Virus record (IMG/VR): IMGVR_UViG_2531839587_000015
Origin: a virus
Lineage: Duplodnaviria; Heunggongvirae; Uroviricota; Caudoviricetes
DNA: 34,485 nt
Reading direction: 5' to 3' (one strand)
A program made the translations under genes and the position numbers. Shown one piece after another: positions 1 through 34,485 of this stretch. Below the pieces are notes generated by a model that searched no databases, had not been told where the DNA came from, and worked only from the letters and a program-made list of their open reading frames with translations. How positions within the stretch are numbered: position 1 is the first letter of the stretch; the number at the start of each line of letters is the position of its first letter.

Positions 1-54
1 TTAAAATCCCTCGGCGTTCGCGCTGTGCGGGTTCAAGTCCCGCTCCGGGTACCA
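1..54 (+). tRNA. leuZ: 3' portion of tRNA-Leu(UAA), truncated by window start (anticodon loop, long variable arm, T-arm, CCA end)
   Basis: Sequence ttaaaatccctcggcgttcgcgctgtgcgggttcaagtcccgctccgggtacca matches the recalled 3' end of E. coli tRNA-Leu(UAA): T-arm GCGGG/CCCGC, GGTTCAAGTCC T-loop, terminal ACCA. Confidence 0.8.
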
Positions 55-206
55 TGGGAAAGATAAGAATAAAATCAAAGCAATAAGCAGTGTCGTGAAA
101 CCACCTTCGGGGGGGTTTTTTGTATTTGTATTTTGTGCAATGGCGGTGGAGTGGCGATGGTGTGGCGATATGCAGAAACAATAGTAGTGCACGTGCTGTT
201 TAAACT

Positions 207-254
207 CTAAGGATGAAGCCGAATTCTCCTGCAGCTCCTCCGTATTTCGCATAG
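207..254 (-). pseudogene. Hok-family toxin remnant: only the C-terminal ...LCEIR... codons remain; about 130 nt including the start codon are missing relative to the copy at 1067-1207
   Basis: Minus-strand translation gives LCEIRRSCRRIRLHP*. Flanking DNA aligns with the 3' end of the intact hok at 1100-1140, and the adjacent leader (255-365) aligns with 1255-1380. Confidence 0.5.
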
Positions 255-365
255 TGAACTAGGACCTCGGTTAAACAAAAATTTTTCTGGGATTTTTCCA
301 CTCGACTTCATTTTTCCTCCTGCCATCCACCAAAAGGTACCTGCGCTAATCTGTCTTTTTTAATC
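255..365 (-). repeat. hok/sok-like leader region, copy A (homologous to 1255-1380)
   Basis: Shared blocks cctcggttaaaca, tttccac, cctcc..ccatc..cc.aaagg.acc..cgc.taatct...tttttt with the region upstream of the intact hok ORF. Confidence 0.55.
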
Positions 366-593
366 TGACAACATCCTGAGAAAAGGCAAAATCGTCAGAT
401 TTACTGTTTTTCTGCTGCCTCGAATGCCGATGTCTGCAGCACTGATAAGAGCTCTATCTCTTTGATATAGATCTTTTTTTTGATGAATTGCACGGCATAT
501 TATCGTTATGACACCTTCTTGTTAAAGGTGTTGTACTCCACATCTCGATTTTATGATGTGGGTTATGATTGGTTAGTAATAGAGTGTATCGGT

Positions 594-875
594 ATGCGAT
601 GTGGTTTATTAATGGCAATCTGTTTTTGTTTGGTATCTTTTAGTGGGTATGCAGCAACAGGAAAGTCTGATGCTCAGATCAAGAAAGAAATAATTAAAGA
701 ATCCATTGAATCGTATCCAGGCAATTGTGCGTGTCCTTATAATCATGCAAGGAATGGTAGTAGATGTGGTAGACGCAGTGCATATAGCCGTACTGGAGGG
801 TATGACGTGGTATGTTATGAGAGTGATGTTACGGATGAAATGATCCGGCAATGGAAGCAGGAGAATGCTGAGTAA
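594..875 (+). CDS. Small secreted Cys-rich protein (signal peptide MRCGLLMAICFCLVSFSGYAA; motif CACPYNHARNGSRCGRRSAY resembling YHYH-type proteins); AT-rich gene
   Basis: ORF 480-875 in the track. An internal Met at 594 begins a typical signal peptide; the 38 residues before it look non-native. Low-GC coding sequence. Confidence 0.55.
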   Translation: MRCGLLMAICFCLVSFSGYAATGKSDAQIKKEIIKESIESYPGNCACPYNHARNGSRCGRRSAYSRTGGYDVVCYESDVTDEMIRQWKQENAE

Positions 876-952
876 TCACTTTTAACTGGTTTGTTTTGCG
901 AGCATTATGTGTGTTGTTAACGGTACCCTAGCTAAGTGAGAGCTCCAAAAGA

Positions 953-985
953 AAACCCGCAGTTTTTACGCTGCGGGTTTTCTTG
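953..985. terminator. Bidirectional rho-independent terminator (cccgcag / ctgcggg stem flanked by A-run and T-run)
   Basis: Hairpin aaaacccgcag-tttttacg-ctgcgggttttc lies between the convergent + strand gene ending at 875 and the - strand hok ending at 1067. Confidence 0.65.
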
Positions 986-1066
986 TTTGTGTCCATGGGA
1001 TAGGGTGCCACTTCGGCCAGCCTTAGCAACCGATTGACGGGGGATTGCTCCCCCGTCGCGGTTTCC

Positions 1067-1207
1067 TTACTGCTTACACTGTAAGAACGCCGCAAACTCC
1101 GCTCCCCAGAAGCTCATCCGTATTTCACACAGCGAACCGTGCAGCATCCAGATGATGAGGATTACCGTCACGCAGAACGTGATGGCCATAAGCGATTTTT
1201 GCGACAT
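1067..1207 (-). CDS. Hok/Gef-family type I toxin, 46 aa (MSQKSLMAITFCVTVILIIWMLHGSLCEIRMSFWGAEFAAFLQCKQ)
   Basis: Own translation; absent from the ORF track because it is under 60 aa. Single TM helix plus the conserved SLCE(I/L)R and AAFLxCK motifs of HokA-like toxins. AAGGAG Shine-Dalgarno 10 nt upstream. Confidence 0.75.
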   Translation of the reverse strand: MSQKSLMAITFCVTVILIIWMLHGSLCEIRMSFWGAEFAAFLQCKQ

Positions 1208-1254
1208 AGCGCTTGCTCCTTTTTTGGGGAGGCGCTAACCTATCACTTGCTAAG

Positions 1255-1385
1255 GTTAGATGGTCAGGGCCTCGGTTAAACAGAAATGTTTTCCGGGGCC
1301 TTTCCACATCTGGCCTTCGGGTATTCCCTCCAGCCATCAGCCGAAAGGCACCCGCGCGTAATCTATCGCTTTTTTGTTACTCCGG
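1255..1385 (-). repeat. hok/sok-like leader region, copy B (mok/sok/translational-activation region upstream of intact hok)
   Basis: Homologous to 255-365. The SD region is embedded in a GC-rich pairing context typical of hok mRNAs. Confidence 0.5.
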
Positions 1386-1397
1386 CAATTCAGCCTG

Positions 1398-1658
1398 TTA
1401 ATTCTGAGGTAAGGGCAAACTCATTTGGTTGTTTCCCCTGTGCGAAGCTGGCAGCTCATTCCACGGGATGCCCTCTGAAGAGTGAACGCCTGGGGCGTGT
1501 TTCGATGTGAATTTATGGAAAGCCTCCAGTGTTGAGAAGCATACGCCGCATTCCAGGTTGTTACACTGGTAATATTTTTTCCGCACGGTATCTGAATCAT
1601 TTTCCGAACGACTGGTGCGGATACGGGCAGATGCGCCACAAAGCGGACAACGAAACAT
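1398..1658 (-). CDS. ogr: Ogr-like zinc-finger late-gene transcription activator
   Basis: MFRCPLCGASARIRTSR...YYQCNNLECGVCF shows the CxxC...CxxxxC pattern and N-terminal similarity to P2 Ogr. GGGAGG SD 5 nt upstream of the ATG. Confidence 0.85.
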   Translation of the reverse strand: MFRCPLCGASARIRTSRSENDSDTVRKKYYQCNNLECGVCFSTLEAFHKFTSKHAPGVHSSEGIPWNELPASHRGNNQMSLPLPQN

Positions 1659-1761
1659 AGCGACCTCCCTTAACGTAGTACTGTCGCTAGTTTAGGCTGA
1701 ACTTACTCAGACTCCAACTGATAGTTCGCTTTGTTTACTGATGCCGTAGAAAGGTCTCTTA

Positions 1762-1792
1762 GCAAGAATAACCCCAGTTTAACACTGGGGTT
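1762..1792 (-). terminator. Rho-independent terminator downstream of the moron gene (ccccagt / actgggg stem, U-run on the minus strand)
   Basis: Hairpin aaccccagtttaacactggggtt followed on the minus strand by uuauucuug. Confidence 0.6.
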
Positions 1793-1807
1793 GCTTGCAA
1801 CAGAGCG

Positions 1808-2461
1808 TCAATTTTTAAGAGCGCCGATACAGAAAAATTGCATGACATTTTTCTTTATTGATTTAAATAGGCTAAATATTGTGATAGGTCTAAAGCTAGT
1901 CAACTCGCTGAATTCTTTTCTCATTTGGGAAAGTAACTGCCGACGTACTGATTCAATTTCTGCTGTTTGAGCTCTCAAATATCTTGAGAAATCAAGTAGT
2001 TCATCAGCTGTTTTGTTTTGGCTATTTATAAACGTAACAGGTTGCCCTGGCTTAGATATGAGAAAGAATTGATCAATTTTATCAAGTAATGGTGGAATTA
2101 TTTGTTTCCATTCAGCCCATTCTTTTTCACGATGAAACTCCAGGCTGTGCTGACATGCTCTGAGTTGCTGTATATCAATCGCCCAGACCTCACTCTCATC
2201 GAGGCAATCTTTCCATTTGCTAATTACATTAATGTCAAATTTTTTGTTCGGTCGATAATCTTCTTTGGCGCGCGCTTCCAGTATAGAGGCAAGGCTACCT
2301 GTATATTGCATCAAATTGGTAGATGCTCGGTTTACTAGCTCAGATATTCGATCTAGTTGAGTTGTTCTAATCTCAAGTGCTTTCTTTTTACGTTCATTTC
2401 GTAAAGCAAAATATGCAGCAAGGCAGACTGCAGCAACTGTGGCTGCTGGTTGCATATTCAT
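1808..2461 (-). CDS. Moron: membrane-anchored hypothetical protein, 217 aa (N-terminal TM helix QPAATVAAVCLAAYFAL + KKK, then a soluble alpha-rich domain); AT-rich
   Basis: ORF 1808-2485 in the track. Start placed at the Met at 2461, which has an AGGA SD 8 nt upstream. Lies between ogr and D, where P2 has no gene. GC clearly lower than the flanking phage genes. Confidence 0.6.
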   Translation of the reverse strand: MNMQPAATVAAVCLAAYFALRNERKKKALEIRTTQLDRISELVNRASTNLMQYTGSLASILEARAKEDYRPNKKFDINVISKWKDCLDESEVWAIDIQQLRACQHSLEFHREKEWAEWKQIIPPLLDKIDQFFLISKPGQPVTFINSQNKTADELLDFSRYLRAQTAEIESVRRQLLSQMRKEFSELTSFRPITIFSLFKSIKKNVMQFFCIGALKN

Positions 2462-2655
2462 AACATGGATCCTCTGACATGGCATTTATGGGCGCTATTT
2501 CAGCAGTAATCATTTGTGTGTAAATTTGTTTGCTACAAATTAACATATTCTAATGTAAGGTACTTCTGATTTTGACACTTGGTAGGCTGTCAGATTGGTT
2601 ATGATTCTTGCTGTAGGCGCGTTAACAAATGTCAGGGCTAATGCATCTAAGTTGT

Positions 2656-3753
2656 TTACTCTGTTTCTGCTATCCATTCCGGGATTTTTGCTTCAAGCTC
2701 AAGCTGAGTGGTAAAGCCGCTGTTGTCAATGGTGTGCTCGGCTTTTGCAATAATCCAGTCCTGATTGTCAATGTCACTTTTGAAGCCTGTCACCGTGCCA
2801 TGCATTTCGGGATAGAGTTCTGCACGTCCACACGCCAGCGTGATGGAGAACGCTGCGGCTCCGCGTTGTAGCTGCTGCCACTTTGCCGCCGCTGCACGTC
2901 TTGCTGCCTGCTCGTTCTGATAAGTCTTGCGTAACACAAACACGTTGCCTTCCGCGCCTTCCATATAGTCGCCTTCCCGGCTGCTGCTTTTCTCCTTTTT
3001 CGGTTTGCGGCGTTTCACGCTGACTTTTTTCTTTTTCCCGTAATTAAGATCAAGCCAGTAGGCGCGTACACCCGTATACGCCTCGCGGTCAGCAATGCGG
3101 AACTGATGGCGATCGCCGCTGCTGCGTGTGATGGCAACGATGGCAAGGCTGGCCCTGTGCGTTCACGCCACCGCCGGCATGATGAATAACAGATTACCGC
3201 TTTTTACCGTGGTGATTGCGCCCAGCATTTCCGCCATGCGCGTAAGGAAGGACATGTCGCTTTCTTCAGTCTGGTCGGCGTGGTCGATTTCGATATCCAT
3301 CAGCATTTCGCTGATTTGCGGTTTCAGACCATACCGATGAGCGATGGCGGATACCACACGCTCAATGGTCACATCATGCCAGGACACCTCACGTTTAACG
3401 TTAAATTCATCCCGAAAATCTGCGCTTCTGGCTGAAACAGTCAGCCTGTCCGGCGGTCCTTCGTGAGCGATTTCATCAACAATGTAAGTGCCTTTTTCTG
3501 TCAGCGGTTCTCCTTTCCAGCCAATGAGAACCGTCAGGCGCGCGCCCCGTGGCGGTAGCTGCAACTGACCATCCGCATCATCCAGCGTGATGGTGAGCTG
3601 GTCCGCTTCAAATCCCCGGTTGTCGGTCAGTGACAGGCTCATCAGGCGCTCTGCCACGCCGGACAGCGTTTTCCCCTCCGCGAGAATATCAAAATCCGGC
3701 ATTTTCACGGGGTCTGTGCTCTGACTGAGCAATTGCATGGTGGTGTCGGTCAT
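2656..3753 (-). pseudogene. D: gpD tail protein (P2 D homolog) interrupted by a single in-frame TGA at 3163-3165
   Basis: Track ORFs 3163-3774 and 2656-3018 are in the same frame. The stretch between them translates without stops (THRASLAIVAITRSSGDRHQFRIADREAYTGV...) and matches gpD on both sides. Start placed at the Met at 3753 with a GGGAGGG SD. Confidence 0.8.
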
Positions 3754-3909
3754 CTTTCCCTCCCTGTGCGGCATGGTCGCATGTGCGTGCGGAGGGGGTT
3801 ACTGCTTTTTGTTGTCGCCGTGGCGGGAGAACGGCGCAGGGGTGAGATTACGCGCGTGGTGGGTGATGATTGTTGCCGAATCATTTAACGGATACAAGGG
3901 GCTGAAGCT

Positions 3910-5087
3910 ATGAGTGAAACTCGTTTTCATGGTGCCCGTGTTACGGAAATACCGACCTGGTAACAGCGATTAAGATGTTGATTCCAGGTTATCGGTATCG
4001 TGGCAACGGCGGATGATGCGGAGCGAGCTGTTCCCGCTGAACAAGCCCACACTGCTGACCCGCGTCAATGACGTGCTGGGAAAATGCGGACAACGGGACG
4101 CTTTATCGTGCGCTTAAGGCCATCGCAGACCAGGTGAGCACAAAGGTGATCGTCGTTCGCGTGGCTGAACACAAAGAAGAAGACGGAAAGACGCAGGATC
4201 AACTGGTTATCGGTGGTTCTGAGGATGACGGCAGCTATACGGGGATGTATGCGCTGCTTGTTGCAGAGCAGGATGAAAGCATCGGATACCGTCCGCGTAT
4301 TCTGGCCGCGCCGGAGCTGGACACGGAGGCGGTAACAAAATCCCTGTGCGTGATTGCGGGTAAACTGCGCGCGTTTGTGTATGCCTCATGTCACGGCTGT
4401 AACACGATGGCTGAGGCGATTACCTACCGCCAGAAATTCAACGAACGTGAGGTGATGCTCTTATGGCCGGACTTCATCGCCTACAACCCGAAAAGTGGCA
4501 AAAACGAAACGTTCCCCGCGCCTGCCTATGCGTGCGGCCTTCGTGCGTACATTGACCATGAGCAGGGCTGGCACAAATCGCTGTCCAACGTTCCGGTTAA
4601 AAATGTGCTGGGGATGTCCAGGCATGTGTTCTGGTCGTTGCAGGCCGAAGACAGTGATGCCAACAGCCTCAACAACAAAGAAATCACGACCATTATTCGT
4701 CGCAATGGGTTCCGCTTCTGGGGCAACCGCACACCGGAAACGAACGCCTACATCTTTGAGGTGTATACCCGAACCGCACAGGTGCTGGCTGATTCAATTG
4801 CGGAAGCGCAGTTTGAAACCATCGACAGTCCACTGACGCCTGCGAACGTGAAAGATGTTATCAGTGCCATCAGGGCAAAACTGGATTCACTGGTTACTGC
4901 CGGGAAACTGATTGGGGCGTCGTGCTGGTATGACGTGGTGGATAACGGCACCACGAATTTACGTCAGGGGCGCGTGCGTATTCGCTACAAATATACGCCT
5001 GTTCCCCCGCTGGAAGACATGGAGCTTTACCAGTCGTTTACTGATGAATTCTTTGGTCCCGCATTTGCGGTGCTGGGAGGTGCCTGA
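3910..5087 (+). pseudogene. FI: gpFI tail sheath; the first ~175 bp are broken by stops and at least two +1 indels; intact sheath frame from about 4083 to 5087
   Basis: ATG at 3910 with an AAGGGG SD encodes MSETRFHGARVTEI and then hits TAA at 3961. Sheath-like segments IGIVATADDAE, ELFPLNKPTLLTRVNDVLGK and NADNGTLYRALKAIADQ lie in three different frames. Downstream 335 aa match the P2 sheath. Confidence 0.8.
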
Positions 5088-5599
5088 TGGCTGTACCAAA
5101 ACATCTTCGCTTTTTTACGCTGTTTGTGGATGGTGAAAACGAAGTGGGTAAGGTGACGTCCGTCACTCTGCCTAAGCTGACGCGCAAAACCGACAGCTAC
5201 CGGGGTGGTGGCATGATGGGTGCGGTAAGTATTGATCTCGGTCTGGACGACTCCGCGCTTGATGCGAGCTTTGTCATGGGGGGCGCAGTTCGTGAGCTGT
5301 TCCTTAAGTATGGCGGCACGATTGACGGCACGCTGCTGCGTTTTGCGGGTGAATACTACACCGATGCAGAAAGCGACCTGTATGAAGTCGAAATGCGCGG
5401 ACGTGTGACGGAAATTGATATGGGGGAAGCCAAACAGGGCGAAGCCACATCACACACTTACGCCATTAAAAACACCTACTACAAGCTGAGTGTTAACGAT
5501 CGCCCGTTGTGGGAGATTGACCTGCTGAACTTCATTTACCGGAAGGACGGCAAGGACATTGTGCCCGATCGCATCCGTTCCGCGCTTGGGCTTGGCTGA
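5087..5599 (+). CDS. FII: gpFII tail tube protein
   Basis: 170 aa. Start overlaps the FI stop (TGATG). Similar in length and sequence to P2 FII (LPKLTRK..YRGGGM..DLGLDD motifs). Confidence 0.9.
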   Translation: MAVPKHLRFFTLFVDGENEVGKVTSVTLPKLTRKTDSYRGGGMMGAVSIDLGLDDSALDASFVMGGAVRELFLKYGGTIDGTLLRFAGEYYTDAESDLYEVEMRGRVTEIDMGEAKQGEATSHTYAIKNTYYKLSVNDRPLWEIDLLNFIYRKDGKDIVPDRIRSALGLG

Positions 5600-5653
5600 T
5601 AAGTAATATGCAGGCGGCGCAGTGCGTCGCCTCTGACTGAAAGGAGTTTCCTG

Positions 5654-6019
5654 ATGAAAGAGACGAAAAACATCGATACCGAAAACACGGTAGTTACTGA
5701 CACTGTGAAAGAAACCAGTGAGCGTGGCGTAAAACTTACCCAACCAATTGAGCGAGGCGGCGAAAAAATCACGTATGTGGAGATCACCGGGGCTATTGAG
5801 CAGGCTGGATCTCTGCGAGATTTGTCGCTGTCTGATGTGCTGAATCTGAAAGCGGAATCCATGTTTACGCTGCTGTCACGCGTGACATCACCGCGACTGG
5901 ATGAAGTGACGATCAAAAAAATGGCATCCCGTGACTTTATTCAGTTATGTGTGGTTGCCGTAAATTTTTTGAGCGGTGCGGACTCTGGCGGGAAGAACGA
6001 ACAGGCGACGGAAGCCTGA
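5654..6019 (+). CDS. E: gpE tail assembly chaperone
   Basis: 121 aa with AAGGAG SD. Sits immediately upstream of the tape measure gene and contains the TTTTTTG slippery site near its 3' end. Confidence 0.85.
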   Translation: MKETKNIDTENTVVTDTVKETSERGVKLTQPIERGGEKITYVEITGAIEQAGSLRDLSLSDVLNLKAESMFTLLSRVTSPRLDEVTIKKMASRDFIQLCVVAVNFLSGADSGGKNEQATEA

Positions 6020-6183
6020 TCACGGTTGTGTGCTTTGAGCACATAGAAGACTTTGTGGCGGATATTGCCGCCATTTTTAACTGGTCGCCCGCCGAAATCT
6101 TCATGATGACGCCCGGCGAAGTGGTTAGCTGGCGTGAGCGGGCGGCACTTCGCAGCGGGAATGCAGACAATGAAGACTCTTGA
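5654..6183 (+). CDS. E': gpE+E' fusion made by programmed -1 ribosomal frameshift
   Basis: The -1 frame ORF (track 5947-6183) continues past the E stop. Slippery heptamer TTTTTTG at 5965-5971 as in P2 E/E' (analogous to lambda G/GT). Confidence 0.7.
5965..5971 (+). other. Slippery heptamer T6G for the programmed -1 frameshift (E to E')
   Basis: aaaTTTTTTGag. The 0 frame reads N-F-L, and the -1 frame is open to 6183. Confidence 0.7.
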
Positions 6184-8977
6184 TATCCGGGTCGCTTTCA
6201 GCGCCGTTGACAGGCTGACCCGGCCTGCCGAAAACGCCCGCCGCCTGATGGGGCAGTTTGGTGACTCCATCCAGCGAACGCAGGGGGCGATCAAAAATCT
6301 CGAGCGTCAGGCGCGATCATTTGAGCGCGCCCGTGACGCTGTCAGTAAAGCGGATGCGGGCATCGTGAAAGCACGACGCCAGCTTAACGCCCTTAATCAG
6401 TTACAACGCACGGGTACAGTGCTCAGCGAAAAACAACAAAAGCTGATGCAGCAGTTAAGCACCCGGCTTGAACGCCTGAATGAATCGCGCACACGGGAAA
6501 TTCAGAAAATGCGGGAACTTGGCGGAGAACTGAAACGCCACGGCATTTCCCTGACAGGCAGCGATAACACCATCCAGCAGGCCATCAGACGCACCGAACA
6601 GTACAACAACCAGCTTGAACGCGAACGGCAGGCGCTTGCGCGTGTAACGCAGGCGCGTGAGCGGTATTCGCGCGCGCAGGAAAACGCGGGAAAACTGAAA
6701 ACAGGTGGTGCGCTGGCAATTGGTGCGGCAGCGGCTGGCGGCTATGCTGCCGGGCGTTTTTTGCAGCCTGCGATCGGGTTCGGCAAAGAGATGTCCCGCG
6801 TTCAGGCACTGACGCGAATCGACAAAAACAGCCCGCAGTTTAAGGCGCTGCGTGAGCAGGCGTTAAAACTTGGCTCTGAAACACAGTTTACTGCGAGTGA
6901 TGCCGCCAGTGGGCAGAGCTTTCTGGCAATGGCTGGTTTTACTCCGCAGGCCATTCAGGCCGCATTGCCCGGTGTTCTTAATATGGCGCTGGCAGGTGGC
7001 GTCGAACTCGGCGAGACGGCTGATATAGGCTCCAATATCCTCACACAGTTCAATCTGACAGCCGATCAAATGGACCGGGTTGGCGATACGCTGACAGCGG
7101 CATTCACCCGGACCAATACTGATTTACGCGCGCTGGGCGAAACCATGAAGTATACCGGTCCGGTTGCCGCAAAACTTGGTATCAGTCTTGAAGAAGCGAC
7201 GGCCATGGCCGGGATGCTTGCCAATAATGGTCTTCGCGGAAGCGATGCTGGTACGGCCATGCGCGCAAGTCTGTCCCGCCTAGCATCACCGCCAAAAGCT
7301 GCGGCTGATGCGCTGAAAGAGCTGGGGGTGTCAGTTGCTGACGCCAGAGGCAAAATGCGCCCGATGGAGGATGTGCTGCTTGATCTCTATAAGGCGACAC
7401 AAAAATACGGACAGGTGGACCAGGTCTCCTTCTTCAAGGACATCGCCGGAGAAGAGGCGTTCGTTGGTTTGCAGACGCTTGTTGCGGCGGCTGGTTCAGG
7501 AGAGCTGCAAAAACTGACCAGAGAATTGCAGGGGGCAAAGGGAGAGGCCGATCGCGTTGCAAAAGTAATGGCCGATAATCTTGATGGGGACCTGAAAAAT
7601 CTCGACAGCGCATGGGAAGGTCTTCGTATTCGCATCAGTGATCTGGTTGACGGTCCGCTGCGTTCTGTCACGCAGTGGCTCACGCGGGTGCTTGAAAAAA
7701 TCACCTCGCTGGCGCAGGCCCATCCGGTACTGACACGCCAGCTACTGATAGCAGGCGGTGCGTTGCTGGCAATGACTGCAACGATTGGCTCGTTGTCGCT
7801 GGTTATTGGGGTGCTTTACGGAAAGCTGGCCACCCTGCGTCTTGGTTTTGACATTCTTACCCGGTCAATGAATGTCGTCAGGGTGTTGCCTGCGCTGTGG
7901 GGAATGCTGACGGGTTCCGTTTCTTTGCTGGGAGGCGCTATCGGAGCGCTGTTCAGTCCGGTTGGTCTTATCGTGGCTGCGCTTGCCGGAGCTGCCGTTC
8001 TTATCTGGAAATACTGGGATCCCATCAGGGCATTTTTTGCCGGGGTGTTCAGCGGGATTATGGAAAGGCTGACCCCGTTGCGCGAAACCTTTGAACGGTT
8101 TGGCCCTGTTTTTGACGCAATCGGAAGCGGGATCAGCCAGGTGTTTAACTGGTTTAAATCGCTGCTGTCACCGATGGAGTCCAGCAAGGAAACGCTGGAT
8201 AAATGTACCAGTGCTGGCGAGATATTCGGTAACGTTCTTGGCGGTGCGTTACAACTTGTTCTGACACCTGCAAAAATGCTACTGGATACGCTGGCGTGGA
8301 TACTTGAAAAACTTGGCGTCCTTCCGGATGAAGCGGAAAGGGCGCGCAAGAAAATCGAAGACGCACAGCGTGCGGCCATTCTTCAGGACAAGGTTGCCTT
8401 ACTTCAGGGGGACCTGGCGAAAATCAATCCGCCGAAGCCTGTGGAAAATGGCAATGGCACCGGAGGTGATAACCCCAAAGACAACAAACCGCTCACAGAC
8501 AGCAATACCGGGACGCTACGCAGACTCAGCAAAATTGCTGATAACACAGGTAAGCTGGTTGATGAGACGAAAAAACGCATTGGCCCCGGCGATATTGTCT
8601 TTAAGAACCTGCCCCGCGCACTTGCTGTTCGTGGGGAGTGGCAGGAGCGGAAGATTGCGCAGGTCAGTAAGCCTGCCCCCGCAATTAATATCACCCCCGT
8701 GGTCCCGGCTCCGCTGCCTCCGGCGCTGGTCCCTGTTGTTGCGGCCAGCTCCCGCCCGGTGGCGGAGGCCATACGATCTCCAGTGGCATCAGTTCCTGTA
8801 ACTTCCCGTAACCGGGAGCCTGTTGCCTCCGGATTTGGTGGTGAAATTCATGTTCATCTGCATAACGTTGTTACGCAGAATCCCCGCGAACTGGCGAAAC
8901 TGGTCGGTGAAATGGTCAGGGCAGAAATGGAACGGCGTGCCCGTGCCGGGCGTGGCAGTTTTTACGATAAAGATTGA
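6161..8977 (+). CDS. T: gpT tail tape measure protein (about 939 aa)
   Basis: Long alpha-helical protein with internal hydrophobic segments, directly after E/E'. Start is uncertain: in-frame ATGs at 6134, 6161 and 6170. Confidence 0.9.
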   Translation: MQTMKTLDIRVAFSAVDRLTRPAENARRLMGQFGDSIQRTQGAIKNLERQARSFERARDAVSKADAGIVKARRQLNALNQLQRTGTVLSEKQQKLMQQLSTRLERLNESRTREIQKMRELGGELKRHGISLTGSDNTIQQAIRRTEQYNNQLERERQALARVTQARERYSRAQENAGKLKTGGALAIGAAAAGGYAAGRFLQPAIGFGKEMSRVQALTRIDKNSPQFKALREQALKLGSETQFTASDAASGQSFLAMAGFTPQAIQAALPGVLNMALAGGVELGETADIGSNILTQFNLTADQMDRVGDTLTAAFTRTNTDLRALGETMKYTGPVAAKLGISLEEATAMAGMLANNGLRGSDAGTAMRASLSRLASPPKAAADALKELGVSVADARGKMRPMEDVLLDLYKATQKYGQVDQVSFFKDIAGEEAFVGLQTLVAAAGSGELQKLTRELQGAKGEADRVAKVMADNLDGDLKNLDSAWEGLRIRISDLVDGPLRSVTQWLTRVLEKITSLAQAHPVLTRQLLIAGGALLAMTATIGSLSLVIGVLYGKLATLRLGFDILTRSMNVVRVLPALWGMLTGSVSLLGGAIGALFSPVGLIVAALAGAAVLIWKYWDPIRAFFAGVFSGIMERLTPLRETFERFGPVFDAIGSGISQVFNWFKSLLSPMESSKETLDKCTSAGEIFGNVLGGALQLVLTPAKMLLDTLAWILEKLGVLPDEAERARKKIEDAQRAAILQDKVALLQGDLAKINPPKPVENGNGTGGDNPKDNKPLTDSNTGTLRRLSKIADNTGKLVDETKKRIGPGDIVFKNLPRALAVRGEWQERKIAQVSKPAPAINITPVVPAPLPPALVPVVAASSRPVAEAIRSPVASVPVTSRNREPVASGFGGEIHVHLHNVVTQNPRELAKLVGEMVRAEMERRARAGRGSFYDKD

Positions 8978-8989
8978 GGAGTCATGGCC

Positions 8990-9478
8990 ATGATGATGAT
9001 CTACGGCATGTTTGTTTTTGAGCTGCGCACGCTGCCGCATCAGCAGTTACAGCAAAACAAAAGCTGGCGGCATGTGAAAAATGAACGCGTTAACCGTTCA
9101 GCAAGCTGGCAGTATATCGGTGCAGGTGATGATCGCATCGTTCTTTCTGGTGTGCTTTATCCTGAAATTACTGGCGGCGAAGTGTCGCTGTCGCTGCTGA
9201 CCACGCAGGCGTATACCGGACGCCCCTGGCCTCTGATTGATGGCGTCGGGCAGATTTACGGCATGTATGTCCTGACCGAAACGAGTACGACCCGCTCTGA
9301 GTTTGATCGCTACGGTAAGGCGAAAAAGATAGAATTTTCACTAACCCTTGAACGCTGTGATGAGGATTTGCGGGAACGCCTGCAATCCTCATCATTCAGC
9401 GATATGCTGTCCGGCTTCAAAGATAAGGTGACATCATCTCTTAACAGCGCGGCCAGTTCAGTTAAAGGGCTGTTCTGA
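8990..9478 (+). CDS. U: gpU tail protein
   Basis: MMMIYGMFVFELRTLP... resembles the P2 U N-terminus. GAGGA SD 9 nt upstream of the ATG at 8990. Confidence 0.85.
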   Translation: MMMIYGMFVFELRTLPHQQLQQNKSWRHVKNERVNRSASWQYIGAGDDRIVLSGVLYPEITGGEVSLSLLTTQAYTGRPWPLIDGVGQIYGMYVLTETSTTRSEFDRYGKAKKIEFSLTLERCDEDLRERLQSSSFSDMLSGFKDKVTSSLNSAASSVKGLF

Positions 9479-9487
9479 TTAACGCAA

Positions 9488-9520
9488 AACCGCTAATGGT
9501 CAGATTAGCGGTTCTTTCTG
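9488..9520. terminator. Rho-independent terminator between convergent U and tail-fiber-assembly genes (perfect 10-bp stem aaccgctaat / attagcggtt)
   Basis: aaccgctaat-ggtcag-attagcggtt followed by ctttctg. Confidence 0.7.
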
Positions 9521-9599
9521 AAAGTGTTTCTCTGGAGCTGATAAAAACGTATTCCTCCTGAGAAGATTAAAATTTCTTATCAGGGAGCAGGAGAATAGC

Positions 9600-10010
9600 C
9601 TACGCCTCCGGCAGTTCAGGCCAGATGACATCCGGTGCGGTGCTGGTATCTGTTGCCGTCACCGCGTCGATATAATCCAGCACAACGTTAAGTCGGGTAG
9701 TTTCTTCTTGCGTCAGTTTGCGCCCGGCCTGCAGCTTTAACTGAATCACGCTGATATTGACCATTGCTGCGTCTATCAGCGACTGTTTTTTCTGTTCAGC
9801 GTCAGCTACCAGTTCATCATGAGAACGTTCCGGAGTGGGCGGCGCAGTAAATCCCCCGTCTGAATACGCCCAGCCGATTCCGGGCTGCTCACTGATATCA
9901 GAAATATTAATGAGCTGTAGATTATCCGGCACAGTGAATTCAGCCTCGCCATCCCAGGCAATTACATTCACAACCATCCCATTTTCAATAACTGCATATG
10001 ACGCATTCAT
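9600..10010 (-). CDS. Tail fiber assembly chaperone (gpG/Tfa-like)
   Basis: C-terminal ...DVIWPELPEA is typical of Tfa proteins. Start ATG overlaps the H stop (TAATG). Confidence 0.75.
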   Translation of the reverse strand: MNASYAVIENGMVVNVIAWDGEAEFTVPDNLQLINISDISEQPGIGWAYSDGGFTAPPTPERSHDELVADAEQKKQSLIDAAMVNISVIQLKLQAGRKLTQEETTRLNVVLDYIDAVTATDTSTAPDVIWPELPEA

Positions 10011-11911
10011 TATGCAAACTCCTCGATAATACAAATCCCTGCAGCGCCTTTCCCGCCCGTCATACTGGCTCCGCTATAACCAGCATCGTATGCACCACCA
10101 CCGCCTGAACCATATGCCTTACCGCTAACACCACCGCCAGCGCCTGCGCGTCCACCGCCGCCCCAGTGCGATGTTCCGCCTTCACCGCTGACGCTGATAT
10201 TCCCGGACTGACCGTCGCCTCCATTTCCACCAGTGATGTTGATACCGCCAGTACTTGGCACACCGCCGTTACCACCGTTCGTGTTTGTGACTCCTACTTT
10301 CCCGCCGCCTTCACCGCCAGGGGCTATTACCGTTCCGAACGAGCTATCACCGCCCTTGAGGCCGTTCGTCGCACCAACACCGCCGCCCCCACCTGCGCCG
10401 ATAGTGACAGGATAACTATCCTTCGTCAGGATCAGCGTGACAATTGCTGTTCCCCCAGCCCCACCGCCAGCACCGAAAAACGTTTCGTTATTGGATGTAG
10501 CCTGGCAGCCGCCCCCACCGCCACCGCCGCCCGTTATTGTGACCCTGATTCGTTTTGTTCCTGGCGTCGGGGTGTACGTACCTGATGACGTGAAAATTCG
10601 AGTGTTTACAAGGCGTCCAACATATCCGTTTGAATCGCTCAGGCCAAGGTCAGCAGTGGTAGGTTTAATATGTGAACTGTAAATTACATAGACCGCTCCA
10701 TCTGTCAGGCCTGTCGGTTTATTCGCTGTATAAGTTGGTGATGTATGAATCGTTACGCTGGCGTTACTGGTATAATCCCACTGGATATTTACACCCGTGG
10801 CGTAACCACCTATTTCAACATAAACATCATAGGTATCACCGGATGTATTCACCCATGCAAAATTAGTAAATCCAACCGATGTCCGTCGCCATAACGCACC
10901 AGTAAGACCTTTTGGATTCCCATTTCCCGCACGAAGAACAAGTTCAGATATACCAGCCTGCATAGGGGAGTTAACATTATATCCAGAACCACCAATCAGG
11001 CTTATGTAAACTACGGAACTTGCCTGTGGCATGGTTACAGTTGCCAGCTTGAACCATCCTGCACCACCAATAAAAGACATGGTTGTTGAATTTGTTGCAC
11101 CAATATTGCGCAGGAATAATCTTTTATCAGGAATATCCGCACCGTTCTGATCTTTCTGAAGACGTTTCTCAGCATTGTCATAGGCAGACTTCACCGCTTT
11201 CGGTGTTGCGGCCAGCGTTTCAGAAGTGCTATTGGTGGCGCTACTGAGCTGGACAAGACCTTTTCGCGCTGTGGTCGCGTCCTGTGCGGTATATTTCCCG
11301 TTAGCAAGGTCATATGCTGTCTTTACCGCCTTTGGCGTTGCCGCAAGCGTTTCAGAATCGCTGTTGGTTGCGCTGCTTAACTGAGTAAAACCTTTTGCGG
11401 TCAGCGATGCATCCGGGTGTCGTCGTGACTGTTCGTGTTCTGAGATTTTGTCATCCACATATTTACGGGTCGCCAGTACCACCGACGGGTCGATTTTCAG
11501 CGTGATGGCTTCGGTATTCGAGACAGCCAGAATCATGCGGATAGTCTGGGTACGACCACTGCCTTCCTGCAACTGCGGTTTGTACGTTTCCGGGCAATTC
11601 GCCACCGCAATGAGTACGCCTTCATCATCATAAAGCCCAATCTCACGGATCCAGAATCCTCCCTCGTTTTCAGGGATAATTTGTTCCGCAATAATCTGGC
11701 TCTGATTGTTAGGGTCAACACTCAGAAGATTCAGCGGTGCAATGCGTTTCTGGTTAATCAGTTTTGTTTGTGCAGGGTCTGGTGTTGGTAACACACCATT
11801 TGCATCACCAACGGCCATTTGCGTCAGATTCAGCTTACTGCCGAGCATCGTCGCGTTAGCCAGTCGTGCCGCGCCCTGATTAGTCAGAATGGCGTAGTAT
11901 TTCACTGTCAT
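10010..11911 (-). CDS. H: gpH tail fiber protein with internal repeats and a Gly-rich C-terminal receptor-binding region
   Basis: 633 aa. Conserved P2 H-like N-terminus (MTVKYYAILT...). Duplicated QLSSATNS.SETLAATPKAVK.AYD motif. C-terminal poly-Gly-rich domain. Confidence 0.85.
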   Translation of the reverse strand: MTVKYYAILTNQGAARLANATMLGSKLNLTQMAVGDANGVLPTPDPAQTKLINQKRIAPLNLLSVDPNNQSQIIAEQIIPENEGGFWIREIGLYDDEGVLIAVANCPETYKPQLQEGSGRTQTIRMILAVSNTEAITLKIDPSVVLATRKYVDDKISEHEQSRRHPDASLTAKGFTQLSSATNSDSETLAATPKAVKTAYDLANGKYTAQDATTARKGLVQLSSATNSTSETLAATPKAVKSAYDNAEKRLQKDQNGADIPDKRLFLRNIGATNSTTMSFIGGAGWFKLATVTMPQASSVVYISLIGGSGYNVNSPMQAGISELVLRAGNGNPKGLTGALWRRTSVGFTNFAWVNTSGDTYDVYVEIGGYATGVNIQWDYTSNASVTIHTSPTYTANKPTGLTDGAVYVIYSSHIKPTTADLGLSDSNGYVGRLVNTRIFTSSGTYTPTPGTKRIRVTITGGGGGGGGCQATSNNETFFGAGGGAGGTAIVTLILTKDSYPVTIGAGGGGGVGATNGLKGGDSSFGTVIAPGGEGGGKVGVTNTNGGNGGVPSTGGINITGGNGGDGQSGNISVSGEGGTSHWGGGGRAGAGGGVSGKAYGSGGGGAYDAGYSGASMTGGKGAAGICIIEEFA

Positions 11912-12516
11912 GCGTTTACTCTCAGATTATCAATTAAATGAATGACCGGGGCAGGGAAATAATCCCCTTCGACAATAATGGACTCCGGGGTGTAGGGATA
12001 AACCGTCAGGGCATCGCCGTGATAGCATCCCGTACCAACGAAAATATTTCCGTTCACACTCAGGCTGATCGCCAGCCCTGTCAGATGGCGACTTACTGGT
12101 TTTGCATCCGCAATAAGGCGCTCAAGTTCCTGATACATTTCATCTGTGATGCCCTGATCAAGTACTCCGACAACAATGCGAAATGTTCCCGGCTCCTCGT
12201 TGAGTTGCCACCACTCCTTTACTTCAATCAGGTAGCCGAGAGGCTCCACGGCTCTTCGCAGTGCGCTGATGGTCCCTTTGTGTCGGTGTATCAGCCATGC
12301 ATCACGAATAACCTGTCGCTTTGTCTCTTCCGGCCAGTTGCGATCCCAGCGGTCAACGGAAAATGCCCAGGCGAGATAAGGCAGCAGATGCACCGGGCAG
12401 GTGTCCGGCGACCACAGCGTGTTGAGGTCTACCGGAATGTCTGTAATGCGCGTTCCGACGGCTTCGGCACAACGCATGAAATTGCTGGCTGATGGTGGTA
12501 ACAGCGAATTACTCAT
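11908..12516 (-). CDS. I: gpI baseplate protein
   Basis: NPDTCP..LLPYLAWAFSVDRWD motif matches P2 I. The track ORF extends to 12549; start is uncertain. Confidence 0.85.
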   Translation of the reverse strand: MSNSLLPPSASNFMRCAEAVGTRITDIPVDLNTLWSPDTCPVHLLPYLAWAFSVDRWDRNWPEETKRQVIRDAWLIHRHKGTISALRRAVEPLGYLIEVKEWWQLNEEPGTFRIVVGVLDQGITDEMYQELERLIADAKPVSRHLTGLAISLSVNGNIFVGTGCYHGDALTVYPYTPESIIVEGDYFPAPVIHLIDNLRVNA

Positions 12517-13405
12517 TGCGCCCACCTTCGCTGATGGTGAACGACTCACAGCGCGCCGCCTGTATGTCGCTGATGGCCATATTCTGTGTGGGTTCGATTA
12601 TCTCCACGCGTTGCACACCGTGCACATGCAGTGCGGCAGCAATGGCGGACAACGCCACGTCCTGACCGATAAGCCCCTGCTCAGCCAGCCACTTCCTGAA
12701 CGACGATTCCGCCGCGGCCAGAATAGGTTCGGATTCCGGGCCGGGGTAAAAGTACAGTTTTGCATTCAGCCGCCATGTCACGATTCTGGCACTCTGTACG
12801 GTCAGGCGGTCGGCCACAGGGCGGGTATCCTCTGCATTCAGAACGGCGCGAACGGTATTAAGCAACGCCTCCGTTGCTGTGCCGTCGCCCTCAGTGGACA
12901 GGATGGAAACCGTCACATTTGCCGGAGACGGGCTGATAGCCCGCGCATCACGCACCAGACCGCTGGCGCTGCGGGCAAAATACTCGTATGCACCTGACGG
13001 GCCAGCAACACTCAGGCCGTCGTACGCCCGTTGCGCCCGCAGTCTCAGCGAGGTGTCGCTCTCCATCACCGCGTCGGTGGTATCCGTTGCCGGAGTGATA
13101 ACCAGGCGCTTTGTGTTCATATTGCCTGCGAGGTTGTCCAGGTCTGTCCCGGCGCTGTGGCTTAACATGCAGGCGCGTGCACCCTCATTGACCCGCTGGC
13201 GTAACAGCATTTCACGAAACGACATGGTTTGAGCGATAACGTTAAGGGGTTCCGATTCCAGCTCCAGCGCGGCGGAAACGGCTTCACGCTGTTCGGCGGG
13301 ATAGGACGCAATCATCATGGCTTTTGTGTCAGCCAGAATTGCTTCAAAGTCAGGCTCCGCGATGATGGCGGGTTCCGGTAACTGGGAAAGGTCAACGGCG
13401 GGCAT
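12509..13405 (-). CDS. J: gpJ baseplate protein
   Basis: 298 aa. Position and length match P2 J (302 aa). Confidence 0.85.
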   Translation of the reverse strand: MPAVDLSQLPEPAIIAEPDFEAILADTKAMMIASYPAEQREAVSAALELESEPLNVIAQTMSFREMLLRQRVNEGARACMLSHSAGTDLDNLAGNMNTKRLVITPATDTTDAVMESDTSLRLRAQRAYDGLSVAGPSGAYEYFARSASGLVRDARAISPSPANVTVSILSTEGDGTATEALLNTVRAVLNAEDTRPVADRLTVQSARIVTWRLNAKLYFYPGPESEPILAAAESSFRKWLAEQGLIGQDVALSAIAAALHVHGVQRVEIIEPTQNMAISDIQAARCESFTISEGGRNE

Positions 13406-13408
13406 GAT

Positions 13409-13759
13409 TTACTCCCTCAGCGTGATGGTTAACTCAACATTCTGCATGGTCTGCATGACAGTGCCCGACAGTGTCACCCCGGCGTGGCCTCCCGCTTTCC
13501 AGACAACGTCGATGGCATCCAGGGCAATGCGGGGTTCCCATCGTGTCAGCGCAATCACGGCAGCACTCATGCATTGCAGACGCGTGGTGTTATTCATGGG
13601 TTCGTCAATCAAATCAGGCACAAGGCTGCCATATTCCCGTCGCATAACCCGGCTTGCCAGCGGGGTGGTCAGGATGTCCTTGACTGACTGTTTCAGGTGC
13701 TCCATATCGTTCAGGTTTCCCGTCCCGTCCGGGTTCATTCCTGTGTAGCGGGTTGTCAC
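13409..13759 (-). CDS. W: gpW baseplate wedge protein
   Basis: 116 aa. GSRVMRR.YGSL motif as in P2 W. Confidence 0.85.
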   Translation of the reverse strand: MTTRYTGMNPDGTGNLNDMEHLKQSVKDILTTPLASRVMRREYGSLVPDLIDEPMNNTTRLQCMSAAVIALTRWEPRIALDAIDVVWKAGGHAGVTLSGTVMQTMQNVELTITLRE

Positions 13760-14337
13760 TGCGGGCCTCCTGTCGAATCGCTGCCACCTTTAACGCCACC
13801 GTGTTTATGCGTATGCACTGTGATGCCGTTTGAGGTGAAATCGCCGCCGCTGTGCGTGATATTGCCGCTCATCTTTCCTCCTTTTGTGACGTCAATCTCG
13901 GCTGTTCTCAGAAGGTTTGTGCATTCCACGACGGGCGTGTCCAGTGTCACGCTGACGGATGCCTGTAAAGTGGCCGTTTTCATGCCGCTGGCGCTCAGTG
14001 CGCCTGCGTCCGCGTCGTAGCGGAACACCGCGCCATCCGGCGCGCTGATCACGATTTCTTTCAGGCTTTTGCCGGGTGCCGGAATGGCATCACTCCACAG
14101 GCTGCCGATTATCATGGCGGTTTCCGGGTTGCCGCCAATGCAGGCAATTGCCACCTGTTCGCCTGGTGATGGCGGCAGCCACACATTGAAGGCTCCCGCG
14201 CGCGTGGTGTTCCAGCGCAACCAGCCTGTTTCCAGTTCGCCGCTGCGAACGCGCACGCACCAGGATTCCTCATCAACTTCAGAGATGATCCCGGTGCGGA
14301 TGATGTTGCTCAGCAGTCGCATGAGTTCTGCGCTCAC
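13756..14337 (-). CDS. V: gpV baseplate spike / assembly protein
   Basis: 193 aa. Synteny V-W-J-I-H and spike-like sequence. Confidence 0.85.
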   Translation of the reverse strand: MSAELMRLLSNIIRTGIISEVDEESWCVRVRSGELETGWLRWNTTRAGAFNVWLPPSPGEQVAIACIGGNPETAMIIGSLWSDAIPAPGKSLKEIVISAPDGAVFRYDADAGALSASGMKTATLQASVSVTLDTPVVECTNLLRTAEIDVTKGGKMSGNITHSGGDFTSNGITVHTHKHGGVKGGSDSTGGPQ

Positions 14338-14978
14338 CGTACAGCCTCCGCAATCCGGCCCAGCACCGTGTTATAAATCAGGCGCTCATCTGCCTGGCTG
14401 ATACCCAACAGCTCACGTACCGGGTAATCGGTGAAAATGCCCGGCGCAACCTGATCGCGCTCACCGAACTGATGAACGCGGGCAATACGTGCGGCCACGC
14501 CGCTGTAACCCACCGTCACACCGGAAGCATCTGCACGGGCTTTCAGGTAGCGGGCGGTGCGCAGTTTTACGAACATGGGGACGCGCTTTGTGCTGTCCTG
14601 GTTGATGCGCCGGGTGCGTATTTCCAGAAAACGGTCGATGTCATCCCGGTAAAACGTGCGGATATTGTTTTTATCCTCATCCCACCCGGTAATGGTTCGC
14701 CCGTATTTCCCCGTGTCGTGATGCCAGTTTTTCAGCGTGCGTGCTTCGTTATTCCAGATAAAGCGAATGCGCTCCTGTATCCGGGTTACGCGGCGTCTGC
14801 GTGGTGTCCACGCGGTCCCGTCCGGCGCTTTCTGTGACCGGATACGCGCCTGCTGGGCGCGGCGTAAATCCTGTGCCAGCTTTCTGGCGATGTTATTGAT
14901 GGCCTGCTGATTCAGGCTGTCGCGGATAGCCTCAAAGGTTTCATCCACGCGGGTGAATGCCTTATCCATCGCTTTCAC
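14334..14978 (-). CDS. S: gpS-like virion morphogenesis / tail completion protein
   Basis: 214 aa, between R and V. Longer than P2 S (150 aa). Confidence 0.7.
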   Translation of the reverse strand: MKAMDKAFTRVDETFEAIRDSLNQQAINNIARKLAQDLRRAQQARIRSQKAPDGTAWTPRRRRVTRIQERIRFIWNNEARTLKNWHHDTGKYGRTITGWDEDKNNIRTFYRDDIDRFLEIRTRRINQDSTKRVPMFVKLRTARYLKARADASGVTVGYSGVAARIARVHQFGERDQVAPGIFTDYPVRELLGISQADERLIYNTVLGRIAEAVR

Positions 14979-15399
14979 CCCACGTCACATCCTGGAATAC
15001 ATGCGACCAGTCGCCTTCGGAAGAGGGCAGGCGGGGTTTTGGCTCCGGCAGGTGTTCTGCCTGCGGTGTGCCCTGACTGCTGCGCGTGATGCGAACGCGT
15101 TCCCGCAGGGGGAGCGTAAACAGGAGATCGGCGCTGTCATCGTCATTGATAACGGCGGAGAATTTGATGTCCTGATTACGCTCAGGGTTGAGCAACAACT
15201 GTGGCTGATTTTCGGATAACCACGCCAGCAGCGGCAGCGTGAGGTCGTCCAGCTCCCCGGCGTAATCCATGACAAACATCACCATCTGATAGCGGTAAAC
15301 AAACGAGGGCGTTTCTCCGGTCGTTTCAATGTTGCCGCTCTCCACGAAAATGGTGAATTTTTCCGGGTTAGCCTGACACCATCGGCATGAACGGGTCAT
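14962..15399 (-). CDS. R: gpR tail completion protein (as an internal-Met product; the native MLKP... start appears to be out of frame)
   Basis: C-terminal 145 aa of track ORF 14962-15735 match P2 R (..FTIFVESGNIETTGE..LPLLAWLSENQP..). An ATG encoding MLKL lies 27 nt upstream in another frame. Confidence 0.7.
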   Translation of the reverse strand: MTRSCRWCQANPEKFTIFVESGNIETTGETPSFVYRYQMVMFVMDYAGELDDLTLPLLAWLSENQPQLLLNPERNQDIKFSAVINDDDSADLLFTLPLRERVRITRSSQGTPQAEHLPEPKPRLPSSEGDWSHVFQDVTWGESDG

Positions 15400-15705
15400 G
15401 GCTTCACGCAGGGAATCAGTTTCAGCATGGTTGTTATCCTCGTTGTTCAGTCGTTGCAGCCTGCGCTGTTCCAGTAATTCAATGGCCCGTTTATCAGCGT
15501 TACAGGTTTCCAGTGCATCCAGAAGGCGGTCGCCCCATATACCGAGATTTCCCCATGTGGGAGTATCAGGGAAGGGGGGAGGCGTTACCGGTATGGTCAG
15601 CGTCTGCGGTATAAGCCGGACTGACGGCGCTGGCAGTGGCGCGTTCTGCGTGCCTGCGCAGCCTGTCAGTAAAACGAGCGTCAGGCAAAGCGTGGGCGCA
15701 TTCAT
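15400..15705 (-). CDS. lysC: LysC-like o-spanin lipoprotein (Rz1 analog), embedded in lysB in another frame; its reading frame continues into R without a stop
   Basis: MNAPTLCLTLVLLTGCAGTQ is a lipoprotein signal with lipobox, followed by a Pro-rich segment. No stop codon before the R coding region. Confidence 0.55.
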
Positions 15706-25614: not shown

Positions 25615-25730
25615 CGTTTACGGGATTCTGAAATCCCGTTTTTGCCTGTTTTGTGCGCGCTTCATATAGCGCTGCGCGTTTTTTGCTCATTTACGGGATT
25701 CGTGAGTCCCGTTTCTGTCTGTTTTTTGTT
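25615..25730. repeat. Two copies of a roughly 42-bp repeat, each with the palindrome ACGGGA-N8-TCCCGT followed by a T-rich tract, separated by a GC hairpin; candidate parC centromere/operator or replication-associated site
   Basis: Copy 1 at 25615-25655 (intergenic, upstream of parM); copy 2 at 25687-25730 (inside the last codons of A). Palindromes acgggattctgaaatcccgt and acgggattcgtgagtcccgt. Confidence 0.7.
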
Positions 25731-28484
25731 TCCACTGGTCAGGCCACCCCGCAGCAGGTCTGCTTTGCGGCTGGCGCGTTCAGTGGTTTCACTGATTCTC
25801 TGTGCGTGCTCTGCGTCGCGGATGGCGCGCAGCATGTCAGAAAGCACGGTAACGGGTGTTTTCATGGTGTTCTGGTCCTGCTGAAGTGTGGATGCCAGGC
25901 GTGCGGCGGCTTCAGGGTCTGATGCCCCCAGCTGTGCCAGATAGCTGGCGACCGGGTTATGGCGGATCTCCGTGCTGCTTACGCCATGATTACGGCTCAG
26001 ACGCTGCCAGAGCTGCGTGATTCGGCTGTCCGGGCGGGTATCCGGTTTGCGTACAATTTCAAATCCCTGCGGTGCAATGATGCTGCCGTCAACGTACAGA
26101 CTGCCGCCCCGTAACAGGTGCTGCATCTGTTGTTCACCGATATGCAGGCCGAGAGAATCAGCAGACTCCCGCCATTCTTTAGCGAGTAACTCGTGGTTAT
26201 CAGGCAAAGGCCGCTGCTGTTTGCGGCTCTGTGTCCAGTTCTGCATTTCATCGCTGCTGTTTTTTGCCTGTTTGTCACGAAGCGAACGCATCAGCGCCCG
26301 GCGTTCGTGCCGTTTCAGTGAGCGCATCCATTCATTTACTTCAACGCCGTCAGGAAGCTGCGGCCACGGTGCTGGCCGTTCTTCCGGCTGTTCTGTCCCG
26401 TTGTTGCCTGTTTCCTGTACACGGGGACAGTTATTGCCACGAGTCCAAGGGGCGGCAGGGCCGCCCTGAAGGTCAAAACCATTTTCGCGGGCGCTGTCTT
26501 CCGCTTCCGGTTTACGTCTTACCAGCTTCCAGTTATCCGGATGTGTGCACACACGGGAAGACTCCCCGATGAGTGGTGACCAGATCCCGTAAATCTGTAC
26601 GCTCTGTTCGCCGTAATCGTTCAGCTCATCTGCGAGGTCGTAGGCGGTGCGAATCAGGTAGTCTTGGCGTGGAACAAGTACGCCGCCCTGTTTCTCTATG
26701 TAGGAGGCAAAACACCCGGCATCAGCGGCAGCGAGCACTGCATCCATTGCGTCATCCTTCAGCCGTTGCGGGCCTTCCGGGTTGCGTGCCATCTGGCTGG
26801 CAAGGCGGCGCAGTTCACGCCACACCTGACGGGAGGGGATGCCAAAGAACTGGAACTGGCGGACCCGGTGAAGGCGCGCCCAGCCGATGGCGCGCTCCAC
26901 GCTCTCGGCCATTGATTTTCCGGTTTCGTGGTCAACGCGTGGCTTGCCCGTTTTCGGGTCGATACCATCCACGGCGCGGCTGTCCAGGTTCTTTCCGATG
27001 TAGGTGGCGATGTAGCTGGTCGGTGTGCCTTTTGAGCCGTCGACGTACTCTGCCTTAAAGCGTGGGGTAATATCATCACCCAGCTCGTGACGATCTTCCT
27101 GAATGGCAATATCGCGGGTGTGGGACACAATGGTGTCGATTTCTTCCGGATGAGCAAAGACCATCATATGCCAGTGCACGGTGCCGTCATGGTGAGGCTC
27201 CACCGTGCGGATGCCATACCAGCGCAGGCCGTCGCGGTTCAGTTTCTTGCGGACCGCCGCAAAAAACGAGTTAACCAGGTAATCGCTGGAGTCGCGCATA
27301 GTGGCCCCGTTCCATTTGGGATTCGGATGACCGTTCTCCGTTGTTGCGTGGTATTTTGACGGGCAGGTGACAGTCAGAAACACCGCTCTGTCGCCACGGG
27401 CTTCGGCCAGAAGTTCCAGCCCCTTCATGGTGGCCATCATTTCTGCCTTACGGTGAACCGGGTTACTTACTCCCGCGTAATACACTGTCTCAAGATCAAT
27501 CGTGAACCCGTCTTCGTTTTCCAGCATGAAACTTTTCAGGAAATCGCGTGTTTTCTCGCGCTGTGCGCGAAACTCGCTTAACGCATCCTGGCTCAGATAG
27601 GGCGATGTTTTTCTGGAAACCAGACAGGCGGCGCGGAGTTGTTCTTCTCTCCACTCGCAACGTAACAGCCACAGTTTGCGTTTCCACCATTCCGCACAGG
27701 TCAGGCGAAGGATTGCGCCCGGCAGCAGCTCCGTGTCTGGTTCGTTCCTCCGGCCTTTGTCTGTTGTCAGTGCGTCATAATGCGGAGGCATGGCGTGCAG
27801 GTGTAACGCCATGCGGGCCAGCATCTGATACGCCTTCAGCGTTACATCCATGGTCAGCTCGCCATCAGTCGCACCAAAGCCATCGCAGAGTTTTTCGAAG
27901 GTGCTGCTGAACATCGCCGCCGTCATGGTGGCCAGCGTCTGTATCTGGTGTTTGTTGAGCTGCGGCAGGTAAAGCAAATCGTCCAGGCGTTCGCGTCCGG
28001 CAAGGGAGCGATAACCCGGTGTCAGCCAGTGTCCGTCAGTGCGATCCAGACGTTCGAATATTTTGCGCAGGGTTCCGCGTGCATAGCGTTCTGCCTGCCA
28101 GCTCTTTTTGCCTTTCCGGCGATCGACTTCCTGTTTTTTGCGCAGGAAGGAGAGGTGGCGAATAAGCGGATCGCGCAGATAGGACGGCAGCAGGCGCAGC
28201 GAGGCCATGGCTTCATCCACCGCGCCGCGTGCCTGTCTTCTGGCGTCTCCTGCCAGCGTGATGGTTTTGTCCTGTTTTTCCTGTGCGTCCAGGCTTTTAT
28301 TAATCAGGTTGCCCAGTGGCGTGGCAGAGAACGCCGCATCAGCCTTTTCCTGTCGGCGCTCGTTCTCTGCCTGGTAGGCATCCAGCCAGGAGGAAAGCGC
28401 GGATTCAGGTGCGGGGATCCCCGTTCCTTCACGCCCCACTGCGTGGCGCGGTTGTTGCCAGTCCCTGATGTACTCTGTCGTCAT
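25662..28484 (-). CDS. A: gpA-like rolling-circle replication initiation endonuclease (940 aa)
   Basis: HUH-like HWHMMVF motif and the two-tyrosine active-site motif SYIATYIGKN, as in P2 A. Larger than P2 A (761 aa). Confidence 0.85.
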   Translation of the reverse strand: MTTEYIRDWQQPRHAVGREGTGIPAPESALSSWLDAYQAENERRQEKADAAFSATPLGNLINKSLDAQEKQDKTITLAGDARRQARGAVDEAMASLRLLPSYLRDPLIRHLSFLRKKQEVDRRKGKKSWQAERYARGTLRKIFERLDRTDGHWLTPGYRSLAGRERLDDLLYLPQLNKHQIQTLATMTAAMFSSTFEKLCDGFGATDGELTMDVTLKAYQMLARMALHLHAMPPHYDALTTDKGRRNEPDTELLPGAILRLTCAEWWKRKLWLLRCEWREEQLRAACLVSRKTSPYLSQDALSEFRAQREKTRDFLKSFMLENEDGFTIDLETVYYAGVSNPVHRKAEMMATMKGLELLAEARGDRAVFLTVTCPSKYHATTENGHPNPKWNGATMRDSSDYLVNSFFAAVRKKLNRDGLRWYGIRTVEPHHDGTVHWHMMVFAHPEEIDTIVSHTRDIAIQEDRHELGDDITPRFKAEYVDGSKGTPTSYIATYIGKNLDSRAVDGIDPKTGKPRVDHETGKSMAESVERAIGWARLHRVRQFQFFGIPSRQVWRELRRLASQMARNPEGPQRLKDDAMDAVLAAADAGCFASYIEKQGGVLVPRQDYLIRTAYDLADELNDYGEQSVQIYGIWSPLIGESSRVCTHPDNWKLVRRKPEAEDSARENGFDLQGGPAAPWTRGNNCPRVQETGNNGTEQPEERPAPWPQLPDGVEVNEWMRSLKRHERRALMRSLRDKQAKNSSDEMQNWTQSRKQQRPLPDNHELLAKEWRESADSLGLHIGEQQMQHLLRGGSLYVDGSIIAPQGFEIVRKPDTRPDSRITQLWQRLSRNHGVSSTEIRHNPVASYLAQLGASDPEAAARLASTLQQDQNTMKTPVTVLSDMLRAIRDAEHAQRISETTERASRKADLLRGGLTSGNKKQTETGLTNPVNEQKTRSAI

Positions 28485-28490
28485 ACTGAT

Positions 28491-28856
28491 TTACTGCGTC
28501 ATACCGTTCAGGGTGTCACGGCAAACGGCAGCCAGCCGCTGAATTTCCAGCACGGTGTCTTCTGTGTCGGCATAGCGATGTGTGATGCGGATGCTGTCGG
28601 CAATCACATCGACGATTGCAGAGGATGGGCGCTGGTAAATGCCAATAACGGACGGAGTGCCACCTTCAATGCGGTAAAGCCTGTAATTTCCCTCGTGGCT
28701 GTCAATCATGTAGCGACCATCAATAACAATCTTTCCGTCAGCGAGCTGCGGTACAGGCAGGGATTTCAGGTACATGTCATAACGTTCACGCACGCGAACG
28801 GCAAGATCACGCTCTGTGTTGAGCAGGTATTCAAGAAAGTCGTTGGCGAGAATCAT
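28491..28856 (-). CDS. Hypothetical early-operon protein (121 aa)
   Basis: ORF directly upstream of A in the same operon. Confidence 0.5.
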   Translation of the reverse strand: MILANDFLEYLLNTERDLAVRVRERYDMYLKSLPVPQLADGKIVIDGRYMIDSHEGNYRLYRIEGGTPSVIGIYQRPSSAIVDVIADSIRITHRYADTEDTVLEIQRLAAVCRDTLNGMTQ

Positions 28857-28928
28857 TGCGGCAATCCTCTTGTTACAGATGTGCGAAGGCCTCCTGCCGC
28901 AAGGTGCAGGAAAGGCCCGGAACAGGAA

Positions 28929-29159
28929 TTAATGGAGTTTGTTTTGCTGCTGGATGAGCTGCTGAAGCTCGCGCAGATCATCCGCCAGATAACTGAAAAC
29001 AGCGGATGAGTAGAGGTTTGAAAGTTCGCAGCTACGCTCATGCAGCATATTGATGTGCATGATTTTAGCGACGCGGAATGCGCGGGAAAGTCTGCGGTTG
29101 ATTTCAGTCTGGATGTGACGACGCTCCGCGATAGCGCGGTGCTGTTTGCGGTTTGCCAT
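28929..29159 (-). CDS. Hypothetical basic protein (76 aa)
   Basis: ORF with ATG. Follows a 370-nt structured non-coding region. Confidence 0.45.
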   Translation of the reverse strand: MANRKQHRAIAERRHIQTEINRRLSRAFRVAKIMHINMLHERSCELSNLYSSAVFSYLADDLRELQQLIQQQNKLH

Positions 29160-29336
29160 GGTGTGGCCTCTTTGGTTGTAAGTTTTGAAAACTCACCATC
29201 CAGAGCTGCGAAACTGTGGGTGGCGAGACGTACGGGGTTCGCAGTACCGGCAACCAAAGAACCCGGCCCGACCGAAGTCGGCCCCGTACGCCCCGCCATA
29301 ATTCTGACGCGAAAAAAACGTGGCAATACAGTACGC

Positions 29337-29360
29337 ACAAAAAAACCGCTGGCGCGGTTG
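29337..29360 (-). terminator. Rho-independent terminator inside the 29160-29526 non-coding region
   Basis: Minus strand reads aaccgc-gcca-gcgguu followed by uuuuuuu. Confidence 0.6.
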
Positions 29361-29526
29361 TGCGCTTTGGTTGTCAGCAGGCTGCGAAACCCGGCACCCG
29401 TTTTATGAGGTGCAGCGAAAATGTAACCTGACTGATTGCGGCATGGCAAGCGGTTTTTTTGTGAGAACGGCATACTAAAAAATCCTGATACTGCTCCGGC
29501 CAGCGGTTTGCACTGGCCGGGTGTCA

Positions 29527-30357
29527 TTACTTCACGGGAACGAACGGAACAGCGGGGTTACTGGTCATGTATTGCGGCAGCGTGCCGTTCCATTTGTTGA
29601 TTGCTTCCAGCTCCATAACGCCGGGATTCTGGCGCAGAGCTTCGCCGCGTAAACGAATGGCGTCGGCTTCAGCCTGGGCTTTTGTGCGAATGGCATCGGC
29701 CTGTCCGGCAGCTTCTGCGCGCAACATGTTGGCTTCTGCTTCGCGCTGCTTGACTTCCTGTTCGCGTTGCAGGGTTTTCTGGTTTGCCGTGACTTTGGCG
29801 TTAATGCTGTCGATAACGGTTGGCGGATATTCCGGTTTACCGACATAAGAGAGGCTCATGACCTGAATACCGATGGGGGTCATCTCTTCCTGAATATCTT
29901 TAAGTGCTGAATCCAGCAGTTCAGACTTACCACCGTCGATAAACTTATCGGTGGTCATTTTGCTGGCCAGTCGGTTGAGTGCATCGGCGATCTTCTGGCG
30001 CAGGTCAGTGTCGGTAATGTCGTCCACGCCTTTGCGGTAGGTCTGAAACACCGTGGTAACTTTGGATGGATCAACTTTGTAGGCCACGCCGATGTGATAG
30101 CCGATGGTTGTGCCGTCACTCATCTGGAAGTTGAACGGCTCATCGTAACTCTTCATTTGTTTGAAGGTCGGGAAGATGTAAACCTCTGTATTCCAGCCTG
30201 TCCAGTAGCGGCCAACGCCAACCACTTCACCGACGCCTTTGTCGTCGCCCAGTTTGTTGACTTTGATGCCCACATTACCTGGCTCAACGCGATCGCAACC
30301 AACCAGCAGGATGGCGGCAAAAAGCGGGAGAATCTGAAAGAGTCTGAATTTCTTCAT
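29527..30357 (-). CDS. SPFH/Band-7 (prohibitin/stomatin-like) lipoprotein, 276 aa
   Basis: Lipoprotein signal with LVGC lipobox, SPFH-like core, and a C-terminal Ala/Glu/Arg-rich coiled-coil (..QREAEANMLRAEAAGQADAIRTKAQAEADAIRLRGEA..). Confidence 0.75.
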   Translation of the reverse strand: MKKFRLFQILPLFAAILLVGCDRVEPGNVGIKVNKLGDDKGVGEVVGVGRYWTGWNTEVYIFPTFKQMKSYDEPFNFQMSDGTTIGYHIGVAYKVDPSKVTTVFQTYRKGVDDITDTDLRQKIADALNRLASKMTTDKFIDGGKSELLDSALKDIQEEMTPIGIQVMSLSYVGKPEYPPTVIDSINAKVTANQKTLQREQEVKQREAEANMLRAEAAGQADAIRTKAQAEADAIRLRGEALRQNPGVMELEAINKWNGTLPQYMTSNPAVPFVPVK

Positions 30358-30557
30358 TGTTTGATTTCCTTGATGTACTTACTGAAAAGGCGAACAACGC
30401 CTGCCGGGTACAGCATGGCAATGAAAATTCCCAGCAATACCAGGAAGGAGCTGTCTGATGAAATCATTCGGGGGAGTAGTCCTGCATACAGAATGAGAGA
30501 GACGAGGACGCATACCAGCGCCCACATGTATGCGCGAAACCAGGTCTTTTTGTTCAT
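30354..30557 (-). CDS. Small two-TM membrane protein (67 aa), translationally coupled to the SPFH gene (ATGA overlap)
   Basis: Two hydrophobic helices. Its stop overlaps the SPFH start. Confidence 0.6.
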   Translation of the reverse strand: MNKKTWFRAYMWALVCVLVSLILYAGLLPRMISSDSSFLVLLGIFIAMLYPAGVVRLFSKYIKEIKQ

Positions 30558-30568
30558 ATCGCGGTCCT

Positions 30569-30868
30569 TTACTGGTTAAGGAAAAAATCGAAAACGTTGT
30601 CGATGCGTTGCAGCAGCTCCTGCTGCATTGCTTCCGGCGTTTCTGATTCACCTGGTGACTCCAGCGTCGCGCAAAAATCCTTGATTTCATGATGGAGCGT
30701 CAGACGAATGGCAGGAGCCATGGTTCTGGCGTGCTCCAGCTCATCCAGCAGTGCCAGCACGGCAGATGGCGAGAGCATTGCGCGAAACGCCAGTAATTTT
30801 TGATGCGTTGCCATTCGTTGCAGGTCAGTCGCCAGTTCGCGTAATTCCTGGTGGTTGATGGCGCTCAT
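30569..30868 (-). CDS. Hypothetical protein (99 aa)
   Basis: ORF in the early operon. Confidence 0.5.
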   Translation of the reverse strand: MSAINHQELRELATDLQRMATHQKLLAFRAMLSPSAVLALLDELEHARTMAPAIRLTLHHEIKDFCATLESPGESETPEAMQQELLQRIDNVFDFFLNQ

Positions 30869-31131
30869 GCTCTGGCTTCCTTCAGTAGCAGGTTAAACAT
30901 GTGAGTAAGTGGATTGCTACACCCGAACGGCATCGGGTTTACGTGGTAAGAAGCCTGGCCTCCTGCTTTGCGAGCGCGACCACCTGTGCTGCGGTTTGTT
31001 CTGATGACTAAGCCGCCGCGCCAGAGTCGGCGTAACTCAGCATTGATGGCTGTGGTTGGGGTATTCAGTGCTGCGGCGATTTCTCCGCCGCTACAACCCG
31101 GATGGGTAGCGATGTAGTCCAGAATGGTCAT
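30865..31131 (-). CDS. Putative small winged-helix DNA-binding protein (88 aa)
   Basis: GGEIAAALNTPTTAINAELRRLWRGGLV resembles a wHTH recognition segment. Confidence 0.45.
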   Translation of the reverse strand: MTILDYIATHPGCSGGEIAAALNTPTTAINAELRRLWRGGLVIRTNRSTGGRARKAGGQASYHVNPMPFGCSNPLTHMFNLLLKEARA

Positions 31132-31331
31132 CTGCGTGACTCCTGTACCTGTCGGATAAGGTTCACCCGCACCACATTCGTGGCGCAGAAGTAAGTGCCG
31201 TCAGTGAGATAGATGTGATGTGCATCCTTTTCCGAACGATGTTTGTCGATAGTGGTAATCAGTCGTTCGTCGACCTCGTATTCGCGGTCTCTGGAGGTGA
31301 AGCGAACGACAGGAAAATGCTTAATTGCCAT
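31128..31331 (-). CDS. Hypothetical protein (67 aa)
   Basis: ORF overlapping its neighbours by 4 nt, suggesting translational coupling. Confidence 0.45.
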   Translation of the reverse strand: MAIKHFPVVRFTSRDREYEVDERLITTIDKHRSEKDAHHIYLTDGTYFCATNVVRVNLIRQVQESRR

Positions 31332-31648
31332 TACACCCTCTTGGCTTTATGTCTGTATTTGAGCTTTTCTATTTCTTCTTTTTGTTCTTTTAATGTTCTT
31401 ATGGCTGTGAAAACATTAAAGCCCATAAAATGTGCTCTGTTCGCTAATGTAATACTGGCACCTTTGTTAGCTATATCATCTTCAATATCAGTGAAATACT
31501 GACTGATTTCTTTTAGTGCGGCGCAAAGCTTTGCGAGATCTCGCCCCCTGTCAAAATATGCATCCTTCAGTATTTTTTGATTTGTCCTGAGCATGCTAAC
31601 CTCGTGTTTATATATATGGATACCTCCGCGAGTGCGGATTGTTTTCAT
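31331..31648 (-). CDS. Hypothetical protein (105 aa) with basic C-terminus, in an AT-rich insert
   Basis: ORF. Markedly AT-rich DNA compared with the neighbouring genes. Confidence 0.5.
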   Translation of the reverse strand: MKTIRTRGGIHIYKHEVSMLRTNQKILKDAYFDRGRDLAKLCAALKEISQYFTDIEDDIANKGASITLANRAHFMGFNVFTAIRTLKEQKEEIEKLKYRHKAKRV

Positions 31649-31683
31649 GTTTTCTTATTTAATCGTGTGTTTTATTTGTGCTG

Positions 31684-31797
31684 TTATTCTTCAGTGAAAA
31701 AACGCTCAATCTTTTTTACTGAATGAATAATTCGCATAATCCCAATAGCGCAGGCCACCGAAATAATCAGAACAAGCCATGAGATAAATATACTCAT
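31684..31797 (-). CDS. 37-aa single-TM membrane peptide (MSIFISWLVLIISVACAIGIMRIIHSVKKIERFFTEE), not in the ORF track
   Basis: Own translation. ATG overlaps the stop of the upstream 81-aa gene (ATGA). GGGGAA SD-like sequence upstream. AT-rich. Confidence 0.5.
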   Translation of the reverse strand: MSIFISWLVLIISVACAIGIMRIIHSVKKIERFFTEE

Positions 31798-32039
31798 GCG
31801 ATATTCCCCAGCTTATACGGTTCAATATGTTCCCCGCATTCTGCGGCACAGATCAGCTCGGAAAGTTCGTTAAGTGCATCCAGATCATCAGCGTAAAAAG
31901 CCACGTCATACAGACTTCGGATTGCTCTGGTCAATGAGTCACGGGCCGCACGTTCAGCATGAGCGCCTGATGCACTTAAGCGAAAATAAAAACGCTCAAG
32001 TGCTTTGTTAATGAGAGTTTTATATTCTTTGCCCATCAC
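31794..32039 (-). CDS. Hypothetical protein (81 aa)
   Basis: ORF. Its stop overlaps the start of the 37-aa peptide gene. Confidence 0.5.
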   Translation of the reverse strand: MMGKEYKTLINKALERFYFRLSASGAHAERAARDSLTRAIRSLYDVAFYADDLDALNELSELICAAECGEHIEPYKLGNIA

Positions 32040-32047
32040 AACGCCCT

Positions 32048-32335
32048 TTAATCTGCTTTCTGTATTTCAGCTTCTGAATCCATACAAATAATTTCGATAT
32101 AGGGTTCATCGCCATTAACCTGGCGTGCCTTTTCAGCTTCGCTAATGATTTCTCGTACGGTCTGGTACGGAAGTTCCACAAGCAGCCGTGTGCCGTTCAG
32201 ATAAATGTAAGTGGCTTCAGCGGCTCCGTTTTTACCCGCCGGAGTCACTCCATCAATAGCGGATACGCGTAATAACAGTTCACCGCGAAAATCAATAAAA
32301 CGGATAAATACACCTTGTGCATGCTCTTTGGTCAT
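32048..32335 (-). CDS. Hypothetical early protein (95 aa from the internal Met MTKEHAQGVF...)
   Basis: Track ORF 32048-32395. Start placed at the Met with an AGGTG SD, which avoids overlap with the upstream gene. Confidence 0.45.
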   Translation of the reverse strand: MTKEHAQGVFIRFIDFRGELLLRVSAIDGVTPAGKNGAAEATYIYLNGTRLLVELPYQTVREIISEAEKARQVNGDEPYIEIICMDSEAEIQKAD

Positions 32336-32345
32336 AAAGCACCTG

Positions 32346-32687
32346 TTATAAATCAGCCTGTTTAATAAAACTTTGCCCACGAAGCAGACGATCAACCGTG
32401 CGAAGTGCTTCGTATAATGTGAAATCCTGTCCGAACTGATTGTCGCCGCTGCTTAGTGCAAAAATGCGGTTTCCGGTAAACGGATTGCGTGGGCATTTGT
32501 GGACTACGATTCCAGCTTTCTCAATCAGCCAGGCATGCTCGCCGATTTGTTTTGCTGGGTAGCCATCCGGTGTTGCGTGTGTATCACTCAGGCTGTAGCG
32601 GATGTTGCTGCGTGATGCACTGGTAGCGAAACGGTTGGCGTGGCGTTCAGCACCATTACGAAAGCGTGAATTACGTTGCTGTTTCAT
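32346..32687 (-). CDS. Hypothetical early protein (113 aa), first gene after cox
   Basis: ORF in the position of P2 orf78/B. Confidence 0.45.
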   Translation of the reverse strand: MKQQRNSRFRNGAERHANRFATSASRSNIRYSLSDTHATPDGYPAKQIGEHAWLIEKAGIVVHKCPRNPFTGNRIFALSSGDNQFGQDFTLYEALRTVDRLLRGQSFIKQADL

Positions 32688-32705
32688 ATCAAAACTCCCT
32701 GCATC

Positions 32706-33032
32706 TCATGCAGCAAAATTAAGAAAGCCTAATCCCAAATCTTCCGCCAGCTTCTTGGCTTTATTAAGCCAGTGATTGCGCCAATCTTTACGCTCAGGAG
32801 GAAGTTGTTTCGTTGCGTCATAGACCATTTCGAGCCACTCGTTCCATAGGATGAGAAGGCGGCGTGAACTTCCTTCCTCGCCTAAAACTTCACGCTCAGT
32901 GGCCAGAGGGATGAGCCGACGTTCCACCAACTTTCTTACGGCTGATTCGGTCTTGCCCGTGCGGCGGGCAAATTCATCGACGGGGATGGGGTCTGGGATC
33001 TTAAACAATGCCCTCAATAGTTCTTCATTCAT
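32706..33032 (-). CDS. cox: Cox-like excisionase / early transcriptional regulator
   Basis: ..IPVDEFARRTGKTESAVRKLVERRLIPLA...W..W.. resembles P2 Cox. Divergent from C. Confidence 0.75.
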   Translation of the reverse strand: MNEELLRALFKIPDPIPVDEFARRTGKTESAVRKLVERRLIPLATEREVLGEEGSSRRLLILWNEWLEMVYDATKQLPPERKDWRNHWLNKAKKLAEDLGLGFLNFAA

Positions 33033-33126
33033 GTGATAATCTCCCTGTTTGGGGTATAGGTGAGATATTTACCCCATAGTTCAACTCATTGTTTGCATAA
33101 TGCACTACATATTTGGAGAATGCAAT
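33033..33126. promoter_or_regulatory. Divergent early promoter/operator region between cox (Pe) and C (Pc)
   Basis: Position between divergent cox and C as in the P2 immunity switch. Short inverted repeat ggggta...tacccc. No promoter elements assigned with confidence. Confidence 0.45.
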
Positions 33127-33429
33127 ATGATTTTGGAGATTGGTGAAAAACTAAAACTAATGCGTGAAAGTGAGCGCATTACAAGTCGCAATGAGGCTGC
33201 GGAGTTAATAGGTATTCCGCATAACGCGCTATGGCGTTATGAGACTGGCGAATCCATACCCAAAGGGGATGTAATGATGAAAATCTTAAATTGCCCGCGG
33301 TTCGAAAAATATGCCTTGTGGTTTATGACTGGAAAAATTGCGCCTGAATCCGGGCAGGTAGCTCCGGCTCTCGCACACTATGGGCAAGAGCCAACGGACT
33401 TACCCCCATCCGAAAGGAAAATTGGTTAA
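33127..33429 (+). CDS. C: C immunity repressor
   Basis: ..KLKLMRESE....L..L.G.P...L..YE.G.S.P..DVMMKIL..P.F.KY.LWFMTGKIAPESGQVAPALAHYGQ closely matches the recalled P2 C repressor. Confidence 0.85.
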   Translation: MILEIGEKLKLMRESERITSRNEAAELIGIPHNALWRYETGESIPKGDVMMKILNCPRFEKYALWFMTGKIAPESGQVAPALAHYGQEPTDLPPSERKIG

Positions 33430-33495
33430 CCCTTTATTATTCTTACGTTTTACAAACTGGGAATGTCTTTCCTCGTTTCACCGGAGGGCTTGCCA

Positions 33496-34485
33496 ATGGC
33501 AATTAAGGCACTCGATGGTGGACGGTATAAAGTGGATGTTAGACCGCGTGGCCGAAGTGGACGTCGGATTCAGCGGATTTTTAAGAAAAAGGCAGATGCA
33601 GTGGCCTTTGAGCGCTATGTTCTCAGCCACATGCACGATAAGGAATGGCTTGAAAAGCCAACAGAGCAACGTCATCTCTCAGATCTGCTTCCATTATGGT
33701 GGGAATTGGGTGGACGCAATAAGCCATATGCTAACGGCGTTCTAACCAGATTGAAAAAAATCATCAAAGAAATGAATGATCCAAGGGTTAGCCAGATTAA
33801 TGCTCGTTTCATGGCAGCTTATCGAAGCTCCCGTTTATCCTTAGGAGTAAAAGAATCTACTGTTCGGCGTGATGAGTCGGATCTCGGAGGAATGTTTACA
33901 CTCCTGGCAAATGCCGGGGAATTTCACGGAGAAAATCCACTCCGCGCCCTCCCCTCTTTGAAACGAAAATCACCCGAAATGACGTACCTCACCACGGAAG
34001 AAATCGCCAAATTGCTGGATGCAGTAAGCGGTGATGCCCGGCGGATTACGCTACTTTGTCTCAGTACTGGGGCGAGATGGGGAGAAGCGAAAAATCTGCG
34101 CGCGGAACACATCATCAATAATCGCGTGACGTTTAACAAAACTAAAAACGGAAAAGTTCGAATTATTCCTGTCTCTGATGAGGTTGTTAGTGAGATCAAA
34201 ACAAAGAAATCCGGCCTTTTGTTTGACGTCAATTATGAGGAATATCGCAAGGTGCTTCGCAGTGTTAAGCCAGACCTACCAAAGGGACAGGCTGTACATG
34301 TTCTACGCCATACCTTTGCAGCTCACTTTATGATTAATGGAGGAAATATACTTACGCTCCAGCGAATTATGGGGCACGCCACGATTCAGCAAACTATGAC
34401 CTATGCGCACCTCGCTCCTGATTTCCTCCAGGATGCAATTTCACTTAATCCGTTAAAAGGAGGCATCCACATTTCATCCACATAA
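33496..34485 (+). CDS. int: P2-type tyrosine integrase
   Basis: MAIKALDGGRYKVDVRP... N-terminus like P2 Int. C-terminal catalytic region contains the R...HxxR...Y tyrosine recombinase pattern (..VLRHTFA.H..). Track ORF begins at 33463. Confidence 0.9.
   Translation: MAIKALDGGRYKVDVRPRGRSGRRIQRIFKKKADAVAFERYVLSHMHDKEWLEKPTEQRHLSDLLPLWWELGGRNKPYANGVLTRLKKIIKEMNDPRVSQINARFMAAYRSSRLSLGVKESTVRRDESDLGGMFTLLANAGEFHGENPLRALPSLKRKSPEMTYLTTEEIAKLLDAVSGDARRITLLCLSTGARWGEAKNLRAEHIINNRVTFNKTKNGKVRIIPVSDEVVSEIKTKKSGLLFDVNYEEYRKVLRSVKPDLPKGQAVHVLRHTFAAHFMINGGNILTLQRIMGHATIQQTMTYAHLAPDFLQDAISLNPLKGGIHISST

Follow-up and report, generated by a model that had tools for sequence, protein, structure and literature searches.

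The window, which is the whole analysed stretch of 34,485 nucleotides, opens inside a tRNA gene of Escherichia coli and carries, within its first 1,658 nucleotides, an intact hok locus, the remains of a second one and the phage gene ogr. The features are as follows.

1-54, plus strand: 3' part of leuZ (tRNA-Leu, anticodon UAA), beginning at the anticodon loop and identical to leuZ of K-12
55-122, plus strand: 3'ETS-leuZ and the operon terminator; the 3'ETS-leuZ sRNA is annotated here in K-12
123-186: attachment-site arm with GTGGCGAT at 151 and 162, a motif also present in the int-side arm of strain 510016
187-372, minus strand: hok' relic, collinear with the intact locus (E 1.7e-12)
594-875, plus strand: ORF of a secreted-looking, Cys-rich protein of 93 aa, a phage accessory gene (phrog_27544, E 2e-58)
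946-985, both strands: bidirectional intrinsic terminator, symmetrical, the shared end of the 93-aa ORF and the hok mRNA
1003-1018, minus strand: fbi-like 3' element, GGCCGAAGUGGCACCC, predicted to pair with the mRNA 5' end in a closing helix
1067-1207, minus strand: hok CDS, 46 aa (Pfam PF01848, 30.3 bits; phrog_251, 82.5 bits)
1209-1234, minus strand: predicted hairpin sequestering the hok Shine-Dalgarno (SD) sequence, GCGCCUCCCC...GGAGCAAGCGC, with the SD GGAG at 1220-1217
1213-1306, plus strand: predicted sok gene, with -35 TTGCTC (1213-1218), -10 TAACCT (1236-1241) and a start near 1248
1347-1388, minus strand: hok promoter (TTGCCG 1388-1383, 17-nt spacer, TAGATT 1365-1360) and mRNA 5' end, kept in nine homologues
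1398-1658, minus strand: ogr, P2-like late-gene activator (Pfam Ogr_Delta, 53.4 bits; also annotated in RefSeq)

The minus strand ORF at 1067-1207 had been proposed, in a sequence-only reading of this DNA, to encode a Hok/Gef-like toxin. Pfam (HOK_GEF, cut-off 22 bits), PHROG and RefSeq, in which the ORF of a 99.8%-identical genome is annotated as a Hok/Gef family protein, all agree on this family assignment, and the database search that could have refuted that reading turned out in its favour. All seven residues that more than 80% of Hok peptides are reported to share, namely M1, a Cys and a Thr in the helix, L-C-E and a Glu (preprint 10.1101/2025.08.07.668861), are present in the putative toxin (M1, C12, T14, L26-C27-E28 and E37 in MSQKSLMAITFCVTVILIIWMLHGSLCEIRMSFWGAEFAAFLQCKQ). 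The best NCBIfam match is HokA (NF007290, E 9.9e-09), however, at 35.1 bits it falls far under the HokA equivalog cut-off of 89, and an identity with hokA of K-12 was therefore rejected. Among nine divergent homologues the length is constant at 46 aa and the median dN/dS is 0.30; judged by these substitutions, the ORF is under purifying selection.

Similarity between the nine homologues starts exactly at the hok -35 box, 9 nt beyond the ogr stop codon (1398-1400), so that the leader of the intact copy and ogr do meet at the point given in the sequence-only reading. The predicted transcript is roughly 410 nt long; its 5' end (GGGUGCC from 1353) resembles the tac element, and the Rfam model RF01794 starts at the same position. 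A closing helix between the 5' and 3' ends, of the tac-fbi type, is part of the minimum-energy fold of all nine homologues, and in the consensus structure 97-98% pairing is reached in closing helices 1 and 2, where one pair shows compensatory change. Likewise, CUCC pairs with the SD GGAG in the minimum-energy folds of 9/9 homologues, this hairpin corresponding to helices 9 and 10 of the consensus (100% and 86% paired). Over the whole consensus structure 94.5% of the cells are paired, against 35-43% with slid partners, and compensatory change affects 19 pairs against 11.4 in shuffles, a number that none of 500 shuffles reached. The modelled folds are in line with the GC-rich, SD-sequestering leader of the sequence-only reading, and the bidirectional terminator that it had described is real.

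We infer a sok gene on the opposite strand of the leader from several sequence features. Its predicted hairpin (1261-1306, followed by a short U run; fold energy -24.5 kcal/mol, z -3.7) has a SokC-like shape and aligns with the annotated hairpin of K-12 sokC at the matching position, while the sok model RF01794 matches 1219-1353 with an E value of 3.6e-08 and 45 bits, under its gathering score of 59. The candidate promoter matches 6/12 consensus positions and is conserved in the nine homologues; a promoter scan of the locus did not detect it. [quoted passage not shown] An alternative -10, TATCAC (1241-1246), to which the start site of sokC had drawn attention, is not conserved and was discarded.

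The "usual" mok frame is not part of the 46-aa subfamily, as comparison of the ORFs of the homologues revealed. In five of the nine, no ORF initiated by ATG, GTG or TTG crosses the hok start in any frame, and the 70-aa ORF that the window holds at 1125-1337 is not conserved among them and was rejected as mok. An in-frame stop lies 30 nt 5' of the hok ATG, and hok has a strong SD of its own. By these ORF comparisons the subfamily is without a conserved mok frame, unlike the plasmid R1 paradigm. Since a conserved mok is absent and hok has its own strong SD, Sok probably works via cleavage or structure of the mRNA and not via translational coupling; any blocking route proposed for Sok here is an extrapolation, because mok is essential in the R1 mechanism. 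The site with which Sok would pair lies about 30 nt 5' of the hok SD. Mok-independent routes may include decay triggered by RNase III or a block at a site for ribosome standby or refolding. It is conceivable, though we hold it only tentatively, that a second regulatory design exists in the hok/sok family, in which Sok controls a directly translated hok independently of mok. Sok control of hok in this mok-less subfamily is the only point of the present work that merits experiment.

The second copy lies about 1 kb from the intact locus, in the same orientation. It consists of a promoter remnant (TTGTCA 371-366, a spacer of 12 nt instead of 17, CAGATT 353-348), a leader (346-261) and the 3' part of the hok CDS (260-187) with a 4-nt frameshift deletion, and has no 3' UTR. 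Blastn aligned 261-361 with 1266-1375 (75.5% over 110 nt, E 1.7e-12) and 225-259 with 1103-1137 (80%, E 0.003). A gapped alignment revealed that 127 nt, corresponding to 1265-1139 of the intact copy, are deleted at the relic junction 260/261; the deletion was placed by local alignment allowing long gaps, together with blastn, as global MAFFT misplaces it. The sok promoter, SD, start codon and membrane helix were lost with it, in good agreement with the sequence-only reading, which had described a leader and hok 3' end missing about 130 nt, start codon and TM region included. The start, helix, promoter spacing, sok promoter and 3' fold-back of a functional hok locus are all lacking in 187-372, no Rfam or Pfam entry matched it, and its equivalent of the Sok hairpin fails to fold (z +0.22). 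The relic was considered as an orphan sok and as a decoy for Sok, and both roles were rejected on account of the deleted sok promoter and 5' tail and the unfolded hairpin.

The deleted form recurs in variants down to 86.5% identity, and the relic is found in 622 E. coli genomes, always adjoining leuZ. Within the window the two copies are 70-80% identical, hence as divergent as different members of the subfamily, and an unrelated phage ORF lies in between; the description of the copies as tandem should therefore not be taken to mean a recent local duplication. The 187-372 segment is a dead second copy, which accompanies the attachment-site arm in P2-like elements that integrate in leuZ, and should be annotated as a pseudogene.

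As the window begins inside leuZ, at the anticodon loop, ARAGORN predicted no tRNA in it; a complete tRNA is annotated at the matching place in strain 510016. The tRNA-Leu that was said to adjoin the hok loci is thus present, but the window covers no more than its 3'-terminal 54 nt. The 3' half of leuZ together with 3'ETS-leuZ (window 1 to about 122) constitutes the core of the attachment site. In the near-identical lysogen 510016 these 122 nt occur at either end of the prophage as a direct repeat; the repeats bracket everything from 124 onward, thus lying outside both hok copies, and the yecA-proximal copy continues into native K-12 sequence. K-12 represents the empty site, with nothing, and no hok, in its leuZ-yecA interval. 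The two marks of integration into a tRNA gene, a repeat of the tRNA 3' end at either prophage end and an empty site, are accordingly found in 510016 and K-12, respectively, while the window itself shows the leuZ-side copy only. In the adjoining arm, GTGGCGAT is a putative Int binding site, and window 1-186 is 91% common to a differently organised leuZ prophage of strain KY204. The integrase of the window is of the type that adjoins pheA in 125 genomes and not of the leuZ type, so that excision of this prophage as a single unit is only putative. Strain EC130 is 99.7% identical over window 1-1700, yet holds only a short remnant at leuZ. A P2-like (Xuanwuvirus-type) prophage, or at least its left end, sits integrated in leuZ.

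In the sequence-only reading, the prophage boundary lay within or next to a hok locus, which would make hok a chromosomal locus beside leuZ, at or into which a P2-like prophage had inserted, with its end at about 1385-1400. The hok promoter is indeed only 9 nt from the ogr stop, and no other gene separates ogr from the attachment site in phage P2. This reading, however, meets with four observations against it, and we give it practically no credence. Ogr, hok and the terminator form one block in six phage genomes (P88, Chuche, P884B11, 500465-2, PhiR44_2 and Shae_phiSM), the phage homology extending to window position 947 or 996 and that of P88 starting at 947; the K-12 leuZ-yecA interval is devoid of hok; the leuZ repeats of 510016 lie outside both copies; and the ogr-hok pair occurs at many chromosomal sites. 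The proposed boundary at about 1385-1400 is refuted by the phage blocks, the 510016 repeats and the K-12 interval, and according to the same evidence, taken from sequence comparisons, the junction falls in leuZ (window 1 to about 122) and the integrated element includes both hok copies. K-12, with its empty site, served for the comparison with a prophage-free strain which had been recommended for locating the attachment site. With a prophage limit inside leuZ, the tRNA and the 3'ETS-leuZ sponge RNA are restored upon integration.

The intact hok is phage cargo, as Xuanwuvirus phages (P88 and its relatives) share the ogr-hok module. This module, annotated in RefSeq, is present in 1755 of 5426 complete E. 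coli genomes, hence hok is carried as phage cargo in about a third of them. The cassette, beginning exactly at the -35 box, also occurs in lambdoid prophages, where it separates J/lom from the tail-fibre genes, and adjoins ykgM in O157, and prophages have been described in the literature as enriched in hok.

The segment between the attachment-site core and the intact cassette (124-946), which comprises the relic and the 93-aa ORF, could have another history. The 93-aa ORF, lying between the two hok copies, is a hypothetical protein in RefSeq and matched no Pfam or NCBIfam family; P88 gp53, considered as a relative, proved to be unrelated. It is possible, but in our judgement rather unlikely, that 124-946 is not packaged and is the leftover end of an older leuZ element, beside or onto which recombination placed the present prophage. 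No particle-derived phage genome with 124-946 was found in the phage records, and three gapped patterns of the attP junction gave no match in IMG/VR and metagenomes, although two of the three could not have matched, as the int end of the window is not of the leuZ type. Four IMG/VR contigs with the arm sequence are proviruses cut at one place and are uninformative on the junction. Strains MS 124-1 and CRE78 have the relic adjoining leuZ and followed by IS elements and defence genes instead of a P2-like prophage; the KY204 leuZ prophage has the same core and arm without 124-946; and the right end of the window carries another integrase type. A weak match to the 3' end of ogr, located upstream of the relic, would fit the same history; it is marginal against other ogr genes (30 nt, 80-83%, E 0.008-0.1), and the match to the window's own ogr was rejected, as 155 of 1000 shuffles scored as high. 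Against such a leftover, no third copy of the attachment site separates the segment from the intact hok, the 93-aa ORF falls in a PHROG family, and the arm (123-186) beside the relic is common to another leuZ phage. Furthermore, about 4800 genomes do not have the segment, and among its 622 carriers its sequence diverges down to 86-92%; this divergence, far exceeding that of the E. coli core genome, together with the absence, indicates a mobile origin.

We consider it very probable that 946-1388 on the minus strand is a self-contained type I hok/sok cassette of about 445 bp, carried between ogr and the attachment site as cargo of a P2-like prophage that is integrated in leuZ at least by its left end, with 187-372 as a dead copy. 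The intact cassette might instead be silent or decaying, with no present function, as is the case for K-12 hok loci hit by IS insertion or mutation. In K-12 the majority of the chromosomal hok loci are inactivated (IS150 and IS186 adjoin hokA and hokC), and the neighbouring copy in the window is dead; however, the intact 46-aa ORF in nine divergent homologues with a dN/dS of about 0.3, the compensatory changes in the mRNA helices and the conservation of both promoters and the terminator make this improbable.

Apart from the structure of the mRNA, the steps by which a functional cassette would act are modelled on the R1 and hokW paradigms. A constitutive promoter would generate hok mRNA, about 410 nt long and stable, which, with its 5' end paired near the 3' end and the SD buried in a hairpin, would not be translated at full length. 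Slow trimming of the 3' end would remove the fold-back and allow refolding. Sok, predicted to be an unstable RNA of about 55-60 nt (plus strand, 1248-1306), would pair with nt 50-106 of the leader once the mRNA is activated and provoke cleavage by RNase III, so that Hok synthesis would be prevented for as long as the prophage remains and is transcribed. If the element were lost, an infecting phage shut off the host or the prophage were induced, sok transcription would stop, Sok would decay first, and the translated 46-aa membrane peptide would depolarise the inner membrane. The phage may benefit by prophage retention, by exclusion of other phages and/or by faster lysis upon induction. The intact cassette is of an ordinary hok/sok type, already known and annotated. 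The significance of the locus beyond its correct annotation is small.

Comparison of the cassette to hok/sok (parB) of plasmid R1 reveals the same layout of a small Hok membrane peptide, a stable long mRNA with tac-fbi pairing of its ends, a sequestered SD, and a short antisense RNA, predicted here, that is encoded in the leader and has a single-stranded 5' tail and a terminator hairpin. It differs from R1 in the absence of a conserved mok, in being carried by a prophage instead of a plasmid, in the Rfam sok score under the gathering threshold, and in the length of Hok, which is 52 aa in R1 (PMC8621323) and 46 aa here. In K-12 hokC/sokC, hokC is extended in frame by mokC, but in the present cassette the frame is closed shortly before the hok ATG; the hairpins of sokC and of the predicted Sok are, as described above, alignable. 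The best functional analogy is hokW-sokW of the Stx2 prophage Sp5, a toxic, Sok-repressed and RNase III-dependent type I toxin-antitoxin system that helps phage release (PMC8621323) and is also borne by a prophage, however, HokW has 51 aa, its phage is lambdoid, and the 46-aa subfamily forms a different cluster. The label "MokW-like host killing" found in RefSeq phage records is just the name of the PHROG family. P88 and the other Xuanwuviruses differ from the present prophage in the genes past the terminator, the lack of a relic copy and their attachment modules, but P88 gp52 and its Xuanwuvirus equivalents are the same gene at the same place, the ogr-hok-terminator block being 92-94% identical at the nucleotide level.

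The 46-codon ORF at 1067-1207 (-) encodes MSQKSLMAITFCVTVILIIWMLHGSLCEIRMSFWGAEFAAFLQCKQ. The sequence-only reading had assigned this product to the Hok family, correctly, as it matches Pfam HOK_GEF (30.3 bits, cut-off 22) and phrog_251 (82.5 bits) and carries the RefSeq label Hok/Gef family protein; its closest named relative is HokA, with a score (35.1 bits) far under the equivalog cut-off of 89. Eight homologues with 75-92% nucleotide identity were gathered from three contexts: P2-like prophages, where the locus adjoins ogr; lambdoid prophages, where it lies between the tail-fibre genes and J or lom; and O157:H7, where it adjoins ykgM. The similarity starts exactly at the -35 hexamer and stops at the terminator, therefore the unit is a cassette of about 445 bp (1388 to 946), and given its presence in P2-like, lambdoid and ykgM contexts it behaves as a mobile module that crosses unrelated phage types. 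The start exactly at the -35 holds both for the cassette adjoining ykgM in O157:H7 strain 8368 and for those of the lambdoid prophages. The ORF is 46 codons long in all nine loci (the intact locus and its homologues), with a median dN/dS of 0.30.

Predicted promoters and RNA start of the intact hok locus
1388-1383 and 1365-1360 (-), hok promoter, TTGCCG and TAGATT with a 17-nt spacer
1353 (-), start of the hok RNA, GGGUGCC, where the Rfam RF01794 model also starts
1213-1218 and 1236-1241 (+), best candidate sok promoter, TTGCTC and TAACCT with a 17-nt spacer

The RNA was folded from +1 to the conserved GGCACCC in the nine homologues. In all nine folds the first ~15 nt pair with GGCCGAAGUGGCACCC (1018-1003), a predicted closing helix that is the hok fold-back in these models, and the SD GGAG is paired with CUCC in a hairpin. 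Paired cells make up 94.5% of the consensus structure, compared to 35-43% after sliding the partners by one to three columns; both-side changes occur at 19 consensus pairs versus 11.4 in shuffles, a number reached in none of 500 shuffles.

On the strand opposite to hok, the hairpin region can be aligned with the annotated sokC of K-12, and the predicted fold of 1248-1306 (+) (-24.5 kcal/mol, z -3.7) has the shape of SokC, with an unpaired 5' tail followed by one long hairpin. The -10 of the candidate sok promoter is TAACCT in eight loci and TAATCT in the ninth; the promoter matches 6 of 12 consensus positions and was not listed by the promoter scan. The predicted Sok is thus put forward as well supported by homology. 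The Rfam sok match (RF01794, 45 bits, E 3.6e-08, under the gathering score of 59) lies at 1219-1353 (-), on the hok-sense strand, because the model covers the hok leader. The 157 positions of RF01794 span the mRNA from +1 to just before the hok start codon, hence the model in effect describes the hok leader and not the 55-65-nt antisense RNA, and the strand of its matches should not be taken as the sok strand.

The second copy with an internal deletion, also noticed from the sequence alone, is indeed present at 187-372 (-). Its stretches 261-361 and 225-259 are collinear with 1266-1375 (75.5% identity, E 1.7e-12) and 1103-1137 (80%, E 0.003) of the intact copy, and gapped alignment places a 127-nt deletion (intact 1265-1139) at the junction 260/261. 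Lost with it are both hexamers of the candidate sok promoter (-35 and -10) and the 5' tail of Sok, as well as the SD, start codon (ATG) and membrane helix of hok. The relic promoter has a 12-nt spacer, versus 17 nt in the intact copy, and CAGATT as -10. A 4-nt deletion shifting the frame after SLCEIR produces a 39-aa fusion ORF (207-326) in the relic. The leftover Sok-hairpin sequence does not fold (z +0.22), the entire 3' UTR, including the fold-back element and the terminator, is missing, and homology stops at 187, flush against the attachment-site arm. The relic is a pseudogene. Its deleted form occurs in 622 genomes, in every case beside leuZ, with variants down to 86.5% identity. At 70-80% identity, the relic and the intact copy resemble each other no more than different members of the subfamily do, therefore they do not derive from a recent local duplication.

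Features of the two ends and of the insert
1-54, remainder of the leuZ tRNA
55 to about 122, 3'ETS-leuZ sRNA and operon terminator
594-875 (+), 93-aa ORF, phrog_27544 (E 2e-58), PHROG function unknown
32663-34485, C/cox/int module, with int at 33463-34485

The window is E. coli chromosome, and its first base falls within leuZ, the gene of a tRNA-Leu with anticodon UAA, precisely at the anticodon loop; ARAGORN found no tRNA in the window because leuZ is cut by its edge. The gene order upstream in strain 510016 (99.8% identical) is uvrY-uvrC-pgsA-glyW-cysT-leuZ. From about 124 onward the DNA is a P2-like prophage, read from the ogr end towards the integrase, whose stop codon ends at the last base. 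In 510016, a 122-nt direct repeat, which begins at the anticodon loop of leuZ and ends with the 3'ETS terminator, flanks a 37.6-kb P2-like prophage on both sides, its yecA-side copy running on into native sequence. A prophage boundary had been proposed at 1385-1400. This is wrong, since both hok copies fall within the 510016 repeats, and ogr, hok and terminator form a single block in phages P88, Chuche, P884B11, 500465-2, PhiR44_2 and Shae_phiSM, with homology extending to 947 or 996; 1385-1400 is a mere junction of ogr and the hok promoter. In K-12, where the site is empty, 3'ETS-leuZ is the sole feature between leuZ and yecA.

In leuZ lysogens, the attachment-site core takes in the entire 3'ETS-leuZ sponge RNA together with the 3' part of leuZ. 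The terminator stem of the latter (98-122) reads ccaccttcgggggggtttttt in the window versus ccaccttcgggtggttttttt in K-12 and 510016, a variant that results in one stem mispair. GTGGCGAT is present twice in the core-adjacent arm (151-158 and 162-169), and once more in the int-side arm of 510016, ~104 nt from the core beside the variant GTGACAAT; these repeats are candidate arm-type integrase binding sites.

A leuZ prophage of strain KY204 has 1-186 in common with the window (91%), followed by 100 nt of its own and the terminator-hok-ogr block, which makes 187-946 a variable insert that separates the arm from the intact cassette. It consists of the relic and the 93-aa ORF, which has a signal-peptide-like N-terminus, a Cys-rich motif (CACPY...RCGRRSAY) and its own promoter-like site (365-392), shares a bidirectional terminator with hok, and matched no Pfam or NCBIfam family. 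No particle-derived genome or excision junction with the insert was found; junctions were sought in IMG/VR and metagenomes with three gapped patterns, two of which used the non-leuZ-type int end of the window and so could not have detected one. Beyond the relic, strains MS 124-1 and CRE78 have no phage but IS elements and defence-type genes, which in MS 124-1 encode a type I restriction enzyme and a protein with a TIR domain, and in CRE78 DUF1524 and a PD-(D/E)XK nuclease. It appears that leuZ also serves as the site of a defence island. That the insert is a fossil of an older element, recombined in, rather than packaged phage DNA, we regard as less likely.

The 510016 prophage matches 1-32663 with 85-99% identity, except for unmatched gaps at ~9.5-12.1 kb and 29.0-30.9 kb, and the C/cox/int module has no homology to it. 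The integrase adjoins pheL/pheA in 125 genomes. Together these make the prophage look like a hybrid of a leuZ-type left end and a pheA-site-type right end; the window carries the left flank alone, the right flank lying beyond it. It may have arisen by recombination of two resident P2-like prophages; if so, the chromosomal segment that separates the two would be inverted.

The hok cassette is an ordinary phage accessory cassette, already annotated, with a dead companion copy: of 5426 complete E. coli genomes, 1755 contain the ogr-hok block in annotated form, and a preprint (10.1101/2025.08.07.668861) reports that hok is enriched in prophages. A 70-aa ORF (1125-1337) fits mok in length; it was rejected for lack of conservation. 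In five of the nine homologues no ORF initiated by ATG, GTG or TTG spans the hok start, whatever the frame, and all nine carry an in-frame stop 30 nt before the hok ATG. An AAGGAG belonging to hok itself is found at a distance of 8 nt from this ATG. The recent Hok survey expressly did not attempt mok prediction, and the absence of mok is the sole lead worth experimental work. The prophage-borne hokW-sokW works experimentally, is RNase III-dependent and aids phage release (PMC8621323); HokW, with 51 aa, belongs to another cluster than the Hok described here. Compared to the paradigm hok/sok of plasmid R1, the lack of mok is the only departure of this locus.

What the first reader, a model, noticed from the sequence alone, without database searches (positions are those of the whole stretch)
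1660..2655. AT-rich moron between ogr and D encoding a membrane-anchored 217-aa protein
P2 has no gene between D and ogr. Here there is a low-GC insert with its own RBS and terminator, encoding a protein with one N-terminal TM helix followed by KKK and an alpha-helical cytoplasmic domain with no motif I recognise. Membrane-anchored single-gene morons in prophages are often superinfection-exclusion or abortive-infection factors. Compositional contrast and autonomous expression signals suggest lysogenic-conversion cargo of unknown function.
Basis: partly seen in the sequence, partly recalled or inferred. Interest (0 to 1): 0.65.

Follow-up and report, generated by a model that had tools for sequence, protein, structure and literature searches.

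The report
Unknown membrane-anchored cargo gene in prophage hotspot
A P2-type prophage of E. coli carries, between its tail gene D and its late activator ogr, a single foreign gene for a small membrane-tethered helical protein of unknown function; other related prophages hold known or candidate anti-phage genes at exactly this spot, so it is a reasonable but untested candidate for a new phage-defence gene.

Summary
Window 1660-2655 is a 39% GC stretch in a 53% GC P88-like (Xuanwuvirus) prophage. It lies between ogr (1398-1658, -) and D (stop at 2656, -). It holds one intact ORF, 1808-2461 (-), 217 aa, with an AGAGGA ribosome-binding site and a strong downstream hairpin.

The protein has a short N-terminal hydrophobic helix, a basic RNERKKK flank, a confidently predicted long helical bundle (pLDDT 86) and an amphipathic C-terminal helix. 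No Pfam, NCBIfam, PHROG, PADLOC or PDB relative was found. The family is tiny (23 clusters at 50% identity among 1.8 billion proteins). All members whose source organism is named are Enterobacterales.

Most P88-like prophages have D and ogr 42 nt apart. Others carry alternative single genes at the same junction: bSEFIR, PDC-S31/DUF2971, a PIN protein, a weakly HEPN-like protein, or unknowns. Distant homologues sit in lambdoid prophages, ICEs, plasmids and defence islands, with no constant partner gene.

Best reading: hotspot cargo, probably an anti-phage factor acting at the inner membrane. Function and mechanism are inferred, not shown. Interest is moderate.

The parts
1808..2461 (-). Cargo ORF, 217 aa (WP_096954265.1): N-terminal hydrophobic anchor (residues about 5-20), RNERKKK flank, helical bundle (about 30-190), amphipathic C-terminal helix (195-215)
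   Evidence: ORF and translation. RefSeq annotation in an identical genome. AlphaFold2 pLDDT 86, pTM 0.71. dN/dS 0.25 against the Kluyvera copy.
2467..2475 (-). Shine-Dalgarno region (AGAGGA) about 8 nt upstream of ATG 2461
   Evidence: Read from the sequence. Conserved in the Kluyvera copy.
2462..2655 (-). 194-nt upstream non-coding leader. Its first 55 nt or so after the D stop form the conserved left frame element of the hotspot (AACTTAGATGCATTAGCCCTGAC...CCTACAGCAAGAAT). It also contains the conserved block GAATATGTTAATTTGTAGCAAACAAAT with the inverted repeat ATTTGT-N5-ACAAAT.
   Evidence: About 190 nt upstream is conserved with the lambdoid-prophage copy in Kluyvera. The left element is shared by loci holding the PIN, 465-aa and 340-aa cargos, and only in part by the bSEFIR locus. 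No consensus promoter was found.
1770..1792 (-). Terminator-like hairpin 16 nt after the stop codon (AACCCCAGUguuaaACUGGGGUU, extended by GCAAG/CUUGC)
   Evidence: -26.7 kcal/mol, z -6.0. Not shared with the Kluyvera copy. The U-tract is imperfect.
1659..1715 (-). Right frame element of the hotspot, likely the ogr promoter: TTGGAG-N17-TAAACT, then AGCGACAG...GGGAGG-ATG(ogr). Other filled loci have TTGGAr-N17/18-TAGAAT.
   Evidence: Junction comparison of 10 loci. The position matches the annotated P2 ogr -10. Promoter function is inferred.
1398..1658 (-). ogr/Delta late-gene activator (flank)
2656..3774 (-). Tail gene D (flank). In this window it is interrupted by three 1-nt deletions around 3060-3110.

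Best explanation
What it is. The region is the cargo of a variable single-gene hotspot at the D-ogr junction of P88-like (Xuanwuvirus) P2-family prophages. The cargo is one real, selected gene. Its protein is tethered to the inner membrane by a short N-terminal helix (N-terminus out, bulk in the cytoplasm). The helix runs straight into a long helical bundle, and the protein ends in an amphipathic helix.

Most likely role. It is a prophage-borne anti-phage factor acting at the cytoplasmic face of the inner membrane, on its own. It would resemble the lactococcal single-protein AbiP/AbiC systems. In this model the bundle (conserved LEFHR-x6-W patch) recognises a phage component, and the membrane-associated helices then halt infection by disturbing the membrane or blocking an early step.

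Shown: the gene, the hotspot, the fold class, the mobility of the family and purifying selection.

Inferred: membrane topology, expression in the lysogen, the defence role and every step of the mechanism.
For: Hotspot
- P88 and P88_4B11 have D and ogr 42 nt apart, and Chuche's annotation shows the same spacing.
- Sister prophages carry other single genes at the same nucleotides:
  - bSEFIR/TIR, PADLOC E = 1e-43
  - DUF2971 = PDC-S31, E = 6e-27
  - a PIN_4 protein of 500 aa
  - a weakly HEPN-like 340-aa protein, below Pfam's cut-off
  - a 465-aa unknown
- The boundary sequences are shared, in whole or in part, by all the filled sites compared.

Real gene
- Intact 217/221-aa forms occur on thousands of contigs.
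- dN/dS is 0.25 against Kluyvera.
- The AlphaFold2 model is confident (pLDDT 86).

Mobility and neighbourhood of the family
- Two lambdoid prophages.
- Two ICEs.
- Rep3 plasmids.
- An island next to smpB with a KAP NTPase.
- A cysH island and a plasmid, both beside SMODS+S_4TM and near TIR, nSTAND or RES genes.
- DUF4238/DUF4145 neighbours, an AAA_13 neighbour, and a CP4-57-like island.
- No partner gene is constant across these contexts.

Topology
- K+R count is 1.0 on the N-terminal flank against 4.8 on the C-terminal flank, averaged over 35 members.
- The C-terminal helix is amphipathic (muH 0.5-0.8).

Architecture precedent
- AbiP has an N-terminal TM helix plus an extramembrane domain and works as a single gene (PMC13064643).
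Against: - There is no sequence or fold link to any known defence, exclusion or toxin family. The fold matches are generic helical bundles.
- No enzymatic motif or recognisable effector domain is present.
- One homologue (Erwinia piriflorinigrans) lies among ordinary metabolic and fimbrial genes.
- The window allele has a shortened hydrophobic helix and might anchor poorly.
- No consensus promoter was found, and no expression data could be examined.
- Location in a hotspot is guilt by association. Such sites also carry non-defence cargo.
Confidence: 0.5

Rival explanations
1. Classical superinfection exclusion. The inner-membrane protein blocks genome entry of incoming phages (as with T4 Imm, P22 SieA, HK97 gp15 or lactococcal Sie2009) without killing the cell.
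For: It is prophage-borne, small, N-terminally anchored and sits at the membrane. It is a single gene with no effector domain.
Against: The family also occurs on plasmids, ICEs and chromosomal defence islands. That spread is unusual for entry blockers tuned to one phage's injection machinery. Most of the protein is predicted to be cytoplasmic. There is no homology to any Sie family.
Confidence: 0.2
2. Cargo unrelated to phage defence, for example a factor serving the mobile element (conjugative entry exclusion, plasmid or ICE maintenance, anti-defence) or a host-physiology, envelope-stress or virulence modifier.
For: Homologues sit directly after a Rep3 replication gene, inside an ICE transfer module between traC and traU, and in a non-mobile chromosomal context in Erwinia. 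The bundle resembles sensor and ligand-binding bundles of membrane receptors (NarQ, MCP, QseE).
Against: The same hotspot carries recognised defence genes in sister phages. Most homologue neighbourhoods are rich in defence genes. No output domain is present that a signalling protein would need.
Confidence: 0.25
3. Decaying or functionless hitch-hiker. The ORF would be a remnant carried along in a degraded prophage.
For: In this window D and the sheath gene contain several 1-nt deletions. The window allele lacks 4 residues of the anchor helix. Some genomes have IS1 in the locus.
Against: The ORF is intact and 100% identical in other genomes. This exact allele is on 222 contigs. dN/dS is 0.25-0.5. 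The coevolution signal is strong enough to give a pLDDT 86 model. The deletions in D and the sheath gene look like assembly errors, because all are 1-nt deletions and they are absent from 510016, E2348/69 and P88 (D) and from P88 (sheath).
Confidence: 0.05

Closest known systems
Lactococcal AbiP / AbiC (single-gene abortive-infection proteins)
   Same: Similar size (about 220-250 aa), acts as a single gene, has N-terminal transmembrane helix(es) followed by one extramembrane domain with no assignable function, and is carried on mobile DNA (PMC13064643).
   Different: No detectable sequence similarity: no AbiC hit in PADLOC and no Abi_C hit in Pfam. The host phylum differs. AbiP binds nucleic acids, whereas net charge in this family ranges from -4 to +9. 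No phenotype is known for this protein.
Cargo hotspots of P2-like prophages (old/tin, Z/fun, and the 'tail protein to CI' hotspot)
   Same: Variable, low-GC accessory genes sit between conserved core genes and often include defence systems (PMC9122126; bioRxiv 10.1101/2024.10.15.618418; PMC13586616).
   Different: This junction (D-ogr, in P88-like phages) is not one of the two classical P2 hotspots. It holds single genes only, within conserved frame elements about 45-55 nt long, and the right-hand element apparently supplies the ogr promoter. It may be the third hotspot mentioned in the iLund4u preprint, but the papers read do not describe it at this resolution.
Four-helix-bundle sensor domains joined to a TM helix (NarQ/NarX, Tar/MCP 4HB, QseE, NasR NIT)
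   Different: Those bundles are periplasmic, are followed by a second TM helix and carry output domains. Here the bundle is predicted to be cytoplasmic and there is no second TM helix or output domain. Sequence identity is 4-13% and de novo designed bundles score as high, so the match is to a fold class, not a family.
Phage superinfection-exclusion membrane proteins (T4 Imm, P22 SieA/SieB, HK97 gp15, Sie2009)
   Same: Small prophage-encoded inner-membrane proteins that act alone (from general knowledge).
   Different: No Pfam hit (for example SieB) or PHROG hit. The family is not restricted to phages.

Membership tests
P2-family core genes (would refute the moron reading) | Homology to a conserved P2/P88 structural or regulatory protein, present at this position in relatives | tested here: not met
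   Absent from P2, P88, P88_4B11 and Chuche at this junction. No PHROG or Pfam match. Only 58 of 5426 complete E. coli genomes carry it, against about 770 with the full P88-type D-ogr-hok segment.
Known anti-phage defence families (PADLOC-DB v2.0.0, including AbiC, bSEFIR and PDC candidates) | Significant HMM match to a defence-system protein model | tested here: not met
   The best hit is E = 0.012, to a short REase_II stretch over the TM region. None of the 36 family members matches consistently.
Hotspot cargo (moron) of a P2-like prophage | Occupies a site that is empty or differently filled in close relatives, between conserved core genes | tested here: met
   The site is empty in P88 and P88_4B11. 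Elsewhere it holds bSEFIR, PDC-S31, PIN, a 340-aa, a 465-aa or this gene, with the boundaries at least partly conserved in every filled site compared.
Hotspot cargo (moron) of a P2-like prophage | Atypical base composition and its own translation and transcription signals | tested here: inconclusive
   GC is 39% against 53%, with a ribosome-binding site and a hairpin. No consensus promoter was found. A 190-nt leader travels with the ORF into a lambdoid prophage.
Single-pass (N-out, C-in) inner-membrane protein | Hydrophobic helix of about 19 residues or more with positive-inside charge bias | tested here: inconclusive
   Charge bias is clear (K+R 1.0 against 4.8). Relatives reach a Kyte-Doolittle 19-residue value of 1.4-2.15, but this allele reaches only 1.33 and has a 16-residue core. 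No dedicated TM predictor was available, and localisation cannot be tested here.
Pfam DUF4760 (the name one UniRef cluster gives an E. coli member) | Match to PF15956 at or above the gathering score | tested here: not met
   hmmscan at E <= 10 on four E. coli members and E <= 1 on 36 members does not list PF15956. The label appears. No profile-profile test was possible.
CBASS (as an accessory component) | Conserved operonic linkage to a SMODS cyclase and its effector | tested here: not met
   The gene is adjacent, with an intergenic gap of about 520-575 nt, in 2 of about 14 contexts only. It is absent from the window and from all other contexts.
Abortive infection or superinfection exclusion (functional class) | Protection of the host against phage, with or without cell death | not testable with these tools
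   This needs plaque, efficiency-of-plating and survival assays.

The most novel reading that the evidence does not exclude
The family is a previously unrecognised single-protein anti-phage system of Enterobacterales. It would be a cytoplasmic helical bundle hung from the inner membrane by one helix, shuttling as a promoter-plus-ORF cassette among P2-like and lambdoid prophages, ICEs, plasmids and defence islands. It would work without any known effector domain, for example by trigger-induced membrane perturbation. In addition, the D-ogr junction of P88-like phages would be a framed, cassette-like single-gene defence hotspot whose right border rebuilds the ogr promoter.
Probability: 0.4. Interest if true: 0.55.

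Novelty: new member of a known kind. Interest (0 to 1): 0.42.

Why it matters
If the protein does protect against phages, it adds a new, very small single-gene defence family with no recognisable effector. Such families are useful for learning how minimal membrane-tethered sensors stop infection.

The D-ogr junction of P88-like prophages is present in roughly a seventh of complete E. coli genomes. It would then be a convenient, sharply bounded place to mine single-gene defence candidates. The 465-aa, 340-aa and PIN cargos there are likewise absent from PADLOC.

If the protein does not protect, it is one more uncharacterised moron.

Tried and rejected
- **Profile searches of the protein.** Pfam, NCBIfam, PHROGs and PADLOC were searched, and Pfam, PADLOC and PHROGs also with all 36 family members. 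Nothing significant was found.
- **PDB sequence profile search.** Nothing.
- **First AlphaFold2 run with 5 close sequences.** Unusable, pLDDT 50. It was rescued by adding distant homologues from the exhaustive HMM search.
- **DUF4760 lead from a UniRef name.** Not reproduced.
- **Literature search by accession.** No paper.
- **Scan of species-representative genomes with the subfamily alignment.** Only one locus, in Erwinia.
- **CBASS linkage idea.** Rejected, because adjacency occurs in only 2 contexts and with a large gap.
- **Nucleic-acid binding by analogy with AbiP.** Not supported, because charge is not conserved.
- **Rfam scan of 1-3200.** No RNA family in the insert, only a sok-like RNA near hok.
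- **Manual promoter hunting in the 194-nt leader.** No arrangement is conserved between the E. coli and Kluyvera copies.

Full report
**1. What is in the sequence**

The window is a P2-family prophage lying against tRNA-Leu/pgsA DNA. The region of the finding is 100% identical to E. coli strains 510016 and EC130 and 99.2% identical to 'Escherichia phage 520873' (genus Xuanwuvirus, P88-like).

On the minus strand the order is:
- hok/gef (1067-1207), with a sok-like RNA at 1219-1353
- ogr (1398-1658)
- the ORF of the finding
- D, whose stop is at 2656

The sheath-tube-tape-measure operon runs the other way from about 3.9 kb.

The interval 1660-2655 has 39% GC against 53% for the window. It holds one long ORF, 1808-2485. 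The start supported by the AGAGGA Shine-Dalgarno sequence, by RefSeq and by the N-termini of all relatives is ATG 2461, giving 217 aa.

Sixteen nt after the stop codon there is a strong hairpin (-26.7 kcal/mol, z = -6). Its U-tract is poor.

P2 itself has only an 81-nt spacer between D and ogr, and that spacer holds the ogr promoter.

**2. It fills a framed hotspot**

In P88 and P88_4B11, D and ogr are 42 nt apart. The annotation of phage Chuche shows the same spacing.

A P88 probe spanning D-ogr-hok finds about 770 of 5426 complete E. coli genomes with the whole segment in one place. In a ranked, evenly spaced sample, 25 of 29 such loci were uninterrupted. The gene of the finding is in 58 genomes.

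Other prophages carry different single genes at the same junction:

| Cargo | Size | Recognised as |
|---|---|---|
| TIR/SEFIR protein | 302 aa | bSEFIR in PADLOC, E = 1e-43 |
| DUF2971 protein | 261 aa | candidate system PDC-S31 |
| PIN_4 protein (O111, O157:H7) | 500 aa | PIN domain only |
| Weakly HEPN-like protein (phage 500465-2) | 340 aa | RiboL-PSP HEPN, below Pfam cut-off |
| Unknown | 465 aa | none |
| IS element | - | - |

The cargos lie on either strand. The borders are nevertheless largely the same in all the filled sites compared:
- **Left border.** Directly after the D stop comes AACTTAGATGTATTAGCnCAGAC...CTTACAG.ATAGAA, about 55 nt. The bSEFIR locus keeps only the first part of it.
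- **Right border.** Directly before ogr comes GTTGGArT-N17/18-TAGAAT-AGCGACAG. The window reads TTGGAG-N17-TAAACT.

The TAGAAT hexamer lies 30 nt before the ogr ATG. That is about the position of the annotated -10 of the P2 ogr promoter. I therefore read the right border as the ogr promoter. This is an inference.

The empty sites keep AACTTAGAATAGC, which resembles both borders. That would fit loss and exchange of cargo by recombination between the borders, which is again an inference.

**3. The protein and its family**

No Pfam, NCBIfam, PHROG or PADLOC model matches. Word-indexed search of 5.8 billion proteins finds only near-identical Escherichia and Kluyvera proteins. An exhaustive profile search of 1.84 billion cluster representatives finds 23 clusters, 17 of them at E <= 1e-10. 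A second indexed search with the wider alignment finds 29 clusters. All are called 'hypothetical', and every one with a named source is from Escherichia, Klebsiella, Citrobacter, Salmonella, Kluyvera or Pseudescherichia. An Erwinia member turned up in a genome scan.

Members are 214-235 aa and share one architecture:
- a short acidic or neutral N-terminus
- a hydrophobic helix (consensus ITPxxTxxAVWLAAxFxL)
- a basic flank, RNExxKKxLE
- a helical domain with the most conserved motif L-E-F-H-R-x6-W (H110 and W118 are invariant)
- a cationic amphipathic C-terminal helix (muH 0.5-0.8)

K+R counts average 1.0 before the hydrophobic helix and 4.8 after it. By the positive-inside rule the bulk of the protein should be cytoplasmic.

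With the 36-sequence alignment AlphaFold2 gives pLDDT 86 and pTM 0.71. One continuous helix spans residues 4-67. This means the anchor runs straight into the first bundle helix. Further long helices span 97-132 and 152-188, and the last helix spans 195-215.

One UniRef cluster calls an E. coli member 'DUF4760 domain-containing'. I could not reproduce that match.

**4. Is it a live gene?**

- dN/dS is 0.25 between the E. coli and Kluyvera copies (dS 0.65-0.67). Between the window allele and the E2348/69 allele it is 0.5.
- Full-length 221-aa forms are recorded on more than 2,900 contigs.
- The exact 217-aa allele of the window is on 222 contigs. Short forms are rare.
- The window allele differs from all other family members by a 12-nt deletion that removes four residues (IFIA) of the hydrophobic helix. 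This lowers the Kyte-Doolittle 19-residue maximum from 2.15 to 1.33. Because the allele is widespread it is not an artefact, but its membrane anchoring is less certain.

**5. Where relatives live**

- The 73%-identical Kluyvera copy sits in the nin-like region of a lambdoid prophage. About 190 nt of upstream non-coding DNA came with it, including the left border element of the P88 hotspot. The hairpin did not.
- More distant members (20-40% identity) lie in these places:
  - another lambdoid prophage
  - an ICE beside hipA
  - an ICE transfer module between traC and traU
  - just after Rep3 replication genes on plasmids
  - an integrase island next to smpB with a KAP NTPase and an SMC-like ATPase
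  - a cysH-side island and a plasmid, both next to a SMODS+S_4TM pair and near nSTAND, TIR and RES genes
  - beside DUF4238/DUF4145 genes, beside an AAA_13 ATPase, and in a CP4-57-like island
- The Erwinia copy lies among metabolic and fimbrial genes.
- No neighbour is constant, so the gene acts alone.
- The SMODS adjacency occurs twice, with a gap of about 520-575 nt. I do not treat it as functional linkage.

**6. How it most likely works**

Shown:
- a selected, mobile, single-gene cassette
- placed in a hotspot that elsewhere carries recognised defence genes
- encoding a helical-bundle protein with an N-terminal hydrophobic helix

Inferred:
- it sits in the inner membrane with the bundle in the cytoplasm
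- it is expressed from its own leader in the lysogen
- it interferes with infecting phages

Because the family is as much at home on plasmids, ICEs and chromosomal islands as in prophages, I favour a general defence of the abortive-infection type over an injection block tuned to one phage type. The nearest precedent in architecture is lactococcal AbiP/AbiC: a single gene with N-terminal TM helix(es) and an extramembrane domain of unknown function (PMC13064643). There is no sequence relationship to it.

A concrete but speculative mechanism is that the conserved LEFHR/W patch binds a phage product, and oligomerisation of the anchor and amphipathic helices then perturbs the membrane.

Rivals:
- entry exclusion
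- a role unrelated to phage defence (serving the mobile element or altering host physiology)
- a decaying passenger, the least likely

**7. Comparison with what is known, and novelty**

Hotspots of accessory and defence genes in P2-like phages are well known: old/tin and Z/fun (PMC9122126), further minor hotspots (PMC13586616), and a 'tail protein to CI' hotspot (bioRxiv 10.1101/2024.10.15.618418).

The present case is a new, uncharacterised cargo family in such a hotspot. It is not a new kind of thing. The fine structure of the D-ogr junction (single-gene cargos, shared borders, rebuilt ogr promoter) was not described in the papers I could read.

Interest is moderate. It is a good candidate for a new minimal defence protein, but it is one of many unknown hotspot genes, and nothing in the sequence forces a surprising mechanism.

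Noticed in passing
window 1659-1715 and 2600-2655; loci L006, L018, L019, L033, L034, L035: The D-ogr junction of P88-like prophages is a single-gene cargo hotspot (bSEFIR, PDC-S31/DUF2971, PIN_4 500 aa, weakly HEPN-like 340 aa, unknown 465 aa, IS). Border elements are conserved: the left one is about 55 nt after the D stop, and the right one reads GTTGGArT-N17/18-TAGAAT before ogr, likely the ogr promoter. The PIN, 340-aa and 465-aa cargos have no PADLOC match and are themselves defence candidates.
   Followed up: partly
L015 6813-6860 (Kluyvera lambdoid prophage): The left border element of the P88 hotspot (ATGTATTAGCTCTCAC...CTCTTACG) also lies 188 nt upstream of the family gene in a lambdoid prophage. 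The cassette therefore seems to have moved from a P2-like into a lambdoid phage, or the reverse, taking hotspot frame DNA with it.
   Followed up: partly
window about 3060-3110 (gene D) and about 3910-4100 (5' part of the sheath gene): There are three single-base deletions in D and seven in the start of the sheath gene relative to P88; the D deletions are also absent from E2348/69 and 510016. They break both reading frames. All are 1-nt deletions and several are in homopolymers, which looks like long-read assembly error rather than real decay.
   Followed up: partly
window 1067-1207 (-) and 1219-1353 (-): A hok/gef-type toxin gene with a sok-like antisense RNA (Rfam RF01794, 45 bits, below the gathering score) lies between ogr and the prophage end, as in all P88-like phages examined.
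   Followed up: no
L010 9256-11199 and L024 8302-10233: Two distant family members sit about 520-575 nt upstream of a SMODS + S_4TM (CBASS-like) pair. The pair is 87% identical in DNA between a Pseudescherichia chromosome and a Klebsiella plasmid, while the family genes beside it are too diverged for blastn.
   Followed up: partly
window 23190-24310 and 31200-32100: Two other low-GC stretches (about 39-42% GC) occur in the prophage. The first is the classical cos-proximal hotspot, between the portal gene and a ParM-like gene. Here it is only about 1.1 kb and holds small ORFs, for example 23676-23945 (-), 89 aa. The second lies in the early-gene region.
   Followed up: no
window 2525-2541 (-): A perfect inverted repeat ATTTGT-N5-ACAAAT lies in the cargo leader, inside the block most conserved with the Kluyvera copy. 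It could be an operator, but nothing further is known.
   Followed up: no

What the first reader, a model, noticed from the sequence alone, without database searches (positions are those of the whole stretch)
3163..3165. Single in-frame TGA interrupts tail gene D
The two D-homologous ORFs (3163-3753 and 2656-3018) are in the same frame, and the intervening 144 nt translates cleanly into gpD-like sequence (..AITRSSGDRHQFRIADREAYTGV..). The only lesion is one TGA at 3163-3165 (forward tca). Either a nonsense mutation has inactivated an essential tail gene, or this is a sequencing error.
Basis: seen in the sequence. Interest (0 to 1): 0.5.

Follow-up and report, generated by a model that had tools for sequence, protein, structure and literature searches.

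The report
Assembly artefact splits prophage tail gene
The stop codon that splits tail gene D of this P2-like E. coli prophage is there, but it comes from three missing single bases that look like an assembly error where two near-identical prophage sequences were merged, so it is most likely not a real mutation.

Summary
The in-frame TGA at 3163-3165 (minus strand) is real in the deposited sequence and is the only stop in the 366-codon D frame. It is not a point nonsense mutation. Intact relatives carry the same bases, read as GGC GTG AAC (G-V-N). The window lacks three single bases within 41 nt (after + strand 3135, 3146 and 3175). The first loss exposes the out-of-frame TGA and the third restores the frame.

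No other sequence searched shares these deletions: about 1,095 complete E. coli genomes, 90 viral contigs, and ten assemblies of the same prophage at the same chromosomal site. The same 1 kb holds seven more private 1-nt deletions in the sheath gene, and two more lie in the capsid gene. There are no private insertions and one private substitution.

Nine or ten of the 11 deletions in the D/sheath stretch fall on sites that are SNP-polymorphic among relatives (P about 1.5e-11). A sibling assembly, L092, keeps all ten missing bases but drops single bases at other discordant sites.

The best reading is a consensus artefact from two merged prophage haplotypes in draft assembly GCA_000354835.2. Restoring three bases gives a gpD with 362 of 367 aligned positions identical to phage P88. 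Interest is low; this is not a real feature.

The parts
2656..3753 (-). Tail gene D (P2 gpD-type baseplate hub). It is interrupted as deposited. With three bases restored it is a 366-aa ORF.
   Evidence: tblastn of P88 gpD covers residues 1-366 at 3753-2659. Pfam PF05954 hits both halves. The repaired ORF is identical to P88 gpD at 362 of 367 aligned positions.
3163..3165 (-). It is an out-of-frame reading of the conserved G-TGA-AC (GTG AAC = Val-Asn in intact genes).
3175..3176 (-). Deletion 1 (junction): ATGCC[C/A]GG became ATGCCGG. It shifts the frame 10 nt upstream of the TGA. The lost base is a G/T (+ strand) polymorphic site in relatives.
   Evidence: Absent from 91 of 91 reference contigs. 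Allele counts are T 34 and G 52.
3146..3147 (-). Deletion 2 (junction): CAGCC[G/A]TTG became CAGCCTTG.
   Evidence: 91 of 91 references have a base here. Allele counts are C 83 and T 3 on the + strand.
3135..3136 (-). Deletion 3 (junction): TCGTT[T/C]GCC became TCGTTGCC. It restores the original frame, for a net loss of 3 nt.
   Evidence: 91 of 91 references have a base here. Allele counts are G 72 and A 14 on the + strand.
3136..3175 (-). The 40-nt stretch read out of frame, giving ..AVA*THRASLAIVA instead of ..GGGVNAQGQPLPSFA.
3910..5087 (+). Tail sheath gene. Its N-terminal part is broken by seven private 1-nt deletions (after about 3946/3949, 3973, 3987, 4022, 4025, 4087/4089 and 4094/4097). 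Only a 339-aa ORF (4068-5087) is left.
   Evidence: tblastn splits the match over three frames. Gap list. The best E. coli hits are identical except for 7 gaps, 521/528.
18331..19378 (-). Major capsid protein gene, frameshifted by two 1-nt deletions after 18720 and 18722. Both are on polymorphic sites.
15422..15423 (-). A 1-nt deletion in an A4 run at codon 3-4 of tail gene R (ATG CTG AAA[A] CT). It is a homopolymer site and is not polymorphic in the panel.
3100..4225 (.). A patch where the consensus switches between two natural haplotypes. 'B' is the prophage normally at this chromosomal site; 'A' is a P88-like variant. All ten clustered deletions lie inside this patch. Outside it the window follows haplotype B.
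   Evidence: Three-way comparison of the window with L081 and L221. Sibling assembly L092.

Best explanation
The split D gene is an artefact of how draft assembly GCA_000354835.2 (contig AQEG01000113.1) was built.

In a roughly 1.1-kb stretch (window 3100-4225), and again in the capsid gene, reads from two nearly identical P2-like prophage sequences were merged into one consensus. The two sequences could be a second prophage copy in the same genome or a mixed template. Where they differ by an isolated SNP, the consensus emitted no base.

Three such dropped columns lie within 41 nt of gene D. The first puts the ribosome out of frame, so the conserved bases G-TGA-AC are read as a stop. The third restores the frame, which makes the lesion look like a lone in-frame TGA.

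The real prophage most likely has an intact 366-aa D gene.

Shown: the three deletions, that they are private to this assembly, their coincidence with polymorphic sites, the chimeric haplotype pattern, and the different outcome in a sibling assembly. Inferred: that a second template existed, and the exact consensus mechanism, for example each allele falling below majority support in a gapped multiple alignment or partial-order-graph consensus.
For: (1): the window differs from intact D genes by three 1-nt deletions. The TGA bases are conserved in all relatives.

(2): of 1,097 complete E. coli records with this 121-nt piece, none reaches 99% identity. The best are 121/124, identical apart from the three gaps; the deleted allele has zero exact matches in the viral, genome and metagenome collections. 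The intact allele is in 90 viral contigs.

(3): there are ten window-private 1-nt deletions between 3135 and 4097, no private insertions and one private substitution (3366). No private indels occur in 4100-9500, where 60-80 references give coverage.

(4): 8.1 kb of chromosomal flank compared with EC130 has 67 mismatches and only one gap. The assembly is therefore not generally indel-ridden.

(5): nine or ten of the 11 deletions in the D/sheath stretch, and both in the capsid gene, fall on columns that are SNP-polymorphic in 87-113 relatives. The hypergeometric P is 1.5e-11 for the D/sheath stretch.

(6): two natural haplotypes are identical to window 3900-4150 apart from the gaps, and they carry opposite bases at all seven gap sites (ACCCAGG versus GTTTGAT).

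(7): L092 is a sibling assembly of the same prophage, colinear over 12,676 nt and 99.66% identical. It has all ten bases the window lacks. It has its own ten missing bases at other discordant sites (window positions 3268-3388 and 4190).

(8): ten other assemblies of the prophage at the same chromosomal site have all the bases across the parts they cover. Seven span D and sheath with both full length (366-aa D and 394-aa sheath where called in full). One has an intact D beside an IS-truncated sheath. Two are deletion remnants that still carry the three D bases.

(9): the window follows haplotype B outside 3100-4225. Inside, it is a chimera of A alleles, B alleles and dropped columns.

(10): restoring the three bases gives a 366-aa protein identical to P88 gpD at 362 of 367 aligned positions.
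Against: No reads were available, so neither mixed alleles nor doubled coverage at these sites was observed directly.

A second P2-like prophage in this particular genome was not demonstrated. The sequencing platform and assembler are unknown to me.

Not every discordant site is dropped. The adjacent triple difference CCAG/AAAA at 3149-3152 is kept as one allele.

Two deletions (after 4094 and 15422) lie in homopolymers at sites that are monomorphic in most of the panel. They may be ordinary homopolymer miscalls.

Broken D genes are also seen in about 7 other draft contigs of the panel. Real decay of such prophages therefore does occur, or the same artefact is widespread.
Confidence: 0.88

Rival explanations
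1. The three 1-nt deletions are real, as are those in the sheath and capsid genes. The prophage would be a decaying, defective remnant whose D gene is a true pseudogene.
For: Defective P2-like prophages exist at this very site. EC130 lacks the head genes, and L226 and L228 are deletion remnants. Phage 520873 and strain 510016 carry an IS in the sheath gene. About 9% of panel D copies are interrupted.
Against: There are only deletions and no insertions: ten within 1 kb against one private substitution. The deletions sit on sites polymorphic in relatives, P about 1e-11. A sibling assembly has these bases and loses others. None of about 1,095 genomes or the same-site relatives share any of them. 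No known mutational process removes exactly the bases at which two homologues differ.
Confidence: 0.06
2. The deletions are ordinary random sequencing error, from low coverage or homopolymer and compression miscalls. Mixed haplotypes are not involved.
For: Some sites are short homopolymers (CCC to CC, TTT to TT, AAAA to AAA, GGGG to GGG). Related long-read-style records such as phage 520873 show homopolymer deletions in D.
Against: This does not explain why the deleted columns are the polymorphic ones. It does not explain the A/B chimeric pattern confined to 3100-4225, or why the sibling assembly fails at the complementary discordant sites. The flanking 8 kb and positions 4100-9500 are free of such errors.
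Confidence: 0.04
3. This is the first reader's main reading: a single-base nonsense substitution created the TGA in an otherwise intact gene.
For: In the deposited sequence the frame before and after the stop is the same, and there is only one stop.
Against: The bases TGA are identical in every intact relative. The window is 3 nt shorter than those relatives, and the 14 codons around the stop are out of frame relative to them.
Confidence: 0.005
4. The TGA is decoded (readthrough, selenocysteine or programmed frameshifting), or the two halves function as separate proteins.
For: None beyond the shared frame.
Against: The stop is absent from all relatives, so there is no conservation. The peptide around it is out-of-frame sequence. 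Each half alone falls below the Pfam gathering score, 24.9 and 29.0 against 30.1.
Confidence: 0.005

Closest known systems
gpD of Escherichia phage P88 (YP_009113094.1, Xuanwuvirus, Peduoviridae), the P2 gene D-type tail baseplate hub (Pfam PF05954)
   Same: After the three bases are restored, the window encodes a 366-aa protein identical to P88 gpD at 362 of 367 aligned positions. The gene order matches: hok, ogr and D face a divergent sheath-tube-E-E'-T-U block.
   Different: As deposited, the window gene is split by an exposed TGA. The window also carries an extra 217/225-aa gene between D and ogr that P88 lacks.
R2 pyocin baseplate hub protein (PDB 6u5h chain C)
   Same: It is the closest solved structure by sequence to the intact D homologue: E 5.6e-41 over residues 18-356. 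It has the same role as the central hub of a contractile injection machine (established knowledge of the family).
   Different: It is a tailocin component, not a phage component, and is related only at the family level.
D gene of Escherichia phage 520873 (NC_049344.1), annotated as three fragments
   Same: It is a close relative (98.1% identity) whose D gene is also broken only by 1-nt deletions in the deposited record.
   Different: Its deletions are at three other positions (alignment columns 579, 775 and 856), all in short homopolymers. None is shared with the window.
Sibling assembly IMGVR_UViG_2529293067_000016 (L092)
   Same: It is the same prophage: colinear with window 1-12676, 99.66% identical, and showing the same kind of single-base losses.
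   Different: It keeps all ten bases the window lacks. It loses ten others at window positions 3268-3388 and 4190, and it carries the B-type alleles where the window carries A-type alleles or gaps.

Membership tests
Phage_GPD (PF05954) / P2 gpD baseplate hub | Match to the family HMM above the gathering score (30.1 bits) | tested here: met
   The intact homologue with the ancestral sequence scores 63.2 bits. The two window fragments alone score 24.9 and 29.0, each below the cut-off, but they cover complementary parts of the profile (48-144 and 211-304).
Phage_GPD (PF05954) / P2 gpD baseplate hub | Uninterrupted ORF of about 366 aa | tested here: not met
   The deposited sequence has one internal stop and a 14-codon out-of-frame stretch. 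The feature is met only after three bases are restored.
Phage_GPD (PF05954) / P2 gpD baseplate hub | Position in a P2-like tail gene cluster next to ogr | tested here: met
   tblastn of all P88 proteins against the window. Ogr_Delta is at 1398-1658.
Point nonsense mutation | Relatives carry a sense codon at the same three aligned bases, differing by one substitution | tested here: not met
   The three bases are TGA in all relatives and lie across two codons (GTG AAC). The window differs by deletions only.
Collapsed-repeat / mixed-template consensus artefact | Lesions are private to one assembly and absent from close relatives | tested here: met
Collapsed-repeat / mixed-template consensus artefact | Lesions coincide with sites at which two haplotypes differ, and the local consensus is a chimera of the two | tested here: met
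   (P 1.5e-11)
Collapsed-repeat / mixed-template consensus artefact | An independent assembly of the same element resolves the same sites differently | tested here: met
   L092
Collapsed-repeat / mixed-template consensus artefact | The read pile-up shows two alleles and raised coverage at the affected sites, and a second copy is present in the genome | not testable with these tools
   No reads and no access to the rest of assembly GCA_000354835.2.
Programmed recoding at a stop codon | The stop and its context are conserved among relatives | tested here: not met
   Zero of about 1,095 genomes and zero of 90 viral contigs carry the stop in frame.

The most novel reading that the evidence does not exclude
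The single-base losses are real. They would record an unknown process that deletes the mismatched base when two co-resident, nearly identical prophages form heteroduplex DNA during recombination. Sister isolates would then carry different sets of deletions at the sites where the two prophages differ.
Probability: 0.02. Interest if true: 0.6.

Novelty: not a real feature. Interest (0 to 1): 0.05.

Why it matters
It matters mainly as a caution. Taken at face value, the window describes a prophage with broken D, sheath and capsid genes, and possibly R. It would be scored as defective, and the D lesion would look like a tidy nonsense mutation.

The evidence indicates the element is probably an intact P88-like prophage, and that the breaks were introduced when two prophage haplotypes were merged.

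The signature seen here is a practical way to flag such artefacts without reads. It consists of 1-nt deletions only, located on sites polymorphic among relatives, with sister assemblies failing at different sites. There is no new biology.

Tried and rejected
(1) I looked for the deleted allele elsewhere. Exact-pattern scans of viral, genome and metagenome collections found nothing. A pattern requiring only the first deletion also found nothing.

(2) I searched the literature for the assembly accession (AQEG01 / GCA_000354835) to learn the platform and assembler. There were no hits.

(3) I looked for a paper stating that graph or MSA consensus drops heterozygous SNP columns. I found only general statements that mixed alleles are hard for such consensus methods and nothing citable for the exact mechanism, so that step stays marked as inference.

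(4) I considered systematic methylation-motif errors at Dcm CCWGG sites. Only the first D deletion could involve such a site (CCAGG in some relatives) and the others do not, so I rejected this.

(5) I considered general low assembly quality. I rejected it because the 8-kb chromosomal flank and positions 4100-9500 have essentially no private indels.

(6) I could not show a second P2-like prophage in this genome, because the tools give no access to the other contigs of the assembly.

(7) Pfam and PADLOC scans of the unannotated ORFs near D gave nothing for the 225-aa ORF.

Full report
**What is in the sequence**

On the minus strand, the frame that starts at the ATG at 3753 runs to the TAA at 2656-2658. 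It contains a single internal stop, TGA at 3165-3163. Both halves hit Pfam PF05954, Phage_GPD. tblastn with phage P88 gpD covers residues 1-366.

**What the lesion is**

I aligned the region with phage P88, phage 520873 and E. coli strains EC130, 510016 and 4/1-1. The window is 3 nt shorter than intact genes because of three separate 1-nt deletions within 41 nt.

- The ancestral minus-strand sequence is ATG CCC GGC GGT GGC GTG AAC GCA CAG GGC CAG CCG TTG CCA TCG TTT GCC ATC. It encodes M P G G G V N A Q G Q P L P S F A I.
- The window has ATGCC-GGC, CAGCC-TTG and TCGTT-GCC.
- The first deletion shifts the frame, so the conserved G-TGA-AC is read as a stop.
- The third deletion restores the frame.

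The peptide AVA*THRASLAIVA is thus out-of-frame sequence, not gpD. No base of the TGA is mutated. Putting back G, C and G (+ strand, after 3135, 3146 and 3175) gives a 366-aa protein identical to P88 gpD at 362 of 367 aligned positions. The closest solved structure to the intact homologue is the R2 pyocin hub, 6u5h_C, at E 5.6e-41.

**Is it shared with other sequences?**

It is not.

- Of 1,097 complete E. coli records (1,095 genomes) that hold the 121-nt piece around the stop, none is 99% identical or better. The best are 121/124, identical except for the three gaps.
- The deleted allele has no exact match in the viral, genome or metagenome collections. An allele with only the first deletion has none either.
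- The intact allele occurs in 90 viral contigs.

**Where the window comes from**

The truncated 196-aa product is on record on one contig only: AQEG01000113.1 of NCBI draft assembly GCA_000354835.2. The window is 100% identical to that contig over the 13,753 nt available.

The element is a P88-like (Xuanwuvirus, Peduoviridae) prophage. It lies next to pgsA and the glyW-cysT-leuZ tRNA genes.

**The lesion is one of a cluster**

Against a panel of 85-91 related contigs, the window has ten private 1-nt deletions between 3135 and 4097. Three are in D and seven are in the N-terminal part of the sheath gene. That stretch has no private insertions and a single private substitution.

- The best E. coli matches to the sheath piece are identical except for seven gaps, 521/528.
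- Two more deletions frameshift the capsid gene, after 18720 and 18722.
- One more lies in an A4 run at the start of tail gene R.
- By contrast, positions 4100-9500, covered by 60-80 references, have no private indels.
- The 8.1 kb of chromosomal flank differs from EC130 by 67 substitutions and one gap.

The assembly is therefore not generally poor. The errors are local.

**The telling pattern**

The deleted columns are the polymorphic ones. In the D/sheath stretch, 51 of 1,161 columns have a minor allele of at least 10% in 87 relatives. Nine of the 11 window deletions fall on such columns (hypergeometric P = 1.5e-11). At a 3% threshold, ten of 11 do. The eleventh deletion counted here, after 3755, is a natural indel that 11 of the panel contigs share. 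Both capsid deletions also lie on polymorphic columns.

In window 3900-4150 there are natural haplotypes identical to the window apart from the gaps. They carry opposite bases at all seven gap sites: ACCCAGG in 14 contigs and GTTTGAT in L092.

**Sibling assembly and same-site relatives**

L092 (IMGVR_UViG_2529293067_000016) is a sibling assembly of the same prophage. It is colinear with window 1-12676 and 99.66% identical. It has all ten bases the window lacks. It also has ten missing bases of its own, at window positions 3268-3388 and 4190. Most of these sit on sites that are polymorphic in the panel or differ between the two haplotypes.

Ten further assemblies carry the same prophage at the same chromosomal site. 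I found them through the 217-aa gene next to D. All of them have the missing bases across the parts they cover.

- Seven span D and sheath, with both full length (366-aa D and 394-aa sheath where called in full).
- One, strain 510016, has an intact D beside an IS-truncated sheath.
- Two are deletion remnants that still carry the three D bases.

**Three-way comparison**

I compared the window with L081 (haplotype A) and L221 (haplotype B, the same-site type). Outside 3100-4225 the window follows haplotype B. Inside that patch it is a chimera of A alleles, B alleles and dropped columns.

**Interpretation**

The simplest account is that two near-identical prophage sequences were merged during assembly, and that isolated discordant columns were lost from the consensus. 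The second sequence could be a second P2-like prophage in the genome or a mixed template.

I infer the mechanism from my own knowledge; I have not shown it here. In gapped-alignment or partial-order-graph consensus, two alleles that each have less than majority support can both be skipped. I do not know the platform or assembler, and literature searches for the accession found nothing.

**Rivals**

- *Real pseudogenisation.* This is possible in principle, because defective remnants exist at this site. It does not explain the deletion-only spectrum, the coincidence with polymorphic sites, or the complementary failures in the sibling assembly.
- *Generic random error.* This does not explain the polymorphic-site coincidence or the chimeric pattern.
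- *Point nonsense mutation.* Refuted by the alignment.
- *Recoding.* Excluded by the complete lack of conservation.

**Comparison with what is known**

The gene is an ordinary P2 gpD-type baseplate hub. The element is an ordinary P88-like prophage. The lesion is best filed as an assembly artefact. There is nothing novel here.

**Verdict**

Noticed in passing
window 3910-5087 (+): The tail sheath gene is broken by seven private 1-nt deletions at 3946-4097, leaving a 339-aa ORF (4068-5087). The best E. coli matches are identical except for the seven gaps. This is the same artefact signature as in D.
   Followed up: yes
window 18331-19378 (-), deletions after 18720 and 18722: The major capsid gene is frameshifted by two 1-nt deletions 2 nt apart. 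Both are at sites polymorphic in 113-120 relatives (G/A and C/T).
   Followed up: yes
window 15422-15423 (-): Tail gene R loses one A from an A4 run at codon 3-4, giving a stop after 10 codons. An internal ATG 10 codons downstream stays in frame. The site is not polymorphic, so this is probably a plain homopolymer miscall.
   Followed up: partly
window 1808-2485 (-): A 217/225-aa ORF lies between D and ogr with no Pfam or PADLOC hit. It is present in EC130, 510016 and phage 520873, and its exact protein is indexed in 440 blocks of the assembly collection. It is absent from P88 and strain 4/1-1. It is a widespread cargo gene of unknown function at the D-ogr junction.
   Followed up: partly
L002 1549-2649 (EC130); also L003, L006, L220, L223: In many RefSeq E. 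coli genomes the intact 366-aa D ORF is annotated only from an internal start (263-266 aa, 'contractile injection system protein, VgrG/Pvc8 family'). A 93-nt antisense 'hypothetical protein' pseudogene fragment is annotated over the omitted part. This looks like an annotation quirk, not a lesion; the full EC130 ORF translates cleanly.
   Followed up: partly
L092 (IMGVR_UViG_2529293067_000016), equivalent to window 3268-3388 and 4190: The sibling assembly of the same prophage has ten missing bases of its own in D and sheath, mostly at sites polymorphic among relatives. This suggests the artefact is a property of that sequencing project's pipeline and may affect other genomes from it.
   Followed up: partly
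L001 (phage 520873, NC_049344.1) 1548-2645; L003/L229 (strain 510016): The RefSeq phage record 520873 has D split into three CDSs by three homopolymer 1-nt deletions. It also has an IS21-family IS100kyp element inserted in the sheath gene. Strain 510016 has the same IS but an intact D.
   Followed up: partly
window about 3000 (-), lysine-rich linker of D: There is a natural in-frame 9-nt indel polymorphism (KRRKPKKEK versus KRRKPPKPKKEK). 46 of 87 relatives carry the longer form.
   Followed up: no
L228 2559-3806 and L226 (same-site prophage remnants); L097 (EC130): Several genomes carry deletion remnants of this prophage at the same site. In L228 a capsid fragment is fused to a D fragment (415-aa product with Phage_cap_P2 and Phage_GPD hits). 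EC130 lacks most head genes.
   Followed up: no
window 1070-1207 (-) and 33463-34485 (+): A hok/gef-type toxin gene sits next to ogr at the left end. At the right end is an integrase only 50% identical to that of P88, consistent with a different attachment site (the leuZ tRNA region beside pgsA).
   Followed up: no
panel contigs L020, L025, L033, L061, L083: Five further IMG/VR contigs have D interrupted by non-3n indels or a stop. I did not examine whether these are real or artefacts.
   Followed up: no

What the first reader, a model, noticed from the sequence alone, without database searches (positions are those of the whole stretch)
3754..9600. Inversion of the FI-FII-E/E'-T-U tail gene block relative to canonical P2 synteny
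In P2 the F operon (FI FII E T U D) and ogr are co-directional with the V-W-J-I-H-G operon. Here D, ogr and V through tfa are on the minus strand, but FI through U (3910-9478) are on the plus strand. FI is therefore divergent from D, U is convergent with the tail-fiber-assembly gene, and no Z/fun-type gene sits between G and FI. One breakpoint falls in the 156-bp D/FI interval, right next to the disrupted FI 5' end; the other falls in the 120-bp U/tfa interval. This is either a genuine about 5.7-kb inversion in a decaying prophage, an undescribed native arrangement, or a misassembly.
Basis: partly seen in the sequence, partly recalled or inferred. Interest (0 to 1): 0.7.

Follow-up and report, generated by a model that had tools for sequence, protein, structure and literature searches.

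The report
Normal gene order of P88-type P2-like prophages
The tail sheath-to-gpU gene block does face the opposite way from phage P2, but this is the standard, inherited layout of a large known branch of P2-like phages (P88 and relatives), so it is ordinary and not a recent inversion or an assembly error.

Summary
FI, FII, E/E', T and U (3910-9478) are on the plus strand. D, ogr and the V-to-tfa genes are on the minus strand. The gaps are 156 bp (D/FI) and 121 bp (U/tfa).

It is not an event in this prophage. The window is collinear, in one orientation, with the inducible phage P88. One 6.9-kb alignment at 94.8% identity runs straight across the D/FI junction. Phage PhiSM has the same order. 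The D/FI junction occurs in 1114 of 5426 complete E. coli genomes.

Among 80 D-gene loci from other Enterobacterales, all 51 whose D is 61-99% identical to P88 D have this layout. The 27 more distant loci that could be typed have the P2 layout. The two groups separate cleanly in D and U trees, which fits one old inversion fixed in a lineage.

The D/FI gap holds a conserved Ogr-type site, TGT-N12-A(C/G)A, about 55 nt from -10-like elements on both sides. This matches the shared P2 pP/pO promoter, so I infer a bidirectional late promoter. A hairpin between U and tfa can terminate both converging operons.

The FI and D disruptions come from 11 private single-base deletions and are unrelated to the breakpoints. 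Interest is low.

The parts
1398..1658 (-). ogr/delta-type late activator gene (86 aa)
   Evidence: Pfam Ogr_Delta, E=2.4e-14. It lies downstream of D and is co-directional with it, as in all 51 inverted-type loci.
1808..2485 (-). Cargo ORF (225 aa) of unknown function, inserted between D and ogr
   Evidence: No Pfam or PADLOC hit. Window 1690-2645 has no counterpart in P88, where ogr follows D directly. GC is about 41%. EC130 annotates the equivalent gene as a hypothetical protein.
2656..3753 (-). Gene D (tail/baseplate hub), broken into fragments by three 1-bp deletions at 3136, 3147 and 3178
   Evidence: Two Phage_GPD fragments. Collinear with P88 D at 33333-34433. Deletions listed.
3754..3909 (.). 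156-bp divergent D/FI intergenic region, inferred to be a bidirectional Ogr-dependent late promoter (pD/pF)
   Evidence: A short gap of 122-195 bp is present in all 51 inverted-type loci. The alignment shows a conserved dyad and mirrored -10-like elements.
3813..3830 (.). Candidate Ogr binding dyad, TGTCGCCGTGGCGGGAGA (TGT-N12-AGA)
   Evidence: The motif TTGTTGT-N12-AGAAC occurs exactly only here and in the P/O divergent gap at 20306-20329. At the aligned column, 48 of 50 unique homologous gaps have TGT; the right half is ACA in 28, AGA in 20 and AGG in 2. P2 and 186 activator sites share the TGTTGT half-site.
3865..3870 (+). Inferred -10 element of pF (GATGAT). The predicted start near 3877 places the dyad centre at about -55.
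   Evidence: The conserved pattern gA..AT lies 44-49 nt from the dyad centre in the anchored profile. This is inference; no transcript data.
3773..3778 (-). Inferred -10 element of pD (GACCAT on the minus strand). The predicted start near 3766 places the dyad centre at about -55.
   Evidence: The mirrored conserved pattern AT..T lies 43-48 nt on the D side of the dyad centre. This is inference.
3910..5087 (+). Gene FI (tail sheath). The 5' part is frameshifted by seven 1-bp deletions at 3950-4098; the intact reading frame resumes at 4068.
   Evidence: Pfam Phage_sheath_1 and Phage_sheath_1C. Collinear with P88 FI at 31991-33175. Deletions. Sequence read.
5087..5599 (+). Gene FII (tail tube)
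   Evidence: Pfam Phage_tube, E=7.5e-47.
5654..6183 (+). Genes E and E' (tail assembly chaperone pair). The slippery TTTTTTG at 5965-5971 would shift reading into the -1 frame.
   Evidence: ORFs 5654-6019 and 5947-6183 are in frames offset by -1. They correspond to P88 tail proteins at 31059-31424 and 30895-31050. The heptamer is seen in the sequence of repeat I12. The P2 E/E' frameshift is annotated.
6134..8977 (+). Gene T (tape measure). The real start is probably near 6170.
   Evidence: Pfam PhageMin_Tail, E=2.5e-56. P88 T at 28101-30908.
8984..9478 (+). Gene U (tail protein)
   Evidence: Pfam Phage_P2_GpU, E=2.7e-39.
9488..9513 (.). Hairpin that could terminate both converging operons (F operon and R-to-tfa operon)
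   Evidence: A 10-12 bp stem with dG -13.9 kcal/mol (plus strand, z -2.9) and -14.8 kcal/mol (minus strand, z -3.9), followed by T-rich tails on both strands. Homology with P88 ends at 9517, just after it.
9600..10010 (-). Tail fibre assembly gene (tfa), convergent with U
   Evidence: Pfam Caudo_TAP, E=1.6e-21. It is part of a tail-fibre module (9518-12072) that differs from P88 and is shared with other E. coli prophages.
10010..11911 (-). Tail fibre gene H with a glycine-rich C-terminal part
   Evidence: ORF of 633 aa. Partial similarity to P88, P2 and 186 H at the N-terminal part. Matching E. coli genes are annotated as 'tail fiber protein' or 'glycine-rich domain-containing protein'.

Best explanation
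The window is a P88-type (Xuanwuvirus/Gemsvirus-like) member of the P2-like phages. It is integrated next to a tRNA-Leu gene.

In this lineage the FI-FII-E/E'-T-U operon is natively transcribed opposite to the R-S-V-W-J-I-H-tfa operon and to D-ogr. The layout is best explained by one old inversion of the segment 'pF promoter plus FI to U' in an ancestor of the lineage. It has been inherited since then. It did not happen in this prophage.

How it works is inferred. The inversion carried the symmetric Ogr-binding dyad of pF next to D. D had previously been the last gene of the F operon. A single activator site now sits about 55 nt from -10-like elements on both sides. It would drive FI-U in one direction and D (with read-through towards ogr) in the other. 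This copies the known shared pP/pO arrangement of P2. The F operon and the tail-fibre operon now converge on one hairpin that can terminate both.

The frameshifts in FI and D are a separate, private feature of this sequence.
For: Collinearity with functional phages:
- Window 2646-9517 aligns as a single 6885-nt segment (94.8%) to P88 34443-27559. The rest of the window aligns in the same orientation.
- The P88 annotation shows V..H/tfa on +, U-T-E'-E-FII-FI on -, and D on +.
- PhiSM has the same order.
- P88 is inducible and lytic, and PhiSM forms plaques and lysogens (abstracts and text).

Prevalence:
- The D/FI junction is in 1114 of 5426 complete E. coli genomes.
- The invertase-free U/tfa junction is in 12.
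- E. coli EC130 is collinear with window 1-10648.

Clade-wide pattern:
- 51 of 51 loci with D 61-99% identical to P88 D have J+ I+ ... U- T- FII- FI- | D+ ogr+. They span about 25 named Enterobacterales genera.
- 27 of 27 typable loci with D 48-54% identical have the P2 order.
- The inverted type is monophyletic in midpoint-rooted NJ trees of D and of U.

Promoter model:
- The exact motif TTGTTGT-N12-AGAAC occurs only at the D/FI and P/O divergent gaps.
- The dyad is conserved in 48 of 50 unique gaps, 74-88 nt upstream of the FI ATG.
- P2-type loci have the pF dyad at the same distance, 79-89 nt.
- Mirrored -10-like elements lie 43-49 nt either side of the dyad centre.
- In P2, one activator site at 3057-3087 lies 55-56 nt from the pP and pO starts.

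Terminator: the hairpin folds on both strands.
Against: - No transcript or binding data exist for pD or pF in this lineage. The promoter and terminator roles are inferred from sequence only.
- The distance from the dyad to the extrapolated D start varies from 40 to 111 nt. Some D starts are therefore mis-estimated, or some members use another promoter.
- The window's right half-site is AGA, not the ACA of the P2 consensus.
- The strict pattern TGT-N12-ACA is absent from the late gaps of the window.
- The trees are simple NJ trees with midpoint rooting. The 'single event' claim therefore rests on the perfect association of layout with D and U similarity, not on a rooted phylogeny.
- The genome scan kept only the best 80 of 368 loci, all Enterobacterales.
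Confidence: 0.9

Rival explanations
1. A genuine, recent inversion of about 5.7 kb occurred in this particular decaying prophage. Its breakpoints lie in the D/FI and U/tfa gaps, and it damaged the FI 5' end.
For: The prophage looks damaged. FI, D, N (18721/18723) and R (15423) are frameshifted relative to P88 and 500465-2. The FI lesions start 40 nt from the D/FI gap.
Against: - Identical junction sequences occur in functional phages and in over 1000 complete genomes whose FI and D are intact.
- No inverted repeats flank the block.
- The gap is a conserved regulatory region, not a scar.
- The FI and D lesions are 1-bp deletions spread over 960 bp. They are absent from EC130, which has the same junctions.
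Confidence: 0.02
2. Misassembly: the FI-U contig was placed in the wrong orientation.
For: A cluster of single-base deletions around 3136-4098 suggests locally poor sequence quality.
Against: - The same order is found in independent complete genomes and phage genomes from many laboratories and genera.
- The alignment to P88 and EC130 is continuous across both junctions.
Confidence: 0.01
3. The block is a switchable invertible segment, flipped by the Gin/Cin-type invertase that sits next to U in P88. Both orientations would then coexist in populations.
For: In P88, PhiSM, 500465-2 and a few other loci a DNA invertase gene lies directly beside U. P88 has gix-like sites at 23826 and 26897.
Against: - The gix-like sites in P88 bracket the tail-fibre segment, not FI-U.
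- The window has no invertase gene and no gix/hix-like site within 8 mismatches.
- Only 4 of the 51 inverted-type loci show an invertase next to U.
- Orientation tracks D and U phylogeny perfectly.
- In P2-type phages U and D abut or overlap, which leaves no room for a crossover site.
Confidence: 0.02
4. The layout is native, but D is not driven by a shared Ogr site. D would have its own independent promoter (for example sigma-70 or early) or be read from elsewhere, and the dyad would serve pF only.
For: - The dyad-to-D-start distance is variable.
- The window's pD -10-like element, GACCAT, is weak.
- The sigma-70 consensus scan found nothing in the gap.
Against: - The mirrored conserved AT..T element lies at the symmetric distance.
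- The gap is only 122-195 bp in every locus.
- P2 offers the pP/pO precedent.
- D is a structural late protein needed with the other tail proteins (established P2 biology).
Confidence: 0.25

Closest known systems
Escherichia phage P88 (NC_026014, Xuanwuvirus) and relatives: 500465-2 (Gemsvirus), 520873, 503458, PhiR44_2, P884B11, Chuche, Citrobacter phage PhiSM
   Same: They are collinear with the window over its whole length at 91-98% nucleotide identity. They share the divergent D/FI junction, the FI-U block opposite to V-G, the position of ogr and the hairpin after U.
   Different: P88, PhiSM and 500465-2 carry a Gin-type invertase and an alternative tail-fibre/tfa segment between tfa and U. 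The window has neither, and it has a different H C-terminus and tfa (9518-12072). The window has an extra 956-bp cargo insert between D and ogr. Its FI, D, N and R are frameshifted.
Phage P2 (Peduovirus) and phage 186 (Eganvirus)
   Same: The same gene set is present: Q P | O N M L X Y K | R S V W J I H G | FI FII E E' T U D | ogr | int C cox A. Other shared features are the E/E' slippery TTTTTTG, an Ogr-type activator, a TGTTGT-containing activator site, and a single site shared by the divergent pP and pO promoters.
   Different: In P2 and 186, FI-U-D-ogr form one co-directional unit downstream of G, and U and D abut. Here FI-U is inverted, D is a separate divergent unit, and there is no Z/fun gene. 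D protein identity is only about 50%.
P2 pP/pO bidirectional late promoter region
   Same: One dyad-symmetric activator site is centred about 55 nt from two divergent starts (P2 site 3057-3087, starts at 3016 and 3127). The window's own P/O gap has the same motif as its D/FI gap.
   Different: The D/FI version controls tail genes instead of head and packaging genes. It has not been tested experimentally.
Mu G / P1 C / Salmonella Hin invertible segments
   Same: These are DNA inversions next to tail-fibre genes. The system is present in P88 beside U.
   Different: Those inversions are reversible, need an invertase and 26-bp crossover sites, and swap fibre C-termini. The FI-U orientation here is fixed, and the window has neither an invertase nor such sites.

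Membership tests
P2-like phages (Peduoviridae) late/tail gene cluster | Presence of sheath (FI), tube (FII), E/E' chaperone pair, tape measure (T), gpU, gpD and an Ogr/Delta zinc-finger activator | tested here: met
   Pfam hits for all except E. E/E' is supported by position, the -1 frame offset and the TTTTTTG heptamer.
P2-like phages (Peduoviridae) late/tail gene cluster | Overall genome order: int-C | cox...A | cos | Q P | O N M L ... | tail genes | ogr | att | tested here: met
   The ORF map is collinear with P88. The window begins inside the tRNA-Leu/att repeat region: window 1-123 is repeated after int in EC130.
Canonical P2/186 synteny (Peduovirus, Eganvirus) | FI-FII-E-T-U-D-ogr co-directional with V-W-J-I-H-G, with U abutting D | tested here: not met
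   FI-U is on +, while D, ogr and V-tfa are on -. P2 and 186 annotations.
P88-type lineage (Xuanwuvirus/Gemsvirus and related prophages) | FI-U block opposite to V-G and to D-ogr, with a short divergent D/FI gap | tested here: met
   All 51 loci with a P88-like D have it, with a gap of 122-195 bp.
P88-type lineage (Xuanwuvirus/Gemsvirus and related prophages) | High nucleotide identity over most of the genome to a named member | tested here: met
   91-98% identity over about 26.5 kb of the 34.5-kb window to P88. The exceptions are the tail-fibre module, the cargo insert, part of the immunity region and int. Formal genus assignment by ICTV criteria was not computed.
Gin/Cin/Hin-type invertible DNA segment | Serine invertase gene plus a pair of inverted 26-bp crossover sites flanking the segment | tested here: not met
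   No invertase homologue lies between tfa and U. No gix/hix-like site is found within 8 mismatches in the window, whereas P88 has two. No inverted repeats occur at the junctions.
Ogr-dependent P2 late promoter | Dyad TGT-N12-ACA centred near -55, with a recognisable -10 and a poor -35 | tested here: inconclusive
   The window has TGT-N12-AGA at 3813-3830, with -10-like hexamers at symmetric distances. The site is conserved in 48 of 50 relatives, 28 of them with ACA. No strict TGT-N12-ACA lies in the gap. The transcription starts are not known.
Ogr-dependent P2 late promoter | Activation by Ogr through contact with the RNA polymerase alpha subunit | not testable with these tools
   Requires reporter or in vitro transcription assays.

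The most novel reading that the evidence does not exclude
The P88-type lineage is a natural rewiring of the P2 late regulon. One ancient inversion moved the symmetric pF activator site next to D. This created a second bidirectional Ogr-dependent promoter (pD/pF) and uncoupled D and ogr from the sheath-tube-tape-measure operon. I found no explicit description of this in the papers I could search. If confirmed, it would show how a dyad-symmetric activator site makes an operon inversion selectively neutral.
Probability: 0.6. Interest if true: 0.3.

Novelty: already known. Interest (0 to 1): 0.12.

Why it matters
It matters little for discovery. The arrangement is the normal one for a very common group of enterobacterial prophages. 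About a fifth of complete E. coli genomes carry the same D/FI junction, and it can be seen in reference phage genomes deposited since 2014.

It has practical value for annotation. P2 itself is not the right synteny template for these prophages, so an 'inversion relative to P2' should not be read as decay or misassembly.

The modest biological point is the inferred bidirectional pD/pF promoter, which could be tested easily in P88 or PhiSM.

Tried and rejected
1. Inverted repeats at the two junctions as a trace of recombination. Only scattered pairs turned up, none of them linking the two junction gaps.

2. A strict TGT-N12-ACA search of the window. It gave 4 hits, fewer than the chance expectation, and none lay in a late-promoter gap. 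The relaxed, alignment-based analysis replaced it.

3. The sigma-70 and terminator consensus scans. No promoter was found in the D/FI gap, which is expected for activator-dependent promoters. The scan also missed the U/tfa hairpin, which was then confirmed by folding.

4. A tRNA search of the window found none. The window starts inside the tRNA-Leu/att region, as shown by comparison with EC130.

5. A gix/hix/186 crossover-site search in the window was negative. An invertase-driven explanation was rejected.

6. A third late-promoter site upstream of R. There is only a 2-mismatch match at 15881-15904, inside the lysis gene and about 460 nt from R. I did not pursue it.

7. Literature searches for an explicit description of the inverted arrangement. 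None was found. One search failed on a term that was too short.

8. PADLOC and Pfam searches on the cargo ORFs gave no hits.
Full report
**Observation**

- Minus strand: ogr (1398-1658), a 225-aa cargo ORF (1808-2485) and gene D in fragments (2656-3753).
- Then comes a 156-bp gap (3754-3909).
- Plus strand: FI (3910-5087, 5' part frameshifted), FII (5087-5599), E/E' (5654-6183, slippery TTTTTTG at 5965-5971), T (to 8977) and U (8984-9478).
- Then comes a 121-bp gap.
- Minus strand again: tfa (9600-10010), H (10010-11911), and I, J, W, V, S, R further on.

P2 and 186 have FI-FII-E-T-U-D-ogr co-directional with V-G, and U abuts D. The orientation difference from P2 is therefore real.

**Is it an event in this prophage?**

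No. A megablast search against phage genomes found P88, 500465-2, 520873, 503458, PhiR44_2, P884B11, Chuche and Citrobacter PhiSM. Single alignments covered D through U.

A full comparison shows every alignment between the window and P88 (and 500465-2) in one orientation. A single 6885-nt segment (94.8%) covers window 2646-9517, straight across the D/FI junction.

The RefSeq annotation of P88 shows V, W, J, I, H and tfa on +. Next come an alternative fibre/tfa segment and a DNA invertase. Then U, T, E', E, FII and FI are on -, and D is on +. The same order holds for 500465-2 and PhiSM. In the PhiSM record, D is mislabelled ogr and FI is mislabelled D.

P88 was induced and lyses hosts (PMC5285337). 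PhiSM forms plaques and lysogens (PMC6456863).

**Prevalence**

The D/FI junction (window 2600-4300) is present at 80% coverage or more in 1114 of 5426 complete E. coli genomes. Nearly all matches are above 95% identity.

The exact U/tfa junction (8900-10400) is present full-length in 12 complete genomes. E. coli EC130 is collinear with window 1-10648 in one alignment, including the host tRNA-Leu flank. Misassembly is excluded.

**Depth of the arrangement**

I scanned one genome per GTDB species with an alignment of P88, P2 and 186 D proteins. This gave 80 loci, each with 10-kb flanks. I classified them with tblastn using P88 and P2 tail proteins.
- All 51 loci whose D is 61-99% identical to P88 D have J+ I+ ... 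U- T- FII- FI- | D+ ogr+. They come from Salmonella, Serratia, Edwardsiella, Erwinia, Pantoea, Enterobacter, Kosakonia, Citrobacter, Klebsiella, Pectobacterium, Brenneria, Symbiopectobacterium, Providencia, Morganella, Xenorhabdus, Photorhabdus, Hafnia, Yersinia and others.
- All 27 typable loci with D 48-54% identical have the P2 order.
- In midpoint-rooted NJ trees of D and of U, each type is monophyletic.
- Only 4 of the 51 have an invertase next to U. The invertase-free, convergent U/tfa junction of the window is therefore the common state.

Burkholderia P2-like phages keep D and U adjacent on one strand. From my own knowledge, phiCTX and R-pyocin clusters are also collinear. The P2 order is therefore probably ancestral, and the P88 order derives from one old inversion.

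**How it most likely works (inferred)**

The D/FI gap is short (122-195 bp) in all 51 loci.

In the window, the motif TTGTTGT-N12-AGAAC occurs exactly twice. One copy is in the D/FI gap (3809-3832) and the other is in the divergent P/O gap (20306-20329). The experimentally defined P2 and 186 activator sites share the TGTTGT half.

I aligned 50 unique D/FI gaps.
- The otherwise poorly conserved region contains TGT-N12-A(C/G)A at one column in 48 of 50. The right half is ACA in 28, AGA in 20 and AGG in 2.
- The dyad is centred 74-88 nt (median 82) upstream of the FI ATG.
- P2-type loci have their pF dyad at the same distance, 79-89 nt, in 14 of 19. In P2 itself the annotated site centre is 83 nt upstream. 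pF therefore travelled with FI.
- A conserved -10-like gA..AT lies 44-49 nt on the FI side of the dyad centre. A mirrored AT..T lies 43-48 nt on the D side.
- This places one dyad at about -55 from both predicted starts, near 3877 on + and near 3766 on -.

This is the geometry of P2 pP/pO, where the site is at 3057-3087 and the starts are at 3016 and 3127. I therefore propose a bidirectional Ogr-dependent pD/pF promoter. D and ogr remain co-directional, so late read-through into ogr is still possible.

Between U and tfa, the hairpin at 9488-9513 folds on both strands (-13.9 and -14.8 kcal/mol; z -2.9 and -3.9). It has T-rich tails on both sides. It is a plausible terminator for both converging operons. 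Homology with P88 ends just after it, at 9517.

**The disrupted FI 5' end**

Relative to P88, 500465-2 and EC130, the window has 11 private single-base deletions between 3136 and 4098. Three are in D, one is in the D leader and seven are in FI. Over the same stretch (2750-4500) there are only about 14 substitutions relative to EC130.

No complete E. coli genome shares these deletions; the matches are 10-11 nt longer than the query. All are deletions, they are clustered, and only some lie in homopolymers. This pattern looks more like local sequence error than natural decay, but I cannot decide without reads. Either way they are unrelated to the junctions, because intact relatives have the same junctions.

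The two differences from P88 at 9479 and 9486 are shared with EC130, so they are natural variation.

**Rejected alternatives**

An invertase-driven switch is rejected for four reasons.
- P88's gix-like sites (23826 and 26897) bracket the fibre segment only.
- The window has no invertase and no such site.
- There are no inverted repeats at the junctions.
- Orientation tracks phylogeny perfectly.

**Comparison with what is known, and novelty**

The window is a further member of the P88-type group of Peduoviridae. It differs from P88 by a swapped tail-fibre module without the invertase (9518-12072) and by a 956-bp cargo insert between D and ogr.

I found no paper that discusses the inverted F block explicitly. 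The arrangement is nevertheless plain in annotated reference genomes. The only mildly new element is the inferred shared pD/pF promoter.

**Verdict**

Novelty is 'already known' and interest is low.

Noticed in passing
window 3136-4098 (also 15423 and 18721/18723): There are eleven private single-base deletions within 960 bp of D and FI, with almost no substitutions relative to the closest relative. There are further 1-bp deletions in R and in the capsid gene N. All are deletions and they are clustered. This looks like local sequencing or assembly error and not natural decay, but reads are needed to decide.
   Followed up: partly
window 9518-12072: The tail-fibre module (H C-terminal part and tfa) is replaced relative to P88. 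The glycine-rich H C-terminus and tfa are shared with thousands of other E. coli prophages. There is no invertase, no alternative fibre segment and no gix site, whereas P88 has gix-like sites at 23826 and 26897.
   Followed up: partly
window 1690-2645: A low-GC (about 41%) 956-bp insert between D and ogr carries a 225-aa ORF (1808-2485, minus strand) with no Pfam or PADLOC hit. P88 has nothing here, and 500465-2 has a different gene in the opposite orientation. Several other loci (L006, L040, L043) also have 1-2 kb of extra DNA here. This appears to be a hotspot for cargo genes.
   Followed up: partly
window 1-1207: The window starts inside the tRNA-Leu/att region. Window 1-123 is repeated after int in E. 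coli EC130 (L005 28546-28668). Between att and ogr lie a Hok/Gef-type toxin ORF (1067-1207, minus strand) and a 131-aa cysteine-rich ORF (480-875, plus strand).
   Followed up: no
window 24310-25585: The genes here correspond to those that P88 annotates as the plasmid segregation protein ParM and a partition protein. This is unusual cargo for an integrating P2-like phage.
   Followed up: no
L086 (OR565851.1, Citrobacter phage PhiSM) 2294-4745: This public record carries wrong labels. The 1110-nt gene labelled 'ogr' is gene D, and the 1185-nt gene labelled 'late control gene D' is the sheath gene FI.
   Followed up: no
L006 (NZ_JBQPOM010000071.1): A 226-kb contig labelled Vagococcus sp. (a Firmicute) carries a P88-type prophage whose D is 99% identical to P88 D. 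The assembly is probably contaminated or mislabelled.
   Followed up: no
window 20306-20329: The divergent P/O gap carries the same 12 specified bases (TTGTTGT-N12-AGAAC) as the D/FI gap. A CGCGCGCG run lies before the -10-like element, and it resembles the D side of the D/FI gap in relatives.
   Followed up: partly

Follow-up and report, generated by a model that had tools for sequence, protein, structure and literature searches.

The broken 5' end of the tail sheath gene in a predicted P88-like prophage is very probably a consensus artefact of a collapsed two-haplotype repeat

In the gene map of phage P2, gene D lies downstream of U and on the same strand, unlike the arrangement in the DNA analysed here, a stretch of 34,485 nucleotides that we call the window. 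The window is a P88-like prophage (Xuanwuvirus, Peduoviridae). It aligns with P88, PhiR44_2, Shae_phiSM and phages 520873 and 500465-2 at 95-98% identity over about 80% of its first 25 kb, and it is collinear with P88, including the divergent orientation of D and FI. According to PMC5285337, the coverage of P2 by P88 DNA is only about 5%. The window starts within the 3' end of a tRNA-Leu gene and ends (position 34485) exactly at the stop codon of the integrase gene, and therefore corresponds to a predicted prophage cut-out and not to a packaged phage genome; positions 1-123, the att repeat, have matches at either end of the EC130 prophage.

The divergent layout, with D on the minus and FI on the plus strand, is conserved in P88, PhiR44_2, Shae_phiSM, EC130 and SK1144, and the D/FI junction is bridged by matches in over 1100 complete E. 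coli genomes. Since this layout is standard in P88-like phages, there is no record-specific or recent inversion junction here. The sequence-only reading from which this work started had placed such a junction next to FI, and that claim has to be abandoned in view of the normal Xuanwuvirus layout.

Two features of this neighbourhood were recorded along the way. The slot between ogr and D holds an ORF of 217-225 aa (1808-2485, minus strand) with no Pfam match, also found in EC130 and 510016; in other P88-like prophages the slot is occupied by methylase/Com/TM2 genes, or by GmrSD in SK1144, and is thus a variable cargo slot. In addition, three RefSeq complete genomes give D a length of only about 263-266 aa, name it "VgrG/Pvc8 family" and place a short partial pseudogene next to it, the D protein of P88 having 366 aa:

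EC130, 5352 to 6196: short D annotation
SK1144, 4784 to 5637: short D annotation
510016, 32768 to 33612: short D annotation

Two phage records, NC_049344 (phage 520873) and NC_049343 (phage 500465-2), have taxonomy lines with ICTV species names and contain many split genes, with D in three pieces in phage 520873 and the portal and large terminase genes each in three pieces in phage 500465-2. The private 1-nt gaps of phage 520873 fall on monomorphic columns, a different error mode from that of the window.

The gene under study and what is left of its coding capacity in the record are the following:

3910 to 5087, plus strand: tail sheath gene FI, 1178 nt in the record against 1185 nt expected, with Pfam PF04984/PF17482 on its product
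4068 to 5087, plus strand: longest remaining ORF, 339 aa, an N-terminally truncated sheath

Domains and synteny assign the FI product to the P2/P88-type contractile tail sheath (gpFI). Precomputed Pfam matches to Phage_sheath_1 and Phage_sheath_1C (PF04984, PF17482) lie on the 339-aa ORF, and the intact FI protein of a sibling assembly additionally matches PF22671. According to tblastn searches with P88 proteins, FI is followed, with the synteny of P2/P88-type phages, by FII (5087-5596), E, E', T (6170-8974) and U (8984-9475), all of them intact.

Reading the sequence, FI begins with an ATG at 3910 that has AAGGGG, a good ribosome-binding site, directly 5' of it. The peptide that opens at this ATG, ahead of TAA 3961 and TGA 3979, is MSETRFHGARVTE; translated in three frames, the 3910 frame gives MSETRFHGARVTEIPTW up to the TAA at 3961-3963 and, beyond it, QRLRC up to the TGA at 3979-3981. 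The peptide IGIVATADDAE is again in the 3910 frame, ELFPLNKPTLLTRVNDVLGK is in the 3911 frame, and the 3912 frame carries GTLYRALKAIADQ and all of FI downstream, so that the first ~62 codons are scattered across three frames in the record. Likewise, tblastn with P88 proteins recovered FI residues 1-39, 40-62 and 65-394 in three separate frames. From 4095 to 5084 the gene is a single frame with 97.9% identity to residues 65-394 of P88 FI, and its stop codon ends at 5087. One unbroken FI ORF of ~394 codons is absent from the record and appears only once seven bases are restored. The sequence-only reading was accurate in this respect: it had reported the ATG with its Shine-Dalgarno at 3910, the stops TAA 3961 and TGA 3979, some 60 codons distributed over three frames and an intact remainder, and its frame labels (+1, +2 and +0) agree with the translation if frame is counted as coordinate modulo 3.

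The lesions themselves are of another kind than had been proposed from the letters alone, namely at least two 1-nt insertions near 4024 and 4082 plus a scrambled segment at 3952-3990. Alignment of 3880-4130 to P88, PhiR44_2, Shae_phiSM and EC130, the kind of check that had been suggested, placed each FI indel and gave instead seven 1-nt deletions, after 3949, 3973, 3987, 4022, 4025, 4089/90 and 4094 (net -7), with neither insertions nor a scrambled segment in the FI 5' region in any of these alignments. The stretch 3950-3987 merely contains two more -1 shifts. Because the frame moves by -1 at every deletion, the FI peptides rotate through the three frames. The dropped columns are:

3949 to 3950, plus strand: dropped column 1, A or G in relatives, GGAAA[A/G]TACC
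3973 to 3974, plus strand: dropped column 2, C/T SNP, TTAA[C/T]GATG
3987 to 3988, plus strand: dropped column 3, C/T SNP, CCAG[C/T]GTT
4022 to 4026, plus strand: dropped columns 4 and 5, GCGGA[C/T]GCG[G/A]AGC becoming GCGGAGCGAGC
4089 to 4095, plus strand: dropped columns 6 and 7, GCGG[A/G]ACAACGGGGAC becoming GCGGACAACGGGAC

Column 6 is an SNP column, and column 7 is one G of a GGGG run that is monomorphic among the relatives examined.

When the first 10.6 kb of the window were aligned to EC130, its nearest complete genome, uncompensated deletions amounted to only 11 single bases, all between 3135 and 4094: three in D (3135, 3146, 3175), one at 3755 and seven in FI. This clustering is far beyond chance. 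Further damage was found at a distance, and the affected features outside FI are these:

2656 to 3753, minus strand: gene D (tail/late control), three SNP columns dropped, after 3135 (G/A), 3146 (C/T) and 3175 (G/T)
3755 to 3756, minus strand: missing G between the Shine-Dalgarno and the ATG of D
14962 to 15431, minus strand: tail completion gene R, one T of TTTT missing after 15422, at codon 3-4
18328 to 19378, minus strand: major capsid gene N, two bases missing after 18720 (G/A SNP column) and 18722, causing a frameshift

Gene D has a net change of -3 and an internal stop at codon 197, and its 366 codons are intact once the bases are restored; restoration likewise yields an intact N (350 codons) and an R without internal stop. 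In tblastn searches with P88 proteins, no break was seen in the long genes A, T, P and Q, and the errors are therefore local to shared, mixed stretches and do not represent uniform noise. The position of lesions on both sides of the divergent D/FI intergenic region would fit damage left by a recent inversion or rearrangement adjoining FI, but similar lesions ~11-15 kb away, in R and N, and the D(-)/FI(+) layout conserved in the five relatives and more than 1100 complete genomes cited above make this origin close to negligible. Regarding the cause, the sequence-only reading had offered either damage linked to the rearrangement or a local low-quality assembly; the conserved D/FI synteny contradicts the former, and the latter holds.

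Three other sources of such lesions were considered and discarded. Uniform sequencing noise or homopolymer errors do not agree with intact A, T, P and Q genes and with the location of most dropped bases outside homopolymers. Long-read methylation-motif errors do not apply to Illumina data, and the sites share no common Dam or Dcm motif. Programmed frameshifting (as in P2 E/E') or phase variation would have to involve seven sites and two in-frame stops, with no repeats or slippery motifs, in a gene that all relatives read in one continuous frame.

To trace the record, we located its source: positions 1-11087 of the window are AQEG01000113.1, with 100% identity and no gaps, window position w being contig position 19490 + w. 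AQEG is a 2013 draft of the ETEC isolate 180600 (ST423, CS17, Bangladesh, run SRR446717), and APWY is the draft of isolate 178200, which is likewise ST423 and CS17. The genomes of the project were sequenced on Illumina HiSeq 2000 with 100-bp reads and assembled with Celera Assembler. In a search of ~15 billion proteins, the exact 339-aa truncated sheath was present on only three contigs, all of them NCBI Celera drafts, and the sheath protein cluster has 5003 members, listed mostly at 394 aa. A search with the exact T protein brought two further sibling drafts, AQAJ and AQAL. From their accession numbers only, which are adjacent to that of AQAM (P0304777_2), we infer that AQAO, AQAJ and AQAL would be colonies of one patient, P0304777.

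Next, the window was placed in a multiple alignment with seven relatives, in which SNP columns were defined as the differences between two P88-like haplotype groups. Six of the seven FI deletions and all three in D sit on these inter-haplotype columns, the alleles being G/A at 3135, C/T at 3146, G/T at 3175, A/G at 3949, C/T at 3973, C/T at 3987, C/T at 4022, G/A at 4025 and G/A at 4090, and every SNP column from 3946 to 4094 is missing in the window. The identity of each missing base changes with the reference chosen. Simulated random single-base deletions were SNP-compatible in ~12-13% of trials, against 9 of the 11 deletions in the window (p ~5e-6, even with the null rate set conservatively at 0.17). 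Pooling the five drafts, with columns assigned across them by MAFFT --auto and a gap-shift test, gave 25 distinct dropped columns, 22 of them SNP-compatible (p between 5e-17 and 2e-14). Errors that coincide with positions of haplotype difference are what a collapsed repeat or mixed haplotypes would produce, and this coincidence was observed.

Among the 11 deletions at 3135-4094, monomorphic columns occur only at 3755 and 4094, and over all drafts the dropped columns that are monomorphic in the relatives compared are 4094, 7672 (in APWY) and 18722, together with the T-run deletion at 15422. The G loss at 3755 is also found in the RefSeq complete genome of 510016 and in the record of phage 520873, and is not seen in AQAO, APWY or AQAJ; its presence in 510016 and phage 520873 makes it probable that this is a genuine variant of the lineage, located in the D 5' leader and outside the artefact. 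At 9480-9485, just after the U stop, the window has two bases fewer than P88 and PhiR44_2, a difference which is also a genuine variant and not an artefact, since EC130 has the same sequence.

The sibling drafts differ from the window, and from one another, in which bases they lack. Each of the four drops a different subset of the shared SNP columns, and at column 3949 the five drafts read "-", G, A, "-" and A. In AQAO, gene D retains the three bases missing from the window and is without eight others, and the AQAO sequence at 3260-3372 is that of AQEG/APWY minus exactly their eight mutual SNP columns. AQAJ is also without 4190 and 4223-4225, where the same two haplotypes have their next SNP columns, and AQAO and APWY have one extra dropped base each in T. 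AQAL01000038.1 carries an intact 394-aa FI, and the window with seven bases added agrees with this gene in 1185 of 1185 nt. The sequence-only reading had named one uninterrupted frame over 3910-5087 as the observation that would refute its broken gene; this sibling draft in effect provides it, as a frame of 1185 nt that equals the window plus the seven bases. Over the D-U block, the five drafts make up a patchwork of two alleles, and the points at which the phase switches differ from assembly to assembly, so that the consensus alternates between two haplotypes and does so differently per assembly.

These comparisons bear directly on genuine pseudogenisation, according to which a decaying cryptic prophage would have suffered real single-base deletions in FI, D, N and R. 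The lesions are indeed present in the deposited record, four drafts of related isolates have the identical loss of six FI columns, which taken alone might also pass for inheritance, and the same gene is truly inactivated in relatives, with IS100 inside FI in 510016 and phage 520873. Nevertheless, we consider real decay very unlikely: the deletions fall on SNP columns, the siblings differ column by column with all three outcomes at a single column, and one sibling keeps the gene intact and is otherwise nucleotide-identical. In addition, 3860-4160 shows seven gaps and no substitutions against the best complete-genome alleles, which are identical to the window stretch except for these gaps, and this is the opposite of the natural decay spectrum. 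The FI deletions were present in none of the ~1370 complete E. coli genomes that have the region (BLAST, 5426 complete genomes), and scans with the exact 51-nt lesion gave no match in IMG/VR, GTDB representative genomes or JGI metagenomes. A pseudogene would be expected to show the same lesion whenever the clone is assembled independently, or to share it with other genomes, and such reproducibility was not found.

The shattered 5' end of FI is very probably no mutation of the bacterium but a consensus artefact of the draft, produced by a collapsed two-haplotype repeat. The evidence observed directly is that the deletions lie on SNP columns, differ between sibling assemblies and are absent from the gene of one sibling. 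As a mechanism, we propose that the ST423/CS17 clone, which seems to hold two P88-like prophages at the tRNA-Leu and bamD-raiA sites, would present the assembler with two D-FI-FII-E-T-U blocks ~97-99% identical, which 100-bp reads would collapse into one consensus. At haplotype differences, that consensus would take allele 1, allele 2 or neither, "neither" being a 1-nt deletion, and the base could be lost in the assembler's consensus itself or by a later stripping of ambiguity codes.

Whether the two haplotypes come from one genome or from more than one was judged on the sibling isolates and on complete genomes. Left flanks in the sibling contigs consist of tRNA-Leu with the 217-aa cargo ORF or of bamD-raiA with methylase/Com cargo, right flanks come with or without an invertase segment, and both are combined variously. 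Among complete E. coli genomes, some have the P88-like region in two or three copies (maximum three places per genome); in the AQEG assembly itself, no second prophage of this kind was found. The same artefact could have arisen from a mixed culture or from cross-sample carry-over between co-sequenced ETEC isolates, given that the data need only two haplotypes in the read set and that a single project sequenced many isolates. This origin is nonetheless unlikely, because the same haplotype pair recurs, with roughly balanced weights, in five separate isolates, the sibling drafts contain two distinct assembled chromosomal flanks, and several P88-like copies, in up to three places, can occur in one complete E. 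coli genome. The sibling isolates thus point to two prophages resident in one genome. The combination in APWY of a window-type left flank with an invertase-type right flank was considered as proof of a chimeric join and dropped, as strain 510016 naturally has the same combination.

A last possibility accepts the deletions as genuine: two ~98%-identical co-resident prophages would recombine and form heteroduplex DNA, in which some repair activity would excise the mismatched nucleotide where correction would be expected. It would leave -1 deletions at former SNP sites that differ per colony, and we regard it as barely credible.

Beyond FI, the effects of the collapsed consensus may extend to genes that look healthy. 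The tape-measure gene T (6170-8977, plus strand) is unbroken and is a two-haplotype patchwork; its exact 935-aa sequence occurs only in three Celera drafts of the project and may be a chimeric protein encoded by no cell. As a separate observation, the tail-fibre gene at ~10010-11911 (minus strand) codes for 633 aa in the window against 721 aa in AQAL, and a stretch of ~200 nt of it, especially 11171-11377, aligns at two sites in AQAL, a pattern suggestive of an internal repeat unit that the window record either lost by collapse or truly lacks.

For the locus itself, the shattered FI is not a real feature: it is an ordinary data-quality problem with no biology to pursue, and the prophage almost certainly has a normal sheath gene. 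For users of such data, prophage regions from the Illumina/Celera ETEC drafts (prefixes such as AQEG, AQAO, AQAJ and APWY) contain false frameshifts and, in any stretch common to two related prophages, chimeric "patchwork" genes. Records of this kind inflate pseudogene counts and make intact prophages seem defective, and through them databases gain proteins that may exist in no cell, such as the 339-aa "sheath" and probably the 935-aa T. Single-base gaps that sit exactly on SNP columns and differ between sibling assemblies offer a cheap screening signature.

Among known systems, the window may be compared with P88, with which it shares the D(-)/FI-FII-E-E'-T-U(+) order and whose sheath (YP_009113092.1, NC_026014) differs from the repaired FI product by 7 mismatches in 394 residues, the difference being that the P88 FI is intact at 1185 nt. 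With P2 gpFI, the product shares the same Pfam domains (Phage_sheath_1 / Phage_sheath_1C). The FI of E. coli 510016 and Escherichia phage 520873 is that of a prophage of this lineage, likewise at tRNA-Leu and with the 3755 variant, but it is interrupted by IS100, an interruption found in both a RefSeq complete genome and a phage record and therefore a real disruption, unlike point deletions on SNP columns. The closest comparison is AQAL01000038.1, whose contig begins 58 nt upstream of FI: its FI is nucleotide-identical to that of the window at all 1178 shared positions, its T protein (935 aa) and downstream gene order are the same, and it differs in FI by the seven extra bases that give an intact 394-aa sheath.

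Follow-up and report, generated by a model that had tools for sequence, protein, structure and literature searches.

Phage P2 carries its late genes in the order K/lysis genes, lysB/C, R, and S, and its lysC, which begins within lysB in the +1 frame, terminates out-of-frame inside R (P2p11-P2p13). The position of the lysC stop codon is described in the same way in a passage of PMC3091744, which cites Markov et al. 2004. In the annotation of the P2 record, lysB and lysC are non-essential and R is an essential tail gene. The overlap of lysC and R is 38 nt long in P2, compared to 14 nt in the RefSeq annotation of the P88-type phages (Xuanwuvirus). The R protein of P2 begins with MLKPDSLRRALTD, as the earlier note correctly stated, and that of the P88 clade with MLKTDSLREAMTR (P88), which has Thr at position 4.

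The stretch of DNA analysed here, referred to as the window, is the whole of a 34,485-nt IMG/VR virus record (IMGVR_UViG_2531839587_000015) and is a P88-like (Xuanwuvirus, Peduoviridae) E. coli prophage. A tblastn search with 30 P88 proteins located 27 of them in the window, arranged as in P2 and for the most part 95-100% identical, and the gene order is that of the P88 type (Q P O N M L X Y K lysB/C R S V W J I H ... FI FII E T U D, ogr). The best phage matches of the window are P88, P884B11, Chuche, and 520873. In P88 (gp32-gp34), lysC and R are annotated at the same places as in the window, and the structural proteins encoded between the portal and tail genes are mostly 95-100% identical. 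In contrast to these structural genes, the integrase and the C-type repressor (window 33148-34455) show 50% and 40% identity to P88, respectively, so that the module for immunity and integration differs from that of P88. No att site came to light in a tRNA scan. Apart from one base lost from the overlap in the window, P2 and the window agree in how the lysC and R frames lie relative to each other and in an R protein beginning MLK.DSLR. P2 differs in having lysA and a lysozyme-type K, whereas the endolysin of the window is an M15 peptidase, and the R proteins of the two are 40% identical. Between ogr (1398-1658) and D, the window holds a 225-aa ORF (1808-2485, minus strand) with no Pfam match, at a variable cargo position that is occupied by SIR2 and ATP-binding protein genes in E. 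coli strain 116333; a Hok/Gef gene is located at window 1067-1207.

One adenine is missing where lysC overlaps R

The features of the region are collected in Table 1, together with the other single-base deletions discussed below.

Table 1. Features of the lysB-lysC-R-S region and single-base deletions of the window (positions are those of the window).
Feature	Position	Strand	Basis or remark
Endolysin	15970-16362	-	Gene order around the junction: endolysin, lysB, lysC, R, S
lysB, Rz-like i-spanin, 135 aa, intact	15566..15973	-	tblastn, P88 gp32 residues 1-135, 97.8% identity
lysC portion of the fusion ORF (LysC 1-95), Rz1-like o-spanin lipoprotein	15421..15705	-	Pfam, RefSeq
Fusion ORF LysC(1-95)::R(4-155), 247 aa	14962..15705	-	Direct reading and Pfam
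R coding sequence, residues 4-155 and stop, now in the lysC frame	14962..15420	-	tblastn, Pfam
Shine-Dalgarno-like GAGGA	15437..15441	-	8 nt upstream of the native R ATG; identical in relatives
Native R start codon	15426..15428	-	Aligns with the annotated R start of P88, Chuche, and E. coli prophages
AAA run, site of the lost A (AAAA in relatives)	15420..15422	-	TTT on the plus strand; alignment
Stub ORF MLKLIPCVKP and TGA, 10 codons	15396..15428	-	Direct reading
ATG of R Met11, first Met in the R frame	15397..15399	-	Direct reading
Gene S, tail completion/virion morphogenesis, intact	14334..14969	-	tblastn, P88 S residues 1-211, 100% identity
Gene D deletions	3136, 3147, 3176	-	Within 42 nt; frame restored, split into ORFs 3163-3774 and 2656-3018
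FI (sheath) deletions	3947, 3974, 3988, 4023, 4025, 4090, 4095	+	FI read in three frames
N (major capsid) deletions	18721, 18723	-	GAGCGCGCG in relatives, GACGGCG in the window; two bases lost

The lysB product begins with a membrane helix (MKLWPTLGVAFLLIAGWG) at its N-terminus and shows a weak match to DUF2570 in Pfam, and the annotation of the relatives calls it an Rz-like spanin or DUF2570. A separate observation concerns 185-aa hybrids that join an N-terminal part of LysB to a C-terminal part of LysC. Many of these (among them P0062-P0065 and P0087-P0090) are present in the protein database, in clusters that number 102 and 99 members, and at the protein level one type of them shifts frame beside a run of six C residues at the end of lysB (window 15574-15579). 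These hybrids may represent recurrent frameshifts or errors in lysB.

The lysC ATG of the window (15705-15703) lies within lysB in the +1 frame and opens a frame encoding MNAPTLCLTLVLLTGCAG..., with the lipobox LLTG-C. The LysC profile of Pfam (PF23793) matches residues 12-76 of this frame (E = 5e-12, 46 bits, cut-off 27), and RefSeq labels the gene at the same place in relatives as 'Rz1-like lysis system protein LysC'. The profile match, the lipobox Cys, and the +1 start inside the i-spanin gene are thus all present, but in place of a short lipoprotein precursor of ~96 aa with a stop just inside R, the ORF comprises 247 aa. Its first stop codon is the TAA at 14964-14962, and it would count 257 aa from a GTG at 15735. 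The distal part of this ORF is R: the GpR profile (PF06891, P2-type tail completion protein) matches residues 97-222 with 130.8 bits (cut-off 25, E = 4.5e-38), and R residues 3-155 of P88 are found by tblastn at 99.3% identity. The match spans profile positions 5-133, i.e., it begins at position 5, and a full R protein with MLKxxSLR on its own start codon is not encoded; the native ATG is out-of-frame. The ATG of S overlaps the end of R.

The cause of this arrangement is seen at the junction itself. The minus strand of the window has ATGCTGAAACTGATTCC, with three A residues (15420-15422), where the relatives read ATGCTGAAAACTG, with four. In the alignment, ATGCTGAAACTG of the window is set against ATGCTGAAAACTG of Chuche, P88, and an E. 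coli prophage with one gap and no other difference there, and blastn places the same 1-nt gap against five of five full-length relatives. A lone gap in otherwise identical sequence is, as judged from this alignment, not a matter of chance. The closest phages (P88, P884B11, Chuche, PhiR44_2, 500465-2, and 520873) are 97.8-98.8% identical over 1.1 kb, and 13 phage records with full coverage of the lysB-R region show the same range of nucleotide identity there. Every phage match is one base longer than the window query, as are the E. coli chromosomes among the matches listed. The missing A falls inside the 14-nt overlap of lysC and R (ATGCTGAAAACTGA), which is one base shorter in the window. On the evidence of these comparisons, the prophage has lost one A of a run of four at the place where lysC overlaps R.

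With four adenines, lysC comprises 96 aa from the ATG at 15705 and ends in ...NNHAEN at a TGA located 14 nt into R, and R comprises 155 aa that match the GpR profile from position 1. The lysC frame runs one base ahead of the R frame, so that the loss of one base puts the two in register. The earlier note, made from the sequence alone, had proposed a 1-nt deletion at this junction that fuses the frames and destroys the native R start, and this proposal is borne out by the presence of AAAA in 125 of the 125 relatives examined. Its description of a LysC frame running from 15705 without a stop into a 247-aa LysC-R ORF agrees with the minus-strand reading and with the Pfam matches to LysC and GpR, and it was also right that a single inserted base ends LysC by TGA at 96 aa. 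The same insertion restores R, as had been expected, with a start that is MLKT instead of MLKP. The missing base, which had been placed at about 15417-15421, is an A of the AAAA run (AAA at 15420-15422 in the window). An ATG encoding MLKL does lie in another frame upstream of the first Met of R; the distance is 29 nt from start to start and not 27 nt. The gene arrangement itself is a known one, with P2 having lysC and R in matching frames and a longer overlap.

Occurrence of the three-adenine run and quality of the record

The run of three adenines is a rare derived state. Four adenines are present at all 125 loci examined, which comprise three annotated loci together with at least 120 IMG/VR loci and two representative genomes from a pattern scan that accepted three or four adenines alike. 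The exact 36-mer with three adenines has zero matches in IMG/VR, the GTDB representative genomes, and the JGI metagenomes, and the allele is not among the INPHARED relatives. Of 697 complete E. coli genome records with the junction, none reaches 99% identity to the 81 nt of the window, and 40 of the 40 junction matches listed are one base longer than the window. At the protein level, the 155-aa R whose residues are otherwise identical is found in at least 1000 contigs, compared to 28 contigs for the 145-aa form that begins at Met11; five of the ten listed among these 28 contigs just begin inside R. The 257-aa and 247-aa fusion ORFs are not on record in exact-protein look-ups; of the products looked up in this way, only the 145-aa one from Met11 led to the draft contig AQEG01000113.1 and to the other carriers described below. 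A protein with both LysC and GpR domains was not found among 5.8 billion cluster representatives, where the best query coverage was 62%. Five draft-assembly contigs start 8-27 nt before the ATG of Met11 in R. Breaks in assemblies are frequent at exactly the lysC/R junction, which probably forms an edge of sequence common to co-resident P2-like prophages.

The exact three-adenine junction is found in two further assemblies, namely the isolate contig AQAK01000085.1 (GCA_000358265.2) and scaffold_970 of the ENA metagenome assembly ERZ28645029. In the 4 kb around the junction, 39 and 32 positions, respectively, separate these from the window, and 39 separate them from each other. The nearest relative of the window over this distance is the ERZ28645029 scaffold, and AQAK01000085.1 ranks third. 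Both have a normal capsid gene and full-length called late proteins throughout, and no other frame-breaking indel was found in their 13-15 kb. Within ~500 nt of the deletion, the three carriers differ at two to four sites, which fits either descent with recombination or recurrent slippage. The earlier note had named related phages with the same sequence as what would speak against a deletion. Two other assemblies do carry it, which speaks in part to this point; since the shorter run is rare and derived, the reading as a deletion is left intact, and its presence in these assemblies shows that the deletion is probably real and not a sequencing error private to the window.

An independent frameshift at the same junction is present in CP015240.1 (CTGGAAAAC), where a G is gained ~30 nt upstream of position 2495 in the locus. 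In the resulting junction (ATGCTGGAAAACTG), the own ORF of R is reduced to MLEN and a stop, and lysC ends at a TGA overlapping Met11. The S gene of this prophage is truncated to 80 aa, which suggests decay. Broken GpR proteins on record thus include P0099 as well as this +G allele of CP015240.1.

The quality of the record itself deserves attention. The window is 100% identical over 20,438 nt to the E. coli draft contig AQEG01000113.1 (GCA_000354835.2), and against a panel of five relatives it shows 13 private single-base deletions, including that at lysC/R, and no private uncompensated insertion. As recorded, the essential virion genes are not all open: N, FI, D, and R are interrupted. At the start of FI, seven deletions fall in ~150 nt, with zero substitutions in 230 nt compared to P88, and the longest ORF, beginning at 4068, encodes 339 aa instead of 394. 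Two of these are homopolymer contractions, from four to three A residues at 3947 and from four to three G residues at 4095. The capsid gene N is split at residue 220 into products of 224 and 141 aa, and the 224-aa fragment is on record in AQEG01000113.1 only. Taken at face value, the deletions in D, FI, and N would describe a prophage without capsid, sheath, and D. Because they are deletion-only, clustered, and unaccompanied by substitutions, these 12 deletions look like assembly errors. Compared to four of the five relatives, the window also lacks single bases at 9481 and 9486, in the short spacer after gene U, with no evident coding effect.

It could be argued from this company that the lysC/R deletion is also an error of sequencing or assembly in a draft contig, and that the true prophage has four adenines with a normal lysC and R. 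Such an origin would be in keeping with a sequence that contains 12 other private deletions of one base, homopolymer contractions among them, and broken D, FI, and N genes. However, the lysC/R deletion is isolated and lies outside any cluster, and the same allele occurs on diverged backgrounds in two assemblies that are clean here, one of them a metagenome of a different project. Since the allele exists on backgrounds near that of the window, an isolated error at exactly this base is much less likely than carriage. We therefore regard an error as unlikely and consider it very probable that the deletion is real in this record. The run of three adenines is most likely a real, rare allele that occurs at low frequency in nature.

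Consequences for R and competing explanations

The loss of one adenine from the overlap would be an event of the replication-slippage type and non-programmed. Without its TGA, lysC would encode a 247-aa lipoprotein precursor carrying nearly all of R at its C-terminus. Initiation at the ribosome-binding site and ATG of R itself would yield a 10-residue peptide only. The TGA of this stub (15398-15396) overlaps the Met11 ATG (15399-15397) as ATGA, and this ATG is the sole remaining in-frame start for free R (145 aa). It is also where gene callers start R in AQEG01000113.1 and the other carriers. Met11 would thus be the only source of free R, at best through reinitiation at ATGA, and the product would lack the family-invariant MLKxxSLR. 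Tail assembly takes place in the cytoplasm. As for the fusion, it would consist of a Sec/Lol-targeted lipoprotein followed by a 152-residue cytoplasmic tail protein, so that R would be expected to exit the cytoplasm.

Among 18 GpR homologues with 36-95% identity, M1, L2, K3, and L7 show no variation and R8 reaches at least 90% conservation; no stretch of GpR is better conserved than residues 1-8, which the Met11 product lacks. All 18 homologues begin at one column, and residue 11 is usually Leu. Given this conservation of the MLKxxSLR N-terminus, the highest in the family, a defect is probable in R that starts at Met11, although the lysC overlap and the ribosome-binding site could account for part of the conservation. 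A PDB sequence search with R gave no meaningful match (the best was a designed protein, E = 0.31). Neither the truncated nor the fused product is expected to function, and the three-adenine allele is most likely a null or strongly hypomorphic allele of the essential tail gene R.

A more lenient view is that the deletion is real but tolerated, such that translation of the stub followed by AUGA reinitiation supplies enough R(11-155) for tail completion and the phage remains viable. The overlap of the stub TGA with the Met11 ATG is the classic layout of coupled genes, and the second frameshift, in CP015240.1, also couples Met11 directly to an upstream stop. Moreover, the allele stands on three haplotypes, and in two of these the late genes are otherwise intact over 13-15 kb. 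On the other hand, none of the 18 homologues starts at position 11, the residues that would be lost are the best conserved of R, and no SD-like sequence precedes Met11. The allele is also rare, with a few carriers compared to at least 1000 contigs of the full form, and absent from at least 120 IMG/VR loci and from the INPHARED relatives, and the 80-aa S gene of the CP015240.1 prophage suggests decay. We consider tolerance improbable. Still less probable is the fuller version of it, in which the stub is a leader ORF, R is made from Met11 by way of AUGA, MLKxxSLR is dispensable, and LysC-R perhaps has a role in lysis.

The idea that the shift is programmed, by a -1 slip on CUG-AAA-C, by transcriptional slippage, or with the LysC-R fusion as a deliberate product, can draw on two points: slipping back by one base after AAA could in theory regenerate MLKTDS... 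exactly, and P2-type phages do have one programmed frameshift elsewhere, E/E'. However, CUGAAAC does not contain an X XXY YYZ heptamer, and transcriptional slippage would need a run far longer than three A residues. The shifted arrangement is also not conserved, with the unshifted four adenines at 125 of the 125 loci examined, and the LysC plus GpR architecture is absent from the database proteins searched. A programmed frameshift or a deliberate fusion was rejected on the grounds of the missing slippery motif, the short run, and the state of the relatives, and we hold it to be extremely improbable.

The explanation that we favour overall, and that we consider probable, is a real, non-programmed loss of an A that inactivates R as a step in prophage decay. 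The comparisons show the deletion, its effect on the frames, its rarity, and its presence in three assemblies, and from these it is inferred that the loss is real in this record and that the altered products do not work. Single-base indels in short homopolymers of essential virion genes, each rare in the population, are also what is seen in the pseudogenes of cryptic or decaying prophages. The present case differs from ordinary prophage pseudogenes in that the indel falls in an overlap of two genes, joins two unrelated proteins, and leaves an internal start coupled by ATGA. It resembles the termination-reinitiation coupling by ATGA in phage operons, in which a stop overlaps the next start, to the extent that the stub stop overlaps the next in-frame ATG of R. 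Unlike such coupling, the layout here came about by chance through the deletion and has no conservation in relatives, and its product would lose ten conserved residues.

Meaning for annotation and for the phage family

The finding is an ordinary one: a rare and probably inactivating mutation in a known pair of overlapping genes of a well-known phage family, with no new mechanism. Its first consequence concerns annotation. R should here be annotated as frameshifted (pseudogene), and the 247-aa 'LysC-R' ORF is not a new fusion protein. Because AQEG01000113.1 contains many single-base deletions in essential genes, other odd ORFs of the window need the same check. For P88-like prophages, the locus is an example of how one base in an overlap of two genes alters two proteins at once, and the same rare allele is carried by three assemblies.

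Follow-up and report, generated by a model that had tools for sequence, protein, structure and literature searches.

ParMRC is the textbook actin-like DNA segregation system, and its centromeres are described as tandem iteron arrays placed around a promoter. In parC of the Staphylococcus plasmid pSK41 two dimers of ParR bind to every 20-bp unit. The centromere of plasmid R1 comprises 159 bp, in which two repeat clusters are arranged around a 39-bp core; one ParR dimer is bound per 11-bp iteron, and the DNA is intrinsically curved and adopts a U-shaped fold (PMC2241845). Type II centromeres are located upstream of the operon, and for ribbon–helix–helix centromere-binding proteins direct and inverted repeats are equivalent targets (PMC5016525). 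The nearest functional precedent for a par-like system of an integrating phage is AlpAC with its alpS site on the prophage CGP3 of Corynebacterium glutamicum; induction of this AlpACS system occurs early, and phage DNA is not fully replicated and transported without it (PMC5539076). We found no paper on the P88-type par locus described here, and the genome paper of phage P88 makes no mention of partition.

A partition cassette downstream of gene A

The DNA analyzed here (34,485 nucleotides, in the following the window) belongs to a P88-like P2-type phage (genus Xuanwuvirus, Peduoviridae). Over 2.5 kb surrounding the repeats described below, it is 95-98% identical to the Escherichia phages P88, 520873, 503458 and others. 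On the − strand the gene order is A, parM (StbA) and parR (PF10784), and parR starts 4 nt after parM:

25662..28484, − strand: gene A, rolling-circle replication endonuclease, 940 aa, Pfam Phage_GPA; stop codon at 25662-25664
25594..25598, − strand: Shine-Dalgarno sequence AAGGA of parM, kept in relatives
24626..25585, − strand: parM, actin-like segregation ATPase, 319 aa; PF06406 (StbA_N, 1.8e-79) and PF21523 (ParM C-terminal domain, 3e-68)
24310..24621, − strand: parR, ribbon–helix–helix adaptor, 103 aa, with the N-terminal beta-strand TRRISFYL; Plasmid_stab_B PF10784 (9.8e-24)

A profile of the ParR family of the window matched PDB 2JD3, the StbB/ParR protein of pB171, with E = 8.8e-14. Together with the matches to PF06406, PF21523 and PF10784 this identifies the cassette, at the sequence level, as a genuine type II (actin-type, ParMRC) partition module. 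The stop codon of parR is the exact end of the homology to the other P88-like phages, and a variable cargo region lies beyond it. A parC located 3′ of parR was considered and is disfavored for this reason.

Two palindrome-centered repeats upstream of parM

The original prediction had described two copies of a palindrome-centered 42-bp repeat in the region between A and parM, one being intergenic and the other lying within the last codons of A, with a GC-rich hairpin and a T6 run between them. This description was borne out by a repeat finder and by a pattern scan of the whole window. The repeat finder returned a single direct-repeat family with two copies of 42 nt each, which are 81% identical; measured from start to start the copies are 73 bp apart, and the predicted spacing of 74 bp has to be corrected accordingly. 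The parts of the region are as follows:

25687..25728, − strand: distal 42-nt repeat unit, TCATTTACGGGATTCGTGAGTCCCGTTTCTGTCTGTTTTTTG, from the repeat search, with an A-rich leader and the palindrome; its upstream edge lies approximately at the inferred left boundary of the par module
25693..25712, − strand: distal palindrome, ACGGGACTCACGAATCCCGT on the coding strand, with the core GGG-N10-CCC at 25695-25710, within the last ~22 codons of A
25653..25684, no strand assigned: central GC-rich hairpin (~25653-25678) and A6/T6 run (T6 at 25679-25684 on the + strand), spanning the stop codon TGA of A (25662-25664)
25614..25655, − strand: proximal 42-nt repeat unit, TCGTTTACGGGATTCTGAAATCCCGTTTTTGCCTGTTTTGTG, from the repeat search
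25620..25639, − strand: proximal palindrome, ACGGGATTTCAGAATCCCGT, with the core at 25622-25637, intergenic

The pattern ACGGGA-N8-TCCCGT occurs twice in the 34,485-bp window with 0.08 occurrences expected, and none of 100 shuffles gave two or more matches. When up to two mismatches were allowed to GGGATT-N4-AATCCC the same two sites were returned, with no third site in the whole window. Each palindrome consists of two inverted half-sites, GGGAT and ATCCC, the starts of which are 11 bp apart, so that the locus has four half-sites in total. A tandem iteron array with units of ~10-11 or 20 bp was not found; the window contains only the two palindromic units and no further copies. Since 73 bp correspond to about seven helical turns, both palindromes lie on the same face of the helix. 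The AAAC motifs or A-tracts start at 0, 10, 43, 73, 83 and 105 nt, which is near multiples of 10.5.

The 8-bp stem of the distal copy is perfect only on the + strand, where a T7-G14 wobble is formed, the coding strand having a C-A mismatch at this place. About half of the relatives have a T at the wobble position, which makes the palindrome perfect. The central GC hairpin is present only in the P88 type and in the type of the Hafnia locus L216 and is absent from the Plesiomonas locus L219 and the Hafnia locus L220. The central hairpin of the window is a rare, more stable variant.

Comparison with described partition sites

The element of the window shares a number of properties with parC of R1 and with the related pB171 par1 and R100 stbAB. 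It lies directly upstream of parM(StbA)-parR(StbB, PF10784), its length of ~145 bp compares with 159 bp for the R1 site, two repeat blocks on either side of a core of 30-50 bp make it bipartite, and its sub-sites are one helical turn (11 bp) apart, which is also the period of the R1 iterons. Its phased A-tracts are reminiscent of the intrinsic curvature of R1 parC and of the U-shaped complex formed there with ParR, and its presumed ribbon–helix–helix ParR is homologous to PDB 2JD3. On the other hand, each block of the window is one palindrome (four half-sites in total), whereas a block in R1 consists of five direct 11-bp iterons (ten in total). In contrast to R1 and the R1-like loci L090 and L094, which have strong promoters, no promoter can be recognized in the core of the window element or elsewhere in it. 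Furthermore, the distal block extends into the end of the coding sequence of A, and the element resides on an integrating P2-like phage and not on a plasmid.

As in parC of pSK41, repeats on the scale of 10-20 bp are located upstream of parM; in pSK41 they are bound by a ribbon–helix–helix ParR (PMC5016525), and binding of ParR is predicted for the window. However, the repeats of pSK41 are contiguous and direct, whereas the window has two separated palindromes, and our searches detected no sequence relationship between the two ParR proteins. The AlpACS system likewise combines an actin-like filament protein with a DNA-binding adaptor on an integrated prophage, and the sites of the adaptor, alpS, are repeated upstream of the operon (PMC5539076). 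Yet AlpA is unrelated to the PF10784 ParR of the window, alpS is a short TTAAnnG repeat present in many copies, and the phage family as well as the host phylum are different.

The repeats follow the par genes and not gene A

We compared the window with the Hafnia prophage L215/L216, the ParR of which is 75% identical to that of the window. In the 570 nt of A that precede the repeats, window and Hafnia L216 are 55% identical, and the identity rises to 74.5% in the 145-nt junction; it is 87% in parM and 75% in parR and drops to 40% after the parR stop. The identity steps up at ~25730, where the distal repeat begins, and we infer that the left boundary of the par module would be located here. In Hafnia L216 gene A passes through the distal palindrome in a different reading frame and has its stop codon TGA in the center of this palindrome (GGGATTCATGAATCCC). 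Therefore the coding of A cannot account for the conservation of the palindrome.

What lies upstream of parM differs between the loci. In Hafnia L220 an unrelated ORF of 167 aa lies between A and parM, overlaps both copies and stops in the center of the proximal one; Plesiomonas L219 has at this place an A gene that encodes 789 aa and differs in the C-terminus of its product; and Enterobacter L223 has a methyltransferase gene and a small ORF between A and parM. ParM homologues with 53-62% identity occupy the corresponding slot, downstream of gpA, in other P2-like prophages. The last ~140 aa of the A protein of the window occur only in P88-like phages.

The original prediction had named the occurrence of the repeats in phages without parMR as the observation that would speak against it. 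No such phage was found: parM is present in 14 of the 14 phage records carrying the repeats, and among the phage records there was no A gene with the same 3′ end but without parMR. These comparisons show that the repeats are part of the par cassette and not of gene A, which reads ~22 codons into the cassette until a stop codon is met. The parC-like region would then comprise 145 bp, from ~25730 to 25586.

Site architecture and type of ParR

Every locus with a ParR of the TRR(I/V)SFYL type has two GGG-N10-CCC sites, no more and no fewer, within 220 nt upstream of parM. The positions of their GGG relative to the parM ATG are:

window: -125 (distal palindrome) and -52 (proximal palindrome)
Hafnia L216: -124 and -51
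Salmonella L088: -125 and -52
Plesiomonas L219: -131 and -59, sites GGGACAACAAAAACCC and GGGACAACACTAACCC
Hafnia L220: -128 and -55, sites GGGATTGAGGAAACCC and GGGTTCATTAAATCCC

The spacing of the sites is 72-73 bp in all five loci, whatever ORF is located upstream, and when the 220-nt upstream regions are shuffled, a pair of this kind arises with a probability of at most 5e-5 per locus. The pairs are present in three independent par lineages, the ParM proteins of which are only ~61-63% identical, and neutral non-coding DNA would not be expected to hold the arrangement of the sites over this distance.

The loci with a ParR of the NRKISFYL type (Serratia L222, Enterobacter L223 and L225) resemble the window in that the cassette occupies the same slot downstream of gpA, ParR belongs to the same family and the upstream element has two parts, which are located roughly at -120 and -55 from the parM ATG. 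Unlike in the window, the ParR beta-strand is NRKISFYL and the element is one 19-bp inverted repeat, AGGAACGAAATAGAAAAAT / ATTTTTCTATTTCGTTCCT. Upon reading of the sequence no consensus promoter was evident upstream of parM in L222, L223 and L225. The loci with a ParR of the RRKI(M/Q/T)FY(L/I) type (L089-L094) carry R1-like TTCTC/ATCTC iterons ~11 bp apart. Neither at these loci nor at the three NRKISFYL loci did we find a GGG-N10-CCC site. The type of site hence co-varies with the type of the ParR beta-strand, in a small sample that contains three independent TRR(I/V)SFYL lineages.

We searched for further TRR(I/V)SFYL lineages. In scans of viral contigs the Plesiomonas ParM query gave one locus and the Hafnia ParM query none; the search of phage records gave only P88-like phages and phage D6; the ParR profile search returned mainly the NRKISFYL and plasmid types; and the metagenome scan yielded only P88-like and iteron-type loci. 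P0031 is located on a contig that begins inside parM. An exact-pattern scan of viral contigs gave 47 palindrome matches outside the P88 group, which we regard as chance matches and which have no flanking sequence in common. In a prophage in pC-Ec2-KPC, ParR is 55% identical and the junction is unchanged; the N-terminal 18 residues of ParR are, however, unchanged as well, and this case has therefore no discriminating power.

The inner bases of the sites are specific for the lineage and common to both copies in one phage (ATT...AAT in P88, ACAACA...AA in L219). In L219 and L220 the complementary arms comprise only 3-4 bp around the 10-nt center, which is too weak for a hairpin, and the distal site of Hafnia L216 is a perfect 16-bp palindrome right through its center. 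Both observations point to a protein with two-fold symmetry that reads double-stranded DNA and not to an RNA or DNA hairpin. Among 90 distinct P88-like sequences the changes are found at the center and at the outermost pair, the GGGA/TCCC arms are nearly invariant, and there is no compensatory double change in either palindrome, which fits a readout of the sequence rather than a hairpin. One-sided degeneration of an arm does occur: the proximal arm reads AATCCT in 12 of the 90 distinct sequences from viral contigs and, among 54 P88-like loci from metagenomes, in another 12, and the distal arm reads AGGATT in two metagenome loci. Per-site diversity over the 90 P88-like junctions made no constraint visible in this shallow family (0.05-0.057 at third codon positions, 0.044 in the intergenic part).

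Promoter candidates

A parC with a promoter and the operator of a regulator had been among the candidates put forward for the repeats. As detailed above, the repeats travel with parMR, keep their spacing and track the type of ParR, and in this comparison both proposals are the best supported of the candidates, but the promoter part is not supported. A scan for the sigma-70 consensus detected no sigma-70-like promoter in the junctions of the window, L216, L219 and L220. Hexamers resembling -35 and -10 elements, which were found by hand in the core and beside the proximal site, were rejected as they are weak matches and not conserved, and the sequence TATAT in the loop of the central hairpin was rejected as a -10 element as it is absent from Salmonella L088. 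In the R1-like loci L090 and L094 the iterons flank an 11/12 sigma-70 promoter. One further element is to be mentioned:

25604..25615, − strand: GATTAATTAATC box, with ATTAAT at the same position in all four loci of the GGG-N10-CCC type; failed the sigma-70 scan

Counted from the CCC of the proximal site, the ATTAAT box follows at 3-14 nt downstream; it may represent a weak -10 element or belong to the region contacted by ParR. It would be the only promoter candidate for any operator role. With no sigma-70-like promoter between or beside the sites, a classical operator role would lack a target. Since no promoter is recognizable, parMR is probably transcribed through A, as a co-transcript with A from the early operon.

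Other explanations for the paired sites

The paired repeats are a real and very probably functional feature, and we propose ParR (window 24310-24621) as the protein that binds the palindromes. Another binder has to be weighed, for which the replication protein A, a different early protein of the phage or a nucleoid protein of the host would come into question; the sites could then have an accessory part in replication or termination at the end of A. The distal site is indeed located inside A, as is the P2-type origin. However, the palindromes follow parM and not A, being located in another ORF in L220 and behind an A with a different C-terminus in L219, and the type of site tracks the ParR beta-strand. 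Moreover, the rep_origin of phage 186 (U32222:28576) maps by homology to ~26463 of the window, which is ~700 bp upstream of the repeats. This position is part of a 50-nt block conserved across P2-like phages, and by homology to the mapped ori the repeats do not correspond to a P2/186-type origin, i.e., the nick site of the A protein. We therefore consider a binder other than ParR improbable.

The repeats could also act in the sense A-parM transcript, where local hairpins or a helix between the distal and the proximal copy would control mRNA processing or stability or the translation of parM. The 155-nt sense RNA folds with -36 kcal/mol (z = -5.0), and its minimum-energy fold has the two copies paired with each other, distal to proximal, around the central hairpin, the GC stem of which is kept in most variants with sporadic compensation (CGTGC/GCACG in one sequence, a changed stem in Hafnia). 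The antisense strand, however, folds equally well (z = -4.6), as is expected for any two similar palindromes. An RNA structure is further disfavored by the lack of compensatory changes in the palindromes, by a complementarity of only 3-4 bp in L219 and L220 and by the absence of a U-tract from the sense strand. Hence, a function at the level of the sense RNA appears unlikely to us.

Alternatively, three tandem intrinsic terminators could be present on the + strand, antisense to A and parM, and could keep transcripts that originate in the cargo region, or at an antisense promoter within parM, from extending into A. In a consensus scan both palindromes and the central hairpin are terminator-like on the + strand (a stem followed by a T-rich tail), with 14 terminator-like sites in the scanned region and 4.6 expected; the pattern recurs on the antisense strand of Hafnia L216, and the distal stem of the window is complete only on the + strand owing to the G-T wobble. 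The arrangement in L219 and L220 argues against this: both keep the two sites but have neither T-rich tails nor stable stems, and each scores zero terminator-like sites. The one-sided changes favor opposite strands, as the G-T pair is found on the − strand in 41 sequences for the proximal palindrome and on the + strand in at least 40 for the distal one. We found no antisense promoter or gene that would feed the + strand terminators, any cargo gene being 1.3 kb away. A U-tract of an intrinsic terminator is not present on the sense strand, and the antisense pattern is confined to P88 and L216 and is missing from L219 and L220. Thus there is little probability that the sites serve as terminators.

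Least probable is a functionless scar left by a local duplication of the ancestral A 3′ end when par was acquired, a candidate of the original prediction that is not supported: by hand translation the proximal copy does encode, in the matching frame, KQAKTGFQNPVND followed by TAA, which resembles the distal KQTETGLTNPVNE in A, but of the 7 codons in which the copies differ only 1 is changed synonymously. Both copies are found upstream of parMR and thus do not flank it as a target-site duplication would, and there is no third copy. Moreover, the architecture with its spacing of 72-73 bp outlasts the frame change in L216 and the unrelated ORF in L220 at ~61-63% ParM identity, and the junction is more conserved than the adjoining A coding sequence. 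Altogether, the readings as insertion scar, antisense terminator or origin are poorly supported.

Proposed function of the element

On balance we think it probable that the repeats form a minimal bipartite parC or operator with predicted ParR binding, i.e., the cis-acting site of a phage-borne parMR cassette. As far as sequence comparison goes, the element is best explained as a new, minimal and palindromic form of a type II partition site and not as a categorically new kind of element. In the proposed mechanism, ribbon–helix–helix dimers of ParR with the beta-strand TRRISFYL would bind the GGGAT/ATCCC half-sites. The two loaded palindromes together with the helically phased A-tracts would bend the DNA and give rise to a small folded nucleoprotein complex, which could capture the ends of ParM filaments and thereby move the excised or replicating phage genome. 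The complex of ParR with the palindromes may also repress or otherwise modulate the expression of parMR.

Some points speak against a centromere. There are only four half-sites as compared with 10 iterons in R1, and the natural variants in which one arm is degenerate (AATCCT in the proximal, AGGATT in the distal site) exist. The junction is present in 1303 of 5426 complete E. coli genomes (~24%) and is almost always chromosomal; the prophages with the element are integrated into the chromosome at 1440 of 1442 places in E. coli. With such a near-universal chromosomal integration the need for a centromere is therefore not obvious. It is conceivable, though rather doubtful, that P2-like temperate phages of the Enterobacterales possess a stripped-down actin-type machine with a promoterless two-palindrome centromere in the end of A, which would be switched on with rolling-circle replication. 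This machine would move or space excised or replicating genomes in lytic growth or during establishment and would not serve plasmid-style inheritance, a task for which the only precedent shown so far is the unrelated AlpAC of the corynebacterial prophage; with four half-sites it would make use of the smallest natural parC known.

For the annotation of P88-like phages our comparison means that the last ~22 codons of gpA are a read-through into a regulatory region and not a conserved part of the protein. Here the ParMRC protein family resides on a phage that integrates, and the associated site is much smaller, palindromic, without a recognizable promoter and in overlap with the replication gene. 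If ParR binds to this site, it would represent a minimal natural centromere for asking how few ParR dimers are able to hold a ParM filament, and it would offer a simple readout of ParR specificity, with R-S-Y of the beta-strand facing GGGAT/ATCCC. In the same case, the question why ~24% of the complete E. coli genomes have a plasmid-partition cassette inside a chromosomal prophage would become directly testable.

Sequence elements upstream of parM

In the window the genes for A (25662-28484), ParM (24626-25585) and ParR (24310-24621) follow each other on the minus strand, and the junction between A and parM holds a proximal (25620-25639) and a distal (25693-25712) palindrome, both candidate ParR sites, with a hairpin between them. 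We compared this region with related prophages. At position 25669 in the central hairpin the window has a C, and 89 of the 90 distinct relatives have an A (GCGCTATAT versus GCGATATAT). With this C the hairpin is the most stable of all versions, and its folding energy in the window is -10.5 kcal/mol (sense strand) and -14.2 kcal/mol (antisense strand).

Both palindromes are missing from a degraded prophage in the chromosome of E. coli EC7518 (locus L227, 2900-3045), where a DUF4761 gene, which lies close to the immunity region, is fused directly to ...TAAACGATTAATTAATC-parM. The endpoint of this deletion coincides exactly with the proximal palindrome's 3′ edge.

A different arrangement is seen in the parMR cassettes of P2-like prophages of Serratia (L222) and Enterobacter (L223 and L225), whose ParR proteins carry the N-terminal beta-strand NRKISFYL. 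Upstream of parM these cassettes have a 19-bp inverted repeat with small GC hairpins on its flanks:

L222, 3882-3947, and equivalent positions in L223 and L225: 19-bp inverted repeat, AGGAACGAAATAGAAAAAT ... ATTTTTCTATTTCGTTCCT

This layout probably represents a second phage-type parC.

Among the P88-like prophages themselves there are at least two ParR variants which are only about 55% identical overall. Their N-terminal 18 residues are identical, the divergence being limited to the middle and C-terminal part, and the accompanying ParM proteins are 98% identical. One variant is encoded at 4001-4315 of L003, a prophage in the IncC plasmid pC-Ec2-KPC, and there are others in E. coli.

Downstream of parR the cargo is variable, and in this region we find two sigma-70-like promoter matches:

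23978-24006, plus strand, 10/12 match
24181-24154, minus strand, 10/12 match

The plus-strand match faces parR and parM, so that this predicted promoter would drive antisense transcription.

Gene A

The alignment of other P2-like A proteins to the 940-residue A protein of the window ends at about residue 800, and the remaining 140 or so residues (about 800-940, window 25665-26080) have no counterpart in them. Even compared with the Hafnia relative the DNA encoding the C-terminal part is only about 55% identical. Further inside the gene a 50-nt block (26419-26468) is about 90% identical across many otherwise diverged P2-like phages, among them Fels-2, SEN8 and Klebsiella and Yersinia phages, and the 60-nt bin around it (26401-26460) shows 90% identity with the Hafnia prophage (L216). 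When the A proteins are aligned, the rep_origin annotated in phage 186 falls at about 26463 in the window. The block is probably the nick region of a P2-type origin.

Occurrence in E. coli genomes

With window 25560-25800 as query, 5426 complete E. coli genomes were searched for the A–parM junction. It is present in 1303 of them, with 1440 places on chromosomes and 2 on plasmids, so a plasmid-type partition cassette is very common in integrated prophages. One E. coli record in the plasmids collection (NZ_CP148288.1, H46) encodes a P88-type ParR that is 83.5% identical; at 34,461 bp it is nearly as long as the window, and it may be the genome of a P88-like phage in excised or episomal form.

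Follow-up and report, generated by a model that had tools for sequence, protein, structure and literature searches.

By its sequence, the window analysed here, a stretch of 34,485 nucleotides of viral DNA taken at its full length, is a P88-like (Xuanwuvirus) prophage throughout. Its early leftward gene block holds, between cox (32706-33032) and A (25662-28484), a pair of genes on the minus strand that is gp11/gp12 of phage P88: a small gene coding for 67 aa (30557..30354) and an SPFH gene coding for 276 aa (30357..29527). As read directly from the sequence, the two are joined by an ATGA overlap at 30354..30357 (minus strand; TCAT on the plus strand), in which the TGA stop of the small gene and the ATG start of the SPFH gene have two bases in common. 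The Shine-Dalgarno sequence of the SPFH gene, AAGGAA, lies 9 nt ahead of the ATG, still within the small gene at its 3' end. The small gene in turn begins 11 nt after the stop codon of the upstream gene, with all genes being co-oriented. This layout agrees with the coordinates, lengths, overlap and position between cox and A in the early operon that were given in the original prediction. PHROG matches and deep conservation across phages mark both ORFs as genuine genes, not products of chance. A consensus scan upstream of the pair returned no promoter-like site, although a weak one inside the upstream gene could escape such a scan. Since the 11-nt gap leaves no room for a promoter, transcription of the pair would have to come from the early lytic operon, which is under repressor control. 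No convincing LexA box was seen by eye upstream of the derepression gene.

The pair is carried by an accessory cassette of 1105 bp (29464..30568, minus strand) comprising the Shine-Dalgarno sequence, the small gene, the SPFH gene and a 3' hairpin. Alignment by blastn with the sister phage P88_4B11 covers window positions 28000-29463 and 30569-31345, while 29464-30568 is replaced by 18 nt; phage P88 has the cassette and P88_4B11 is without it. When the junction of the cassette site was used as a query, the site was empty or otherwise filled in approximately 949 complete E. coli genomes and 145 carried the pair, which places it at approximately 13% of the P88-like prophage sites in these genomes. 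The cassette is therefore a discrete insertion at a variable slot, an accessory and not a core P2-family gene. The expectation that the pair lies outside the canonical P2 gene set is borne out by its absence from P88_4B11 and most P88-like prophages, and the pair is not a replication gene. Compared with the definition of a moron, the cassette is a discrete insertion between otherwise adjacent genes, but has no promoter of its own. Escherichia phage P88 (NC_026014 / KP063541) holds the pair in the same early-region slot, with proteins that are 98.5% (gp11) and 98.6% (gp12) identical to those of the window. In the P88 records, gp11 is given as a 'membrane protein' and gp12 as a lipoprotein or putative SPFH domain protein; this is annotation only, and the records describe neither a function nor the pairing. 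For the window alone the result is accordingly more modest, in that the pair is the already-sequenced gp11/gp12 cargo of P88.

The 276-aa protein (29527..30357, minus strand; PHROG 200) matches Pfam Band_7 (PF01145) over the full model with 108.2 bits against a cut-off of 23.6 (E=6.5e-31) and PHROG 200 with E=6.4e-112. Together with fold matches of the HflK/C type, this confirms the SPFH/Band-7 assignment. Its signal peptide and lipobox (aa 1-21; 30295..30357, minus strand) run from MKKFR through a hydrophobic core to LVGC21, satisfying the pattern [LVI][ASTVI][GAS]C. The signal reads MKKFRLFQILPLFAAILLVG-C21-DR, and the whole segment is MKKFRLFQILPLFAAILLVGC, followed by DR. Cys21 (30295-30297) is the invariant lipobox residue in 8 distant phage homologues, in keeping with the lipoprotein call made earlier. 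The +2 residue is Asp22, and Asp occupies this position in 102 of the 108 enterobacterial-type homologues with a recognizable lipobox. In Enterobacteriaceae, Asp at +2 is a Lol-avoidance signal. Hence, from LVGC with Asp at +2, the protein is predicted to be anchored in the inner membrane, facing the periplasm.

The SPFH domain (aa 23-209; 29731..30291, minus strand, by Pfam envelope and AF2) is modeled with strands at 21-95 and 164-176 and helices at 97-162. The AF2 fold is made up of SPFH1/2 and two helices, one of 65 aa and one short. The 65-aa element is the Ala/Glu/Arg-rich coiled coil that had been predicted, here a single long CC1-type helix (aa 179-243; 29629..29823, minus strand), whose counterpart in alignments with 7vhq and 7vhp is the coiled-coil wall of HflK. 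Toward the C-terminus, homologue alignments reveal a family-specific motif, K-W-N-G-x-L-P (aa 255-261; 29575..29595, minus strand), in which K, W, G and P do not vary between phages as far apart as those of E. coli and Staphylococcus phage K, nor among the enterobacterial homologues. The monomer model is moderately confident (pLDDT 74), with values below 50 at the C-terminus, including the KWNGxLP segment; such low confidence would be expected if this tail folds solely in an oligomer cap. Foldseek places HflK/C (7vhq), prohibitin (8rrh) and erlin at the top of the full-length matches, with E-values of approximately 1e-13 to 1e-14, and also finds stomatin, flotillin and QmcA, the whole set spanning 1e-14 to 1e-8 over 240-300 columns. 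A sequence search retrieves just one solved SPFH core, that of HflK (E=1e-4). The best NCBIfam matches, hflC TIGR01932 (25.7 bits against a cut-off of 134.4) and hflK TIGR01933 (23.4 against 159.4), both fall far under their thresholds.

The 67-aa product of the upstream gene (30354..30557, minus strand; identified by ORF, PHROG match and AF2) is a helical-hairpin protein, predicted to be the inner-membrane partner of the SPFH protein. It matches PHROG 1130 (E=1.3e-22), and its AF2 model consists of two hydrophobic helices, H3-32 and H37-66, with a pLDDT of 91. These helices and the ATGA overlap uphold the proposed coupling of the lipoprotein to a two-TM protein. The layout comprises TM1, a turn with the sequence P29-x-x-I-S33-S-D-S, TM2 containing G43 and a basic tail. 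Among 42 family sequences, P29 never varies, and at least 90% keep S33 and G43. The charges (+/-) amount to +47/-7 at the N-terminus, +9/-31 in the turn and +117/-55 in the tail, a distribution that predicts an N-in/C-in topology with an acidic periplasmic turn. No Pfam family matches the protein at E<=0.01, and its profile has no relative in the PDB, where the matches are only noise (E>=0.35). For the protein and 19 relatives (20 members), the NfeD family is absent among Pfam matches at E<=1, and the holin matches are isolated and sub-threshold (Phage_holin_2, 0.032; Holin_SPP1, 0.17; one of the 20 members each). When the 67-aa protein alone serves as the query, only relatives of the E. coli type are retrieved, with 19 matches in one search and 14 in a second, one of the latter (P0145) being a repeat protein that was discarded as spurious. 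Likewise, tblastn retrieves 24 phage records, and a profile search was needed to recover more remote relatives.

The SPFH protein is found by tblastn in 798 of 50,697 phage records. In an HMM search, 185 of 196 loci have a homologue of the small protein directly upstream of the SPFH gene, a count for which the HMM was trained partly on sequences from the same loci, so that the independent figures are those from 28 bacterial-genome loci and four reverse look-ups. The 28 loci, which stood outside the building of the HMM, include 20 that are HMM-positive, two fusions and two with a displaced copy. In the reverse test, all four homologues of the small protein, chosen blind to SPFH, adjoin a Band_7 gene or lie one small gene away from it. 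Furthermore, a small ORF is present upstream of the SPFH gene in 80/80 close IMG/VR loci, and the two genes are fused in frame in three cases (L188, L192 and P0020). The commonest offset between the two genes in related loci is the 4-nt overlap (86), followed by 20 nt (23) and 10 nt (10), as counted in a motif-based survey that is subject to start-codon errors in high-GC loci. The 196 loci span P2-like, Stx-lambdoid, P1-like, N4-like, rV5-like, T4-like and Burkholderia phages, and the pair is present in obligately lytic phages (N4-like, rV5-like and T4-like). Hosts of the module range from Proteobacteria to Bacteroidales, SPFH homologues also occur in Halorubrum viruses, and the sampled bacterial-genome copies of the pair are surrounded by phage genes. 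In the P1-like RCS47 and in Stx phages, the pair is preceded by an intergenic gap of approximately 200 nt, which could house a promoter of its own. The hairpin is absent in Pseudomonas Bruynoghevirus, Ounavirinae, Staphylococcus Kayvirus and Pokken; as some SPFH clades are without it, the hairpin is not universally required.

As judged from these sequence comparisons, the new result is the conservation of the SPFH-hairpin pairing across phage families: the phage SPFH lipoprotein travels with a previously unnamed hairpin as a two-gene unit, across lifestyles as well. SPFH proteins are universal, while their bacterial functions are poorly defined, and the pair defines a small, portable and genetically tractable SPFH-partner system. 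A full-text literature search returned no functional study of phage SPFH lipoproteins, only speculation.

Among the known systems, E. coli HflK/HflC (7vhp, 7vhq, 7wi3, 9cz2), an SPFH cage that modulates FtsH, has in common with the phage protein the SPFH1/2 domains, a long CC1 helix and a segment for the C-terminal cap. In HflK/HflC, the SPFH domains are found at the inner membrane, facing the periplasm, as is predicted for the phage protein. However, the latter has a lipid anchor in place of the N-terminal TM helix, a single SPFH gene in its cassette instead of a K/C heterodimer pair, approximately 17% identity and its own KWNGxLP motif. SPFH-NfeD operons (QmcA-YbbJ, 8z5g; FloT-YuaF; FloA-NfeD2) likewise couple an SPFH gene to a small membrane-protein gene, but the phage partner is a bare two-TM hairpin without an OB-fold, and the phage assembly would be turned toward the periplasm instead of the cytoplasm. 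Relatives in PHROG 200 are MbpS of Staphylococcus phage K, proteins of the Burkholderia phages BcepF1 and Maja, annotated as 'HflC/HflK family inner membrane lipoprotein', and gp045 of the N4-like phage S6. Within this family the lipobox Cys and the KW.G..P tail are kept, whereas the hairpin partner is kept in part of the family only.

Sequence and family analogy together suggest that the pair may be a mobile module of two phage genes whose products form an SPFH assembly at the periplasmic surface of the inner membrane early in lytic growth, a reading that we hold tentatively and consider plausible, if somewhat short of probable. The pair would be transcribed with cox...A from the repressor-controlled early promoter. 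The SPFH protein would then be exported, lipidated and held in the inner membrane via Lol avoidance by Asp at +2. Because the lipid anchor is kept in the inner membrane, the SPFH domains would come to lie on the periplasmic leaflet, as in the HflK/C topology. By analogy with other SPFH proteins, oligomerization via the long CC1 helix and the KWNGxLP tail would yield a closed dome; to our knowledge, every SPFH protein solved so far forms one. Extrapolation by a regression of SPFH subunit number on CC1 length (y=0.1782x+10.22; PMC12624060) points to approximately 22 subunits in the dome, with a range of perhaps 20-24. Translated together with the SPFH protein, the hairpin would join the dome at a ratio of approximately 1:1, with its P-x-x-I-S-S-D turn against the membrane-proximal face. 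A precedent for such a stoichiometric partner is the 26:26 cage of QmcA-YbbJ, composed of 26 heterodimers (PMC13086221).

With low confidence, and by analogy, the purpose of such an assembly might be to fence off a patch of the inner membrane, and either to control a quality-control machine of the FtsH type or to shield phage or host membrane proteins from one. Its role would be host takeover, of use to lytic and temperate phages, rather than lysogen-expressed defence, although our confidence in this is low as well. FtsH or another quality-control target is a guess from family analogy and, as far as we know, Halorubrum hosts are without FtsH, which counts against this target given the homologues in Halorubrum viruses. 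A rather doubtful further reading is that of a virus-made SPFH cage, in which a lipid-anchored dome with a minimal hairpin subunit captures or neutralizes a host inner-membrane machine from the periplasmic side. Candidate targets would be FtsH and membrane immune sensors or effectors, such as MotAB-like or pore-forming abortive-infection proteins. If the module does cage a host membrane machine, it would add a new class to the takeover or counter-defence functions of phages and offer a model for client choice by SPFH domes, and the virus-made cage would be a widespread device and the simplest known SPFH-partner system.

The original prediction had left the choice between an exclusion or defence module and a modulator of host envelope physiology. 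The former is not supported, given the lack of promoter room, the lack of a meaningful PADLOC match and the presence of the pair in obligately lytic phages, and the latter fits the evidence better. Superinfection exclusion by an early-made pair, with the lipoprotein assembly and the hairpin stopping the DNA of later phages at the inner membrane, is in our estimate unlikely, though not negligibly so. Incoming DNA has to cross the inner membrane at its extracytoplasmic face, the predicted site of the assembly, and the genes are early ones in those P2-like, lambdoid and lytic phages that were examined. Precedents for exclusion include Imm and Sp of T4 and the lipoprotein Sie factors Llp of T5 and Ltp of TP-J34. 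Exclusion would profit lytic phages too and is thus compatible with the wide distribution, but the host-generic spread, from Proteobacteria to Bacteroidales, speaks against the block of a specific entry receptor. Moreover, SPFH cages span small membrane patches and cannot cover the whole membrane, no likeness to known Sie families was found (Pfam and PADLOC negative), and no experimental report turned up in the literature searched. Improbable in our view is expression in the lysogen, whether as an abortive-infection or exclusion system or in lysogenic conversion as an envelope or virulence factor like PM0222. The pair is accessory cargo in a variable slot and moves among P2-like, Stx and P1-like temperate elements, which would suit such a role. 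PM0222 itself, an HflK/C-like protein from a lambda-like prophage island of Pasteurella multocida, is reported as an OMV-released TLR1/2 agonist and virulence factor (PMC9872710), yet it resembles the pair as a prophage SPFH protein by description only, and its phenotype concerns host immunity, not phage biology. Expression in the window, with only 11 nt ahead of the pair, hangs on a repressed early operon, and obligately lytic phages that carry the pair form no lysogens. In PADLOC-DB v2, the SPFH protein has no match, while the small protein has one of 14 bits over 20 residues to the candidate PDC-M18B (E=0.008), which is regarded as noise.

No less improbable is an HflK/C mimic that tunes the lysis-lysogeny decision via FtsH degradation of a CII-type activator, as proposed in phage genome papers (PMC8540360; PMC10269572; PMC4936722). 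Although HflK/C are the nearest characterized relatives in sequence, fold and topology, the SPFH protein scores more than 100 bits below both equivalog cut-offs, the switch in the phage of the window is of the P2 C/Cox type, and nothing resembling CII was seen in the early ORFs that were scanned. The module is, furthermore, common in strictly lytic phages, an observation shared by one of these papers (PMC8540360). We find it very unlikely that the pair times lysis, with the hairpin as a class-II-holin-like membrane lesion protein that is restrained or organized by the SPFH cage. The size of the hairpin, its topology (two TMs, N-in/C-in) and its basic tail do resemble pinholin-type proteins, and in Kayvirus the SPFH gene mbpS and a holin-like one-TM gene, mbpV, lie between endolysin and tgl (PMC7150955). 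However, this Kayvirus partner is not homologous to the hairpin, the holin Pfam matches stay sub-threshold and isolated (2/20 members), and in the window, as in the other Gram-negative phages examined, the pair is located among early genes, well away from the lysis cassette. Least credible, to the point of being nearly dismissed, is the capture of an ordinary SPFH-NfeD operon from a bacterial chromosome. Such operons have the gene orders yuaF-floT and qmcA-ybbJ and follow the logic of the phage pair, in that the gene of a small membrane protein is coupled with that of an SPFH protein. Of the NfeD-type partner originally suggested, the operon position, often held by NfeD, stands as an analogy, whereas membership of the family is refuted, with no NfeD Pfam match and a length of 67 aa that is too short for the missing OB-fold domain. 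In addition, the SPFH protein is predicted to be lipid-anchored and extracytoplasmic, whereas QmcA faces the cytoplasm, and the setting of the sampled bacterial-genome copies amid phage genes also argues against such a capture.

Two smaller observations concern the 3' end of the cassette and the naming of the SPFH protein. Folding of the RNA of 29290-29530 (minus strand) gives an isolated GC-rich 10-bp hairpin at 29497..29521 (minus strand), 5 nt past the SPFH stop and within the cassette, with the stem CCGGCCAGUG/CGCUGGCCGG. It was considered as an intrinsic terminator and rejected, since the U-run begins approximately 12 nt later, which is not canonical, and the terminator scan made no call; the hairpin accompanies P88-type copies only. 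The annotation 'serine protease', which the protein bears in Stx phages, in RCS47 and in a note on P88, is likewise rejected, as Band_7 is the only domain present and there is no protease domain. Phage-encoded SPFH proteins are annotated in hundreds of genomes, often wrongly under this name.

The two coupled genes of the original prediction were confirmed, both on the minus strand: a 67-aa hairpin ORF (30557..30354) followed by a 276-aa SPFH ORF (30357..29527). Plus-strand bases 30354-30357 read TCAT, so that the stop codon of the hairpin gene and the start codon of the SPFH gene overlap (ATGA on the coding strand). An AAGGAA Shine-Dalgarno sequence for the SPFH gene lies within the 3' end of the hairpin gene, and the hairpin-gene ATG is separated by only 11 nt (AAGGACCGCGAT), a gap that is itself Shine-Dalgarno-like, from the stop codon of the preceding gene, which encodes a 99-aa Ead/Ea22-like protein (30569-30868). 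The surrounding genes form a single tightly packed leftward block. Between cox (32706-33032) and the pair lie DUF4761, DUF4754, several small ORFs, a MarR-type wHTH and the Ead-like gene; the pair is followed by a gap of ~370 nt, a 'derepression protein' gene (28929-29159, minus strand; Pfam PF25738, PHROG 3688), a 121-aa ORF and replication gene A (25662-28484). Divergent from this block are a C-type repressor (33100-33429) and an integrase (from 33463). By its sequence, the whole window is a P88-like (Xuanwuvirus, Peduoviridae) prophage, and the paired proteins are 98.5% and 98.6% identical to P88 gp11/gp12.

The SPFH interpretation of the 276-aa protein proved right. It matches Pfam Band_7 over residues 23-209 with 108 bits (cut-off 23.6) and PHROG 200 'lipoprotein' with E=6e-112, and its AlphaFold2 model (pLDDT 74) displays an SPFH alpha/beta core, a long helix (aa 179-243) and a short helix (aa 247-254), beyond which the tail is unconfident. 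Foldseek searches of the PDB returned near full-length matches to the cage-forming SPFH proteins HflK/C, prohibitin, erlin, stomatin, flotillin and QmcA (E ~1e-14 to 1e-8), while a sequence search of solved SPFH cores detected HflK alone (E=1e-4). The best NCBIfam matches, HflC and HflK, fall >100 bits below their equivalog cut-offs. Since the Band_7 and fold matches hold and the equivalog cut-offs are missed, the protein is classified as a true SPFH protein of predicted HflK/C-like periplasmic topology, and not as an HflK or HflC orthologue. Its N-terminus, MKKFRLFQILPLFAAILLVG-C21-D22, forms a classic lipoprotein signal, and the Asp at +2 is the residue that retains Enterobacteriaceae lipoproteins in the inner membrane. 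The lipobox Cys is invariant across eight phage homologues with identities down to 25%, and of the 108 enterobacterial-type homologues whose lipobox is recognisable, 102 have Asp at +2. The alignments also show a C-terminal K-W-N-G-x-L-P motif that is invariant throughout the family. The label 'serine protease' in several records is unfounded, because Pfam finds only Band_7 and no protease domain.

The 67-aa protein matches PHROG 1130 ('membrane protein', E=1e-22) and has no Pfam family; twenty diverse relatives, each scanned against Pfam, gave no recurrent family and no NfeD match, and the family profile found nothing in the PDB. AlphaFold2 with 42 relatives predicts a confident hairpin (helices 3-32 and 37-66, pLDDT 91). 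In the hairpin alignments Pro29 is invariant, Ser33 and Gly43 are at least 90% conserved, and the turn carries the motif P-x-[LM]-[IVF]-S-[SA]-x-[DS]. Among 31 representatives, basic residues mark the N-terminus and tail and acidic ones the turn, so that under the positive-inside rule the ends are predicted to be cytoplasmic and the conserved turn periplasmic, on the same side as the predicted SPFH location.

The main addition to the original prediction is that the pairing is conserved. A hairpin ORF lies immediately upstream in 80/80 IMG/VR loci with close SPFH relatives (overlap 4, 10 or 20 nt), and lambdoid Stx-type contigs also pair both genes, with an unannotated hairpin of ~45% identity. 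With a same-strand match ending -400 to +120 nt from the SPFH start as criterion, the hairpin HMM was positive in 185 of 196 SPFH loci, most of which had contributed to the HMM; the independent set of 28 bacterial-genome loci comprised 20 positives, two in-frame fusions, two hairpins displaced by ~750 nt and four loci without one. The commonest spacing, at 86 loci, is the ATGA overlap of 4 nt. Conversely, four hairpin homologues were chosen blind to SPFH, one of them on a T4-like contig, and each is separated from a Band_7 gene by at most one small gene. Among annotated phages, the pair occurs in P2-like P88, in Stx2a phages (adjoining int/xis), P1-like RCS47 (near ban), N4-like S6 (gp044/045), rV5-like SSE121 (with a 54-aa gene between the two) and Burkholderia phage Maja; no hairpin precedes the SPFH gene in Pseudomonas FBPa29, Ounavirinae phi63_307 or Stenotrophomonas Pokken, and in Staphylococcus phage K an unrelated one-TM protein takes its place. 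Three putative natural in-frame fusions join hairpin, signal peptide and SPFH: two in metagenome-assembled genomes (L188, 5467-6840; L192, 5743-6960), one of them labelled Iamiaceae, and the E. coli protein cluster P0020 (8 members). The SPFH protein was found by tblastn in 798 of 50,697 phage records, and a nucleotide search located its gene in 393 of the 5426 complete E. coli genomes, with 34 places lying on plasmids; sampled bacterial-genome copies are surrounded by phage genes.

Plasmids of 92-97 kb are among the E. coli carriers. On a Shigella flexneri (L181) and an E. coli (L182) chromosome, ~750 nt without a long ORF (~5233-5986) splits the hairpin gene from an SPFH gene 90.6% identical to that of the window; the spacer may be an insertion remnant that uncoupled the pair. 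In RCS47 (L170, 3001-4021) tRNA genes surround the pair, which lies between plp/upl and ban (dnaB); its hairpin gene is unannotated and its SPFH gene is labelled 'putative serine protease'. Window positions 29560-30306 share ~92% nucleotide identity with Stx2a phages (e.g. L003, 2676-3413) over the mature SPFH part only, whereas the signal peptide and hairpin gene are far more diverged between P2-like and Stx copies (~45% protein identity for the hairpin). As the high identity is so limited, the sequences imply different histories for the membrane-embedded parts and the periplasmic body, with a putative recombination breakpoint near the lipobox.

The alignment of P88_4B11, a sister phage of P88, with the window breaks off at 29463 and resumes at 30569 after 18 nt, so the cargo is exactly 29464-30568: a Shine-Dalgarno sequence, the pair itself and a 63-nt 3' stretch with a 10-bp GC hairpin by RNA folding (29497-29521). 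A query of both flanks joined (at least 80% coverage) matches 949 complete E. coli genomes, not all strictly empty because at least one match joins two pieces around a shorter insert; the listed contiguous examples cover ~515 nt, which is the empty site. The full pair is present in 145 complete E. coli genomes (occupancy ~13%). This comparison and P88_4B11 bear out the earlier view that the pair is accessory. As the cassette starts right after a stop codon and a scan upstream of the pair found no promoter, we infer transcription from the early lytic promoter, held off by the prophage repressor.

Databases already list the genes as P88 gp11/gp12 and under PHROGs 200 and 1130. What the literature searched does not describe is that they form a module, conserved and mobile and in some cases fused, whose distinctive hairpin partner is not NfeD and whose lipid anchor is extracytoplasmic. 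For phage SPFH lipoproteins, full-text searches turned up no experimental work and only speculation, including help with Sec-dependent export of a lytic enzyme in Kayvirus (PMC7150955) and involvement in adsorption or DNA entry (PMC13239085). An HflK/C-like protein of a Pasteurella multocida prophage is a reported virulence factor (PMC9872710), and SPFH proteins are also common, without assigned function, in other phages and giant viruses.

Our tentatively favoured reading, an early-made periplasmic SPFH cage for host-envelope takeover, builds on the observed SPFH fold, lipobox with Asp at +2, hairpin, coupling, conserved synteny, fusions and cassette borders; any specific client is proposed with much less confidence. 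SPFH complexes recurrently partner membrane proteases or quality-control machines (HflK/C with FtsH, prohibitin with m-AAA), and HflK/C shares its membrane side with the predicted location of the phage protein. For these reasons, our best guess is that the module would fence off or capture an inner-membrane machine in the infected cell. The SPFH protein would be exported by Sec, lipidated, retained in the inner membrane and, as in every solved SPFH complex, assembled into a homo-oligomeric dome, for which the published regression of subunit number on the length of the long coiled-coil helix CC1 (y=0.1782x+10.22; PMC12624060) would predict ~22 subunits given a 65-residue helix. The hairpin might be incorporated stoichiometrically, by analogy with the QmcA-YbbJ cage (26:26; PMC13086221), its periplasmic turn contacting the membrane-proximal face of the dome.

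The exclusion or defence module first proposed finds no support here. Lysogen-expressed exclusion or defence is opposed by the inferred transcription from a repressed early promoter, by the absence of a credible PADLOC match and by the fact that obligately lytic phages carry the module too; defence or conversion in the lysogen is quite improbable, and superinfection exclusion acting early in infection, against which these points do not speak, is unlikely. HflKC-style control of lysogeny, in line with the speculated influence through FtsH (PMC8540360, PMC10269572, PMC4936722), must contend with the P2-type C/Cox switch of the window and again with the lytic carriers, and we consider it quite improbable. 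A holin-related role is very improbable. The SPFH-NfeD pairing invoked originally survives as an operon analogy, and we rate the pair as belonging with SPFH-partner operons; NfeD identity fails, as Pfam finds no such domain in the hairpin family, and a plain NfeD operon is extremely unlikely.

The early operon holds a second variable slot (31346-31619), which aligns to neither P88 nor P88_4B11 and lies in a low-GC region (0.37-0.42) within a 105-aa ORF (31331-31648; PHROG 21900, no annotated function). Directly downstream of the SPFH gene, Rfam identifies isrK RNA (29339-29413, minus strand, 65.9 bits) and C4 antisense RNA (29216-29303, minus strand, 87.1 bits), followed by the derepression gene. 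By sequence, this looks like an RNA-controlled antirepressor unit of the P1 immI / Gifsy-1 isrK-anrP type in a P2-like early region, a reading that fits the positions of same-strand promoter-like sites (29449-29420, 29326-29298) and of the isrK terminator (29359-29344). A 224-aa ORF (28853-29527, minus strand) begins where the SPFH gene stops (TAATG), runs over the derepression gene in a different frame and matches Pfam Phage_ASH (30 bits, cut-off 26) exactly over the isrK and C4 RNA genes. It carries the label 'transcriptional regulator' in P88_4B11 and, in RefSeq, 'ash family protein'; it is probably the RNA region read as protein, which would make the Ash family annotation questionable here. 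Between gene A and the portal/terminase genes lie a ParM/StbA actin-like segregation ATPase (24626-25585, minus strand; Pfam StbA_N 266 bits, ParM C-terminal 229 bits) and a Plasmid_stab_B/ParR-like protein (24310-24756, minus strand), neither with a PADLOC match. Such a plasmid-type partition system is surprising cargo for an integrating, integrase-bearing P2-like prophage.

Follow-up and report, generated by a model that had tools for sequence, protein, structure and literature searches.

A conserved gene for a 37-amino-acid membrane peptide in the early operon of P88-like prophages

The window analysed, 34,485 nucleotides long, is an E. coli prophage of the P88-like type (Xuanwuvirus, P2-like). 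Its minus strand carries a 37-codon frame which, judged by its pattern of substitution, is a genuine protein-coding gene under purifying selection in this frame only. Together with the DUF4754 gene it forms a conserved two-gene module, and it is a core backbone gene of P88-like P2-family prophages, albeit one low in GC. With moderate confidence, we propose that the product of this core gene is a lytic-phase inner-membrane peptide; the likeliest mechanism, proposed more tentatively, is specific helix packing. The early (Cox-side) gene order is integrase, HTH repressor, Cox, the operon with the peptide gene and GpA. As a preliminary description of this DNA had held, the gene lies in the early operon, being the fifth cistron of the long cox-to-GpA unit, which also encodes a 67-aa membrane protein and an SPFH lipoprotein. 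A single promoter-like match was found within the operon (32011-31983), fewer than expected by chance (1 found versus 3.5 expected). By analogy with P2 biology, the operon would lie behind a C-repressed early promoter, in which case the lysogen is probably the wrong state for the Ribo-seq proposed earlier. P88 itself was obtained by induction (PMC5285337). The main text of two E. coli Ribo-seq papers makes no mention of a P88-type prophage. The features of the module are as follows.

31684-31797, minus strand: gene of the 37-aa single-pass membrane peptide, translating to MSIFISWLVLIISVACAIGIMRIIHSVKKIERFFTEE
31794-31797, minus strand: ATGA, in which the peptide start overlaps the DUF4754 stop (TGA)
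31805-31809, minus strand: weak Shine-Dalgarno-like GGGGA, located within the DUF4754 coding region, 7 nt 5′ of the peptide start
31794-32036, minus strand: DUF4754 gene, 80 aa from ATG 32036 (RefSeq) or 81 aa from GTG 32039 (ORF track)

Both the 37-aa reading of this frame and the overlap of its ATG with the stop of the upstream 81-aa ORF were proposed in the preliminary description and are confirmed here. The same description considered that a peptide frame without conservation would speak against a gene; the frame proved to be conserved. Where synonymous divergence was unsaturated its dN/dS was 0.10-0.14, whereas the two other frames gave neutral-looking values of approximately 0.6-5.6. Against deep lineages, synonymous sites were near saturation (pS 0.61-0.79) with pN at 0.15-0.24, and in the saturated comparison pS was approximately 0.78 versus a pN of approximately 0.22. 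Comparison with lineage L092 gave 15 synonymous and 13 non-synonymous differences (binomial P = 4e-4). Three further comparisons, which share lineages and are therefore not independent, gave P values of similar size; the range for the synonymous excess was approximately 1e-4 to 6e-3. Variable sites numbered 12, 5 and 23 at the first, second and third codon positions, respectively. Among 20 family variants, 12 positions were invariant, and those taking three or more residues clustered on one helical face (resultant 0.51 versus 0.21 for random sets, P approximately 0.008, in a test designed post hoc). Moreover, residue identity and not merely hydrophobicity was conserved while DUF4754 drifted to a pN of 0.45-0.7, and conservation was equally strong in the membrane span and the tail.

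The 37-codon frame was intact in 76/85 related loci. A 45-codon allele, arising from a one-base loss in a T6 or A6 run, was present in 8/85, and at least one such allele was found in a recent NCBI assembly; the last residues may therefore be dispensable, or some copies may be decaying. In closer lineages the dS of the peptide gene (0.13-0.21) was much below that of DUF4754 (0.5-0.7), which points to recombination mosaicism or an added nucleotide-level constraint. In the more distant lineages, most loci likewise have a gene called here. The exceptions are L099 and L100, in which the frame is intact but its call is fused with that of a frameshifted DUF4754, and L092 and L104, which have no call for the peptide. 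Candidate DUF4754-peptide fusions (DUF4754 calls of 103-128 aa) were rejected, because they proved to be rare calls with a frameshift or a wrong start, in most of which the wrong frame had been read.

The peptide is present in 1334/5426 complete E. coli genomes (approximately a quarter), ETEC and O157 strains included, and also in Salmonella, Shigella, Citrobacter phage and E. albertii records. Its frame was readable in all related loci where the position could be located (approximately 110), so it lacks the patchy presence of morons and accessory cargo, a pattern displayed by the 87/105-aa gene downstream. The preliminary description took the peptide to be unannotated; public records already hold it, as RefSeq WP_001363442.1, as P88 gp07 ('membrane protein') and in UniRef ('Prophage membrane protein'). 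WP_001363442.1 sits at the same position in a genome 99.8% identical to the window over a 1301-nt region. P88 gp07 (YP_009113050.1) shares 97% identity and differs in nothing of kind, and it, WP_001363442.1 and WP_000021652.1 are of the same family and occupy the same position after DUF4754. These records give a name only; literature searches found neither a function nor an experiment, and no paper that dealt with DUF4754 or with the peptide under its sequence or accession numbers. When 1.84 billion representatives were scanned in full with HMMER, only 8 matches at E<=1e-3 came back, all of the peptide's own family, and Pfam, PHROGs, PADLOC and NCBIfam gave no match to the peptide. Homologues were further sought by tblastn against phages, exact cluster look-up and a search with a 41-aa variant. 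Phage 503458, a candidate distant homologue at 59% identity, was dropped, the region being riddled with indels and uninformative.

The single transmembrane helix and charged tail described earlier were borne out. Of the 121 ORFs with an ATG start and 30-60 codons that occur across all six frames of the window, the peptide has the most hydrophobic 19-residue segment, at residues 3-21 (a simple Hessa-scale sum of -2.9, the lowest score of the set). The helix is predicted at approximately residues 2-24, followed by a short charged tail that is predicted to be cytoplasmic. All charges come after the helix (R22, K28, K29, R32), and only some 13 residues lie outside the membrane. Small residues occur at S13, A17 and G19, and the tail has a conserved hydrophobic face of V27, I30 and F34.

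The protein encoded upstream (RefSeq WP_000514277.1) matches Pfam PF15946 (DUF4754) at E=2.9e-54, with 181.7 bits against a gathering cut-off of 27. It is acidic (pI 5.3); its AF2 model is a three-helix bundle (pLDDT 89), and no significant PDB match was found by fold or by sequence. The order DUF4754-peptide is invariant across all lineages, minimal operons included; in L114 the pair directly follows cox, DUF4761 and orf95 being absent. The ATGA overlap is retained in L092, L111 and L114, where synonymous sites are saturated. In place of the Shine-Dalgarno-like motif L092 has GGGAG, while L111 and L114 both have GAGGG, with similar spacing.

Under the proposed function, the peptide would be translated by termination-reinitiation after DUF4754, and it would insert in the inner membrane with the N-terminus out and the C-terminus in, because its only charges follow the helix. 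If the operon is controlled as in P2, the peptide would be made once the C repressor releases the early promoter, that is, upon infection or when the prophage is induced, but not during stable lysogeny. Tentatively, its conserved helix face would then bind a larger membrane protein, or the peptide itself, and by analogy the peptide may act in early host takeover in the manner of small bacterial regulators of membrane proteins. Weighing against the proposed function are the weak Shine-Dalgarno motif, the 45-codon alleles and the low dS of the peptide gene beside DUF4754.

A rather unlikely alternative is that the peptide damages membranes, oligomerising to depolarise or permeabilise the inner membrane. 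It would then be a toxin, a factor in the timing of lysis, or one that excludes other phages or aborts their infection. A likeness to toxin, lysis-modulating or exclusion peptides was suggested in the preliminary description but found no specific support. The peptide is small and hydrophobic, as type I toxins are (37 aa with one strongly hydrophobic 19-residue window), and its one helix and charged C-terminal tail are the architecture of pore-forming small toxins and holins. S13, A17 and G19 could support self-association, and the 67-aa protein and SPFH lipoprotein place other membrane proteins in the operon. However, there was no Rfam match at 31300-32100 (E<=1) that would indicate a known type of antisense RNA, and no promoter-like site on the opposite (plus) strand at 30800-33200. 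Instead of being an independent transcription unit, the gene is coupled to the preceding stop inside a polycistronic operon. The family searches gave no similarity to toxin, holin or defence profiles. Moreover, the phage has its own lysis cassette of holin, endolysin and spanin (holin, M15 endolysin, DUF2570 and LysC genes at 15408-16706), 15 kb from the peptide gene, which unlike a holin gene lies in the early operon, and a separate Hok/Gef-type region at approximately 1026-1689. The locus is probably not of the type I toxin-antitoxin kind, and it is not part of the lysis cassette. If the early promoter is repressed in the lysogen, as in P2, this would argue against an exclusion role there, and the exact-residue conservation is tighter than pore formers usually need.

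Alternatively, the peptide could be a mere membrane tether for DUF4754, which would itself carry out the real early function at the inner membrane; this too we judge unlikely. In its favour are the invariance of the gene order and of the ATGA overlap, a coupling which favours roughly equal production of both proteins at one site, and the tail face, which could dock a soluble partner. DUF4754 is moreover confidently modelled as a small helical bundle that has no other recognisable function. However, DUF4754 diverges greatly and the peptide hardly at all, and peptides that are close relatives of each other can have DUF4754 partners that differ by a dS of 0.5-0.7, which is unlike the usual behaviour of tightly co-evolving partners. 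A passive anchor would also not need a membrane span conserved as strongly as the tail.

It is very improbable that the frame arose by chance in T-rich sequence, or that it matters only as a spacer whose translation holds ribosomes on the mRNA. AT-rich DNA readily gives hydrophobic ORFs, several other small ones of which occur in the window, the Shine-Dalgarno motif is weak and frameshifted alleles exist. Yet the synonymous excess is specific to the peptide frame, its length, start and overlap are conserved, and approximately 60-70% amino-acid identity is kept where synonymous sites are saturated and the neighbouring gene is far more diverged.

Downstream of the peptide gene lies a swappable slot between an invariant hairpin and the ribosome-binding site (RBS) of orf67, with the following features.

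31623-31640, minus strand: invariant intergenic element AATCCGCACTCGCGGAGG, marking the left slot edge
31346-31619 (approximate), minus strand: inserted segment proper, by comparison with phages whose slot is empty (P88 among them), approximately 274 nt, GC 0.36, with the cargo gene
31331-31648, minus strand: cargo gene, encoding 105 aa if it starts at ATG 31648 and 87 aa if at ATG 31594
31128-31331, minus strand: orf67, a conserved backbone gene (phrog_3459) and right slot anchor, with its RBS in the conserved right flank

The bounds of the insertion were taken from an alignment with P88, O111 strain 12A and 569R5. An AT-rich insert that included the peptide gene had been described here. The low GC stands (0.34 for the peptide gene, 0.29 for the intergenic stretch and 0.36-0.37 for the cargo, against 0.53 for the whole window), but only approximately 31346-31619 is inserted, and the peptide gene belongs to the backbone. 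The basic 105-aa ORF said to follow the peptide is indeed there. Its start is ambiguous between ATG 31648 and the internal ATG 31594 (pI 9.85 for the 105-aa form, 9.63 for the 87-aa form), and its stop overlaps the start of orf67 (TAATG). The sole profile match of the cargo protein was phrog_21900, a PHROGs family without assigned function, and its relatives are confined to E. coli at 85% identity or more. The gene has a dN/dS of 0.13-0.37. Its AF2 model is a two-helix hairpin (helices 2-43 and 50-86, pLDDT 75), a generic helical fold that gave 0 matches at E<=1e-3 in BFVD; PDB sequence searches found no match.

The cargo gene was found in 18/5426 complete E. coli genomes and in 10/85 related loci, and is thus a separate, rarely present gene. 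Among the 85 loci, the slot was empty in 45, where orf67 comes directly after the hairpin element, and held other, longer content in 30. The ORFs examined in this longer content were unrelated to the 105-aa gene and included a 137-aa phrog_9338 family; these small single genes had no match to defence profiles. The preliminary description had joined the peptide and 105-aa genes as one unit. The idea that they are a single acquired low-GC cassette, an effector with a basic partner or antidote, which their adjacency and low GC (0.34 and 0.37) might suggest, is already refuted by their distribution (1334 complete E. coli genomes versus only 18), by the census of slot contents and by an insertion boundary downstream of both the peptide gene and the conserved hairpin.

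The element at the left edge has a 5-bp GC stem (TCCGC/GCGGA) and a 4-nt loop, followed by GG. Its core, ATCCGCA-N3-GCGGAGG, is unvarying in six aligned lineages, and the stem never varies, which leaves no room for covariation. A terminator-like signal was scored for the plus (antisense) strand alone, where this weak 5-bp hairpin with a T-run after it was the sole feature; folding of the local RNA was not unusual (z = -1.56). A role as a repeated operator was rejected, since the element occurs as a single copy in the window and its match count was equalled by 29/100 shuffles. A hydrophobic antisense ORF over the intergenic element (plus strand, 31593-31697) was likewise discarded: in-frame stops occur across alleles, the frame changes in deep lineages, and its start is not conserved.

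More speculatively, and with a low probability, DUF4754 and the peptide might constitute a dedicated early module that disables an inner-membrane target of the host, with the hairpin marking a site for counter-defence cassettes. Candidate targets would be a division protein, a transporter or receptor, or a membrane-bound defence effector. If the peptide does target a host membrane protein, it would join the few phage peptides that have revealed vulnerable host functions, and the adjoining slot would be a defined place to seek early-expressed counter-defence genes in P2-like phages. Were the two-part module true, the locus would offer new proteins for anti-defence or host takeover in compact form, in a prophage present in a quarter of complete E. 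coli genomes. As it stands, this is a well-supported small gene of a familiar, ordinary type. The main practical value is a corrected annotation: the peptide gene is genuine and belongs to the core, the 105-aa gene has an ambiguous start, and nothing but the cargo is inserted.

The slot resembles the accessory hotspots of P2-like phages (Rousset 2022, PMC9122126; NAR 2026, PMC13586616) in having conserved anchors and swappable content. Approximately 1500 P2-like prophages have been published. The main hotspots described are situated next to the cos site (GpA to GpQ) and within the tail genes (PMC9122126; PMC13586616). Our slot differs from them in that its cargo consists of single small genes that match no defence profile and its operon is expected to be silent in the lysogen. 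Among early phage membrane proteins, SPO1 Gp56 is a division inhibitor and phi29 p16.7 a replication organiser; these are proteins of 80-130 aa with functional soluble domains and one N-terminal transmembrane helix. By description, they share with the peptide an N-terminal helix and, as predicted for the peptide, early expression; the peptide has only about 13 residues outside the membrane, and no sequence relation to them is expected. The type I toxins (Hok/Gef, Ldr, TisB, Ibs, ShoB, DinQ, ZorO) are likewise small hydrophobic peptides with a single helix, and translation of Hok, too, is coupled to that of a frame upstream. However, searches at the locus found for the peptide no antisense RNA, promoter of its own or homology to them.

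AcrZ, MgrB, MgtS, PmrR and SgrT represent a class of small regulators of bacterial inner-membrane proteins. Such regulators are discussed in a review (PMC12648545). They resemble the peptide in being shorter than 50 aa, with one helix and a short charged tail. The peptide in turn has the attributes of a small membrane-protein regulator, namely a length of at most 50 aa, a single helix and a conserved helix face, the last by the post hoc test. It shares with the class a conservation of residue identity along one face of the helix, as expected for binding to a larger membrane protein. It differs in that it has no sequence relation to these regulators and is encoded by a phage, within an early lytic operon.

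The window is an E. coli prophage belonging to the P2 family and of P88 type (genus Xuanwuvirus, Peduoviridae), with phages 520873, 500465-2 and P88 sharing 96-97% identity with its first 25 kb. Its right end is a typical P2 switch region of integrase, HTH repressor and Cox, next to an early operon that includes the gene for a 37-aa peptide.

Features of the window (positions, strand, description)
33463 onward, plus strand: integrase ORF, running off the window end
33100-33429, plus strand: HTH repressor
32706-33032, minus strand: Cox
32346-32687, minus strand: DUF4761, early operon
32048-32335, minus strand: 95-aa gene, early operon
31794-32036, minus strand: DUF4754 gene, early operon
31684-31797, minus strand: 37-aa peptide, early operon
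31331-31648, minus strand: 87/105-aa cargo gene, early operon
31128-31331, minus strand: 67-aa gene (orf67), early operon
30865-31131, minus strand: MarR-type winged-helix protein, early operon
30569-30868, minus strand: Ead/Ea22-like protein, early operon
30354-30557, minus strand: 67-aa membrane protein (phrog_1130), early operon
29527-30357, minus strand: SPFH/Band-7 lipoprotein, 276 aa, early operon
25662-28484, minus strand: replication protein GpA, farther down the early operon
15408-16706: lysis cassette (holin-endolysin), far from the early operon

A second membrane-directed pair (29527-30557) is formed by the phrog_1130 protein, ATGA-coupled to the SPFH/Band-7 lipoprotein, whose counterpart is named 'lipoprotein / serine protease' in P88. 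On the minus strand, Rfam matches at 29216-29303 and 29339-29413, to C4 antisense RNA and isrK, exceeded the gathering score (87 and 66 bits). A 76-aa gene of the 'Derepression' family (PF25738, 28929-29159) lies just downstream of them, and the arrangement resembles control modules of the P1 immI or anti-repressor kind, here within a P2-type phage. Window positions ~1026-1689, at the prophage's far end, share 93% DNA identity with an annotated genome, in a region that has a gene of the Hok/Gef family and one for an ogr/Delta-like zinc finger.

The peptide ORF translates as MSIFISWLVLIISVACAIGIMRIIHSVKKIERFFTEE, and its start codon shares bases with the TGA of the upstream DUF4754 gene (ATGA). 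When the 121 ORFs of 30-60 codons that begin with ATG in any of the window's six frames were ranked by a simple Hessa-scale sum, residues 3-21 of the peptide were the most hydrophobic 19-residue stretch. All charges lie C-terminal of the helix, so that positive-inside reasoning predicts an N-out, C-in topology. GC content is 0.34 in the peptide gene and 0.36-0.37 in the downstream cargo gene, against 0.53 for the whole window. The preliminary description of the ORF, its ATGA overlap, hydrophobic helix and charged tail, the basic downstream ORF and the low GC was therefore accurate; its view that the peptide is unannotated was not. RefSeq WP_001363442.1 is annotated at this position in strain 99-3165 (99.8% identity to the window across the 1301 nt compared), the P88 entry is gp07 "membrane protein", that of phage 569R5 is "putative membrane protein", and UniRef cluster members are named "Prophage membrane protein". 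In strain 99-3165 (locus L101; NZ_CP029981.1, 1792000-1828500) the early region is identical and the prophage degraded, with pseudogenes for capsid, terminase, baseplate and replication endonuclease; DUF4754, peptide and cargo are still intact.

The exact peptide sequence occurs on 418 contigs. Of 5426 complete E. coli genomes searched, 1334 carried the 114-nt gene, and it was annotated in every match sampled. The peptide is also found in Salmonella and Shigella (as cluster members), a Citrobacter rodentium phage and E. albertii. The family is small in sequence space: a filter-only HMMER scan of 1.84 billion representatives returned eight peptide-family sequences at E<=1e-3, all obvious members.

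The comparison covered approximately 110 loci: 80 contigs from IMG/VR, an E. albertii genome, phages and genomes with annotation, and further contigs retrieved via diverged DUF4754, cargo and peptide proteins. The 37-codon frame was intact in 76 of the first 85 loci and truncated in one; the other eight carried a 45-codon frame in which loss of one base from a T6 or A6 run altered the tail alone. In these alleles (L105-type loci, IMG/VR contigs) the loss falls in codons 32-34 (T6) or 27-29 (A6), and the final residues are swapped for SLANNRANKTTG-like tails. They are probably more than sequencing error, since a recent NCBI assembly that has 13 similar places contains at least one of them. Distant lineages encode 41-aa versions, such as MNIFISWLILIISVLCAIGIVRIIDSVKDIESLFTGEKRRK (locus L092) and MNIFISWLILILAIICAVGIMRIINSIKTIESLFTGDKRHK (locus L111). 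Between these lineages and the window, pS in the peptide gene was near saturation (0.61-0.79) and pN was 0.15-0.24. Unsaturated comparisons gave dN/dS of 0.10-0.14 in the peptide frame and ~0.6 to 5.6 in the other two. The peptide frame showed an excess of synonymous change (binomial P 1e-4 to 6e-3, for four comparisons that share lineages and are not independent); variable sites at codon positions 1, 2 and 3 numbered 12, 5 and 23. A spurious ORF had been expected to have an unconserved frame with indistinguishable synonymous and nonsynonymous changes, whereas these frame-specific substitution patterns support coding in the 37-codon frame only.

DUF4754 and the peptide always co-occur, always with the ATGA overlap, even in the deepest lineages. 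In the distant locus L114 the pair directly follows cox, with DUF4761 and the 95-aa gene missing. A purine-rich, Shine-Dalgarno-like motif (GGGGA, GGGAG or GAGGG) lies 5-7 nt upstream of the peptide in all lineages. The peptide is the more conserved of the two, with pN between L114 and the window of 0.22 (~60-70% amino-acid identity) compared with 0.47 for DUF4754. Between the window and loci L087 and L102, dS is 0.5-0.7 in DUF4754 and only 0.13-0.21 in the adjoining peptide gene, a contrast that indicates either recombination with a breakpoint close to the ATGA junction or an additional constraint on the peptide gene at the nucleotide level. DUF4754 itself was confidently modelled as an acidic three-helix bundle (pLDDT 89), with no informative match in structure or sequence comparisons. 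It is a narrow family as well: every word-indexed match was labelled Escherichia, Shigella or Salmonella, and identity was 71% or more in nearly all.

The preliminary description treated 31331-32039 as a single AT-rich insert, which holds for the cargo gene and not for the peptide gene. Aligned with P88 and an O111 prophage, the window stays collinear from the peptide gene across a conserved intergenic stretch and through the element AATCCGCAYTCGCGGAGGTAT, diverges thereafter, and rejoins at GCCAAG(G)AGG..TAATG immediately ahead of the 67-aa gene, leaving about 31346-31619 as the true inserted part. This slot was scored in 85 loci by the distance from the peptide stop to the start of the 67-aa gene. 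It was empty in 45 (61-87 nt), held a window-type gene in 10 (352 nt) and larger unrelated cargo in 30 (502-842 nt), including a 137-aa family (phrog_9338) that in some loci precedes a gene of 110-135 aa (phrog_16975); L092 has a 92-aa gene instead. Comparison of the window, L003, L005, L087-L100, L111 and L114 marks the slot as a swap site. No slot contents matched defence or anti-defence profiles.

Of 5426 complete E. coli genomes only 18 have window-type cargo, each copy at least 99% identical, and several of the 18 are O6:H16 strains; its relatives are E. coli sequences only, at least 85% identical. It is under purifying selection (dN/dS 0.13-0.37) and was modelled as two long antiparallel helices (pLDDT 75), with no significant fold or family match in structure, sequence and profile searches. 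Public annotations are split between starts giving 105 aa (pI 9.85) and 87 aa (pI 9.63), the latter on more contigs. In the long form, the first 18 codons cross a conserved hairpin element that is non-coding in empty-slot phages, which have ATGTAA, GTG, CTG or CAG at the long-form start. All 20 loci with cargo have this extension open, beginning with ATG or GTG. Only the internal ATG at 31594, unlike ATG 31648, is preceded by a good GAGG ribosome-binding site. The 87-aa form appears somewhat more likely.

The hairpin element occurs once in the window, at the exact left edge of the slot. Its core, ATCCGCA-N3-GCGGAGG (31623-31640, minus strand), does not vary across the six lineages aligned, among them those whose synonymous sites are saturated; the element, with a 5-bp GC stem and a 4-nt loop, is shared by L004, L087, L092, L111 and L114. 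The stem is without variation and hence without covariation, and the local fold around it was not unusual. On the operon's sense strand an A-rich tract precedes the hairpin, so it resembles a weak intrinsic terminator (a 5-bp stem, then a T-run) on the opposite strand only. Possible roles are protein binding, antisense termination, and signalling in RNA processing or stability. A candidate antisense ORF spanning the element was rejected for lack of conservation.

Taken together, the peptide is very probably a real, conserved membrane-peptide gene paired with DUF4754. Among 20 variants 12 positions are invariant (M1, S6, W7, L10, I11, G19, I23, I24, K28, I30, E31, F34), residue identity being kept along the entire helix beyond hydrophobicity alone, and in a post hoc test the variable positions clustered on one helical face (resultant 0.51 versus 0.21 for random sets, P about 0.008). 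These two features favour specific binding, and a regulator that packs specifically against a partner is the preferred, though tentative, mechanism. The peptide would then be a lytic-phase small membrane protein whose partner is a larger membrane protein or itself, perhaps acting together with DUF4754. It seems doubtful that it is a passive tether for DUF4754. A membrane-damaging toxin or exclusion peptide is likewise improbable, and the toxin or lysis-modulating role raised in the preliminary description has lost ground: no antisense RNA family (Rfam) or opposite-strand promoter of a type I toxin locus was found at the peptide locus, the peptide lacks its own transcription unit, family profile searches found no toxin homology, and the prophage has a genuine Hok/Gef-type region at another site. 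In P2 the early operon is repressed by C; if the same is assumed here, the operon position would argue against exclusion in the lysogen. Location speaks against a lysis role, the peptide lying in the early operon 15 kb from the holin-endolysin cassette.

What is added here is evidence for the peptide as a selected core gene locked to DUF4754, the separation of this backbone peptide from rare cargo, the ambiguity of the cargo start, and the invariant hairpin bounding the slot. No paper was found in the literature on DUF4754 or on the peptide, by sequence or accession number; the family is listed in databases and uncharacterised. Accessory regions that vary among P2-like phages have been well described, and small single-pass membrane proteins encoded in phage early operons are a familiar kind; the mode of action of this one may be likened to that of bacterial small membrane-protein regulators.
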